This document shows positions 1 through 32,000 of a DNA stretch of 32,000 nucleotides, piece after piece. Each line of letters opens with the position of its first letter. Position 1 is the stretch's first letter. Origin of the DNA: Byssovorax sp. (GTDB lineage: Bacteria; Myxococcota_A; Polyangia; Polyangiales; Polyangiaceae); contig JANYGI010000126.1 in assembly GCA_025362495.1 (NCBI GenBank), forward strand, positions 1 through 32,000, read 5' to 3'. The translations under genes were made by a program, and so were the position numbers. The notes under the pieces are model-generated. The model saw nothing but the letters and a program-made list of their open reading frames with translations. It did no database searches and had not been told where the DNA came from.

Positions 1-1
1 A

Positions 2-79
2 GGCGGACGCCCCGACATTCGCAAGCTTACGAACGTGCTCGACGGCATCAAGGGTTCGCTCGCTCCGCGAGCCGGCTAA
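2..79 (+). CDS. 3' end of an upstream gene (partial, product unknown)
   Basis: The frame is open from the window edge to TAA at 77-79. Codons are GC3-rich (...DIRKLTNVLDGIKGSLAPRAG*). It is too short for any product call. Confidence 0.3.
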   Translation, partial: GGRPDIRKLTNVLDGIKGSLAPRAG

Positions 80-233
80 AAGCCGCCCTTGACGCCGTCT
101 GCGCGCGCTCGTCGTGTCGATGGTAGGCGGCGGGCGAGGGATGCCTCCGGCGGAGGCTCAAGGCTCAGGATATTTCCCCTCACAGAATTCAAAAACGCCT
201 GTCTCACGTCGTTGGCACAGAGGGGCCGCGCAA

Positions 234-1283
234 TTACATCGACTTTCTCCACACCGTGGCGACCGCCCCGATGCGGAACCAGTAATACTGTCGTTCTCCG
301 ACAGCCTCCGTACCTTCCACTCCAGGTATGTGGGTGGGCGCAGAAATGGGGCACCATCGGTCGAAGTCTCCCGGAGTTGCGCACCCGGGGACATTAAGAA
401 GGCCTCCAAAGTTCGGAGGTGAGGAGGTGACCGCGGATTTCTTGATGGCCTGATCCATGAGCAAGATACGCCCAGAAGTGGTGGCGCTCCACAAGGATCC
501 TGGATTATCCATGGTAGTCAGCTTGATGGCGGGCTCAAAGATGCGATTGGCGCTGACCGTAGTATCAGGCATATCAGGAATCCCAAGATGGTTTAGGCCA
601 GGATTATTGCCATAAATGACCGGCCTGCCACCGCCCCCACCTTGACCGAAGCTCCAGCGAGCCACACCAGTTTTAGCGTCGAATCGGATTTGAGTGCCGC
701 CCCAAACGGGCAGATCGTCGGCCGTATTGCAACCAAGGGTTTCGATCGGCACCTGCGTAGTTGGAGTCATGCAGACGATCCGAGACAAATCGACACTGAC
801 GAGCGCATCCTGTTTCAGGGTGATCTCAAATTTTGCGACAAATGACTTATAGTACTTGTCGTCCTCTTCCCAATCATTGTGATATGCGTGATTGTGCTGT
901 GTAACGGGTGCCGAGACTTCGTTGATGCCCGGGATGAGGGGCAGCGGATTGTCATCAGCGGCTGGGGGTTGGGGGGAGTAGTTGTTGTTTAAATATCGAA
1001 GGTGCCCCCAGCATTCTGCGTCGGATTTATGGATCGTGAACCATTTTCGATCGTAAACGGATGCCAGCACACGCGGAGCAGTCTTGTATGGATGCACAGC
1101 CATCGCGCAATCGCCATCATCGCGCGGGTTGGCGCTCGCGGAATGGCCCGAGAACGTTCCTGATGATGAGTATGGCTCCCGCACTCCCGAACTAGTTGTG
1201 GCATCAGTACAGCCGACCGCAGCAAGCAGCATGCCGAAAGCCACTTTGAATACCATGCGAGACGATGCCTTGGTTAAATGCAT
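234..1283 (-). CDS. secreted lipoprotein, unknown function
   Basis: 349-aa ORF in a visibly AT-richer patch. The N-terminus MVFKVAFGMLLAAVG|C looks like a signal peptide plus lipobox. An internal ATG at 1256 is the likelier start. No domain was recognised. Confidence 0.7.
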   Translation of the reverse strand: MHLTKASSRMVFKVAFGMLLAAVGCTDATTSSGVREPYSSSGTFSGHSASANPRDDGDCAMAVHPYKTAPRVLASVYDRKWFTIHKSDAECWGHLRYLNNNYSPQPPAADDNPLPLIPGINEVSAPVTQHNHAYHNDWEEDDKYYKSFVAKFEITLKQDALVSVDLSRIVCMTPTTQVPIETLGCNTADDLPVWGGTQIRFDAKTGVARWSFGQGGGGGRPVIYGNNPGLNHLGIPDMPDTTVSANRIFEPAIKLTTMDNPGSLWSATTSGRILLMDQAIKKSAVTSSPPNFGGLLNVPGCATPGDFDRWCPISAPTHIPGVEGTEAVGERQYYWFRIGAVATVWRKSM

Positions 1284-1413
1284 AGAGTTACGGTAGAGTC
1301 TGATGAGTTAATGTTACGAGGGGGACACAGCGAATAGGTGTTGAGCCGAGTGGGGAACCGCATAGGATGGATAACGCTTGATGATGACCCTCGTCCACAC
1401 CTAGGGCTGTGTC

Positions 1414-2421
1414 CTATTTCCGTCGAAGGTTTCCACGCACAGCAATGGGCGATGGGAGACCCACAAGCATGGCGTTCCCTGACGCATCGCGCTGCGCAAG
1501 GATGGTCACTCGATCAACGTAACTCGCGACCATTTTGGCCGCGGCGTGAGTGGTGGCAATTCGCGACCTGAGTGCATGACCGTCAATACCAAGAACGCCG
1601 CACACCCAGTCGATTCGCTCGAGCACGGCCTTATCGTGGAGATCTAAACGCTTATTTGCCCAAGCCGACATTTCAGCGCAGACGCGCTCGATGTCTTTCC
1701 GGTTTGCCCTATAAGCAACAACGGCCCGCCTCAAGCCTTCTGCGACCGTAGGGTCTACTTTGAACCGATAAAAGCCCGGGGAGGCGACTCCCATCGCAGC
1801 AAGCGAACCTTGCTTATTTTCAGCGCTCATTGCCCGGAGCGTCTGATAGGCCGTATGAAAGATCCATCCCTGCGTCAGGTTGTAATCCAACCAAACTCCC
1901 GGGTGTCCGACAGGCTCCGAACCGCGGCCCAATGCGGAGTGCACCGCATACGCGTCGAGATATTTACTGGGGTAGCTCAGCAGTTCTTCCTGCCCCCATT
2001 TATCTCCCACAAATACGTCCTGGAACCCGCATTCAGTATTCGCGTCGCGCTGATGAAACGACCGTTCTCCTGGCACGTAGCTGGCGGGCAGATCATTAGT
2101 CGTGATGAGCCAAGCTTTCGTTACCTCGGCCTCGCTATCAAGCTCAACAATGTAGACGAATCCATCTCGACATTCGACAATGACCTGTCGCAAAGAAATC
2201 CCGCCGACGAGGTAACGACATAGAATCTGGAGCGGCGTCCTCGCAATAATCCATCGATTGGCATGGTCGTCTCTGTCGCACCACGAATAGAGGAAAGTTT
2301 CGCCATTGGGAGCCCGAAACTCTGACAGCAACGGCCCGTCAAACTCCTCAAGATCCCGAACATGCTCCAGTTCCAGAGGGAGTTTTTCGATCGGGGTCCC
2401 CAAGCCTTCCAAGCTAATCAT
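1414..2421 (-). CDS. hypothetical protein (335 aa), downstream gene of a coupled pair
   Basis: Long ORF with normal amino-acid composition in an AT-richer patch. A GGAGG lies about 9 nt upstream of the ATG (2421). The start overlaps the upstream stop as ATGA (2421-2418). No family was recognised by eye. Confidence 0.75.
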   Translation of the reverse strand: MISLEGLGTPIEKLPLELEHVRDLEEFDGPLLSEFRAPNGETFLYSWCDRDDHANRWIIARTPLQILCRYLVGGISLRQVIVECRDGFVYIVELDSEAEVTKAWLITTNDLPASYVPGERSFHQRDANTECGFQDVFVGDKWGQEELLSYPSKYLDAYAVHSALGRGSEPVGHPGVWLDYNLTQGWIFHTAYQTLRAMSAENKQGSLAAMGVASPGFYRFKVDPTVAEGLRRAVVAYRANRKDIERVCAEMSAWANKRLDLHDKAVLERIDWVCGVLGIDGHALRSRIATTHAAAKMVASYVDRVTILAQRDASGNAMLVGLPSPIAVRGNLRRK

Positions 2422-2876
2422 GGCAGGGGACCTCCAACGATGTGGCTACACGGCACAAGATCTACGCCGGCATACTCCCAAAAGTTGAAGTGACCGTTTC
2501 CATCGGTTAGTCCCTGGCGCCCTTGAGATGCCAAGAGACCAACCGCCGCAACATGTGTTCCGAGGGTCAGGTGTACGAGAGGGTGGCCTTCACGAAAGGC
2601 ATCAAATCGTGTGCGAGCCTGCGTCTCCGTTTCAAACATCGACAACCCCATCTGTGCGCACGAATGTGGCTTTCCCTTCTTGCTGTTGACTCTTTTATTT
2701 GGCATCAGCGGCACTGGGGTAAAGCTTTCCGATGTGACCGGATTCCACACCCATCGAAACACGGCGCGGTCGCATTCGATTGCTCCCGGCGGGGGACAAG
2801 GAGAGGCGGCGGCGACGTGACTCGCGTACTTGAGTTGGCGAGACTGAACGGCTGGGCTTACGAACTTTAAGGGCAT
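2418..2876 (-). CDS. hypothetical protein (152 aa), upstream gene of a coupled pair
   Basis: ORF with balanced composition (MPLKFVSPAVQSRQ...CPPPGAIECDRAVFRWVWNPVTSESF...). Its stop overlaps the next start (ATGA). No family was recognised. Confidence 0.7.
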   Translation of the reverse strand: MPLKFVSPAVQSRQLKYASHVAAASPCPPPGAIECDRAVFRWVWNPVTSESFTPVPLMPNKRVNSKKGKPHSCAQMGLSMFETETQARTRFDAFREGHPLVHLTLGTHVAAVGLLASQGRQGLTDGNGHFNFWEYAGVDLVPCSHIVGGPLP

Positions 2877-3079
2877 GGCCTAGCCAACAAGAGAACGCCA
2901 AGTCGTCGACTTTGTCAACTCTAGCGGGACGTGCGCGAAAGAAGCTGTTCACGAGAGATTTCGCACGCCCGGGGTATCGTGATGCCACCGCTACCACGCG
3001 CCTTATTCATACCGGAGAGCCTCCAGCCGGCAGCATGGCGACCTCGGCCGTCGGCACATGATCGCGAGATCCGCACCGA

Positions 3080-3355
3080 AGGTGCCGCTCGGGGGGGCGT
3101 CGCTCGCTCGCCGCGAGCCGAGAAGCAGCTCGGCGCCGCGTTGCTCGCGCGAGGCTTGTCGCCGTGGCTCGGGGCCGTATCGCTCGCCGCGAGCCGAGGA
3201 GCAGCCCGGGGTCGCGTTGATCGCCGTGAACATGGCGCAGTTCGGGGGCATCGTCGGTCACCGCGTGCCGGGCGCAGCTCGCGGGGCGTCGTCGCTCGCC
3301 GCGAGCCGAGGAGCAGCTCGGCGCCGCGCCATCGCCCGCCGTGAGCCGAGCACGA
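3080..3355 (+). repeat. array A of a dispersed GC-rich tandem repeat (forward orientation)
   Basis: Several abutting degenerate ~36-40 bp units close to CGCTCGCCGCGAGCCGAGGAGCAGCTCGGSGCCGCGTCGT (hairpin CCGAG-N6-CTCGG), e.g. at about 3100-3140, 3178-3215 and 3285-3330. They alternate with GGCGCAGYTCGGGGGC-type units. A tail containing TCAAGCGAGATCCG follows at 3372-3385. Confidence 0.85.
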
Positions 3356-3450
3356 GCACGCTTTTGCAATATCAAGCGAGATCCGCTAGCCCCGCTGCAT
3401 TTGGCTTGTGACTCGCGGGATACTGGCTTGGGCCCCAAGCGCGGGAGCGG

Positions 3451-3675
3451 TCACACCGCCAAGCCGCGGGGCGGGGCGTCTCCGTCGCGCGGGAGCGCCG
3501 ATCGCCCCGCTGTGGTGAGCTGCGCCGATCGCCCTGGACCGAGAACGCATAACCCGAGCTGCCGGAGTGCTCGCATGGTTAACCAACGAACGGAGCACAC
3601 TCGCCCGCCCGTGCTGGCTTCGATCGTCTGTAGCGCGCGCCGTTGACCTGGAGTCAATCCCGGATCTTTTTTCAT
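3451..3675 (-). CDS. small hypothetical protein (74 aa)
   Basis: Internal ATG at 3675 (MKKDPGLTPGQRRALQTIEAS...) preceded by GGTGAGAGA. It is short, and high GC gives many chance ORFs, so the call is weak. Confidence 0.3.
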   Translation of the reverse strand: MKKDPGLTPGQRRALQTIEASTGGRVCSVRWLTMRALRQLGLCVLGPGRSAQLTTAGRSALPRDGDAPPRGLAV

Positions 3676-3850
3676 TCTCTCACCATGCCAATCCGGGCGC
3701 CTTGGCCCGCTTCGCATGAGTCGCCCCGCTTCGCACCGTAGGGGCCCTATCTCGGGCGCGGGGGACGACGCGGGGCGGCCCATGCGGGCGCGCGAGCTAA
3801 CAAGCCATGAGATCAATCACGCCGAGGTTGTGACTTGCGCGCCGGGGTTC

Positions 3851-4060
3851 TCACCCCATGGAGCGCTCTTTAGCGTTCAATCGGGCGAAATGGACCGAAG
3901 GATCACCGCCCTTCCGCGCCAGGGCATCCAAGCCCAGCACGACGAGATCGCGCAACATGCCATCGGTCGAATAAGTAGCGCCGGGTTTCTGTAGGCGCCC
4001 CTTGACCACCTCGATGCGTGAAAGCACATCCTTCGGAACATCCAATGACAGTTTCGGCAT
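3851..4060 (-). CDS. small protein (69 aa), possibly ribbon-helix-helix-like
   Basis: ATG at 4060 with GGAGGTGGAG immediately upstream. MPKLSLDVPKDVLSRIEVVKGRL... has a beta-strand-then-helix pattern compatible with a CopG/Arc-type fold. The fold is inference only. Confidence 0.45.
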   Translation of the reverse strand: MPKLSLDVPKDVLSRIEVVKGRLQKPGATYSTDGMLRDLVVLGLDALARKGGDPSVHFARLNAKERSMG

Positions 4061-4083
4061 AACTCCACCTCCACAGCGTGCCA

Positions 4084-5298
4084 CTACACGCGCGACACCG
4101 TATCGACAAAGCCGGATCCCTTGCAAACAGGGCACCTCCCGATCCCGCCGGTCCCGACGTGAATAAACCCTCCATCACAGGCGCGGCACGTCTCTTTCGT
4201 TACGACCGGAGCAACGGAGCGCGCCGGAGAGGGCGGCGCCGATCCCGGCACCGTCACCGCTTGCATGGACACCATCGTACCGGGAAAGCGAGGCTGAGAC
4301 ACGACCGGGGGGCGGATCGAGCTTCCGATCATTCCAGCTTGCTTGAGCGCAGCCCAGGACATGCGCCCCTCGTCGTCCTGCTCCGCAAGCTCAAGCACCG
4401 GGGCCGCAGCTTGCACGGCTTGTGCGCCTCCAACCAAGGTGCTCTTTCGGGACGCCTCGGGGATGGCACCTCGGGACGCGAGCTTGACCGGCGGAGCATG
4501 CGGGCGCGAGGTTGGACCCGTTCCATGCACGCTTGTCGATTGAGGGCGCGGCCCGATTCCCGCGGCGATTTGCGCGGGCGCGGACGGGAGCGCGGGAATC
4601 GAGGCGGGCGAAAAAAACGGCGCGTGATAACCGCTCATTCTGCCCGGGCCCTCGGTTTCGGCTGTAGGGCTCACGCGATGACGTGAAGCCGGGGTTACGC
4701 CGGGTTTCGGCGTGGTCTCTGGAATGGACGGCGGCGCACTCGACAGGATCAAGCCAGCGGGCTTCATGAGGATCTGAGTTTCGCCGCCGTCGTCGCTGAG
4801 TCGATTCCCCTCGTTGTTCGCGGCGTCCATCTGCCGTGCCACCTCTGCGAGATCCGGCGGGAGCGCAGCATCGGAGGGCGGCGGGGCGGGCGCGACGGGC
4901 GAAGCAGCAGAGACAAGCGGAGGCGCGGCAAGCGGCGCGACGTCATCCGCGGGAGGTGCGCCGGTCATGGTCTGAGGCGGGGGCATTGCCACGGTACTGC
5001 GCCCCGGGGCGATATGCTCCTCGCCCATTGTCCCGATCCGTTCGGTGCTTGCCAGTAGCTTGCCGAGGAGGATTTGCGTTCCAGGTAGCCACGCTCTCAC
5101 GAGGGCACGATCGATCGTAACCTCTGCGATCTCCTCGGTTTCGTCCTTCCGCCGGTTGATATCCTGGACGTCCAGGAACGCCCGCAAACGGTCAAACGAG
5201 ATATCGATCCGTTTGAGTACGAGAAGAGCCTCTCCCGCGTACCAAACGAGCGTGCCCAAACAGACGAGCGCGGCGAGCTGGATCAATGCGAGCCACAT
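4084..5298 (-). CDS. membrane-anchored Pro/Ala-rich protein with C-terminal DnaJ-type zinc finger
   Basis: ATG at 5298 preceded by GAGGTG (the ORF track's longer start at 5373 is TTG). N-terminal TM helix MWLALIQLAALVCLGTLVWYAG, then a long P/A-rich low-complexity region. The C-terminus is CRACDGGFIHVGTGGIGRCPVCKGSGFV (CxxC...CxxCxGxG). It lies directly downstream of the ECF sigma gene. Confidence 0.7.
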   Translation of the reverse strand: MWLALIQLAALVCLGTLVWYAGEALLVLKRIDISFDRLRAFLDVQDINRRKDETEEIAEVTIDRALVRAWLPGTQILLGKLLASTERIGTMGEEHIAPGRSTVAMPPPQTMTGAPPADDVAPLAAPPLVSAASPVAPAPPPSDAALPPDLAEVARQMDAANNEGNRLSDDGGETQILMKPAGLILSSAPPSIPETTPKPGVTPASRHRVSPTAETEGPGRMSGYHAPFFSPASIPALPSAPAQIAAGIGPRPQSTSVHGTGPTSRPHAPPVKLASRGAIPEASRKSTLVGGAQAVQAAAPVLELAEQDDEGRMSWAALKQAGMIGSSIRPPVVSQPRFPGTMVSMQAVTVPGSAPPSPARSVAPVVTKETCRACDGGFIHVGTGGIGRCPVCKGSGFVDTVSRV

Positions 5299-5452
5299 GG
5301 TTACACCTCGCGCACTCGGCGCGGATCTGAGCCTGGCCAAGATTCCAAACGTCGCACCGTGGACGCGAGTCAACGCACCTCGCGGGGCGGCGTTCGGATC
5401 TCGTGAGGGGTTGGGCCCTCTCTATTTACTTCCGGCGACGGGCGCCGTGCGA

Positions 5453-6766
5453 TCAAGGACTCGGAAGGCTCGATTCCAGCTCTTTCACGAGGGGGCTTTT
5501 CGGCGAGCGCTTGCGAATGTCATCGATAGCGGTGCGAGCTTCGGCAATGCGGCTAGCGCGGATCAAGGTTTGAATGCGCATCCTTTCGCAAGCGGCGGTG
5601 AAGTGTCCGCGAGGGTAGCTCTTGAAATAGTCTTGAATCGCCTTGAGTGTCGCCTCGGGCTTGGGGCTTTTGAACGCCACTCGAACGATATCGAATTGCA
5701 CAGCTTCGGCCGGAGTGACGTCACCGGCGGGCGCCGTCTCCGGTCTGGGTTCCGTGTTGCTCGACGCTGGCGGCTCCGGTGCGGCTCCGGTGCTGGTGGG
5801 CGCCACGTTCGCCACGAACACGAGAGGAACGCTCGCGACGCTTGCCGCAGGCGCCTCCTGCACAGTTGCGGCGCGCGCATTCCTGGCGAGCGCGTCAAGG
5901 AGGCGCTCGCCGCCGAGCGTTGCGAGGACGCCCCCAAAGAAGAAGATAGCCGGGCCGGCGATCGGATGAGCCACAAGGGCAGATCGGAGCGCTTGCACTG
6001 CGGATCGGCCGCCGTGCGGAGTTGCGGGCGCATCATGTGACGGTGCGTGGGGATCGGCGGGAGCCGCGCCATCCCCGATCGCCTGTGCGATCCTGGTCCA
6101 GTGGTGCTGCTTGAAATCTGCGGAAACTTCCGGGATCTCATGCGGCCCGTTGAGAAGCGAGAGCGCGCCGAAGGGCAGAATCAACGCGCCGGACTTGCGC
6201 CGCCGTTCCTGCTCCCGATTGTAGCCCTCGGTGAAGACGTGCATCGCCTGGTTGCGCAATCGATAGGCTTCGGAAAGAGCCATCTTGTGACGTTTGGCGA
6301 TGTCCTTCATCGGCTCGTTGTTCATGTCGTACGCGATCATGATTACGAGCGGGAGCGTGTCGATCGGCTCGAAGAATTGAACCGTGAACCGAGCTCGATC
6401 GTTGATCTCCATATAATCACCGCCGTTCGGGCTGCCGCTGGCACGATCGAAATCGTCGGCTAACGGCTCTTCACGTTCCCTGTTCAAACGTTGGCGCTCG
6501 CGGTAACGGCGCGCCACGTTGACGACGATTCCGTGCAACCATTGCTCGTGCGTTCCGAGCTCCGAATCGTAGGTGGGCCAGCGGCGCCAGGCATCCCGAT
6601 ACATCTCCTGGATCGCGTCGTCCCAATCGCGATCGGAGACCTTCAGCCGGTAAAGCCACAAGGTCGCCAGGCCGATCGTCGCGCGGTAGAGCTGCTCGAA
6701 CGTCTCGTAGGCGGAAGGGCCCGGGGGCTCAGACTGCGGCGGGGTTGTCGGGGCGCGTCGCCTCAT
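5453..6766 (-). CDS. ECF-type sigma-70 factor with long C-terminal extension containing a TM helix
   Basis: Region 2-like DAIQEMYRDAWRRW...WLHGIVVNVARRYRE. Region 4-like HTH PMKDIAKRHKMALSEAYRLRNQAMHVF. About 230 further residues follow, including the hydrophobic helix IAGPAIFFFGGVLATLGG and a C-terminal helical domain. Confidence 0.85.
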   Translation of the reverse strand: MRRRAPTTPPQSEPPGPSAYETFEQLYRATIGLATLWLYRLKVSDRDWDDAIQEMYRDAWRRWPTYDSELGTHEQWLHGIVVNVARRYRERQRLNREREEPLADDFDRASGSPNGGDYMEINDRARFTVQFFEPIDTLPLVIMIAYDMNNEPMKDIAKRHKMALSEAYRLRNQAMHVFTEGYNREQERRRKSGALILPFGALSLLNGPHEIPEVSADFKQHHWTRIAQAIGDGAAPADPHAPSHDAPATPHGGRSAVQALRSALVAHPIAGPAIFFFGGVLATLGGERLLDALARNARAATVQEAPAASVASVPLVFVANVAPTSTGAAPEPPASSNTEPRPETAPAGDVTPAEAVQFDIVRVAFKSPKPEATLKAIQDYFKSYPRGHFTAACERMRIQTLIRASRIAEARTAIDDIRKRSPKSPLVKELESSLPSP

Positions 6767-6887
6767 ATTTAGATCTTCCAGCGGGACGGGGCATTTTCCG
6801 AAGAAATCGACCGGCCGTGAAAATAGATCACGCGAGCGCCCGCGGCGGATCCGAGCGCGAGGGGCGGGCCGCTCACCGCGTCACCGG

Positions 6888-7105
6888 GCCGCGAGCCTAT
6901 CACGCGAGAACCGAGGAGCAGCTCGGGGCCGCGTCGTCGTCCCCGCGAGCCGAGGAGCAGCTCGGGGCCGTCGTCGTCGCGCGCCTGGCGCAGCTCCGGG
7001 CCGCGTCGTCGCTCGCCGCGATCGGGGAGCCGCTCGGGCGCGTCGTCGTCGCGCGCCGTGTGCCTGGCGCAGCTCGGGGGCGTCGTCGCTCGCCGCGAGC
7101 CGAGC
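6888..7105 (+). repeat. array B of the dispersed GC-rich tandem repeat (forward orientation)
   Basis: About six abutting units, e.g. CCGCGAGCCGAGGAGCAGCTCGGGGCCGTCGTCGTCGCG and CGCCTGGCGCAGCTCCGGGCCGCGTCGTCGCTCG. A tail with TCAAGCGAGATCCG at 7126-7139 matches the tail of array A. Confidence 0.85.
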
Positions 7106-7311
7106 AAAGAAGCCTTTCGGAGAGATCAAGCGAGATCCGTTCGCTTCGCTGCTTTCGGCTTGCGGCGTTGGGTTTGCGTGACTTGCGGCGCAAGCCGGGG
7201 ACGTCGCCCGCCTACAAGCCGCGCCATGGGGCGCCATGCGTTCGCGTCGGGTGCCGGACCAGGCCGCATTCGGGTGGTCTTCTCTCCCCGACGTGACGTA
7301 ACCTCGCCGGC

Positions 7312-8391
7312 ATGCTCGCCCGCGTCGCATTCCTGGGTGCTCTGCTCGGCGCCCTCGCCGGCTGCACGCTGGAGACTGTCGAGGGCTATTACACCTGCGC
7401 GGATCCCGAGAAGGGGCACCGCGGGCCGAATGGACAGCCGGATCCCTGTCACCATCAGGACGCGGTTGCGAACACCGGCACGCAGTGCGATGTAGGCGAA
7501 TTCGTGCATTGGCAGATCAAGTGGAAGGATCCGACGTTGCTCTGGTTCGGCCCCGCGGCTCAGGCGCCGGAGTGTCCGCGAGGACCGACGACTGTAGCGT
7601 ACGAGGGACAGACCGATCTCGTTGCGCCAGGCGCCTGCGAGGCGTGTACGTGCGAACCATCCACCGGCTCGTGCGCGCTGCCTTCTATCCTTACGACGAG
7701 CACGAGCACATGCGGCGATTTCGCCAGCGGATCGCCGACCTCATTCAACGCGCCGACTCCCTGGGATGGGAGCTGCGATAGCGCGATCCAAACTCCTGAC
7801 GGAGCCGCGCATTCGCTAACGATCGACCCGATCACGATAATCGAGAACGGGTGTTCGCCAGGGCCGCCCGTCGCCGCGAAGGTGGCCTCTTTGCACTGGG
7901 GCACGTTGGCGCGAGCGTGCGACGTCGATTTGCAGAGAGGCCCAGTCGATCGCTCGATCTGCTTCTCCGAAGATATTGTTTCTCCGGGCTTCGCGTTGTG
8001 CATCTTCCGTGAGGGTGAGCACGCCTGCCCCACCGATCCAGGCAACGTGTTTACGGAGCACCACGTTTTCTATAGTGGGGTTCAAGACGATCGCCAGTGC
8101 TCGGCGTGTACGTGCGGGCCCCCAACGAACAGCGCATGCACCGCGACCGTCGCGATTTACAAGGGCAATAATTTGACGTGCATCGATCCGGCGCTCGCGA
8201 CAATTCCCATCAGCTCGAAGAGCAGCACGTGTATCGACGTTCAGCTCCCCGGGCAAGCGCTCGGGAGCAAGAAGTCAGTGGGACCTACAACCTACCTCCA
8301 GGGCACGTGCCCGCCGATGGGCGGTGACGCGAGCGGGAGCGCGATACCGACGGAGCCCGACACGTTCTGCTGCCGCCCCAGCACATTTTGA
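7312..8391 (+). CDS. Cys-rich secreted lipoprotein with internal duplication
   Basis: MLARVAFLGALLGALAG|C lipobox. There are many Cys. The motif CxACTCxP occurs twice (CEACTCEP, CSACTCGP), suggesting two repeated modules. Confidence 0.8.
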   Translation: MLARVAFLGALLGALAGCTLETVEGYYTCADPEKGHRGPNGQPDPCHHQDAVANTGTQCDVGEFVHWQIKWKDPTLLWFGPAAQAPECPRGPTTVAYEGQTDLVAPGACEACTCEPSTGSCALPSILTTSTSTCGDFASGSPTSFNAPTPWDGSCDSAIQTPDGAAHSLTIDPITIIENGCSPGPPVAAKVASLHWGTLARACDVDLQRGPVDRSICFSEDIVSPGFALCIFREGEHACPTDPGNVFTEHHVFYSGVQDDRQCSACTCGPPTNSACTATVAIYKGNNLTCIDPALATIPISSKSSTCIDVQLPGQALGSKKSVGPTTYLQGTCPPMGGDASGSAIPTEPDTFCCRPSTF

Positions 8392-8398
8392 GGAAACC

Positions 8399-8770
8399 AT
8401 GCGACCCCTCGTTATCGGATTGGCTACATTCTCCGTGGCTTGCCTCCTTCTCGTCGCATGCAGTCAGGATTCTACGAGCGCCTCGACCGGCACCAGCGGC
8501 ACGGGCGGCGCGCCAAACTGCGATGGCATCGTCATCGTCAATGGCGACGACGCCGGGAACTCTTGCGACGTTTGTCTTCATAAAGAGTGCTGTGCCGAGG
8601 TCGCCGCCTGCGCCGACAAGTACTGCAAGGATTGCGTCAACTTCCTCTCGCCGGGCTGTACCGACAACTCACACGTCAACGCTCTGAATGAGTGCGTGGG
8701 TAGCCGCTGCGATTCTACGTGCAATCCCAAGTGGACTCCTTCTAGCAGCAGCACCACGAGCGGCTCATAA
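8399..8770 (+). CDS. small Cys-rich lipoprotein
   Basis: ATG at 8399 preceded by GAGGAA. MRPLVIGLATFSVACLLLVA|C lipobox, an S/T/G linker, then a Cys-rich domain (CDVCLHKECCAEVAACADKYCKDC). Confidence 0.75.
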   Translation: MRPLVIGLATFSVACLLLVACSQDSTSASTGTSGTGGAPNCDGIVIVNGDDAGNSCDVCLHKECCAEVAACADKYCKDCVNFLSPGCTDNSHVNALNECVGSRCDSTCNPKWTPSSSSTTSGS

Positions 8771-8794
8771 GGCTTCGCCAACCGGGCCCTTCGC

Positions 8795-9238
8795 TCATTG
8801 TGGCATCCAATTACCAGAAGGCCACACGAGGATATCGTCGAGCGTTTCTCCCGGATCCAGATCAGGCTTGTAGCTCCAATCGTGAATCTCAAAGGGCTGA
8901 GATGCGAGGAGCAGAGCGCGAGCCGTGTCGATAATTTCCGGGGTCAGATTGTTAGGGTCCCAAGCTGCTAGTAACGAGCGCATTCGCTCCGCGAGCTCTG
9001 AAACTTGGGACTCGTCGGCCGCGTGTGAAACGTAGCCTTGCTCCTTGGCTAGCTCGCGGCGCGACCGAGCGTAGGGCATGTAAGCATCACACAACCAGAG
9101 CAGGTGCTCACGGGAAGGCTGGCGCGCGAGCATGTGGAACAGATCGGGACTGGCGAGCACCAGCAGCCAATGGCTGAAAGGAATTGCATTGCCAATCTCG
9201 GAGAGACGCGGGTTCGTGGTGTCGTAAATCGTGGGCAC
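8795..9238 (-). CDS. hypothetical cytoplasmic protein (147 aa)
   Basis: GTG start at 9238, 8 nt after the stop of the upstream gene, with GGAGAG spanning the gap. AT-richer patch, no signal peptide, no recognised domain. Confidence 0.6.
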   Translation of the reverse strand: MPTIYDTTNPRLSEIGNAIPFSHWLLVLASPDLFHMLARQPSREHLLWLCDAYMPYARSRRELAKEQGYVSHAADESQVSELAERMRSLLAAWDPNNLTPEIIDTARALLLASQPFEIHDWSYKPDLDPGETLDDILVWPSGNWMPQ

Positions 9239-9246
9239 ATGCTCTC

Positions 9247-9921
9247 CTAATTAGCAAAACAATAGGGCTTACCCAAGAGCGGGAATTTGGTTTGCAAGAT
9301 GAATGCTCCTCCCGTCACGTCCGAGCCCTTCATACATCCATAAGCACACCAGCCCTTGATTACGAGATTTTGGAGATATTCGGGGCAATAGGGGCAACTG
9401 CCCTTCCCGCATTGCGTCACGAAGCACCTGCCGGGGATATCGGGGCACGTCGTCGTGAACGGGCAGTTGTTCGGAGGCTCTATGCACTCATTCTTGGGAT
9501 AGATTCCTTGTGAAAGGGTAGACACATCGACCGACTGAGCCCACGCGAGCGCCGCGTTGATGGCATCCGGTGCCGCAGAGTCAACGAGCTGCGAAGTGGT
9601 AGCTTCATCAAGAGTAGAGGGGTCCGCCATTTGAATCCCGACCAGATTATTCGCAGTCACTGCGGCAAAGGCGGCCGTATCCGTCACCCGTGTTACCTCG
9701 ATCGGGTCTGCATGTTGTAGCGCGTCGAGGTCCGCGAGTTCTTCCGGCGTCAACGTCGAGGTTGCCCCTCCTGCTCCGGTTCCTGCTCCTCCTGCTCCGC
9801 TGGTGGGATCTGCTGTCGTCTGTCCGCTCGTTTCCCCTCTCTGGAAATGGATCTCGCAGGCGGGCGCAATCAGCATTCCGAGAGCCGCACACAGAACGGC
9901 GGCACTTGATGACTTCTTCAT
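9247..9921 (-). CDS. secreted/lipoprotein with Cys-rich C-terminal domain
   Basis: AAGGGGAG RBS before the ATG at 9921. MKKSSSAAVLCAALGMLIAPA|C signal, a G/A/T-rich linker, and a C-terminal ~80 aa with about 12 Cys (CIEPPNNCPFTTTCPDIPGRCFVTQCGKGSCPYCPEY...). Confidence 0.75.
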   Translation of the reverse strand: MKKSSSAAVLCAALGMLIAPACEIHFQRGETSGQTTADPTSGAGGAGTGAGGATSTLTPEELADLDALQHADPIEVTRVTDTAAFAAVTANNLVGIQMADPSTLDEATTSQLVDSAAPDAINAALAWAQSVDVSTLSQGIYPKNECIEPPNNCPFTTTCPDIPGRCFVTQCGKGSCPYCPEYLQNLVIKGWCAYGCMKGSDVTGGAFILQTKFPLLGKPYCFAN

Positions 9922-9979
9922 GATTTCTCCCCTTTTTCTATCTACGCTGAAAATGTATAATCAGTAAACAGCTCGCCGA

Positions 9980-10981
9980 TCACAAAACGAAAGAGAGCCC
10001 GGTACCGATGCCTCCCGAAACAGGAGGAGCCGTCCATCCCGGGCCTTCGTCGATCGGAATTGTCACTCTCGTCAAAGTCCTGAGTAGCTCGCCGAAAAAA
10101 TGGAATCGGAGGTGAGGCGCGAAAGGCACCTCGACACCGAGGCGGCCCCCGGTCGCGGCATAGAGCTTGGCCCCCTCGTGCCCGGGGTTGGCGATGCCTT
10201 CGCCCTCGGTCCAAAGCCGTCCTATCTCGGCCACAAAGCAGCCGTATAGCTTCCATCGGTGAACGCACGGCACCGCGGTGCCCAAGAGTACGGACGTCAT
10301 CAGGCGAACCGCGTCCGGTTGCCCCGTCACCTGTCCAGCCGCCTGCGGATCCCAGCGAACACCCATCGCGAACGAAACCCCATCAATGGGGAGCGCGGTC
10401 AAGGGTATGTTGAATCCGACGTCGCCCAACAAGCCAACTTCGGCTCGCGGCGCGGCGCCGAATACGAGCGTCGGGCCAAGTCGTATCACAAGCGAGATTG
10501 GTTCAGGCGGAGGGGGTGGTTCCGGCGGAGGCATGGAGGGCGGGAGCGGTGGCGGACTGGAAGGCGGGGCCGGAATGACGGGCGAGGGGAAAAACTCAAC
10601 CTCGATATCCGCGCCCATAACCTCCATGAGTGTGCGGCAGTCGTTAGCGCGAACGGTGCTTGCTTTCGACCATCCCGGTGCGCCCGCGTCGTCGTAGAAC
10701 TGGAGCGCGCCGATGAGCTGGGGCCCTTTCCGCGTCACCGTCGCGACCAGCCGCGCGCGCGCGTCGGGCGCGAACGGGTCGAGCCCGGCGCGGCGCGCGA
10801 CTTCGAGACGTAAGCCGCGCTCGTCCGGGCACGCTTCGGTACCCGGGCCGCGCTTGTACTCCAGCCGAGCCGTAACGTGATCCGAACCGGCGCCCGACGC
10901 GAGAGCAGACGCCGAAACGAGGAGAAGCACGATCGCGAGAGCGAGGGCCGTTCGCTGGATCACCGGGCGCGACGGTATCAC
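9980..10981 (-). CDS. secreted protein with Pro-rich linker and beta-rich C-terminal domain (possible outer-membrane protein)
   Basis: GTG start. Signal-like ALALAIVLLLVSASALASG, a PPSSPPPLPPSMPPPEPPPPPEP linker, and a C-terminal half with alternating hydrophobic pattern. The function is inferred only. Confidence 0.6.
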   Translation of the reverse strand: MIPSRPVIQRTALALAIVLLLVSASALASGAGSDHVTARLEYKRGPGTEACPDERGLRLEVARRAGLDPFAPDARARLVATVTRKGPQLIGALQFYDDAGAPGWSKASTVRANDCRTLMEVMGADIEVEFFPSPVIPAPPSSPPPLPPSMPPPEPPPPPEPISLVIRLGPTLVFGAAPRAEVGLLGDVGFNIPLTALPIDGVSFAMGVRWDPQAAGQVTGQPDAVRLMTSVLLGTAVPCVHRWKLYGCFVAEIGRLWTEGEGIANPGHEGAKLYAATGGRLGVEVPFAPHLRFHFFGELLRTLTRVTIPIDEGPGWTAPPVSGGIGTGLSFVL

Positions 10982-11028
10982 GACAGGATCCCGCGCGAGA
11001 ACGCCGCGCCTTGCGATTCCGCAAGATC

Positions 11029-11058
11029 GAGCGTGCGATTCCGTGGAATCGCACGCTC
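11029..11058. repeat. perfect 14-bp-stem hairpin
   Basis: GAGCGTGCGATTCC-gt-GGAATCGCACGCTC. A smaller hairpin CTTGCG-attc-CGCAAG precedes it. It lies just upstream (on the - strand) of the gene starting at 10981. Confidence 0.8.
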
Positions 11059-11077
11059 GCGGGCGCGGAAACGCCGT

Positions 11078-11135
11078 CCGGGGCGTCGTCGCTCGCCGCG
11101 ACGAGACGCAGCTCGGGCGCGTCGTCGTGTGCGTG
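11078..11135 (+). repeat. array C (short) of the dispersed GC-rich repeat
   Basis: GGGGCGTCGTCGCTCGCCGCGACGAGACGCAGCTCGGGCGCGTCGTCGT, about 1.5 units of the same family. Confidence 0.7.
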
Positions 11136-11274
11136 CACCGCGCGCGCCGGGACCATTCGTGACGTGACGAATGGTGCCGCTCAACCTTGCGCCGTCGCGC
11201 GAGCTGCGCGCGGGAGCACCGATCTCACGCCTCGCGAGAAGGCAAGCACGGACAGCGATTGGGCCGTCTCACGC

Positions 11275-11316
11275 CTCACGGGCGCCGTTCTCACGCGTGA
11301 GAGCGGCGCCCGTGAG
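11275..11316. repeat. 42-bp near-perfect palindrome
   Basis: CTCACGGGCGCCGTTCTCACG|CGTGAGAGCGGCGCCCGTGAG with one mismatch. Extra CTCACG/CGTGAG copies flank it (about 11224, 11268, 11319). Confidence 0.8.
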
Positions 11317-11541
11317 AGCGTGAGCCCGACGACGGGCGGCCACGGCGCGAAGATTGACGGGGCCGCGCGTGCTCGCGGCCCCTCGGGCGGAGGCGCGGCG
11401 CGTGTCGCGGGGGTCGTCCCCAATTCGAGATGACGCCCCGCGGTTACGGTCGGACAGTCGCCAGGCGATCGAGCTTGCGCATTCCGGGGAGGTGTAAACC
11501 AGACTGGACTACACCTCGCCGGCATGCGCGCGGCCCCCAAA

Positions 11542-11567
11542 TACCGAAGCGGTGCGCCGCTTCGGTA
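11542..11567. repeat. perfect 11-bp-stem hairpin
   Basis: TACCGAAGCGG-tgcg-CCGCTTCGGTA in a non-coding tract. Confidence 0.8.
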
Positions 11568-11724
11568 GCATGTCTCGCGCGTGGAAAATATGCGATGAAA
11601 CGGCTGATATTCGGCCGTTCGGGGCGCGTCGCGGGGAGAAGTATTCTAGCTCGGGATACTTGGGCGCCAACGCGGCGGATCCGACGCCGCCGGGGGCGCT
11701 CGCCCTCGAACCAGACGCACGGGC

Positions 11725-11756
11725 GAAAAGACGTACCGCGCCCGGTACGTCTTTTC
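11725..11756. terminator. perfect 14-bp-stem hairpin with A/T runs in both arms (possible bidirectional terminator)
   Basis: GAAAAGACGTACCG-cgcc-CGGTACGTCTTTTC. The stem can extend by 2 more bp. No adjacent CDS is convincingly terminated, so its role is uncertain. Confidence 0.4.
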
Positions 11757-11883
11757 GCAGTTGGGAGGTCCGCGACCATCGAAGGACGATCGAAAAATCG
11801 GGAATCTGACAGTTTCCTGACTCGAAAACGGCGCGGTTTCGCTTCGCCCTCGACGACGGTTTCGCGTGGGTGCGCTTCGAACT

Positions 11884-12225
11884 TGGCTCCGAGCTGCTCC
11901 TCGGCTCGCGCGTGCGACGACGCGCCCGAGCTGAGGCAAGCTCGCGGCGAACGACGACGCGGCCCCGAGCTGCTCCTCGGCTCGCGGCGAGCGACGCCCG
12001 AAAAACTGCGCCAGGCGCGCGGTGAGCGACGTGGCCCCGAGCTGCTCCTCCGTTTGCGCGAGCGATGACGCTCTCGAGCTGCGGCCAGCTCGCGGCGAGC
12101 GTCGACGCCCCGAGCTACTCCTCGGCTCGCGGCGAGTTGGCCGCGTGCCGGGCTCCATTATTTTCGTGAAAAATGCGCCCCCGAGCTGCGGCAGGCTCGC
12201 GGCGGGCGACACGACGCGCCTTCCG
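11884..12225 (-). repeat. array D of the dispersed GC-rich repeat (inverted orientation)
   Basis: Units such as GGCCCCGAGCTGCTCCTCGGCTCGCGGCGAGCGACG are the exact reverse complement of the array A/B consensus. There are about 8 units. It lies immediately left of the cassette patch. Confidence 0.85.
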
Positions 12226-12433
12226 AACGGTGATTCAGGCAGACCTACCCGAAAACTTTGTAGAGGCGAGGAGCGGAGGAGCGATGCGGCGTCGCCTGGA
12301 GATTTCGGCGAAGTTTGTGCTTGCGGATCTGCGGCGATTGCCGGAGCATCCGGTGGGCTTGGGTCGGATACCTGGTCTGAATCGAGATCGGCAAATCTGT
12401 CGTTGGGCAGATACCGATCGTAGGGTGAATTCG

Positions 12434-13318
12434 ATGACATTCGAGAATTTTGACTTTTCGCTACTAGACGACCCCGAATTCAAGGAGGACTCGGTACGCG
12501 AGGAGATCATCGTGCCCATCCTCCGGCGGCTCGGCTACGCTGCATCTGGGCCAGCACGAATTGTTCGCAGCAAAGCCCTGATCCATCCGCTCGTCTACAT
12601 TGGCTCGAGACCCCATCCGGTTAACGTCGTCCCAGATTATCTTCTGATCGTCGGTGATGCACACAAGTGGATCTTGGATGCCAAGTCTCCCAAGGAATCC
12701 ATTTTATCGGGCAAGAATCCGGAGCAGGCCTTTAGCTATGCGATTCATCCCGAGGTTAGGGCATTTCGATATGCCCTCTGCAATGGGCGGCAACTTGCCG
12801 TCTTCGATGTTCAGAAGATCAACCCGCTGTTGGTGCTCGACGTGCAGCAGTTCGACGAAAAAATCGCCGCCGTAGAGCGCCTCCTGAGCCCGCTTGCATT
12901 CACGAAGCCGCACATTTTTGACTTCAAGCCAGATCTCGGGCTCTATCTTTTGAAAGCCGGGGCGCGCGTCGATTCCAGGATGCACTTTGTGGGCGTAGGT
13001 ATTCCTATGGTCGCCAAGGTTGAGGATGGTCGATACACTACTTTCATGACCGTAGGCGGCGAAGGCGACTTTTACGGCGTTTCCTTCGACTTTGATGACG
13101 ACAAGCTCCACCAACTGCTTGCCGCACTTGACGAGCAAAATCGGCTTAAGGCCTCTGAAGGATTGAAGCGTCAACCCTACAAGGTCTTCTTCGATATTCC
13201 CTCCGAGGTGTGCATCGAAGCTACGTTCGGCCAAGTTGTGCACGAGAATGAAGACGAAAGCTACTGTCCATTTGAAGCCGTTACATTCTCAAGGATCGAC
13301 GACAAGAGCACACCGTGA
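12434..13318 (+). CDS. PD-(D/E)xK nuclease, type I restriction HsdR N-terminal-like domain protein
   Basis: ATG at 12434, 26 nt after GTTGGGC. Motifs in order: EDSVREEIIVPILRRLGY, VPDYLL, WILDAKSP (D...D-x-K) and EQAFSYA (QxxxY), as in HSDR_N-type nucleases. The C-terminal ~150 aa were not recognised. Confidence 0.75.
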   Translation: MTFENFDFSLLDDPEFKEDSVREEIIVPILRRLGYAASGPARIVRSKALIHPLVYIGSRPHPVNVVPDYLLIVGDAHKWILDAKSPKESILSGKNPEQAFSYAIHPEVRAFRYALCNGRQLAVFDVQKINPLLVLDVQQFDEKIAAVERLLSPLAFTKPHIFDFKPDLGLYLLKAGARVDSRMHFVGVGIPMVAKVEDGRYTTFMTVGGEGDFYGVSFDFDDDKLHQLLAALDEQNRLKASEGLKRQPYKVFFDIPSEVCIEATFGQVVHENEDESYCPFEAVTFSRIDDKSTP

Positions 13319-13333
13319 AGCCAACGCAGGAAC

Positions 13334-13421
13334 TGCCCAACAAGCCGTTGCTGCCGACGGGGCGTCGAGCCTCGCTACGCTCGGCGCGGCGCCCCGCGGC
13401 AGAACGGTCGATCGTTGGGCA
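13334..13421 (+). other. attC-like recombination site 1
   Basis: It starts TGCCCAAC (RYYYAAC = GCCCAAC, 13335-13341), 16 nt after the stop. It ends GTTGGGCA (GTTRRRY, 13414-13420). The arms form an imperfect dyad: CTGCCCAAC..CGTTGCTGCCG.CGGGGCG versus the reverse complement CTGCCCAAC..CGTTCTGCCGCGGGGCG, with unpaired bases. Central hairpin GCGTCGAGC...GCTCGGCGC. Confidence 0.6.
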
Positions 13422-13457
13422 GGCGGGCCTCAACGAATTCGCGAGAAGGTGACAAAC

Positions 13458-14252
13458 ATGACTCGGCTTGAAAAGACTATCTCTGATGTGATCCCCAGGC
13501 GACTCAGAGCCTACGGCTGGGGTAAGCATCTTGAGGGATCGAAGTATGCGATCTACGACGTGCGCGGCCTGCATCTCGCGGCTGGGAACCTGCGATACAT
13601 TCTCAAGGACGAATCTGCGCGCTTATACTACCGAGGCCAGGCCGAGAGTTACCCCACCGGCATCGTTCCAAGTCTATACCGGGGCGCGCAGACGCTCGAA
13701 GAACGCATAGAACGCGACGAAAAAGTCGAGCGTGCAATCCGAACGATTAAGAGCAAAGCTAACTGGGACCCAAAGGGAACCGCAGGCCAAAGCGAGGCGC
13801 TCGCGCAGCACTACGGCATGCGAACGCGCTGGCTCGACGTTGTCGACCATCTACAGAGCGCAGCGTGGTTCGCGTATGACAGCGACAAGGCGCACGCCGA
13901 TGACGGCGTCGGGTACATCTATCTGATCGCGATATCGCGGGAGACTGCGCACGAGGTGGTCGACCTTCGTGAGCGTGGTTCAAACTGGATTCGCCCTCAC
14001 ATTCAACAAGGCTTCGGTATCGCGACTACAGCTCTTGCGCCGAACGTGAACGACTGTGTTGTTGCAACATTCGTGGTGCCACGAGTGCTCCTTCGCGCCG
14101 CTTCGGGATATGATTTCTACACGAGAGACACGTTTTTTCCACCTTCAGGGCAAGACCAGGGTAGGCACTACTGGATTCAGGCTGCCGACGCGCTTAGGTC
14201 TGAAGTATCAGAGGCAGACTTCAAGCTTCTTATCTGGAGCGACGGGCGGTGA
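13458..14252 (+). CDS. FRG domain-containing protein
   Basis: ATG at 13458 with GAGAAGGTGA upstream, 38 nt after the attC-1 core. LYYRGQAESYPTGIVPSLYRG and ALAQHYGMRTRWLDVVDHLQSAAWFA match the FRG-domain signature as I remember it ([FY]RGQ ... QHYG.pTR.LDw). Confidence 0.7.
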   Translation: MTRLEKTISDVIPRRLRAYGWGKHLEGSKYAIYDVRGLHLAAGNLRYILKDESARLYYRGQAESYPTGIVPSLYRGAQTLEERIERDEKVERAIRTIKSKANWDPKGTAGQSEALAQHYGMRTRWLDVVDHLQSAAWFAYDSDKAHADDGVGYIYLIAISRETAHEVVDLRERGSNWIRPHIQQGFGIATTALAPNVNDCVVATFVVPRVLLRAASGYDFYTRDTFFPPSGQDQGRHYWIQAADALRSEVSEADFKLLIWSDGR

Positions 14253-14284
14253 AACGTCATCGGCAGATCCGGATACCGCAACGC

Positions 14285-14372
14285 TGCCCAACAAGCCGCT
14301 GCATCGGACAGCGCGCCGAGCCTCGGAGCACTCGGCGCGTCCCTCCATGGGTAAGCGGCGCAGCGTTGGGTC
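14285..14372 (+). other. attC-like recombination site 2
   Basis: GCCCAAC at 14286-14292 (33 nt after the stop) ... GTTGGGT at 14365-14371. It has the same 88-nt length as site 1. It aligns to site 1 without gaps, with about two-thirds of positions identical by eye; the first 15 nt, CTGCCCAACAAGCCG, are identical. Central hairpin GCGCCGAG...CTCGGCGC. Arm symmetry is weaker than in site 1. Confidence 0.55.
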
Positions 14373-14536
14373 GACGGTCCCGGGTGGCAGTCCACGCTGA
14401 CGGTCCCGTGCACACAGTATCGGAGGCTGCCCGCGCTTCTGCAAGACAACTTGTGTACATGCGTCATATAACCAGGTCGTCCAACGATGCGACGCTAACT
14501 GCTTTTACCCCTCGCAATTGACTGACGGAGCAGTAG

Positions 14537-15088
14537 ATGCAAGCGACTAACATCGACGTTCGTCAGCCTGGCTCGGAGCCTGCTCCGACAACGGCGGACC
14601 AATTGACTGCCGAGCGCACGCAAGCGGTGACACCGAGTGGGCTCGCAGTAGGTTCGCCTAGTCTACCAGTATTCGCGCCCCGTCCGCCCCAGGAAGAACT
14701 CTATTGGAGGCAGTATGCGCTATTTGCGGATCTCCTAAAGAACTATATTGATTTGGTGATCAAGTTTAATACGTACTACTACACCGCCATCGCAGGGATC
14801 GTTGGGTTATTCGTAGCGATCAGTCCAGAAAAACGATTGTTGGCACGTTATTTTCTGCCGGTTCCCATACTCCTTAGTTTCATGTTTGCGGTGGTGTCTT
14901 TTTATGCATCGAAATCCACGAGAGCACTGCGATACGAAAATGAGAGGATAGGTCGCGCGCTCAGTCTCTCGGTAGTCCCGGACGTGTCCGTGTTGGCGTT
15001 CATGCTTTTGATATCTGGTGTTCTATTTGCATCCGTTGCTGTGGCGATTGTTGTTGGACTGGTGCTTTCACTGACCGCGAGGATCTAA
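14537..15088 (+). CDS. small integral membrane protein (183 aa, 3-4 TM)
   Basis: About 55-aa soluble N-terminus, then hydrophobic helices YYYTAIAGIVGLFVAI, YFLPVPILLSFMFAVVSFYA and VSVLAFMLLISGVLFASVAVAIVVGLVLSL. AT-richer codon usage. Confidence 0.7.
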   Translation: MQATNIDVRQPGSEPAPTTADQLTAERTQAVTPSGLAVGSPSLPVFAPRPPQEELYWRQYALFADLLKNYIDLVIKFNTYYYTAIAGIVGLFVAISPEKRLLARYFLPVPILLSFMFAVVSFYASKSTRALRYENERIGRALSLSVVPDVSVLAFMLLISGVLFASVAVAIVVGLVLSLTARI

Positions 15089-15546
15089 TGGGCCTTTTTC
15101 TGCCTCCTGTTTCGCTCGATCCAGAGTTCGTCGACAAACTGGCCGAGCATTCTGCGCGCACGACCATTGACCGCCTGCAGAGTCAAATCGACGGCGCGCT
15201 CAGCACCCAACTGCGCATGGCGCGCCGCATGGCGTTCGTACAAATAGTGTTGGGTAGCGGGGTGGCAATCGCGCTAGCTCTCGGCGGAATGCTTTTTGAT
15301 CGATTTCAACTTCCACGCGCCGGTGAGTTCCTGCGAACCGCAGGCGCTTTCCTTTTGGCGAGCTCAATCGCAGGAGGCATCACTGTATGGGCAATGGCGA
15401 TCTCTGCAAAACTTCAGGATCTTGTCAGTCGTGACGGCACTGCTGACCAAACGCGCGCGCCCTTGAGGGCTACATTTGACGGCGGTGCCGAGTCTCCCGC
15501 CAGCGCCGCCCAACCTGGCAAAGCAGCCGACGAATCCCAGGGCTAG
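15088..15546 (+). CDS. small membrane protein (152 aa, 2 TM)
   Basis: The start overlaps the upstream stop (TAATG at 15086-15090). Helices MAFVQIVLGSGVAIALALGGMLF and AGAFLLASSIAGGITVWAMAI. Confidence 0.7.
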   Translation: MGLFLPPVSLDPEFVDKLAEHSARTTIDRLQSQIDGALSTQLRMARRMAFVQIVLGSGVAIALALGGMLFDRFQLPRAGEFLRTAGAFLLASSIAGGITVWAMAISAKLQDLVSRDGTADQTRAPLRATFDGGAESPASAAQPGKAADESQG

Positions 15547-15573
15547 GCTGCGCCCAGCCCTGGGATTCGCAGC
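15547..15573 (+). terminator. stem-loop immediately after the stop codon (weak terminator candidate)
   Basis: GCTGCG-CCCA-gccc-TGGG-att-CGCAGC, followed by TGATTG. There is no clean T-tract. Confidence 0.3.
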
Positions 15574-15671
15574 TGATTGCCAACGTTATGTCGATTAGCT
15601 AGTAAGCGCAATAGTGTCTTTAAGTGTCGATTCGGGGTCGCAGTCTGGACGGGCCCGCTGTTCCGTTGAAC

Positions 15672-15820
15672 TCGGGCGGCGCCTACCGCGAGCAGCTCGC
15701 GACGCGCGACGACGCCTCGCGAGCTGCGCCACGCTCGCTGCAAGCGACGCGCCGCCGAGCTACGACAAGCTCGCCGCGAGCGACGACGCGGCCCCGAGCT
15801 GCGCCTCGGTTCACTCTATG
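15672..15820 (-). repeat. array E of the dispersed GC-rich repeat (inverted orientation)
   Basis: For example GACGACGCGGCCCCGAGCTGCGCCTCGG and CGCGAGCAGCTCGCGACGCGCGACGACG. It has the same orientation as array D and lies immediately right of the cassette patch. Confidence 0.75.
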
Positions 15821-17495
15821 CGCGCCGCTTGCCGCGCACGGGGATCGGCGTCGCTTCCTGGATCTCCACGCGGATCGGCGCCGCGTTGAGAAGTAGTGAC
15901 GCAACGGCGTCGCTCGTCTCTCCCGCCTCGCTTGGGGCTTCCTCCTCGCTCCCCTCATTCAGCGAAGGGAGCGCCCCACGCTCGAACGCAGCCGCGAGCG
16001 CGGACACGTCGCGCCAAACGATGCGCGGCCCGTCCTCCGGCGCGATCGTGATCCCCTCCACGAGCGCGATCACCGCCTCGCGGCGCTTCGGGACACTGAG
16101 CCCTTCCCACGCCCCGGCCACCAGGGTGACGAACGCGAGCGCCCCGCGCCGGCTCGCTACGGTGTCGCCCGTCGCGTCCGCAGATTGCTCCGCTTCGGTC
16201 GCGTCAAGATCGGACAGCTCCCGATCCAGCTTTTCGACTTCCTTCCCCACGTCGTCCACGCTCATCAGCCCACGAGAAACCAGGGAAACGACCCGCTCGC
16301 GAGCTTCCTTGATCTTCGCCCGCTTGTCCCCGTGGTCTGGAGCGATCCGCCGCGGAGAGGGCGGCGGACGCATCAGGGAGGCTCCTAGAGACTTGAGGTG
16401 TTTAAGCGTCGCTCGTTCCACGATCTTGTCGGTTTCCGCCTGGCGCAGATAAGGCGCCTCGGAGCATCGGATCTTGTCTTCACCAGGGGTGAGGCGCTTG
16501 CGGCAGACGTAATATCCCGCGTGCTTGAGGCGAGAGGTTTTCGACGTCGCCGTAGCGCAACAGGTGGTTCCGCAGATCGAGCAGCGGGCGAGCCCACGAA
16601 TCAACCAACCTTGCGTGCTCGAGCCCATGTGAACGTTCGCGCCATGATTGCGCCGACTGACAAGCGCCCTTTGCGCAAGGGACCATTGATCGAAGGTCAC
16701 GATCGGCTCGTGCGCGTCGACCCATTGCGCCGGAAGTTGCGCCGTTGTTCGCCGATTGCCCGGCCGTACAGGGGTGAGGGCCAGTTGCCCGGTGTAGATG
16801 CGATTTTTCAGCGCAATCAAGACCCACGATCGGCCGAACGCCGCGACGCCCTTGTAGCGCGATCGTAGATAAGCGCTGATCTCCAGAACGCTTTCCCCGT
16901 TGATGCAACGCTCGAACATGTCGCGCACGGCGGCAGCACGCACCGGATCGATCTCCAGGCGGCGCGGCTTGTCGGAGTTGTCTCGACCCTTCACGCGGAG
17001 GTACCCGAGCGGAGGAAGCCCCTCGACAAACTTCCCCTGCCCGCGGAGCCGCTTCCGATTGCCCTCGGTTCGCTCCTTGATCCGCGCGCGCTCCATCTGC
17101 GCGATCGACGCCCACATCGCCATCTGCGTCTCCCCCTCGGGGGTGCTCGCGTCGAAGCGTTCGGCGAGCGAGAGGAAGCGCGCGCCACGTCGAAGGATCT
17201 CGCGCACGGCGGAGAACGTGAAGACGATGTCGCGCGAGAAGCGATCCAGCTTCGAGACGATCACGAGGTCGCCCGGCCGCACCATCTTCAGCAGGCGCGC
17301 GATCTCGGTTCGCTTCTCCTGCGACTCGGCGCTCGCCGACTCGACCTCGATGAAGTCGATCGGAACAGGGAGCCGCGAGATCGCGGCGTAGCGTTGCAGC
17401 TCGTCGAGCTGACTGTCGAGCGACGTCCCCGCGCCGCCCTGCTCCGACGTCGAAACTCGTCGGTACCCGAGCACTCTTCGCGCTGTCTCTTGCAT
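15816..17495 (-). CDS. large serine recombinase (site-specific integrase)
   Basis: N-terminal resolvase catalytic domain (GYRRVSTSEQ, SKLDRFSRD), a recombinase domain, a Cys-rich zinc ribbon (CSICGTTC...YYVCRKR...IRC) and a coiled-coil C-terminus. 559 aa. Confidence 0.9.
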   Translation of the reverse strand: MQETARRVLGYRRVSTSEQGGAGTSLDSQLDELQRYAAISRLPVPIDFIEVESASAESQEKRTEIARLLKMVRPGDLVIVSKLDRFSRDIVFTFSAVREILRRGARFLSLAERFDASTPEGETQMAMWASIAQMERARIKERTEGNRKRLRGQGKFVEGLPPLGYLRVKGRDNSDKPRRLEIDPVRAAAVRDMFERCINGESVLEISAYLRSRYKGVAAFGRSWVLIALKNRIYTGQLALTPVRPGNRRTTAQLPAQWVDAHEPIVTFDQWSLAQRALVSRRNHGANVHMGSSTQGWLIRGLARCSICGTTCCATATSKTSRLKHAGYYVCRKRLTPGEDKIRCSEAPYLRQAETDKIVERATLKHLKSLGASLMRPPPSPRRIAPDHGDKRAKIKEARERVVSLVSRGLMSVDDVGKEVEKLDRELSDLDATEAEQSADATGDTVASRRGALAFVTLVAGAWEGLSVPKRREAVIALVEGITIAPEDGPRIVWRDVSALAAAFERGALPSLNEGSEEEAPSEAGETSDAVASLLLNAAPIRVEIQEATPIPVRGKRRA

Positions 17496-17590
17496 GGCTA
17501 CTCAATCCTAAAGAATGAATGATAACACGAGGAAATTCGAGGGGTTAGGCTCGCACCGATCTCTCCGTAAACCCACGTTTTTAATGAGAT

Positions 17591-18478
17591 TTACGCGCAC
17601 CGACCGGCGACCACGTATCTATCAAATAGCGCGCGCTTGTCGAAGCGATACCCGCGGAGGAAGATCTCGATCTTCGACAGCCACCGTCGAGGAGCCGAGA
17701 GGACGAACGGGTTCTCGCTCTGCTCCTTGATGGCCCGGATGTCGAAGCCGCGAATGGCACCGTCCGCGCCGACGCGCACGGTGAGGTTCAGCGTCGCCAG
17801 GTGCTCGTCGTAGCTCAGCAGATCGGCCATCGAGCGGTGAGGCTCCGTGGCGCGGACGGAGGCGCCGAAGGCCTGGAGCCGGGTGAGGCCCGACGTGGCG
17901 CCGGCGAACGAGGTGCTGGCCTGATCGAAGAGGTCTTTGACGAGCCCGAGCACGTCGAGCTGGCGCCTCGTCGCGTCGAATTTCTTTCCGACGGTCGCGC
18001 CCTCGAGCGCGCCGCGGAGCCGGCAAAGCGTGGTGTAGAACTTCTCGAACTGGCGCCGGAACAGCGGCACGCCCGCGAGCTCGGCGAGGATCCCCTGGCG
18101 AAACTCGGTGACGCGAGGGTCGATGGGAGGATGAGAGAGCACGCGGAGCAAGAACCCCCGATTCAGGACCGCTTCGTGGCCGCCGATCCGCACGCGAAAG
18201 CAGCGCGTGACGAGATCATCGAGGAAGAGATCCTGCGCGAAGCTCCGCGGATCCCAGGTCGATGGCGCGATCGGCGTCCGGGTGAGGGCCTGGGCGAACA
18301 GGCCCCCCGAGACCCCGCTGGCGAAGGCGAACGCGAGGCCCTGGACGAGCTCGTCGAGATCGGCGCGAGGCAGCGGCTCGGGGTGCAACAGATCGACGGG
18401 GAGCGCCGCCCCCGAGGGGGCATGCGCGTCAACGGCGGAACTTTCCTGGCTGCCTGCGGTCTTGCTCGGGTCCATCAT
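17591..18478 (-). CDS. MutS-family-like protein (core/lever region only), apparently 3'-truncated
   Basis: ATG at 18478. LLRVLSHPPIDPRVTEFRQGILAEL resembles the P-x-x-D-x3-I-x2-RQ-x2-I-x-EL start of MutS domain III. No Walker A/ATPase segment follows. The last ~12 codons (cta ttt gat aga tac ...) switch abruptly to AT-rich usage. Confidence 0.45.
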   Translation of the reverse strand: MMDPSKTAGSQESSAVDAHAPSGAALPVDLLHPEPLPRADLDELVQGLAFAFASGVSGGLFAQALTRTPIAPSTWDPRSFAQDLFLDDLVTRCFRVRIGGHEAVLNRGFLLRVLSHPPIDPRVTEFRQGILAELAGVPLFRRQFEKFYTTLCRLRGALEGATVGKKFDATRRQLDVLGLVKDLFDQASTSFAGATSGLTRLQAFGASVRATEPHRSMADLLSYDEHLATLNLTVRVGADGAIRGFDIRAIKEQSENPFVLSAPRRWLSKIEIFLRGYRFDKRALFDRYVVAGRCA

Positions 18479-18671
18479 CGTCACATAGCGCGGTAACCTC
18501 CGACGTGGCGAAGGTTCCCCGCGACCGCGTAATACCGTGTGAGTCGGAAAGTTGGCTCCAGGTTGACACGTCGGGGAGCGTGAGGGATCCAACAGGCACT
18601 GATCCGGTGCCCTCCAGATCGCCGACCGGCGCGGGTTGACCCCGCCGCGTGGACGTCGCACGACCCTGATC

Positions 18672-19478
18672 ATGGCCATCGAGCTGAAGACCCCCCGCGA
18701 TCTCGAGGCGATGCGCGTCGTCGGCAGGATGGCGGCCGAGACGCTCTCGCTCGTCGGCGAGCGCCTCCGCGCCGACATGACGACCGACGACATCGACGCC
18801 ATCGTCCGCGCCGACACGCTCGCTCGCGGCGCGACCTGCTCCACGCTCGGCTATCACGGGTTCACCCGGAGCTGCTGCACCTCGATCAACGAGGTCATCT
18901 GTCATGGCATCCCCGGGCCGCGCGTCGTCGCCACGGGGGACATCATCAACGTCGATATCACCTCGTTCTACGGGGGATTTCACGGCGATACCTCGGCCAC
19001 GTTCCTGGTCGGCCCGGTCTCGGCCGAGGCGCGCCACATCACCGAGGTCGCCCGGCATTGCCTCGCGCTCGGCATCGCCCAGGTGCGCGAGGACGCGCGC
19101 ATCGGCGATATCGGCGCTGCGATCCAGCAGTACGCCGAGGCCCAGGGCTGCAGCGTCGTTCGCGACATCGTCGGCCACGGCATCGGCCGCAAGTTCCACA
19201 CCGAGCCCGATGTCCCCCACGTCGGGCGAAAGGGGCACGGCGTCCGCCTCAAGGCAGGAATGGTGTTCACGATCGAGCCGATGGTGAACCTCGGAGGCCA
19301 CCAGTATCGCGAGCTCGACGACGGGTGGACGATCGTCACCAAGGATGGCTCTCTCTCCGCGCAGTTCGAGCACACCCTCGTCGTCACGAAGGAGGGGTGC
19401 GAGATCTTGACGCCGCGCTCGCGCCCCCTCGTGAACAGCGAGGTCTTCGGCGTTGACGTTGCGCTCGGCGCCGGCTGA
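18672..19478 (+). CDS. map: type I methionine aminopeptidase
   Basis: MAIELKTPRDLEAMR start. Metal ligand contexts INVDIT, FHGDTS, GHGIGR, FTIEP and QFEHT are all present in order. Confidence 0.92.
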   Translation: MAIELKTPRDLEAMRVVGRMAAETLSLVGERLRADMTTDDIDAIVRADTLARGATCSTLGYHGFTRSCCTSINEVICHGIPGPRVVATGDIINVDITSFYGGFHGDTSATFLVGPVSAEARHITEVARHCLALGIAQVREDARIGDIGAAIQQYAEAQGCSVVRDIVGHGIGRKFHTEPDVPHVGRKGHGVRLKAGMVFTIEPMVNLGGHQYRELDDGWTIVTKDGSLSAQFEHTLVVTKEGCEILTPRSRPLVNSEVFGVDVALGAG

Positions 19479-19527
19479 TCCTTTTCGCCGACGAATCAAG
19501 ATTCAATCAGCGCGGCCGAAGGGGTAG

Positions 19528-22500
19528 GTGAGGGAGGCTCCGAGATCCCTCGCCTTCATGTTGATTCCTTTCGCCGAGCTCCTCGGTCGATCGTGCTTCT
19601 CGTTCCTCGAAGGAGCGTCGCACCCGAACGAGATGGTCGAGAAAGCCCACGAGCTCGGGCTCGGCGCGATCGCGATCGCCGATCGCGATGGCCTCTACGG
19701 GAGCGTGCGCGCTCATTCGGCAGGCAAATCGCAGGGGCAGCACGTGATCACCGGCGCCGAGCTCACCCTCGAGGACGACGTCGGGCAGCTCGCGCACCCG
19801 GCGTCGGTGGTGCTGCTCGCGCGCGATCTCGCCGGCTACGGGAACCTCTGCGCCCTGCTCACGCGCGCGCACGCCACACATGAAAAAGGCACGGCGGGGC
19901 TCACCGTCGAGAGCGTCGCGGCCATGTCGACGGGGCTGACGGCGATCGTCCCGCTGGAGGCTCGACGCGATCCCGACGCGCCCCTCGACGCGGTGCTGGG
20001 CCCGCTCTCCGAGGCCTTTGGCGAGCGCCTCTTTGCCGCCACCTGGCGTCACCGCGACGGCCGCGACGTCCCGCGCACGGCGGCGGCCGTCGCCGCGGAG
20101 GAGCGGTATGGACTCGGCATCATCGCCACGAGCCGGCCGCTCTACCACGAGCCCGCGCGCAAGCCGCTCGCCGACGTCCTCCGCTGCATCAAGCTCAAAA
20201 CCACGCTCGATCAGGCCGGGACGCGGATCTCCGGCAACGCCGAGGCTCGCCTCCGCTCCGGCGCGGAGATGCTCGCGCTCTTCCGCGATCACCCCGCGTG
20301 GGTTCATGGCACCGTGGCGATCGCCGAGGAGCACCCCTTCACGCTCAAAGAGCTCAGGTATCATTTCCCGAGCGACTCGCTCTGTCAGCCGGGCGAGACG
20401 CCCGACGCCGCGCTCCGCCGCGTGGTCGAGATTGGCTGTCTCGACCGCTACCCCGAGGGCACCCCTCTGGCGGTGCGGGCCCAGATCGAGAAAGAGCTCG
20501 CGATCATCTCCCACATCGGCGTCGCCGCGTACTTCCTCAGCGTGCAGCAGATCGTGGAGATCGCCCGGCAGAAGCGCATCCTCTGCCAGGGGCGCGGCAG
20601 CGCCGCCAACAGCGCTGTCTGCTTTGTCCTCGGCGTCACCGCGGTCGATCCCGCCGTGAACAAGCTGCTCTTCGAGCGCTTCCTCTCGACCGAGCGCGCC
20701 GAGCCGCCCGACATCGACGTCGACTTCGAGCACGAGCGCCGGGAAGAGGTGATCCAGGCCATCTACAACCAGTATGGCCGCGATCGCGCGGCGATGGTCT
20801 CGGAGATCATCAGCTATCGTGGCAAGAGCGCCCTCCGCGAGGTCGGCAAGGCCTTCGGCCTCGCCATCGATCAGGTCGATCGCCTGAGCGGCCTCGTCAT
20901 TCACATGGATCCAGCCCACATGTCGGCCGAGCGGATCGCCGAGACTGGCCTCGATCCGAGCGATCCGCGGCTGATCCGCGTCCTCGAGGTGGCCGCGCAG
21001 CTCGACGGCTTTCCCCGCCACCTGTCCATTCACGTCGGAGGGTTCGTCCTCTCTTCGCAGCCCCTCACGCTGGTGGCGCCGATCGAGCCGGCGCGGATGG
21101 AGGGGCGCACGGTGATCCCCTGGGACAAGGACGATCTCGACGATCTCGGGTTCTTCAAGCTCGACGTCCTCGGCCTCGGCATGCTCACCGCCATTCGCAA
21201 GACGCAGGAGCTGATTCACACCGGGAGCGCCCCGTTCGATCCGATAGGCGCGCTCGCGGCGATCCCGAAGGAGGATCCGCTCATCTACGACGCGATCTGC
21301 CGGGCCGACACCGTCGGCGTGTTCCAGATCGAGAGTCGAGCGCAGATGTCGATGCTGCCCCGCCTGCGCCCGCGGGAGTTCTACGATCTGGTGATCGAGG
21401 TGGCGATCGTTCGCCCCGGCCCCATTCAAGGGGGCATGGTCCATCCCTACCTCCGCCGGCGCAATGGAGAGGAAGCCAGCGACCCTCCCCATGAATGCCT
21501 GAGAGAGATCCTTCATCGCACGCGCGGAGTCCCGCTCTTCCAGGAGCAGGTGATGCAGATTGCCATGGTCGGCGCCGGCTACACCGCGGGCGAGGCCGAT
21601 CAGCTCCGCCGCGACATGGGCGCCTGGAAGAAGAACGGGAGGCTCCAGCGCCACTATCCCATGCTGATGGCCGGCTTTCAGCGGCGCGGGATCTCCGAGG
21701 CGTTCGCCGAGCAGCTCTACAAGCAGATCCAGGGCTTCGGCGAGTACGGCTTCCCGGAGTCGCACGCGATGAGCTTCGCGCTCCTCGTGTACGTGTCGGT
21801 CTGGCTCAAGGTGCATCACCCCGCGGCCTTCGTCTGCTCGCTCCTCAACTCGCAGCCGATGGGCTTTTACAGCGCCTCGTCGCTGGTGCAAGACGCCCAG
21901 CGCCACGGGGTCGAGGTGCGCCCGGTCTCGATCACCCGCAGCGACTGGGATTGCACGCTGGAGCCTTTGCCGCGCGAGCCCGGCGACGACGGCGAGCTCG
22001 CGGCGCTCCGCCTCGGGATCCGGCAGATCCGCGGCGCGGGAGAGGCCATGGCCCGGGCCGTGATGAGCGCCCGGGCCGAAGCACCCTTTGCGTCGCTCGA
22101 CGATCTGATCCGCCGCGCTCACCTGAAGAAGAACGAGATCGAGGCTCTGGCCGAGTCGGGGGCGCTCGGGCCGCTGGTGCCGGAGCGCCGCGACGCGCTC
22201 TGGCGGGCCCGCGCGCCGCGCGAAGGAGGCCTGTTCGAGGGGATGTCGATCGAGCCCGACGAGGACGTGGGGTTACCGCCGATGCGCCCGCTCACGCAGC
22301 TCGCGCTCGACTACGGGCGCGTCGGCCTGTCCGTTCACGATCACCCGATGCGCCACGCCCGCGACTCGCTGCGGGCCCGGGGCGTGCGCGTCGCCGAGGA
22401 CCTGAAGAGGCTCCCCGACGGGGCGCTGATCGAGGTCGCCGGCCTGGTGATCGGCCGTCAACGACCGGGTACGGCGAGCGGCGTCACCTTCATCACCCTG

Positions 22501-22707
22501 GAAGACGAGACGGGCCTCGTGAACCTGGTGGTCATGAAATCGGTGTTCGCCGAGAGCTACGGGGTCGCGCGCCACGCCCGGATGATGATCGTCGCCGGCC
22601 GCCTGGAGCGCCAGGGGACGGTGATCCACGTGCTCGCGCGCAGGCTCTCGCGGCTGCGCCTGCTCGGTGGCGAAGAGCCGACCGTGCGCTCGCGCGATTT
22701 TCACTGA
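19528..22707 (+). CDS. dnaE2: error-prone DNA polymerase III alpha-like subunit DnaE2
   Basis: About 1050 aa. N-terminal PHP domain (FAELLGRSCFSFLEGASHPNEMVEKAHELGLGAIAIADRDGLYG), Pol III alpha core, and a C-terminal OB fold (VAGLVIGRQRPGTASGVTFITLEDETGLVNLVV). Length and termini fit DnaE2 rather than DnaE1. The start may be the ATG at 19558 instead of the GTG at 19528. Confidence 0.9.
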   Translation: MREAPRSLAFMLIPFAELLGRSCFSFLEGASHPNEMVEKAHELGLGAIAIADRDGLYGSVRAHSAGKSQGQHVITGAELTLEDDVGQLAHPASVVLLARDLAGYGNLCALLTRAHATHEKGTAGLTVESVAAMSTGLTAIVPLEARRDPDAPLDAVLGPLSEAFGERLFAATWRHRDGRDVPRTAAAVAAEERYGLGIIATSRPLYHEPARKPLADVLRCIKLKTTLDQAGTRISGNAEARLRSGAEMLALFRDHPAWVHGTVAIAEEHPFTLKELRYHFPSDSLCQPGETPDAALRRVVEIGCLDRYPEGTPLAVRAQIEKELAIISHIGVAAYFLSVQQIVEIARQKRILCQGRGSAANSAVCFVLGVTAVDPAVNKLLFERFLSTERAEPPDIDVDFEHERREEVIQAIYNQYGRDRAAMVSEIISYRGKSALREVGKAFGLAIDQVDRLSGLVIHMDPAHMSAERIAETGLDPSDPRLIRVLEVAAQLDGFPRHLSIHVGGFVLSSQPLTLVAPIEPARMEGRTVIPWDKDDLDDLGFFKLDVLGLGMLTAIRKTQELIHTGSAPFDPIGALAAIPKEDPLIYDAICRADTVGVFQIESRAQMSMLPRLRPREFYDLVIEVAIVRPGPIQGGMVHPYLRRRNGEEASDPPHECLREILHRTRGVPLFQEQVMQIAMVGAGYTAGEADQLRRDMGAWKKNGRLQRHYPMLMAGFQRRGISEAFAEQLYKQIQGFGEYGFPESHAMSFALLVYVSVWLKVHHPAAFVCSLLNSQPMGFYSASSLVQDAQRHGVEVRPVSITRSDWDCTLEPLPREPGDDGELAALRLGIRQIRGAGEAMARAVMSARAEAPFASLDDLIRRAHLKKNEIEALAESGALGPLVPERRDALWRARAPREGGLFEGMSIEPDEDVGLPPMRPLTQLALDYGRVGLSVHDHPMRHARDSLRARGVRVAEDLKRLPDGALIEVAGLVIGRQRPGTASGVTFITLEDETGLVNLVVMKSVFAESYGVARHARMMIVAGRLERQGTVIHVLARRLSRLRLLGGEEPTVRSRDFH

Positions 22708-22709
22708 GC

Positions 22710-22775
22710 GGTTTCTCGACGATTTGTCGACCGTTTCTCGACCATTTATCGACCATTTCTTGACGGGTTCTTCGC
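22710..22775 (+). repeat. six tandem 11-bp direct repeats (helically phased)
   Basis: GGTTTCTCGAC GATTTGTCGAC CGTTTCTCGAC CATTTATCGAC CATTTCTTGAC GGGTTCTTCGC. Period is exactly 11 bp. The array starts 3 nt after the dnaE2 stop and ends 31 nt before the fic ATG. Confidence 0.85.
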
Positions 22776-22787
22776 GTCCGGTAAGCT
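22760..22787 (+). promoter_or_regulatory. candidate sigma-70 promoter for fic
   Basis: TTGACG (22760-22765, inside repeat 5), a 16-nt spacer, then TAAGCT (22782-22787). The ATG at 22807 would leave a very short leader. Confidence 0.35.
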
Positions 22788-22806
22788 CTCAAGCGAGATT
22801 TCGCGC

Positions 22807-23949
22807 ATGTTCGAGCCCCGCTACAGCCTCACGCCTCGCGTCGTCACCGCCCTCATGGCGGTCGAGGCGTCGCGGCAGATCGTCGCGTCGCTGCCGCTCA
22901 CGACGACGATGCTCGACTCGCTGCGGCGCACGGCGCGGCTGCTCGCCACCCACTATTCCACGCAGATCGAGGGCAATCAGCTCTCTCCGGCCCAGGTGGA
23001 GGTCGTCCTCGATCAGGGCGGCGCGTTCCCCGGCCGCGAGCGCGACGAGGCCGAGGTCCGGCACTACTTCGCCGCGCTCGAGCACGTCGAGCGCCTCGGG
23101 CGCGGCGGCGGGCACGTCATCGAGAAGGACGTGCGGACGATCCATGGTCTGGTGATGACCGGCAAGGCCCGCGCGACACCCTACCGCGACGGGCAGAACG
23201 TGATCCGCGACAGCAGGTCTCACCGCATCGTCTACATGCCTCCCGAGGCGAAGGACGTCACCGGTTTGATGCGCGAGCTCGTCGCCTGGGTCAACGCGTC
23301 GATCGGAGCGCGCGAGCTCCCGGTGCCGGTGATCGCGGCCTGCGCGCACCATCAGCTCGCGACGATTCACCCGTACTTCGATGGCAACGGGCGGACGGCG
23401 CGGCTCCTGACGACGATGATCCTGCACCGGAGCGGCTACGCGCTGAACGGCATCTACTCGCTGGAAGAGTATTATGCTGGCAACCTGGACGGGTATTACT
23501 CCGGGCTCTCCGTGGGCAAGAGCCACAACTACTATCTCGGCCGGATCGAGGCGGACATCACGTCGTTCATCGAGTATTTCTGCGCGGGGATGGCCGACGC
23601 GTTCGCGAAGGTGCGGCTCGCCGCCGAGGAGGCGAGCCGGCAAAGCACCCTCGACCAGACCCCGGCGCTGCGCGACCTGATACCGCAGCAGCGACAATCA
23701 CTCGGCCTGTTCCTGCGGCTCCGGGTGATCACCGCGAAGGATCTTGCCGCCTATTTCAGCTCCACTCCTCGGCAAGCCGCCGCGCTCTGCGGGAGGTGGG
23801 TGGAGTCCGGGTTCCTGGTCATCGAGGACCCCTCGACGAAGACCCGCAGTTACCGGCTCGCCGCAGCCCACGAGTCGCTGGTGGCGAAGCAAGCAGAGCG
23901 CGTCACCGCGCCCACGCGGAGCGAGACGCCGAGGCGGAAGGCCCGGTGA
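22807..23949 (+). CDS. fic: Fic family protein (AMPylase-type) with C-terminal winged-helix-like region
   Basis: Canonical Fic motif HPYFDGNGRTARLL. N-terminal Fic_N-like region (HYSTQIEGNQLS). 380 aa. Confidence 0.9.
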   Translation: MFEPRYSLTPRVVTALMAVEASRQIVASLPLTTTMLDSLRRTARLLATHYSTQIEGNQLSPAQVEVVLDQGGAFPGRERDEAEVRHYFAALEHVERLGRGGGHVIEKDVRTIHGLVMTGKARATPYRDGQNVIRDSRSHRIVYMPPEAKDVTGLMRELVAWVNASIGARELPVPVIAACAHHQLATIHPYFDGNGRTARLLTTMILHRSGYALNGIYSLEEYYAGNLDGYYSGLSVGKSHNYYLGRIEADITSFIEYFCAGMADAFAKVRLAAEEASRQSTLDQTPALRDLIPQQRQSLGLFLRLRVITAKDLAAYFSSTPRQAAALCGRWVESGFLVIEDPSTKTRSYRLAAAHESLVAKQAERVTAPTRSETPRRKAR

Positions 23950-23987
23950 GATCGCCCTCGATCGGGCCGTGATCCGGCTCGCGTGCA

Positions 23988-24016
23988 TTGACTCATCTCC
24001 TGAAAAATCATAAAGA
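23988..24016 (+). promoter_or_regulatory. candidate promoter upstream of the monooxygenase-like gene
   Basis: TTGACT (23988-23993), a 17-nt spacer, then TAAAGA (24011-24016). The -10 abuts the first ATG, so the true start may be a downstream Met (24025 or 24052). Confidence 0.3.
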
Positions 24017-25683
24017 TGCGGACGATGAGAGGACGCGCGTCGAAGGCTTGGATGTGCGGCGCCTCGTCGCCCCGGCTCGCGCTGCGCTTCTCCGGCGCGG
24101 CGGCCGCGCTGATCGTCGCTGGCTGCTCGGAGCTCCGGCCGCTCCCGCGCCCCGACGCGCAAGCAACGAGCGTGACGAGCGGCACCGGCGGAGGCGATGC
24201 GACTGGCGGGGCCGGCGGCGTCGGCGAGGGAGCCAGCACCGCGAGCGCTGCGAGCACCGGAGGCGCGGGTGGAGCCGGCGGCGCGAGCGGTGGAGTCACC
24301 GGCGCGGGCGGCTCGGCGAACGAGGCGTACAACGTGGATGCCTCGTTTCCGGAAGGTGGCCAGTCGCTCGTCCCCACGTTCTATCGGAACATCTTGCCCA
24401 TCGTGCAGACACGCTGTCAGAGTTGCCATTCTCCCGGGCACATCGCCCCCTTCAGCCTGATGACGTTCGCCGACGCACAGGCCGTCGCGACCGAGATGGC
24501 CTCGAGCACGCTGGCGCTGACGATGCCCCCGTGGAGCGCTCGGTCGACGGCCGAGTGCCAGCCGCGCTTCGGCTGGAAGGGCGACCAGAGCCTCTCGAGC
24601 ACCGAGATCGCCCTGTTCCAGAGCTGGAGCGTGTCCGGCGCTCGCCCCGGCGATCCGGCGGACGCGCCGCCGCCCGTCACCCCGGTGGAAGACGTGCTCC
24701 CCGCGGTGGACGTCACGCTCCAGCCCAAGGCGCCTTTCCTGGCCGGCGGCGACGACGACGAATTTCGCTGCTTCGTCCTCGATCCGCAGCTCGACTCGGA
24801 TCGATTCATCAATGGCAGTCGCTTCCTGATTGGCAATCCAGGGATCGTCCATCACATCCTCCTCATCGAGGATCCGGCGGACATCGGCGCCGGGAAGGCG
24901 GACGCTGACGGGGGCTATCCGTGCTTTTCCGGCCCGGAGGTGAGCTCGGCGAAGTACGTCGCGATGTGGACGCCGGGGAGCGGCACGATCCAGTTTCCGC
25001 CGAACGTGGGGATGCCGCTCGCGGCCGGCACCAAGCTGGTCATGCAGGTTCACTATCACCCGACGGGGGCGCCCGTCGTGGCCGATCAGATCGGCGTCCA
25101 GCTCCACTTCACCGACGGACCACCCGAATACCGGGTCATGCTGCAAGGGATCGGCAACTTCGACACGCTCGATCCCGACGGAGACGGCCTCCAGCCCGGC
25201 CCGGACGACCCGGGAGCGCCCGAGTTCTTCATCCCTGCCGGCGCCCAGGCTCACACCGAGACCATGAAATTCACGCTGCCCGGCGGGGACCCCGGCGATC
25301 CCGGGTCGGCGTTCCCGGACCTCCAGATCTACGCGCTGATGCCACACATGCATTTCGCCGCGTCGGGCATGAAGATCGATATCCACCGCGCCGCGTCCGT
25401 CGGGCCGGAGCCCGGAGACGAGTGCCTGATCGACACGCCCGAGTGGAGATTCGACTGGACACGCTCGTACCGCTACGACGCCTCGATCGCCGATCTGCCC
25501 ACCTTGCGCTCGGGTGACCAGCTCACGGTGCGGTGCACCTACAATAACTCGGCCTCCAACGCCGGGCTGATGGAAGCCCTGCAGCAGGCCGGAAAATCCG
25601 CGCCGCTCGACGTGAAGCTCGGGGAGACGGCCCTCGACGAGATGTGCCTCGGCGTGATCACGCTGCTCTACAAGGCACCTTGA
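24016..25683 (+). CDS. lipoprotein with CxxCH motif and PHM/DBH-like copper type II monooxygenase fold
   Basis: Lipobox LIVAG|C and a G/A/S/T linker. CQSCHSPGHIAPFSL...MPPW. IVHHILL...MQVHYHP (CuH-like His) and PHMHFAASGM...RCTYNN...DEMC (CuM-like), in the order seen in Cu2_monooxygen domains. Confidence 0.75.
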   Translation: MRTMRGRASKAWMCGASSPRLALRFSGAAAALIVAGCSELRPLPRPDAQATSVTSGTGGGDATGGAGGVGEGASTASAASTGGAGGAGGASGGVTGAGGSANEAYNVDASFPEGGQSLVPTFYRNILPIVQTRCQSCHSPGHIAPFSLMTFADAQAVATEMASSTLALTMPPWSARSTAECQPRFGWKGDQSLSSTEIALFQSWSVSGARPGDPADAPPPVTPVEDVLPAVDVTLQPKAPFLAGGDDDEFRCFVLDPQLDSDRFINGSRFLIGNPGIVHHILLIEDPADIGAGKADADGGYPCFSGPEVSSAKYVAMWTPGSGTIQFPPNVGMPLAAGTKLVMQVHYHPTGAPVVADQIGVQLHFTDGPPEYRVMLQGIGNFDTLDPDGDGLQPGPDDPGAPEFFIPAGAQAHTETMKFTLPGGDPGDPGSAFPDLQIYALMPHMHFAASGMKIDIHRAASVGPEPGDECLIDTPEWRFDWTRSYRYDASIADLPTLRSGDQLTVRCTYNNSASNAGLMEALQQAGKSAPLDVKLGETALDEMCLGVITLLYKAP

Positions 25684-25695
25684 CGCTCGCGCGGT

Positions 25696-26721
25696 TCAAG
25701 GCTTCTTCTTGAGCTTCTTCACCGTGTCTCCGACGATCTCCAGCACCTCGGGATCGCCCCCGTAATAGTGCGAGAGGCCGACGTCGACGCGCCAGACCCG
25801 CTCGTCGCAGGCCGAGCTGATGCCGCCGCGCTGCACGGTGTGGCCGACGACCATGCGCTTCGCCGAGGCCGCCGAGAGGGCCTCTCCCAGCACCTTGCAG
25901 TCTTCGACGTCGGGAGCGGCGGAGTAGCGGCGGTTCCAGATCGGGCCGTCTTCGGCGGTGACGATCTCGGGCGGAGCCGGCCTGTCGCCGTTCATCCAGG
26001 CGCTGACTTCGTGGTTGATCCGAGCCAGCCCGTACTTCACGTGCTTGGGGAGGACGCCGCCGTGGACGAAGAGCGTATCGCCGACGAGGGCCACCGTGTC
26101 GCGCTTCGCGAGGCGCTTGGCGTACGGGGCGCCGGGGAGGAAGGAGGCCGCCCGTTCGCGCGCCGCGGCGGGGACGTCGGCGAGGCGAGGATCGGCGAGG
26201 TTCGTCCCGGAGACGGCGTTGAAGCCATGAAAGCCCCCGTCGGTCACGTAGCGAAAATCGAGCTGAACGTTCATGATCTCGTGATTGCCATTCAGGGCGA
26301 TCACGGCTCCTCCGGCGGCCCTGGCCTCGCCTTCGAGGGCGTCGAACAGATCGACGATGGCGCGCTCGCCGTCGCCGCGATCGAGCTGATCGCCCGTCTG
26401 CACAACGACGAGCTTGCCGCCCGACCAGTGGTCCTTCTCGTCGACGGCGCCGGCGAGGCGCAGCGCGGCGCGCGTGGCGGCGAGATCGCCGTGGAGATCG
26501 CCTATCGCGACGAGGCGCGCCGGCGCAGGCAAGCGAGTGAGCTGCTCGGCGACGGGCGCTTGGATGAGCGTCGGGGACGACGCGGACGGCGGCGGCGCGG
26601 CGGCCGCGAGGGGGATGATTGGCGAGGTCGTCGCGGCGGGAGAAGGCCCCGAGCCCCTGTCGCAGGCGAGGAGGAGCAGAGGCAGAGAGAGAGCGAGAGC
26701 CGGCGCGCCGAGGTGATTCAC
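25696..26721 (-). CDS. secreted calcineurin-like metallophosphoesterase (Shelph/PPP-like)
   Basis: Lipobox LLLLA|C. GDLHGD, GDQLDRGD, LNGNHE, VHGG and VGHT motifs are all in order. Confidence 0.88.
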   Translation of the reverse strand: MNHLGAPALALSLPLLLLACDRGSGPSPAATTSPIIPLAAAAPPPSASSPTLIQAPVAEQLTRLPAPARLVAIGDLHGDLAATRAALRLAGAVDEKDHWSGGKLVVVQTGDQLDRGDGERAIVDLFDALEGEARAAGGAVIALNGNHEIMNVQLDFRYVTDGGFHGFNAVSGTNLADPRLADVPAAARERAASFLPGAPYAKRLAKRDTVALVGDTLFVHGGVLPKHVKYGLARINHEVSAWMNGDRPAPPEIVTAEDGPIWNRRYSAAPDVEDCKVLGEALSAASAKRMVVGHTVQRGGISSACDERVWRVDVGLSHYYGGDPEVLEIVGDTVKKLKKKP

Positions 26722-26886
26722 CCGCGCAGCATACCCGGACCGGAGCGCCGCGAGGAGCGCTCGCTGGGGTACGGCGGACCGGATCAGCGGGGATCCATCC
26801 CACGACCAATCGAACGCTGCACGACGTGAACGCCCTGGTTTTCAGGCTCTTCGGGGTTGGTGCTCGACTTGCAGCAGCGATCACGC

Positions 26887-27801
26887 ATGAGCCTGCATGC
26901 CCTCGCTCGATCGCCTCGCGCCGGGACGCTGCACGCCTTCGCGGCTCTGGCGCTCGTCGTCGTCGGAGCCACCGGGTGCGCCCAGGAGATCCCGGGCAAG
27001 CTGGAGGTGAACGTCGCGCACGACTCGACGGGAGACGGCGGAGTCGGCGGCTCGGGGGAGGCGACCACGGGATCAGGCGGAGATACTGGCTCGGGCGGCT
27101 CGGCGTCGAGCGATGCCACGTCGGCGAGCACCGGCAGCGCCACGCCGCAACAGGCCACGTTCCTGCTCTCTCTCGATACCACGTCTCCCCAGGTCGACCT
27201 CGATGACAAGGTCGAGATGACGGTCACGATCTCGCCCGGCGGCTACCAGGGGCCTGTCACCATGGCGATCAACAACCTCGGCAACGGCGGGATCACCGGG
27301 GCATTTTCGCCGAAGCAAGTCACCATCGACGGCGCGACCGACGTGACCGTGAAGCTGACGTTGACCACGATGTCGTCGACTCCGCCGGGCGACCTCGACT
27401 TCAGCGTCTCGGGCGCCGTGGCGACGGGCGCAAAGACGGCTTCTGCGACGCTGACCGTGAACCCGGCGATCACCGTGGTGATTCCGAAGGGTGTCTATCA
27501 GCTCGGCGGGACCAAGGATAACCCGTACAAGATGGCCTTCGGCGACTATCCGATGAACGTCATCGCGGCGAAGGACATCTCGGATCAGCACCCGCTCACG
27601 GTGCGCTTCTTCAACGACGACGACATGGCGCACGAGATCCACGCCGCCAGCCCGGCGCAGGGCTTCCCCCACGACGCCGGGCCGATCGCGCCGCACGCGA
27701 TGGATGCTCTCGTGCGCAAGATCAACGCGAAGGGGCTCTACGATTACTACCTGCACGATCAGAACGCGCCGGCGACCATCGGGCGCCTCGCGGTGCAGTG
27801 A
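26887..27801 (+). CDS. lipoprotein, unknown function
   Basis: ATG at 26887. ALALVVVGATG|C lipobox, a G/S/T/D-rich linker, beta-rich repeats, and a His-rich C-terminal segment (MAHEIHAASPAQGFPHD). Confidence 0.75.
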   Translation: MSLHALARSPRAGTLHAFAALALVVVGATGCAQEIPGKLEVNVAHDSTGDGGVGGSGEATTGSGGDTGSGGSASSDATSASTGSATPQQATFLLSLDTTSPQVDLDDKVEMTVTISPGGYQGPVTMAINNLGNGGITGAFSPKQVTIDGATDVTVKLTLTTMSSTPPGDLDFSVSGAVATGAKTASATLTVNPAITVVIPKGVYQLGGTKDNPYKMAFGDYPMNVIAAKDISDQHPLTVRFFNDDDMAHEIHAASPAQGFPHDAGPIAPHAMDALVRKINAKGLYDYYLHDQNAPATIGRLAVQ

Positions 27802-28767
27802 TCAGCGGGCGTACGGCTCGAGGAAGGTGAACGTGTCCTTCCAGCACTGCTGAGCGTTCCGGCGCCAGACGAAGGCGTGGAAGGCGTGGATCTCGCCGTC
27901 GTAGAAGCGAATTTCCGACGCGACGCCGAGGCGGTCGAGGGCGGTCTTGAGGCGGCGCGAGTCGTCGAGCACCGGATCCTTGGTGCCGACAGGGATGAAG
28001 AAGGGCGGTAACGGGCGAGCCGGAGCGGCGCTGTTCTCGAGGACGACGAGCGGATCGGCGAGCTCGAGGGCGCCCGGGCCCTCGGCAGCGGCGCCTTCGA
28101 GGTAGGCGCTCGAGACCTCGGTGATCCGGTCGTTGACGAAGGTTCCCAGCGTTGACTTGCGGCGGAAGAAGCGCGCCGGGTCCGAGACCTGGAGCAGCCC
28201 GCACGCGGCAACTACACCCTTCGGGCGCACGTCGAGGTCGAAGAGAGCGCGCGCCCAGGGCTCGGGGCGCTCGTAGCTCGTCGCGATGGTCAGGGCCGTG
28301 ATCAGGTTGGCGCCTGCCGATTCACCCGCGAGGAAGATGCGCGCAGGATCGCCGCCGTAGCGCTCGGCGTTCCGCGCCGTCCAGGCCAGCGCGGCGGCGG
28401 CGTCCTCCGGGGCGGCCGGATACGGATGCACGGGGGCGAGGCGATAGTCGATGTTGAAGACCAGATAGCCGCGCCGCGCGAAGGCCAGGGCCATGACCCA
28501 GTGGGTCTCTTTCGAGAGGATGCGAAAGCCGCCGCCATGCACGTAGAGCACGACCGGCAGGGGGCGGGGCCGGTCCATGGGTACGTAGATATCGAGCTTG
28601 TGTGCGTGGCCGCCCTCTTCGCGATAGGGGATGTCGCGCAGGACCTCGACGCGGTGGCGCTCCGGTCGCGCGAGCGGGTGCAGGCGGCCGGCGGACGCCG
28701 CGCCGCGGAAGGCGTTGTCGACGATCATCGCCCCGAGGCGACGGCGAAGTGCAGCTACAGCAGACAT
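27802..28767 (-). CDS. alpha/beta hydrolase, HSL-type esterase/lipase (family IV)
   Basis: VLYVHGGGF oxyanion motif and GESAGANL nucleophile elbow. Start taken at the ATG at 28767 (ATG at 28728 is an alternative). Its stop abuts the convergent neighbour's stop in the palindrome TGATCA (27799-27804). Confidence 0.85.
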   Translation of the reverse strand: MSAVAALRRRLGAMIVDNAFRGAASAGRLHPLARPERHRVEVLRDIPYREEGGHAHKLDIYVPMDRPRPLPVVLYVHGGGFRILSKETHWVMALAFARRGYLVFNIDYRLAPVHPYPAAPEDAAAALAWTARNAERYGGDPARIFLAGESAGANLITALTIATSYERPEPWARALFDLDVRPKGVVAACGLLQVSDPARFFRRKSTLGTFVNDRITEVSSAYLEGAAAEGPGALELADPLVVLENSAAPARPLPPFFIPVGTKDPVLDDSRRLKTALDRLGVASEIRFYDGEIHAFHAFVWRRNAQQCWKDTFTFLEPYAR

Positions 28768-28798
28768 TTTCACGGATCCGCATGGTAGCATCGGCGAC

Positions 28799-30025
28799 AT
28801 GATCGAGTGGAGCGAGATGCACCTCGCCATCCGCGACGCGTTCCGACGCTTCGTGGAGGCTGAAATCAAGCCGAATCTCACCGAGCTCGAGCATGGCGAC
28901 ACGCCGCCCTACGCGGTGCTGCGCAAGATGGTCGAGACGTTCGGCCTCGCCGACATGGCCCGCGCGAAGTTCGCCAAGGATCTGGCGCGCGAGGCGCGCG
29001 AACGGGATCCAGGCGCGCCGCCGCGCGAGCGCAAGCCCTCGCCCGAGGCCGGGAACGAGGTCGCGATGCAGATGATCCCGATCATCGAGCTCTGCCACTA
29101 CTGCCCTGGCATGGTGACGGCGCTCGGCGTGAGCATGGGTCTGACGGCGCGGGCGATCACCTCACGCGGCACGCGCGTTCAGAAAGAGCGCTGGGCGCTG
29201 CCGCTGCTGACGCTGGAGACGATCGGCGCCTGGGCCATCACCGAGCCTTCGTCGGGATCGGACGCCTTCGGAGCGATGCTGTCGACGGCGCGGCGCGACG
29301 GCGAAGGTTACGTGCTCAACGGCAGCAAGACGTTCATCACCAACGGTCCGTACGCCGACACCATCGTGTTCATCTGCAAGCTCGACGAGGGGAACGAGCC
29401 AAGAGAGCGGAAGATCGTGAGCTTCATCCTCGACAAGGGGATGCCGGGGCTCACCCAGTCGAAGCCGCTGCGCAAGATGGGGTTGCACTCGTCGCCGACC
29501 GGGGAGCTGTTCCTCGAAGACGTGCGCGTCGGGAAAGACCGCTTGATCGGCGAGACCGAAGAGGCCCAGTCCCGATCGGGCGCGAAGGAGACGTTCGCGT
29601 CGGAGCGCACCGGCGTGGCGGCGATGGCCCTCGGGATCGTGCTCCAGTGCCAGAAGCTCTCGATCGAGTACGCGAAGACGCGGGTGCAGTTCGGGCGGCC
29701 GATCGGCGAGTTCCAGCTGATCCAGCTCAAGCTGGCGAAGATGGAGGTCGCGCGGATGAACCTGCAGAACCTGGTGTTCCGCCAGATCGAGATGGCCTCT
29801 GCCGGAAAATCGATGGCCCTCGCCGAGGCCTCGGCGTGCAAGCTCTACGCGGCGCAGGCGGCTATGGATGTCTGTCTGGAGGCCGTGCAGCTCTTCGGGG
29901 GCAACGGGTACATGGCGGAGTATCAGGTCGAGCAGCTCTGTCGCGACGCGAAGGTGCTGCAGATCTACGGCGGGACCGACGAGATCCAGGTGTCGCAGAT
30001 CGCGCGCAGCCTGCTGGCAGGGTGA
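28799..30025 (+). CDS. acyl-CoA dehydrogenase
   Basis: MIEWSEMHLAIRD start. GSKTFITNG, RVQFGRPIGEFQ, LFGGNGY and IYGGTDEIQ motifs. It is divergent from the esterase with only about 31 nt between the starts. Confidence 0.9.
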   Translation: MIEWSEMHLAIRDAFRRFVEAEIKPNLTELEHGDTPPYAVLRKMVETFGLADMARAKFAKDLAREARERDPGAPPRERKPSPEAGNEVAMQMIPIIELCHYCPGMVTALGVSMGLTARAITSRGTRVQKERWALPLLTLETIGAWAITEPSSGSDAFGAMLSTARRDGEGYVLNGSKTFITNGPYADTIVFICKLDEGNEPRERKIVSFILDKGMPGLTQSKPLRKMGLHSSPTGELFLEDVRVGKDRLIGETEEAQSRSGAKETFASERTGVAAMALGIVLQCQKLSIEYAKTRVQFGRPIGEFQLIQLKLAKMEVARMNLQNLVFRQIEMASAGKSMALAEASACKLYAAQAAMDVCLEAVQLFGGNGYMAEYQVEQLCRDAKVLQIYGGTDEIQVSQIARSLLAG

Positions 30026-30038
30026 AGGGAGGGCGGCT

Positions 30039-31112
30039 GTGAGGCGAACTCTGTGCTTGACCGCGGTGTCCGGGCTCCTCGTCGGGTGTAACCTGCTCCT
30101 CGGCACCGAGCCACCCGTGCTCCGTGAGCCGGGCAGCGGCGGCGCCGGCGGGGGAGCCGCGGCCGTGACGACCGGCGCCGGTGGAGGAGACGACGTGTCG
30201 TTCGCCGACGGGTCGGGAGGGAGCGACTCGGCCAGCGGGACGGGTGGATCGGCGACCGGCGTGTGCGGCGATGGCTCGTGGGCCCACTGGCCGGTGGGGG
30301 GCGCGCACGATTACCATGTCTTCACCGGATCGACGCTGGAGCAGTCGGTGACCGACGCGTTGACGGGGCTCGACTGGCAGCGTGCGTCGTCGACGACCGC
30401 GATGTCGCTGAGCGAGGCGCAGGCCCATTGCAAGCTGCTGAAATGGGCCGACAAGACTGGCTGGCGCCTCCCGACGCGGATGGAGCTGCTCTCGATCGTG
30501 GACTATTCCAAGGCCGGGCCCAGCGTCGATGGGGGGCTGTTCCCGGATACGCCGTCGGAGCAGTTCTGGACGTCTTCGCCGTCGATGTACGTCCCCGCGC
30601 CGCTGGGCTCGGCGTTCTGGCAGGTGAGCTTTGCCGCCGGAGGGACGTTCCCGGGAATGGCCAGCTCGGACGCCGGGCGGGCGCGCTGTGTTCGTGGCGG
30701 GCCTCCGCCGCTCGCCGCGGGCGCGCCGACCGGCTGCTATCGTTACGATATCACCGAGACCACCGCGAGAGACATCGAGTCAGGGCTGACGTGGGAGCGC
30801 GTCGCGAGCGATCAACCCCTCTTGCGCGAGGACGCCGCCGCCCGCTGCGCGAAGCTGAGCGTCGCCGGCGCGGCGTGGCGATTGCCGACGATCGCCGAGC
30901 TCACGTCGATCCTCGACGAGGAGAAGGTCGACGCTCCTCGCCTCGATCCGGTGGCCTTCCCCAAGGGCGCTGCCGATCAGGGCGACTGGTACTGGTCGTC
31001 AACCGGCGACGCGGGGAAGCCGAGCGCGGACGCGTGGAGCATTCGGATCATCCACGGGACCGTGAGCGAGCTGGCGAGCCCCGGGCCGGCCTACGTGCGC
31101 TGCGTTCACTGA
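30039..31112 (+). CDS. DUF1566 (Lcl C-terminal-like) domain lipoprotein, two repeats
   Basis: GTG at 30039 after GGGAGG. Lipobox LLVG|C and a G/S/A linker. Two copies of GL.W.R...W[RK]LPT..EL.SI.D. Confidence 0.8.
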   Translation: MRRTLCLTAVSGLLVGCNLLLGTEPPVLREPGSGGAGGGAAAVTTGAGGGDDVSFADGSGGSDSASGTGGSATGVCGDGSWAHWPVGGAHDYHVFTGSTLEQSVTDALTGLDWQRASSTTAMSLSEAQAHCKLLKWADKTGWRLPTRMELLSIVDYSKAGPSVDGGLFPDTPSEQFWTSSPSMYVPAPLGSAFWQVSFAAGGTFPGMASSDAGRARCVRGGPPPLAAGAPTGCYRYDITETTARDIESGLTWERVASDQPLLREDAAARCAKLSVAGAAWRLPTIAELTSILDEEKVDAPRLDPVAFPKGAADQGDWYWSSTGDAGKPSADAWSIRIIHGTVSELASPGPAYVRCVH

Positions 31113-31121
31113 CGCTGTCGT

Positions 31122-31676
31122 TCACCACTGGCCGGTGAGCACGAGGCTGCCGGGGCCAAGAACGAGCCTGGCGGAAGCCGGGACCGGGCGAGGGGCCGGC
31201 GTGAGCGAGGGAGCGGCGTTCGGTGCGATGCCGTCGACCGGGGCCGTCGCCATCAGCACGATGCCTCCGGCGAAGAGCACGCTCCCGGCGACGAACATGA
31301 CGGTGGACCAGTTACCGTAATCGATGCTGGTGTTGAGGAGCGCGGCCCCGGTGCGGTCGCAGAGGTTGCCGATGCAGTGGCCGCCGACGCTGCTCTCGCC
31401 CTTCTTGATCGTCGCGGTGATGCCGAGTCCGGCGCCGACGAGGAAGCCAATCGCGCCGACCCCGCCGACCGAGAGGCCGAGCGTCTCCTGGGTGAGCAGC
31501 GGTGGCTGGAGCGGATCCTTCGGTGGCGCGGGGGCGATCGGCGGCGTCGTGTTCGCGGGCGGCGGTGTCGGCGCGCCGTTGCTCTGCGCCAGCGCGGGCG
31601 CGCTCGCGAGGACCGCGGCGAGCGCGAACACCGCGGGAAGCAAGGCGCGACCGCGCTCCGGTGGGGAATTTTGCAC
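31122..31676 (-). CDS. secreted/membrane protein, unknown function
   Basis: Signal-like LLPAVFALAAVLASAPALAQ, a Pro-rich stretch, and two hydrophobic helices (LGLSVGGVGAIGFLVGAGLGI, VMFVAGSVLFAGGIVLMA). Confidence 0.6.
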   Translation of the reverse strand: MQNSPPERGRALLPAVFALAAVLASAPALAQSNGAPTPPPANTTPPIAPAPPKDPLQPPLLTQETLGLSVGGVGAIGFLVGAGLGITATIKKGESSVGGHCIGNLCDRTGAALLNTSIDYGNWSTVMFVAGSVLFAGGIVLMATAPVDGIAPNAAPSLTPAPRPVPASARLVLGPGSLVLTGQW

Positions 31677-31727
31677 GTCTGCCGACAGGCTATCAGCCAG
31701 GGCAATTCGCGCGCAAGCCTCGCTCGA

Positions 31728-32000
31728 TCAGGCCGGCATCGGCCCGATGTAGCGTGAGTCGGGGCGGATCAGCTTGCCGACGGCGCGCTGCTCGACCGCG
31801 TGCGCGCACCAGCCCGCGGTGCGGCCGACGGCGAACGTGGGCGAGAAGGCCGTGCGATCGAGGCCGATCGCGTCGAGAAGAACCGCCGTGTAGAACTCGA
31901 CGTTGGCGCGGAGCGGGCGGGCCGGGTACTTCGCGCGCAAAGCCCCCTCCGCCGCGCGCTCGACGGCGCGGGTGAGATCGAGCCGGCCGGTGCGCACGCC
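31728..32000 (-). CDS. citrate synthase family protein, C-terminal part (partial at window edge)
   Basis: NVEFYTAVLLDAIGL...FAVGRTAGWCAHAVEQ...KLIRPDSRYIGP is the conserved citrate synthase C-terminus. The N-terminus lies beyond 32000. Confidence 0.8.
   Translation of the reverse strand, partial: GVRTGRLDLTRAVERAAEGALRAKYPARPLRANVEFYTAVLLDAIGLDRTAFSPTFAVGRTAGWCAHAVEQRAVGKLIRPDSRYIGPMPA

Follow-up and report, generated by a model that had tools for sequence, protein, structure and literature searches.

Within the 32-kb window, the whole stretch of DNA analysed here, a patch at 12402-15591 holds four genes on the + strand, two attC sites and, probably, a degraded third. The patch lies in an island whose right end carries a large serine recombinase gene, and it is flanked on either side by a tandem array of a 37-nt repeat. 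The surrounding DNA had been taken for a myxobacterial-style chromosome when the sequence was first read, and the best named matches of its DnaE2 protein are indeed to Byssovorax, Minicystis and Sorangium. The features are, in order:

11885-12215, + strand: tandem array of the 37-nt repeat, left flank of the patch
12402-12410, + strand: core GTTGGGCAG, the 5' boundary of the array, a 9-mer restricted to cassette boundaries and with no attC left arm upstream
12403-13415, + strand: cassette 1 (1013 bp, 54.8% G+C), carrying ORF1
12434-13318, + strand: ORF1 (294 aa), HsdR-N-terminal-like PD-(D/E)xK nuclease family
13335-13420, + strand: attC1, intact, with R'' GCCCAAC, L'' TTGCTGCCGAC, a G+C-rich central hairpin, L' GCGGCAGAAC and R' GTTGGGC
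13416-14366, + strand: cassette 2 (951 bp), carrying ORF2
13458-14252, + strand: ORF2 (264 aa), FRG-domain protein (Pfam FRG, E = 3.6e-12)
14286-14371, + strand: attC2, partly decayed, with R boxes and spacer helix intact, R' GTTGGGT in place and a weakened L box
14367-15586, + strand: cassette 3 (1220 bp), carrying both ORF3 and ORF4
14537-15088, + strand: ORF3, weak match to the 8xMP membrane-protein family
15088-15546, + strand: ORF4, no family match, with a hydrophobic stretch read by eye
15508-15591, + strand: attC3, a probable degraded attC, with R'' GCCCAAC, L'' AAGCAGCCGAC, a long hairpin, L' GCAGCTGATT and R' GTTATGT
15688-15812, + strand: second array of the 37-nt repeat in the same orientation, right flank, separating the cassette array from the recombinase gene's 3' end
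15816-17495, - strand: gene of a large serine recombinase, marking the island's right end; the 559-aa product has the Pfam domains Resolvase, Recombinase and Zn_ribbon_recom
17606-18478, - strand: truncated MutS_V-family gene, containing the island/core junction at 17638/17639

In the family to which ORF1 belongs, P67, D68, A83 and K84 are invariant and D82 is nearly so, and a homologue with 50% identity is an attC-flanked cassette of a complete Vibrio integron. ORF2 matches the PADLOC candidate defence family PDC-S15 (E = 1.6e-11); no attC sites were seen around its homologues in the genomic contexts examined. In cassette 3 the stop codon of ORF3 overlaps the start of ORF4 (ATCTAATGG), while attC3 overlaps the stop codon of ORF4. 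No sigma-70-like promoter was found upstream of ORF1. Judged by their families (an HsdR-N type PD-(D/E)xK nuclease and an FRG/PDC-S15 protein), the cassette genes look defence-related. Integron cassettes have recently been reported to stock anti-phage genes, and the genes found here fit that picture.

Structure of the attC sites and cassette boundaries

In an attC site the bottom strand forms a hairpin, with R'' paired to R' and L'' to L', and two bases stay bulged. The integron integrase IntI, a tyrosine recombinase, reads the shape of the folded site; its cut falls after the G of GTTRRRY, just before the TT.

The sequence-only reading had recognised attC1 and attC2 as 88-nt elements; the elements are real, but one flanking base had been added on each side, and both measure 86 nt from R'' to R'. 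Their gapless alignment, also seen then, gives 71% identity, and the shared first 15 nt are a 15-mer (CTGCCCAACAAGCCG, family D5) with exact copies in the window only at these two sites. R'' and R' are complementary both in attC1 (GCCCAAC/GTTGGGC) and in attC2 (GCCCAAC/GTTGGGT). The stop codon precedes R'' by 16 nt at attC1 and 33 nt at attC2, and along the array R' is followed by the next ATG after 25, 37 and 165 nt, within 1 nt of the distances first given. Core-to-core spacing, put earlier at about 1.0 and 0.95 kb, is 1012 and 951 nt, and what had been described as an AT-richer patch corresponds to a G+C content of 55-58.5% in the cassettes against 68.7% in the core genome to the right.

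For attC1, the unpaired bases and central hairpin noted at the outset are borne out by the bottom-strand fold (z = -5.3), which bulges a T and a C in alignment columns 16 and 23, the columns that hold the bulges in the attC site of aadA1. The fold of attC3 is likewise far from random (z = -6.96), and there too a T is bulged at the canonical position; in both sites the extrahelical bases are T then C (or CT), at the columns of aadA1's T and G. In attC2 (z = -2.45) the minimum-energy fold leaves the R boxes unpaired and the L box pairs poorly. The R' of attC3, GTTATGT, departs from the GTTRRRY consensus, whereas its R'', GCCCAAC, fits. attC2 and attC3 are progressively decayed, and attC1 has the appearance of a site fully competent for recombination.

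The isolated GTTGGGC at 12402, which had been singled out as a third core, is a real cassette boundary and not a chance occurrence. The 9-mer GTTGGGCAG has four exact copies in the window, all at cassette boundaries: two in forward orientation (12402 and 13414) and two as the reverse complement (13333 and 14284). Crossover at this core would fall between G12402 and T12403. The degenerate left arm proposed at 12316-12332 found no support, as upstream of 12402 neither of the covariance models described below finds a match and the fold is no better than that of shuffled sequences (z = -1.2). The array as such was correctly perceived, but it comprises three cassettes and not two followed by a decayed site. 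The R'' of each site agrees with the beginning of its own cassette no less well than the R' now behind it does (9/9 versus 9/9 positions for attC1, 9/9 versus 7/9 for attC2, 7/9 versus 5/9 for attC3), as predicted by exchange at G|TT.

The attC calls rest on two home-built covariance models, R1 and R2, and not on IntegronFinder's own model. Both were trained on attC sites that were not selected with the window sequence, and their calibration was shortened, so that the E-values given here are rough. R1 was built from the aadA1 attC, whose sequence was checked at 100% identity in 1962 plasmids, and 14 environmental attC sites; the search pattern derived from the window matches none of them. In its structure 95.5% of cells are paired, compared with 30-36% in slid controls, and 14 of the 20 pairs show changes on both sides. 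R2 was built from only eight attC sites of one complete gammaproteobacterial integron (L017, with intI and 14 attC sites).

With R1, whose scores may be inflated because five of its training sites (Polyangiales sites of a 91-nt family) share the AACAAGCCG spacer of the window's attC sites, attC1 reaches 59.4 bits (E = 1.2e-12), compared with only 10.4 bits on the - strand, and attC2 reaches 28 bits (E = 5e-5). R2, which does not have this problem, gives 45.3 bits for attC1 (E = 1.9e-10) and 20 bits for attC2 (E = 0.002). The covariance-model search that had been suggested as a check therefore yields significant, strand-specific matches at both sites. attC3 is a marginal third-best match in the window with R1 (16.5 bits, E = 0.031) and is not significant with R2 (12.4 bits, E = 0.26). 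The top three R1 matches in the window are attC1, attC2 and attC3, all on the + strand. R1 found no match in 22 chance-match loci, and a search of 61 kb of DNA from relatives yielded nothing with an E-value under 0.5.

The carrier island and the missing integrase

No integron integrase is present in the window, as the first reading had it: tblastn with IntI1 and five other integron integrases returned nothing better than E = 0.056, none of the large ORFs has a tyrosine-recombinase Pfam match, and neither the 12.4 kb preceding the array nor the 16.4 kb after it contains a detectable piece of intI. The combination of intI, an adjacent attI and a Pc upstream of the cassettes, which marks a complete integron, is lacking.

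The recombinase at this locus is of a different kind. The low-G+C island spans at least 17.6 kb (window positions 1-17638), its left end lying beyond the window start, and the large serine recombinase at its right end matches the PHROG integrase family phrog_95 (E = 4e-86); its matches to NCBIfam are all far below the family cutoffs. The adjoining MutS_V-family gene matches only residues 1-291 of a 566-aa protein of a relative (L066; 92% identity), with a sharp homology breakpoint at 17638/17639, 143 nt from the recombinase gene. Three close relatives (DnaE2 identity 97%, 90% and 84%) have none of the island genes, no such attC sites and no copies of the 37-nt repeat, so the locus is not an invariant, syntenic one. 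With a recombinase at its end, a host gene interrupted at a sharp junction and no counterpart in these three relatives, this is a serine-recombinase island inserted in the chromosome. It also carries a PD-T4-10 defence system, beside which the array sits, and tandem arrays of the 37-nt repeat bracket other gene modules of the island as well. attC3, the serine recombinase gene, the 37-nt repeats and the island nature of the left 17.6 kb had all escaped the sequence-only reading.

Since the island has its recombinase at one end, is inserted in a MutS-family gene and carries the array, the unit that moved into this genome was most likely the island and not the individual cassettes. Array and recombinase would belong to a single element, whose left end and att sites lie outside the window. 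The chromosomal array that had been described is real, but not a stand-alone feature: an island with a large serine recombinase at its border carries it as cargo.

[quoted passage not shown] Its three attC sites lie on the + strand, spaced 951 and 1220 nt, and the clustering distance of 4 kb (or 10 kb, a second setting in PMC4889954) is exceeded by the span free of integrase, which covers the whole 32-kb window. With matches of attC1 and attC2 to two models on the + strand only and no intI in the window, the initial recognition of an integrase-less, CALIN-like array stands. We are highly confident that the 12402-15591 patch is an integron-type array of three cassettes with no neighbouring integron integrase, carried as cargo of a larger, strain-specific mobile island. 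It is a new example of an already known kind, genuine and ordinary. Every cassette has an attC site downstream of its one or two ORFs, which are promoterless. Having no IntI of its own, the locus is unable to move its own cassettes; their excision as circles, or capture by another integron, would require an IntI encoded at another place in the genome or brought in by an incoming element.

How the array may have formed

One possible origin, to which we give somewhat less than an even chance, is that the array is a split-off or decayed part of a complete integron, whose intI-attI module once lay immediately upstream of 12402 and was lost or rearranged, or lies elsewhere and acts in trans. Loss of intI and rearrangement are among the proposed origins of CALINs (PMC4889954). 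The R1 score drops along the array (59, 28 and 16.5 bits), as for a remnant that is not maintained, and related Polyangiales metagenome-assembled genomes (MAGs) hold complete integrons; in L041 the attI core of a Polyangiales-type integron, GATGTTGGGCAGCC, contains the same GTTGGGCAG as 12402. However, no trace of intI was detected on either side, and the 187 nt upstream of 12402 bear no similarity to the intI-proximal regions of L003 and L041 or to any other sequence compared. The first of these objections does not discriminate, because 95% of published CALINs also have no intI pseudogene nearby (PMC4889954).

A less likely, but conceivable, origin is insertion by a trans-acting IntI of a cassette circle, which may have held all three cassettes, at a non-att (attG or secondary) site in the island. 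The reconstructed empty target, ...CTGTCG|TTATGT..., includes GWT, the motif that has been reported where cassettes enter attG sites (10.1101/2022.09.11.507474), but three such bases are expected almost anywhere. There is neither an attC left arm nor a recognisable attI upstream of 12402, yet insertion at an attI followed by loss of the left part yields the same junction. In a circle of three cassettes the R'' of attC3 would pair with the start of cassette 1 at 8/9 positions, and this route has been proposed for small CALINs without nearby transposable elements (10.1101/2022.09.11.507474); no allele with the empty site was found. The full version of this account, in which a trans-acting IntI inserted a three-cassette circle by the attG route at a bare G|TT inside a serine-recombinase defence island, is rather improbable. 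If it were true, there would be two nested levels of mobility, and the 37-nt repeat arrays would mark preferred sites of module acquisition.

That the 86-nt elements are generic intergenic palindromes (REP/MITE-like repeats or terminators after ORFs) and not recombination sites is very hard to sustain: the window offers only two or three copies, and these are G+C-rich hairpins just 3' of stop codons, but they have no T-run, a terminator scan was negative at the sites, the two strands score very differently, the ends are exactly RYYYAAC and GTTRRRY with bulges placed as in aadA1, no further copies occur in the window in either orientation, and related sites form solely co-oriented arrays, four of them adjoining integron-integrase homologues. 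As a REP/MITE the element is essentially refuted, the three window copies all being on the + strand and at ORF 3' ends. Sites with the R''-spacer type of the window form arrays in 24 other loci, always co-oriented, and the four with adjoining IntI homologues (L003, L017, L028 and L041) include Polyangiales MAGs; the L041 and L028 integrases, scored against TIGR02249, are both above its cutoff.

Comparison with known systems

To our knowledge, integrons have been little described in the phylum Myxococcota, to which the array adds well-documented integron cassettes outside an integron. The family of ORF1 is also present as a cassette in a Vibrio chromosomal integron, which shows that cassettes are exchanged between phyla. 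Current understanding is left unchanged; the locus is useful as an annotation and could serve as a test case for the origins of CALINs.

The CALINs described with IntegronFinder (Cury et al. 2016, PMC4889954) share with the array two or more attC sites on the same strand with under 4 kb between them, the lack of a nearby intI or detectable intI pseudogene, small size (fewer than six sites in 83% of those published) and cassette functions that are unrelated to resistance or without assignment. The array differs in lying inside a serine-recombinase island and in the non-consensus R' (GTTATGT) of its last attC.

Within the same phylum are the chromosomal integrons of Polyangiales/Myxococcales MAGs (L003, L041 and others), whose homogeneous 91-nt attC family has an R''-spacer identical to that of the window (GCCCAACAAGCCG), R' GTTGGGC(AG), bulges placed as in the window's sites and an arrangement in co-oriented arrays. 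Unlike the window's array, theirs are long and homogeneous, with intI adjoining two of them (L003 and L041), and the window's attC sites differ from theirs in the L boxes and central regions. The window's sites are closer to a single Polyangium jinanense site (L045), the first 27 nt of which are identical to attC1, and to Nannocystaceae-type sites (L043).

The attC of aadA1 from class 1 integrons (R100/Tn21) has in common with the window's sites the box order R''-spacer-L''...L'-spacer-R', the GCCGAC motif in L'', GCGGC..AAC in L' and both bulge columns. It is shorter, however, at 60 nt, compared with 84-86 nt and a longer G+C-rich central hairpin in the window; its second bottom-strand bulge is a G in place of a C; and its cores are GTCTAAC/GTTAGAT in place of GCCCAAC/GTTGGGC. 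Unlike class 1 integrons, the array is without intI1, attI1 and Pc.

In attG insertions and SALINs (Loot et al., 10.1101/2022.09.11.507474), cassettes also lie outside an integron platform, with a bare G|TT left junction lacking an att partner and, as in the reconstructed target here, a GWT. These comprise one cassette, whereas the window array has three. The carrier island, as distinct from the array, can be likened to large-serine-recombinase elements that interrupt a host gene, such as SCCmec with its Ccr recombinases and the fdxN element with XisF.

The attC sites

The two elements that a sequence-only reading had placed at 12402-15600 are present as described, with coordinates at most one base off. 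attC1 runs from GCCCAAC to GTTGGGC (13335-13420) and attC2 from GCCCAAC to GTTGGGT (14286-14371), and each spans 86 nt. A gap-free alignment of the two shows 71% identity, and the 15-mer CTGCCCAACAAGCCG is common to both and found nowhere else in the window as an exact copy. The surroundings also agree with that reading, as each element follows a co-oriented ORF, at 16 and 33 nt from its stop codon, and is followed by the next ORF after 37 and 165 nt. The AT-richer patch is likewise evident, the cassette DNA having 55-58.5% G+C, whereas the core genome to the right has 68.7%.

An Rfam scan of the window returned no family at gathering score and no attC match. Relatives were sought by scanning one genome per species with a window-derived pattern, TGCCCAACAAGCCG followed by a gap and CGTTGGG, which gave 46 loci; about half are chance matches and the remainder have obvious arrays. 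Our first covariance model (R1) was built from an alignment of the aadA1 attC, a sequence with 100% identity matches in 1962 plasmids, and 14 environmental sites outside the search pattern. Its structure comprises the R''/R' pairing, a spacer helix and the L''/L' pairing with two bulged columns. In this alignment, 95.5% of cells are paired, compared with 30-36% in slid controls, and 14 of the 20 pairs have changes on both sides. With filters off, the top three R1 matches in the window all lie on the + strand.

Top R1 matches in the window (coordinates, strand, site, score)
13335-13420, +, attC1, 59.4 bits, E 1.2e-12
14286-14371, +, attC2, 28 bits, E 5e-5
15508-15591, +, attC3, 16.5 bits, E 0.031

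On the opposite strand, site 1 reaches just 10.4 bits. R1 found nothing in the 22 chance-match loci, and the relatives' syntenic DNA (61 kb) gave it no match with E < 0.5. Because five R1 training sequences have the same AACAAGCCG spacer as the window, a stricter model (R2) was built by model-guided alignment of eight sites from a single complete gammaproteobacterial integron (L017, Peristeroidobacter agariperforans). R2 retains site 1 (45.3 bits, E 1.9e-10) and site 2 (20 bits, E 0.002), and site 3 falls to E 0.26. A MAFFT alignment of 21 non-myxobacterial attC sites, meant for a third model, was discarded, its L-box columns being too ragged. Both elements are thus matched strand-specifically by R1 and R2 and, on the evidence of their sequence, the 86-nt elements are attC sites.

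The layout of attC1, GCCCAAC-AAGCCG-TTGCTGCCGAC ... GCGGCAGAAC-GGTCGATC-GTTGGGC, parallels that of the aadA1 attC, GTCTAAC-AATTCG-TTCAAGCCGAC ... GCGGCTTAAC-TCAAGC-GTTAGAT. The bulged bases fall at the same alignment columns in both, though the second base differs: the folded bottom strand bulges T and C in site 1, and T and G in aadA1.

The final co-oriented ORF has its stop codon inside attC3, where the low-G+C patch ends. The site begins with GCCCAAC, carries the conserved GCCGAC in its L'' box AAGCAGCCGAC and forms a long hairpin. The bottom strand folds with z = -6.96, bulging a T at the canonical position, and the R' (GTTATGT) is off consensus. attC3 is therefore probably a degraded attC.

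A 53-nt attC-like match at 10424-10476 (+), GCCCAACAAGCC...GTCGGGC, was rejected: E is about 0.07 with both R1 and R2, the R' is GTCGGGC, the fold z is -1.05, and the match lies within a probable - strand ORF. It is on the array's strand, 1.9 kb upstream of the array, and could be a relic or a chance match.

Boundaries, class and contents of the array

The exact 9-mer GTTGGGCAG occurs four times in the window, at 12402 and 13414 (+) and, as its reverse complement, at 13333 and 14284. All four copies are cassette boundaries, and the 'core-only' site proposed at 12402 is therefore real. The degenerate left arm proposed for it at 12316-12332 did not hold up: neither R1 nor R2 matches there and the fold is no better than shuffles (z = -1.2), and a degenerate attC upstream of 12402 was rejected. 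The left array boundary is the centre of an imperfect palindrome at 12386-12419, which reads GATCGG-CAA-ATCTG-TCGTTGGG-CAGAT-A-CCGATC and has the proposed crossover point within it.

Cassettes of the array (coordinates, strand, content)
12403-13415, +, cassette 1, carries ORF1
13416-14366, +, cassette 2, carries ORF2
14367-15586, +, cassette 3, carries ORF3 and ORF4

In each attC, the R'' is matched by the start of its own cassette no worse than by the R' now behind it (9/9 versus 9/9 positions for attC1, 9/9 versus 7/9 for attC2 and 7/9 versus 5/9 for attC3), a pattern that supports exchange at G|TT.

No integron integrase gene accompanies these cassettes in the window, as the sequence-only reading had stated; in tblastn searches with IntI1 (from plasmid R100) and five other integron integrases, the best E over the 32 kb was 0.056. 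Pfam scans of the large ORFs likewise found no tyrosine recombinase. A CALIN is defined as two or more attC sites that share a strand, are spaced by less than 4 kb and have no integron integrase nearby (PMC4889954), and by this definition the array is a CALIN. The earlier interpretation of the locus as a cassette array is thus supported.

The protein family of ORF1, with members of about 290 aa (1316 homologues), is in some sources named 'HsdR N-terminal domain-containing'. In a 56-member alignment, P67-D68 and A83-K84 are invariant and D82 nearly so, a PD-(D/E)xK nuclease signature. The homologue in Vibrio sp. SCSIO 43132 (50% identical) has attC sites of about 122-126 nt on either side, and upstream of it lies an integron integrase with a score of 448 bits against TIGR02249, the 'integron integrase' family (cutoff 265 bits). 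The ORF1 family thus travels as integron cassettes elsewhere. R1 detected no attC site around the closest ORF1 homologues (L051-L053) or in the ORF2 homologue contexts (L062-L065), and the Vibrio homologue is the one clear cassette among the fetched contexts of both genes.

ORF2 is an FRG-domain protein with a match to PDC-S15, a candidate defence family in PADLOC; a PDB sequence search with ORF1 and ORF2 gave nothing significant. ORF3 has a weak match to the 8xMP family of membrane proteins, and a Pfam scan gave no family match for ORF4. A promoter scan upstream of ORF1, which covers the sigma-70-like type only, found none of that type.

The island carrying the array

Third-codon-position G+C is about 0.87 in the core genome (17.6 kb onward) and departs from this value in the left 17.6 kb. 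The best named matches of the window's DnaE2 are from Byssovorax (90%), and from Minicystis and Sorangium (about 70%), which assigns the window to Polyangiaceae. We compared the dnaE2 neighbourhoods of three relatives, L066, L071 and L070, whose DnaE2 identities are 97%, 90% and 84%. Window 17639-22750 is 94.7% identical to L066 and 23808-32000 is 91.5% identical, and nothing left of 17639 aligns, giving a sharp breakpoint at 17638/17639. In L066 and L071, a MutS_V-domain gene of 566-568 aa precedes the methionine aminopeptidase gene; the window keeps a remnant at 18478-17606, encoding residues 1-291 of 566. A large serine recombinase gene (559 aa, 15816-17495, -) starts 143 nt from the junction. 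The sequence-only reading had pointed to a comparison across relatives, and the locus proved absent from the syntenic DNA of all three, which holds none of the island genes, attC sites or repeats. The island (1-17638) is an insertion that interrupts the MutS_V-domain gene. It is at least 17.6 kb long and bounded by the serine recombinase, and its left end lies beyond the window.

Defence pair and 37-nt tandem repeat arrays of the island (coordinates, strand, feature)
1414-2421, -, PADLOC PD-T4-10_B, E 1e-31
2418-2876, -, PADLOC PD-T4-10_A, E 2e-29
3093-3350, -, repeat array
6886-7104, -, repeat array
11054-11140, -, repeat array
11885-12215, +, repeat array
15688-15812, +, repeat array

The two adjacent PD-T4-10 genes (1414-2876), which match a known anti-phage system, together with the breakpoint, the MutS_V remnant, the recombinase gene and the absence from relatives, makes the array cargo of a strain-specific defence island. 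The 37-nt repeat is G+C-rich (consensus GGCCCCGAGCTGCTCCTCGGCTCGCGGCGAGCGACGC), with a period that is no multiple of three, and its arrays lie between the island's low-G+C gene modules; the two + strand arrays form direct repeats on either side of the cassette array. The unit has no fold signal and no match in viral contigs. A metagenome search gave one true related array only, on contig L061, where it adjoins a homologue of the gene at 7312-8391.

Other genes were noted in passing. A 437-aa island protein (5453-6766, -) has sigma-70 region 2 as its sole match (E 4e-6), and the 429-aa ORF beside it has no family match. Outside the island, a Fic/DOC-family gene (380 aa, 22807-23949, +) separates dnaE2 from the next core gene; L066 has a 50-aa remnant at 13224-13373 matching residues 329-378, making this a second gene-content difference between the two.

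Origin of the array and its relation to known integrons

Cassette excision and capture depend on IntI, which for this array could come only in trans. Were it so supplied, the window's cassettes might be excised or captured. attC1 looks competent for recombination, and attC2 and attC3 are, to judge from their sequences, decaying.

In 24 of the fetched loci, R1 finds 89 sites, all on one strand per locus. IntI homologues adjoin the arrays in L017 (14 attC sites), L028 and the Polyangiales-type MAGs L041 and L003. L041 and L028 have full-length homologues that share 47-48% identity with IntI1 and score 404 and 359 bits against TIGR02249; in L017 and L003 the end of the locus truncates the homologue. 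Near intI in L041 (about 2170-2290), two direct repeats GTTCGGGGGCTAGGCCG precede a core GATGTTGGGCAGCC, a region that looks like an attI with integrase-binding direct repeats.

The array may be what is left of a complete integron, a reading that fits the attC decay along it and the GTTGGGCAG core common to the 12402 boundary and the putative L041 attI. No similarity was found between the array flanks and the attI regions of related integrons. It may instead be an insertion at a secondary, attG-type site, as the reconstructed target ...CTGTCG|TTATGT... has the reported GWT motif (10.1101/2022.09.11.507474), but a motif of three bases proves little.

A very homogeneous attC family of 91 nt (GCCCAACAAGCCGATGGTGCCGACCGC...GCGGCGGCACATCGGCCAGCCGTTGGGC), present in many MAGs of Polyangiales and Myxococcales, has the same R''-spacer as the window's sites but a different internal sequence. 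It occurs in 11 loci from Polyangiales, Myxococcales and other myxobacterial-type MAGs (L003, L004, L007, L012, L014, L025, L031, L034, L035, L041 and L042). Its arrays are co-oriented, reach six or more sites in 8 kb and are spread over several contigs per genome; integron integrases adjoin those in L003 and L041. The window's sites are closest to a lone Polyangium jinanense site (L045), whose first 27 nt equal those of attC1, and to Nannocystaceae sites (L043). CALINs are common, with 2961 in complete RefSeq genomes (10.1101/2022.09.11.507474), and the array is of this ordinary type; its added interest lies in its nesting within a serine-recombinase defence island and in its defence-like cargo.

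Follow-up and report, generated by a model that had tools for sequence, protein, structure and literature searches.

Positions 12403-15585 of the stretch analysed here (the window, 32 kb of a 181.8-kb contig from an uncultured Polyangiales genome, Myxococcota) hold a block of three integron-type cassettes, each made of a gene unit followed by its attC site. Cassette 1 encodes a protein, ORF1, for which the assignment as a stand-alone PD-(D/E)xK nuclease of the HsdR-N type holds at the level of its family, judged from sequence motifs and a structural model, and whose C-terminal half is predicted to adopt an SSB-like OB fold. Cassette 2 encodes an FRG-domain protein, ORF2, whose model resembles ADP-ribosyltransferases. 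Each is, as a single gene, a reasonable candidate effector of anti-phage defence or of conflict; a role in defence is plausible, and it is better supported for the FRG protein than for the nuclease. The two ORFs lie on the + strand, and the segment 12434-14252 singled out by the first-pass annotation begins with the start codon of ORF1 and ends with the stop codon of ORF2.

We propose, with somewhat better than even confidence in the explanation as a whole, that the block carries two independent single-gene modules. ORF1 would be a self-contained, Mg-dependent endonuclease of HsdR-N/RecB type needing neither motor nor methylase; its OB domain would bind single-stranded or structured DNA, or drive oligomerisation, and thereby direct or license cleavage of foreign DNA that is invading or replicating. 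ORF2 would be an abortive-infection-type effector acting by consumption of NAD+ or by ADP-ribosylation of a target. The catalytic activities, the triggers and the anti-phage or anti-MGE role given here to both proteins are those that we infer. The control of self-toxicity is left unexplained by the proposal, since a nuclease and a putative NADase stand in the array with no visible regulator or antitoxin. We reject a two-gene system, as an FRG protein and an ORF1-type nuclease were never found together elsewhere.

Table 1. Positions of the cassettes, genes, domains and neighbouring elements in the window
Feature	Positions	Strand	Remarks
Orphan R' core site, GTTGGGC	12402..12408	+	Left array junction, G|TT at 12402/12403
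Cassette 1, 1012 bp, one gene	12403..13414	+	Limits: G|TT of orphan core and of attC1
ORF1, 294 aa	12434..13318	+	ATG 12434, stop 13318; AGGGTG Shine-Dalgarno-like sequence upstream; identical to database protein P0001
ORF1 nuclease domain, residues 1-140	12434..12853	+	E23, D68, D82-x-K84, Q98xxxY102
E23	12500-12502	+	ORF1 motif
P67-D68-Y69	12632-12640	+	ORF1 motif
I80-L81-D82-A83-K84	12671-12685	+	ORF1 motif
Q98-A-F-S-Y102	12725-12739	+	ORF1 motif
ORF1 helical linker, residues 141-181		+	
ORF1 C-terminal five-stranded barrel, residues 182-287	12977..13294	+	Predicted (AF2 and Foldseek)
attC1, 86 nt	13335..13420	+	Imperfect palindrome GCCCAAC...GTTGGGC; -33 to -40 kcal/mol, z -4 to -5
Cassette 2, 951 bp, one gene	13415..14365	+	Limits: G|TT of attC1 and of attC2
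ORF2, 264 aa, FRG-domain protein	13458..14252	+	GAAGGTG Shine-Dalgarno upstream; identical to database protein P0121
Pfam FRG stretch of ORF2, residues 55-146	13620-13895	+	
attC2, 86 nt	14286..14371	+	Imperfect palindrome GCCCAAC...GTTGGGT; R''/R' boxes, fold, family consensus
Cassette 3, 1220 bp	14366..15585	+	Two overlapping membrane-protein genes
Cassette 3 genes	14537-15088 and 15088-15546	+	
attC3, 84 nt, terminal	15508..15591	+	GCCCAAC/GTTATGT; right array junction
Large serine recombinase	15816..17495	-	Edge of low-GC island, outside cassettes; Pfam Resolvase, Recombinase and Zn_ribbon_recom
PD-T4-10 defence system	1414-2876		About 10 kb from the two cassettes

The cassette array and its attC family

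The cassette form proposed in the first-pass annotation is borne out by three attC sites of one family, each placed directly downstream of a gene unit on the + strand (Table 1). The stop codon precedes the attC by 16 nt in cassette 1 and by 33 nt in cassette 2, and that of the third unit falls within attC3. An R'' box of the RYYYAAC type and an R' box of the GTTRRRY type mark the ends of the sites, the R' of the terminal attC3 reading GTTATGT; there, R'' and both L boxes agree with the family consensus, and R' departs from it straight after the G|TT. The three sites fold into hairpins with z-scores of -2.5 to -6 and single-base bulges on the R''-L'' (3') arm of the bottom strand. At the opposite end of the block the orphan R' agrees with the 3' consensus of the family, CGTTGGGCAG, and no R'' box to match it was found upstream. 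The two proteins of cassette 3 gave sub-threshold Pfam matches only (8xMP at 26.8 bits for a cut-off of 30, and DUF7649), and a literature search on 8xMP returned nothing relevant.

The attC type of the window (attC1 belongs to the family of alignment A6) was found in 82 metagenomic stretches. Over 74 distinct copies, 94.3% of the cells pair, compared with at most 45.7% when the partners are slid. Compensatory changes occur at eight pairs, and the 119 compensatory cells stand against 32 ± 7.5 in shuffles, none of 500 shuffles reaching the observed value; the R-box stem carries no weight in this test because the search pattern had fixed it. Five loci of this attC type (L103, L121, L140, L147 and L118) contain arrays of two or three such sites and encode, within a few kb, IntI homologues with 43-51% identity to a Vibrio IntI; the IntI genes adjoining the family come from soil metagenomes. 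A 96-nt repeated intergenic element of another locus (L082) was dropped as an attC candidate, since it resembles a repeated promoter or intergenic module, and a stricter second attC heuristic, which missed even attC3, was discarded. The curated models of Rfam, run over the whole window, gave nothing at the gathering score, either for attC or for any other RNA.

The search for an integron integrase with its attI adjoining the array revealed no IntI within the window. The tyrosine-recombinase box II signature is absent from all frames of the 32 kb, and no tyrosine-recombinase domain was detected by Pfam among the approximately 20 long ORFs scanned, the sole recombinase being of the serine type, with weak XisF/Ccr similarity in NCBIfam. 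Since the window lacks an integron integrase, the array fits a CALIN-like arrangement, that is, an attC cluster without integrase; an integrase might be located elsewhere on the contig. Both ends of the array lie exactly at G|TT, which suggests that the block was inserted at a secondary site by IntI. Compared with CALIN and secondary-site cassettes, the array has the same lack of intI and the same G|TT limits, with an orphan R' at the left and a diverged R' at the right. The block is part of a low-GC genomic island, the cassettes having a GC content of 0.56-0.59 compared with 0.66-0.72 in the core genome. The host was placed in the Polyangiales by way of its MetAP, whose relatives belong to Polyangium and Chondromyces.

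It is already published that integron cassettes carry defence genes, as the first-pass annotation stated (bioRxiv 10.1101/2024.07.02.601719). The step from cassette to defence is nevertheless weak: among the PADLOC families, only three were matched by the 44 ORFs taken from cassettes with attC sites of this family, by one ORF each, and the cargo of these cassettes consists mostly of unknowns, toxin-antitoxin genes and SUKH immunity proteins, including SUKH-1. Location in a cassette says little on function because cassettes of the same family give almost no PADLOC matches.

The nuclease of cassette 1

The motif set that the first-pass annotation read in ORF1 (E, PDY, ILDAK and QxxxY) is present, and in an alignment of 34 family members E23, P67, D68, Y69, A83, K84, Q98 and Y102 are invariant and D82 is kept in at least 90%. 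The order D, (D/E)xK, QxxxY is that of the N-domain of type I HsdR subunits (PF04313; EcoR124I and V. vulnificus 3H1T), and QxxxY is required for DNA cleavage in the HsdR of EcoR124I (PMC2475608). The nuclease assignment by profile search stands for the family and not for the protein alone: 23 of the 34 members match Pfam HSDR_N at E<=0.01, with a best value of 3.3e-9, whereas ORF1 itself matches nothing in Pfam at E<=0.1. Membership in HSDR_N is therefore reached by transitivity at the family level. No NCBIfam or PHROG model matched ORF1, the one PADLOC match was a weak one to the N-terminus of a type IIG REase (E=0.006), and the PDB, searched by sequence and by profile, offered only matches at chance level (proteasome and Bet5 proteins). 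The AF2 model has a pLDDT of 92.9; its N-domain resembles the HsdR fragment 3h1t (Foldseek, E=1.3e-3 over 139 columns, a modest significance) and, in BFVD, a viral PD-(D/E)XK nuclease.

ORF1 differs from HsdR in lacking the SF2 helicase motor and the HsdM and HsdS partners, and in having an OB-like C-terminal domain that is absent from HsdR. No helicase domain was detected in its 294 residues, and no helicase, methylase or specificity gene was found in the cassettes, in agreement with the first-pass annotation. The latter had also described some 150 C-terminal residues as unrecognised, which is true of Pfam, NCBIfam and PHROG, none of which gave a match. It does not extend to structure, where AF2 and Foldseek predict an SSB-like OB fold. 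According to DSSP the model has strands at residues 182-197, 200-209, 212-220, 250-265 and 280-287 and helices within 222-243. The 18 best PDB matches of the domain are all SSBs, with probabilities of 0.99-1.00 and a best E-value of 2.6e-4, and the top BFVD matches are likewise SSB or OB proteins; the Foldseek E-values, between 1e-3 and 1e-4, are modest, and the target-normalised TM-scores reach only about 0.5-0.6. The modelled domain shares with bacterial, mitochondrial and phage SSBs a five-stranded arrangement in which helices separate the third strand from the fourth; it differs from them in showing no detectable sequence similarity, in being fused to a nuclease and in having no identified C-terminal tail of the SSB type.

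The C-terminal domain is a domain family new to Pfam. A profile of the C-terminal half, from residue 150 on and hence including linker and barrel, retrieved 683 cluster representatives, among them forms in which the domain occurs alone, duplicated, or joined to other uncharacterised C-terminal modules. Because it recombines with other partners, its characterisation could open several related systems. A more specific reading, which we consider unlikely and hold with clearly less confidence than the general proposal, is that the HsdR-N/OB protein would be an undescribed single-protein immune nuclease, in which a new and mobile SSB-like sensor licenses a RecB-type nuclease upon recognition of single-stranded or structured DNA of the invader, for example intermediates of phage replication or strands that enter by conjugation or transformation. 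If this were true, several conflict systems not yet recognised would make use of the C-terminal domain as a trigger module that can be reused.

The family of ORF1 has more than 1,300 members, each some 290 residues long, in at least a dozen phyla, and is nonetheless unstudied. A homologue in a complete Vibrio integron is a cassette between VCR-like attCs. When 80 GTDB homologues were searched for an adjacent attC by regular expression and fold, only about four loci were positive, and the family is therefore not mainly cassette-borne. When all ORFs within 4 kb of the 80 homologues were clustered, each cluster was limited to five loci or fewer, no conserved partner gene emerged, and neither a methylase nor a specificity gene was a conserved neighbour.

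The same survey bears on the possibility that ORF1 is a non-immune DNA-processing factor, acting in repair, recombination or mobile-element maintenance on single-stranded intermediates and mobile only by chance, a reading that we consider unlikely. An SSB-like domain joined to a RecB-type nuclease would suit such intermediates, most cassettes of this attC family carry non-defence genes, and the neighbours of the 80 homologues fall into 141 Pfam families, metabolic, regulatory and housekeeping genes included, few of the immediate ones matching PADLOC models. Against this reading, the distribution is very sporadic: the nuclease was found in one of 5426 E. coli genomes and, as weak or rare matches, on five of 72,556 plasmids, and phage genomes gave no match for it, nor any for ORF2. 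Moreover, sequences 40-55% identical are scattered over phyla, no conserved repair-gene neighbourhood was seen in the 80 genomes, and a minority of the copies have type I R-M, MADS, NucC-like or nSTAND3 (STAND) genes nearby. The enrichment of the nuclease family in defence islands is patchy and no more than suggestive.

Some of these neighbourhoods would also agree with a modification-dependent, type IV-like restriction enzyme, whose C-terminal barrel would read a base modification or some special feature of double-stranded DNA, self DNA escaping the cut as it lacks that modification. Enzymes of the PvuRts1I/AbaSI type pair, within about 300 residues, an N-terminal nuclease with a barrel reader at the C-terminus, and ORF1 likewise combines nuclease and β-barrel in a single chain with no methylase. 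Enterobacterial homologues lie in an island that carries an integrase, with type I R-M operons adjacent, the single E. coli copy lying in a tRNA-Leu island with a type I R-M system alongside, and the E. coli remnant is labelled 'restriction endonuclease' by NCBI. Against a reader function, the best structural matches of the barrel are OB folds of the SSB type in both libraries, SRA or PUA-like readers being absent from these best matches, and no PADLOC type IV restriction model matched the ORF1 sequence. We regard this reading as improbable, somewhat more so than a role in DNA processing.

The FRG-domain protein of cassette 2

The mechanical ORF of cassette 2 opens at 13236, the true gene start being at 13458. 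The FRG assignment made in the first-pass annotation was confirmed by Pfam PF08867 (E=3.6e-12, 47.4 bits for a cut-off of 25), the only domain that Pfam gives. Two further statements of that annotation were overtaken by earlier work. FRG was described as a family with no established function, but it had already been placed in the ADP-ribosyltransferase (ART) superfamily, with a predicted role in prokaryotic immunity as an NADase effector (PMC9503650), a prediction that is computational and ten years old. It was also offered as a new candidate, but it is already listed in PADLOC as PDC-S15, eleven models of which match ORF2 (best E=1.6e-11) and which is still uncharacterised (PMC12482510).

The 45 relatives found, all with PF08867, form a distinct subfamily of 260-300 residues with its own invariant residues: R59-G60-Q61, R75, E113, Q117-H118-Y119-G120, D127, D130 and R179-P180-H181, of which R59 lies in the Y-R-G-Q strand. 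ORF2 shares with known FRG/PDC-S15 proteins the profile matches, and its modelled fold may be that of ARTs, but it stands in a subfamily of its own. In the AF2 model (pLDDT 92.8) the 12 best PDB matches by Foldseek are all ARTs, with TM-scores of 0.2-0.45 and an E-value of 1e-3 reached by cholera toxin A1 only; Arr, PltA, pertussis S1 and CARDS toxin are the other top matches. These matches agree with the published assignment to the ART superfamily.

The nearest homologues of ORF2, 66% and 60% identical, carry the attC type of the window. A relative with 37% identity is located between PglX and PglZ of BREX on at least 24 contigs, and another FRG relative adjoins an Mrr_cat gene; matches on plasmids were three, weak or rare. 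Judged from genomic context, the defence association of FRG relatives is clear. In this respect the two candidates of the first-pass annotation differ: FRG relatives are embedded in BREX, whereas the immediate neighbours of the nuclease family are very heterogeneous and seldom defence genes.

These contexts also weigh on the alternative that ORF2 is an ADP-ribosylating toxin of inter-bacterial conflict, or part of an addiction module, and not an anti-phage effector. Its best fold matches are indeed secreted ADP-ribosylating toxins, and the cassette pool of the attC family holds the SUKH-1 and toxin-antitoxin genes mentioned above. However, Pfam showed no domain for secretion or delivery in ORF2, no immunity gene lies adjacent to it in its 951-bp cassette, relatives occur within BREX operons or beside an Mrr-type nuclease, and the family is among the PADLOC phage-defence candidates, so that we judge a toxin of this kind to be improbable.

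Cassette expression and comparison with known defence cassettes

A promoter and terminator scan gave sites no commoner than expected by chance, and expression of the cassettes is uncertain because there is neither an integrase nor a recognisable promoter. That the cassettes are silent cargo stranded at a secondary site, unexpressed, decaying and of no current function in the host, would accord with the missing intI of the window, with promoter signals that do not exceed chance and with the disruption of the nuclease homologue in E. coli A41, but it is very unlikely in view of four ORFs that are all intact, of family-invariant residues that are all kept, of Shine-Dalgarno-like sequences and of an independent assembly, made from a sequencing run (L001), that contains the identical segment.

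Under the favoured proposal of two independent modules, the closest known counterparts are the phage-resistance cassettes (BRiCs) of mobile integrons and the defence cassettes of chromosomal integrons, which are likewise compact, mostly single-gene and followed each by an attC. The validated BRiCs include Brc142, a putative restriction endonuclease; HsdR-N and FRG proteins are not mentioned in that study (bioRxiv 10.1101/2024.07.02.601719). The array of the window differs in having no integrase and in being located in a Polyangiales chromosome, and its genes are candidates, whereas BRiCs have been validated.

Should one or the other gene confer protection against phages or plasmids, the defence catalogue would gain a very compact system, a single gene of 0.8-0.9 kb, and the view of integron cassettes as defence libraries, based on Vibrio and on clinical mobile integrons, would be extended to soil integrons and to Myxococcota. 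Should both turn out negative, the locus would still be a clean example of secondary-site cassette insertion. FRG as a listed candidate and cassette-borne defence as a concept are already known. New here are the predicted OB fold of the C-terminal half of the nuclease, the resemblance of the FRG model to ART toxins, the FRG relatives inside BREX and the presence of a PD-T4-10 system near the cassettes.

The cassette array and its attC family

The first-pass annotation had observed adjacent nuclease and FRG cassettes, and the reading frames, motifs and attC sites confirmed it (see the table). The feature that it had described runs from the ATG of ORF1, the nuclease gene, to the stop codon of ORF2, the FRG gene; a mechanical ORF opens at 13236, with the ORF2 gene proper at 13458. 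Shine-Dalgarno-like sequences are located 6-8 nt 5′ of both genes, and the same DNA was also recovered in an independent assembly, of run SRR23617177 (L001). A 97-nt direct repeat placed 3′ of each ORF resolves into imperfect palindromes of 86 nt. As single-stranded DNA, the three attC sites fold much more stably than shuffled sequences (z = -2.5 to -6), with single-base bulges of the bottom strand on the R''-L'' arm, like canonical attC sites.

Coordinates of the features of the window
Feature	Position	Strand	Description
PD-T4-10 neighbour ORF	234-1283		349 aa
PD-T4-10 system	1414-2876	-	two genes (PADLOC); low-GC (0.56) segment
PD-T4-10_B	1414-2421	-	PADLOC E=9.8e-32
PD-T4-10_A	2418-2876	-	PADLOC E=1.6e-29
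GC-rich tandem-repeat blocks	3093-3350, 6886-7102, 11885-12210, 15706-15812	two in each orientation	units of 36-37 or 73 nt
Sigma-70 region 2 protein	5453-6766	-	437 aa
Cassette 1	12403-13414	+	nuclease gene
ORF1 (nuclease)	12434-13318	+	294 aa; identical to database protein P0001 (181,814-bp NCBI contig)
attC1	13335-13420	+	86 nt; GCCCAAC...GTTGGGC
Cassette 2	13415-14365	+	FRG gene
ORF2 (FRG)	13458-14252	+	264 aa; identical to database protein P0121
attC2	14286-14371	+	86 nt; GCCCAAC...GTTGGGT
Cassette 3	14366-15585	+	overlapping membrane-protein genes
Membrane-protein gene pair	14537-15546		183 and 152 aa; ATGA-type overlap
attC3	15508-15591	+	GCCCAAC...GTTATGT; 3′ of the membrane-protein gene pair
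Large serine recombinase	15816-17495	-	Resolvase, Recombinase and zinc ribbon; weak XisF/Ccr similarity; low-GC island/high-GC core boundary
Fic/DOC-domain protein	22807-23949	+	core; adjoins DnaE-type polymerase gene

A pattern consisting of the R''-L'' part and CGTTGGG was searched in public metagenomes, and matched 82 stretches, mostly JGI records. Covariation was analyzed on 74 distinct copies, in which the 3′ side of the inner stem was free of pattern constraint. In that stem 94.3% of the cells were paired, compared with at most 45.7% with slid partners, and 119 compensatory cells, with double changes at eight pairs, were counted against 32 ± 7.5 after shuffling (0 of 500 shuffles). Five of the matched loci encode integron-integrase homologues, 43-51% identical to Vibrio integron IntI over about 315 aa, with two or three attCs of the window's type nearby. 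Given the inner-stem covariation and these IntI homologues, the window's attC type constitutes a genuine attC family that soil integrons use, and the link to this IntI-associated family is new. The metagenomic integrons with this attC type are L103, L121/L140, L147 and L118; intI is co-directional with the array in L121, L140 and L147, and divergent, the classical layout, only in L103.

No tyrosine-recombinase signature was found in any frame across the window. At the left end of the array an orphan CGTTGGGCAG (12398-12409) has no R'' partner, and at the right end attC3 follows the family consensus up to the crossover point, G|TT, and then departs from it (GTTATGT versus GTTGGGC); hence, the array ends exactly at the integrase crossover on both sides. 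We infer that the three cassettes were inserted en bloc at a secondary GTT site, the empty site being predicted as GGCAAATCTGTCG|TTATGTCGATTAGC. Such an insertion would give an attC cluster lacking an integrase, which is how we read the array. The precise anatomy of this putative integrase-less array and its apparent secondary-site insertion, in a myxobacterium, are new.

In the cassette pool of the attC family, unknowns, genes for toxin-antitoxin pairs and SUKH immunity proteins, and enzymes of various kinds predominate, and PADLOC, a defence-system HMM library, matched three families among 44 cassette ORFs, with one ORF each. Location in a cassette, by itself, is thus weak evidence for defence, and the concept of cassette-borne defence was already known. 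Having separate attCs and never being found together elsewhere, the nuclease and FRG genes are mutually independent. As for cassette 3, its proteins have only sub-threshold Pfam matches, to the 8xMP octameric membrane protein family and DUF7649; a literature search on 8xMP gave no relevant paper.

The nuclease and its C-terminal domain

The motif set E...PDY...ILDAK...QxxxY, noted at first sight of the ORF1 protein, proved correct and corresponds to the conserved core of its family. Across an alignment of 34 sequences there is no variation at K17-E18-D19, R22-E23, P67-D68-Y69, A83-K84, Q98, Y102, H105, R109 or C116-N117-G118, and at least 90% keep D82. QxxxY is the RecB-family motif, and EcoR124I HsdR no longer cleaves when the motif is doubly mutated (PMC2475608). 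Profile searches supported the assignment for the family, 23 of the 34 relatives matching Pfam HSDR_N (best 3.3e-9), but not for the ORF1 protein itself, which has no Pfam, NCBIfam or PHROG match and only weakly matches, in PADLOC, type IIG enzymes at their nuclease end (E=0.006). At E<=1e-3 the family numbers 1,316 proteins, almost all of them 285-300 aa long, and its HsdR-N annotation is not new, a frequent database name being 'type I restriction enzyme HsdR N-terminal domain-containing protein'. A 412-aa relative from Anaerovirgula multivorans (P0004, L017) has its N-terminal nuclease segment duplicated and a weak RmuC-family match.

The AlphaFold model of the ORF1 protein (pLDDT 92.9) has three parts: (i) an alpha/beta domain, residues 1-140, matching the V. 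vulnificus HsdR fragment 3H1T (E=1.3e-3); (ii) a helical linker, and (iii) a barrel of five strands, residues 182-287, whose third and fourth strands are separated by helices. The 18 best PDB matches of the barrel are all OB folds of SSBs (E from 2.6e-4, TM 0.5-0.6 on target), and the hits in a viral structure library agree, SSBs, DUF3127 proteins and a PD-(D/E)XK nuclease being among them. Hence, the C-terminal domain described at first as unrecognised has indeed no Pfam record, but is predicted to adopt an SSB-like OB fold. Searched against 1.84 billion proteins, a profile of the C-terminal half alone retrieved 683 cluster representatives, the majority with the ORF1 architecture. The domain also occurs as a stand-alone protein of about 127 aa, in tandem duplication, fused to Sel1 repeats, and at the N-terminus of 280-430-aa proteins, followed by 100-300 residues without Pfam match (variants P0332, P0368, P0410, P0373, P0418, P0434, P0349, P0392 and P0393). 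These stand-alone, duplicated and otherwise fused forms mark the C-terminal half as an independent, shuffled domain family, absent from Pfam. Its modularity and its predicted OB/SSB-like assignment are new.

A search of 185,579 species-representative genomes gave 285 matches confirmed to encode a nuclease relative. The best 80 of them, 37-60% identical, are distributed over Proteobacteria, Cyanobacteria, Bacteroidota, Bacillota, Planctomycetota, Acidobacteriota, Chloroflexota, Verrucomicrobiota and other phyla. These 80 loci have no conserved neighbour gene, the largest neighbour cluster being present in 5; a conserved housekeeping context, named beforehand as refuting the defence reading, is excluded. 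The gene was found on 5 of 72,556 plasmids, in none of the phage genomes searched, and in one of 5,426 complete E. coli genomes, that of A41 (L090, NZ_CP028735.1 749111-774003), where a split, disrupted copy adjoins hsdRMS on an integrase-bearing tRNA-Leu island. The A41 gene is flanked by a TopAI/YjhQ toxin-antitoxin pair on one side and on the other by a type I R-M operon, complete and accompanied by a SprT/YgjP metalloprotease. Simple attC detection was positive at only about 4 of the 80 loci, but the homologue of Vibrio sp. SCSIO 43132 is a textbook cassette, with VCR-like attCs on either side and a divergent IntI a few kb away. The nuclease is thus a rare, horizontally mobile, stand-alone accessory gene.

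On a metagenomic contig of 36% GC (L082, 1-8284), a 62%-identical homologue is part of a co-directional gene array. There, a near-identical 96-nt intergenic element is placed 5′ of four gene units, and the array adjoins Maf and nSTAND3 (STAND NTPase) genes; the element lacks the look of an attC and was rejected as such.

The 144 immediate neighbours of the nuclease relatives fall into 141 Pfam families, plainly metabolic genes included, with defence or mobile genes in the minority. YgjP and HsdR of type I R-M adjoin the gene in four enterobacteria, and other such neighbours are group II intron reverse transcriptases, NucC-like and MADS proteins, and DUF433/DUF5615 toxin-antitoxin pairs. Enrichment of the family in defence islands is suggestive but not demonstrated.

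As to activity and trigger, we infer that the protein would be a Mg-dependent endonuclease of the RecB/HsdR type, whose OB domain would bind single-stranded or structured DNA, or drive SSB-like oligomerisation, and thereby target or license the cutting of foreign DNA. In the chief rival reading, the protein would recognise modified DNA in the manner of type IV enzymes. That the RecB/HsdR-type nuclease serves as an anti-phage or anti-plasmid effector is a tentative reading, somewhat short of even chances.

The FRG protein

The ORF2 protein matched Pfam FRG well above threshold, as well as eleven PADLOC models of PDC-S15, a candidate defence system, so that the FRG assignment of cassette 2 holds; since PDC-S15 is already in PADLOC, FRG is not the new defence candidate that had been proposed. 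PDC-S15 is described as still uncharacterised (PMC12482510), and a literature search found no experimental paper on FRG or PDC-S15. The subfamily comprised only 45 relatives, all with PF08867, in which Y/F-R59-G60-Q61, R75, E113, Q117-H118-Y119-G120, T123, D127, D130, A135, W137-F138-A139, S175, R179-P180-H181 and Q183 are invariant. The 12 best PDB matches of its model (pLDDT 92.8) are all ADP-ribosyltransferases, although with weak statistics, among them cholera toxin A1 (E=1e-3), Arr, EcPltA, pertussis S1 and CARDS toxin, with typhoid toxin and PltC lower. These matches agree with a published analysis that places Frg within the ART superfamily and sees in it a likely NADase effector in prokaryotic immunity (PMC9503650).

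A 37%-identical relative is located between the PglX methyltransferase and PglZ in BREX operons on at least 24 contigs, a setting that is new, and another lies 5′ of a Mrr_cat nuclease gene, beside IS110. The two closest homologues (66% and 60% identity) bear the window's attC type; the window's FRG lineage therefore travels as a cassette. Genomic context supports a defence role more strongly for FRG than for the nuclease. The proposal of two compact defence modules is sustained in part. The FRG protein would be an ART-fold enzyme that, on infection, depletes NAD+ or ADP-ribosylates a target, and we give roughly even chances to its being an anti-phage effector. Neither single-gene cassette contains an antitoxin.

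The surrounding island

The left 17.5 kb of the window are a mosaic island, ending in the large serine recombinase, with lower-GC modules parted by GC-rich tandem repeats. GC content is 0.56-0.59 at 12-15 kb versus 0.66-0.72 in the right-hand core, and codon-position GC gives a matching split at about 17.5 kb. The core encodes a methionine aminopeptidase (about 70% identity to named relatives from Polyangium, Chondromyces and Minicystis), a DnaE-type polymerase and a Fic protein. The aminopeptidase relatives place the host among the uncultured Polyangiales (Myxococcota). The serine recombinase is a possible integrase for the island as a whole. With the PD-T4-10 genes, a recognised defence system lies about 10 kb from the cassettes; the adjoining 349-aa ORF had no library match. 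The repeat blocks are placed at module borders, bracketing the cassette array, with only weak copies in the core, and every unit holds the dyad CCGAG..CTCGG; REP-like elements and recombination sites are candidates for them, among others. Inside the island, the 437-aa protein matched sigma-70 region 2 only.
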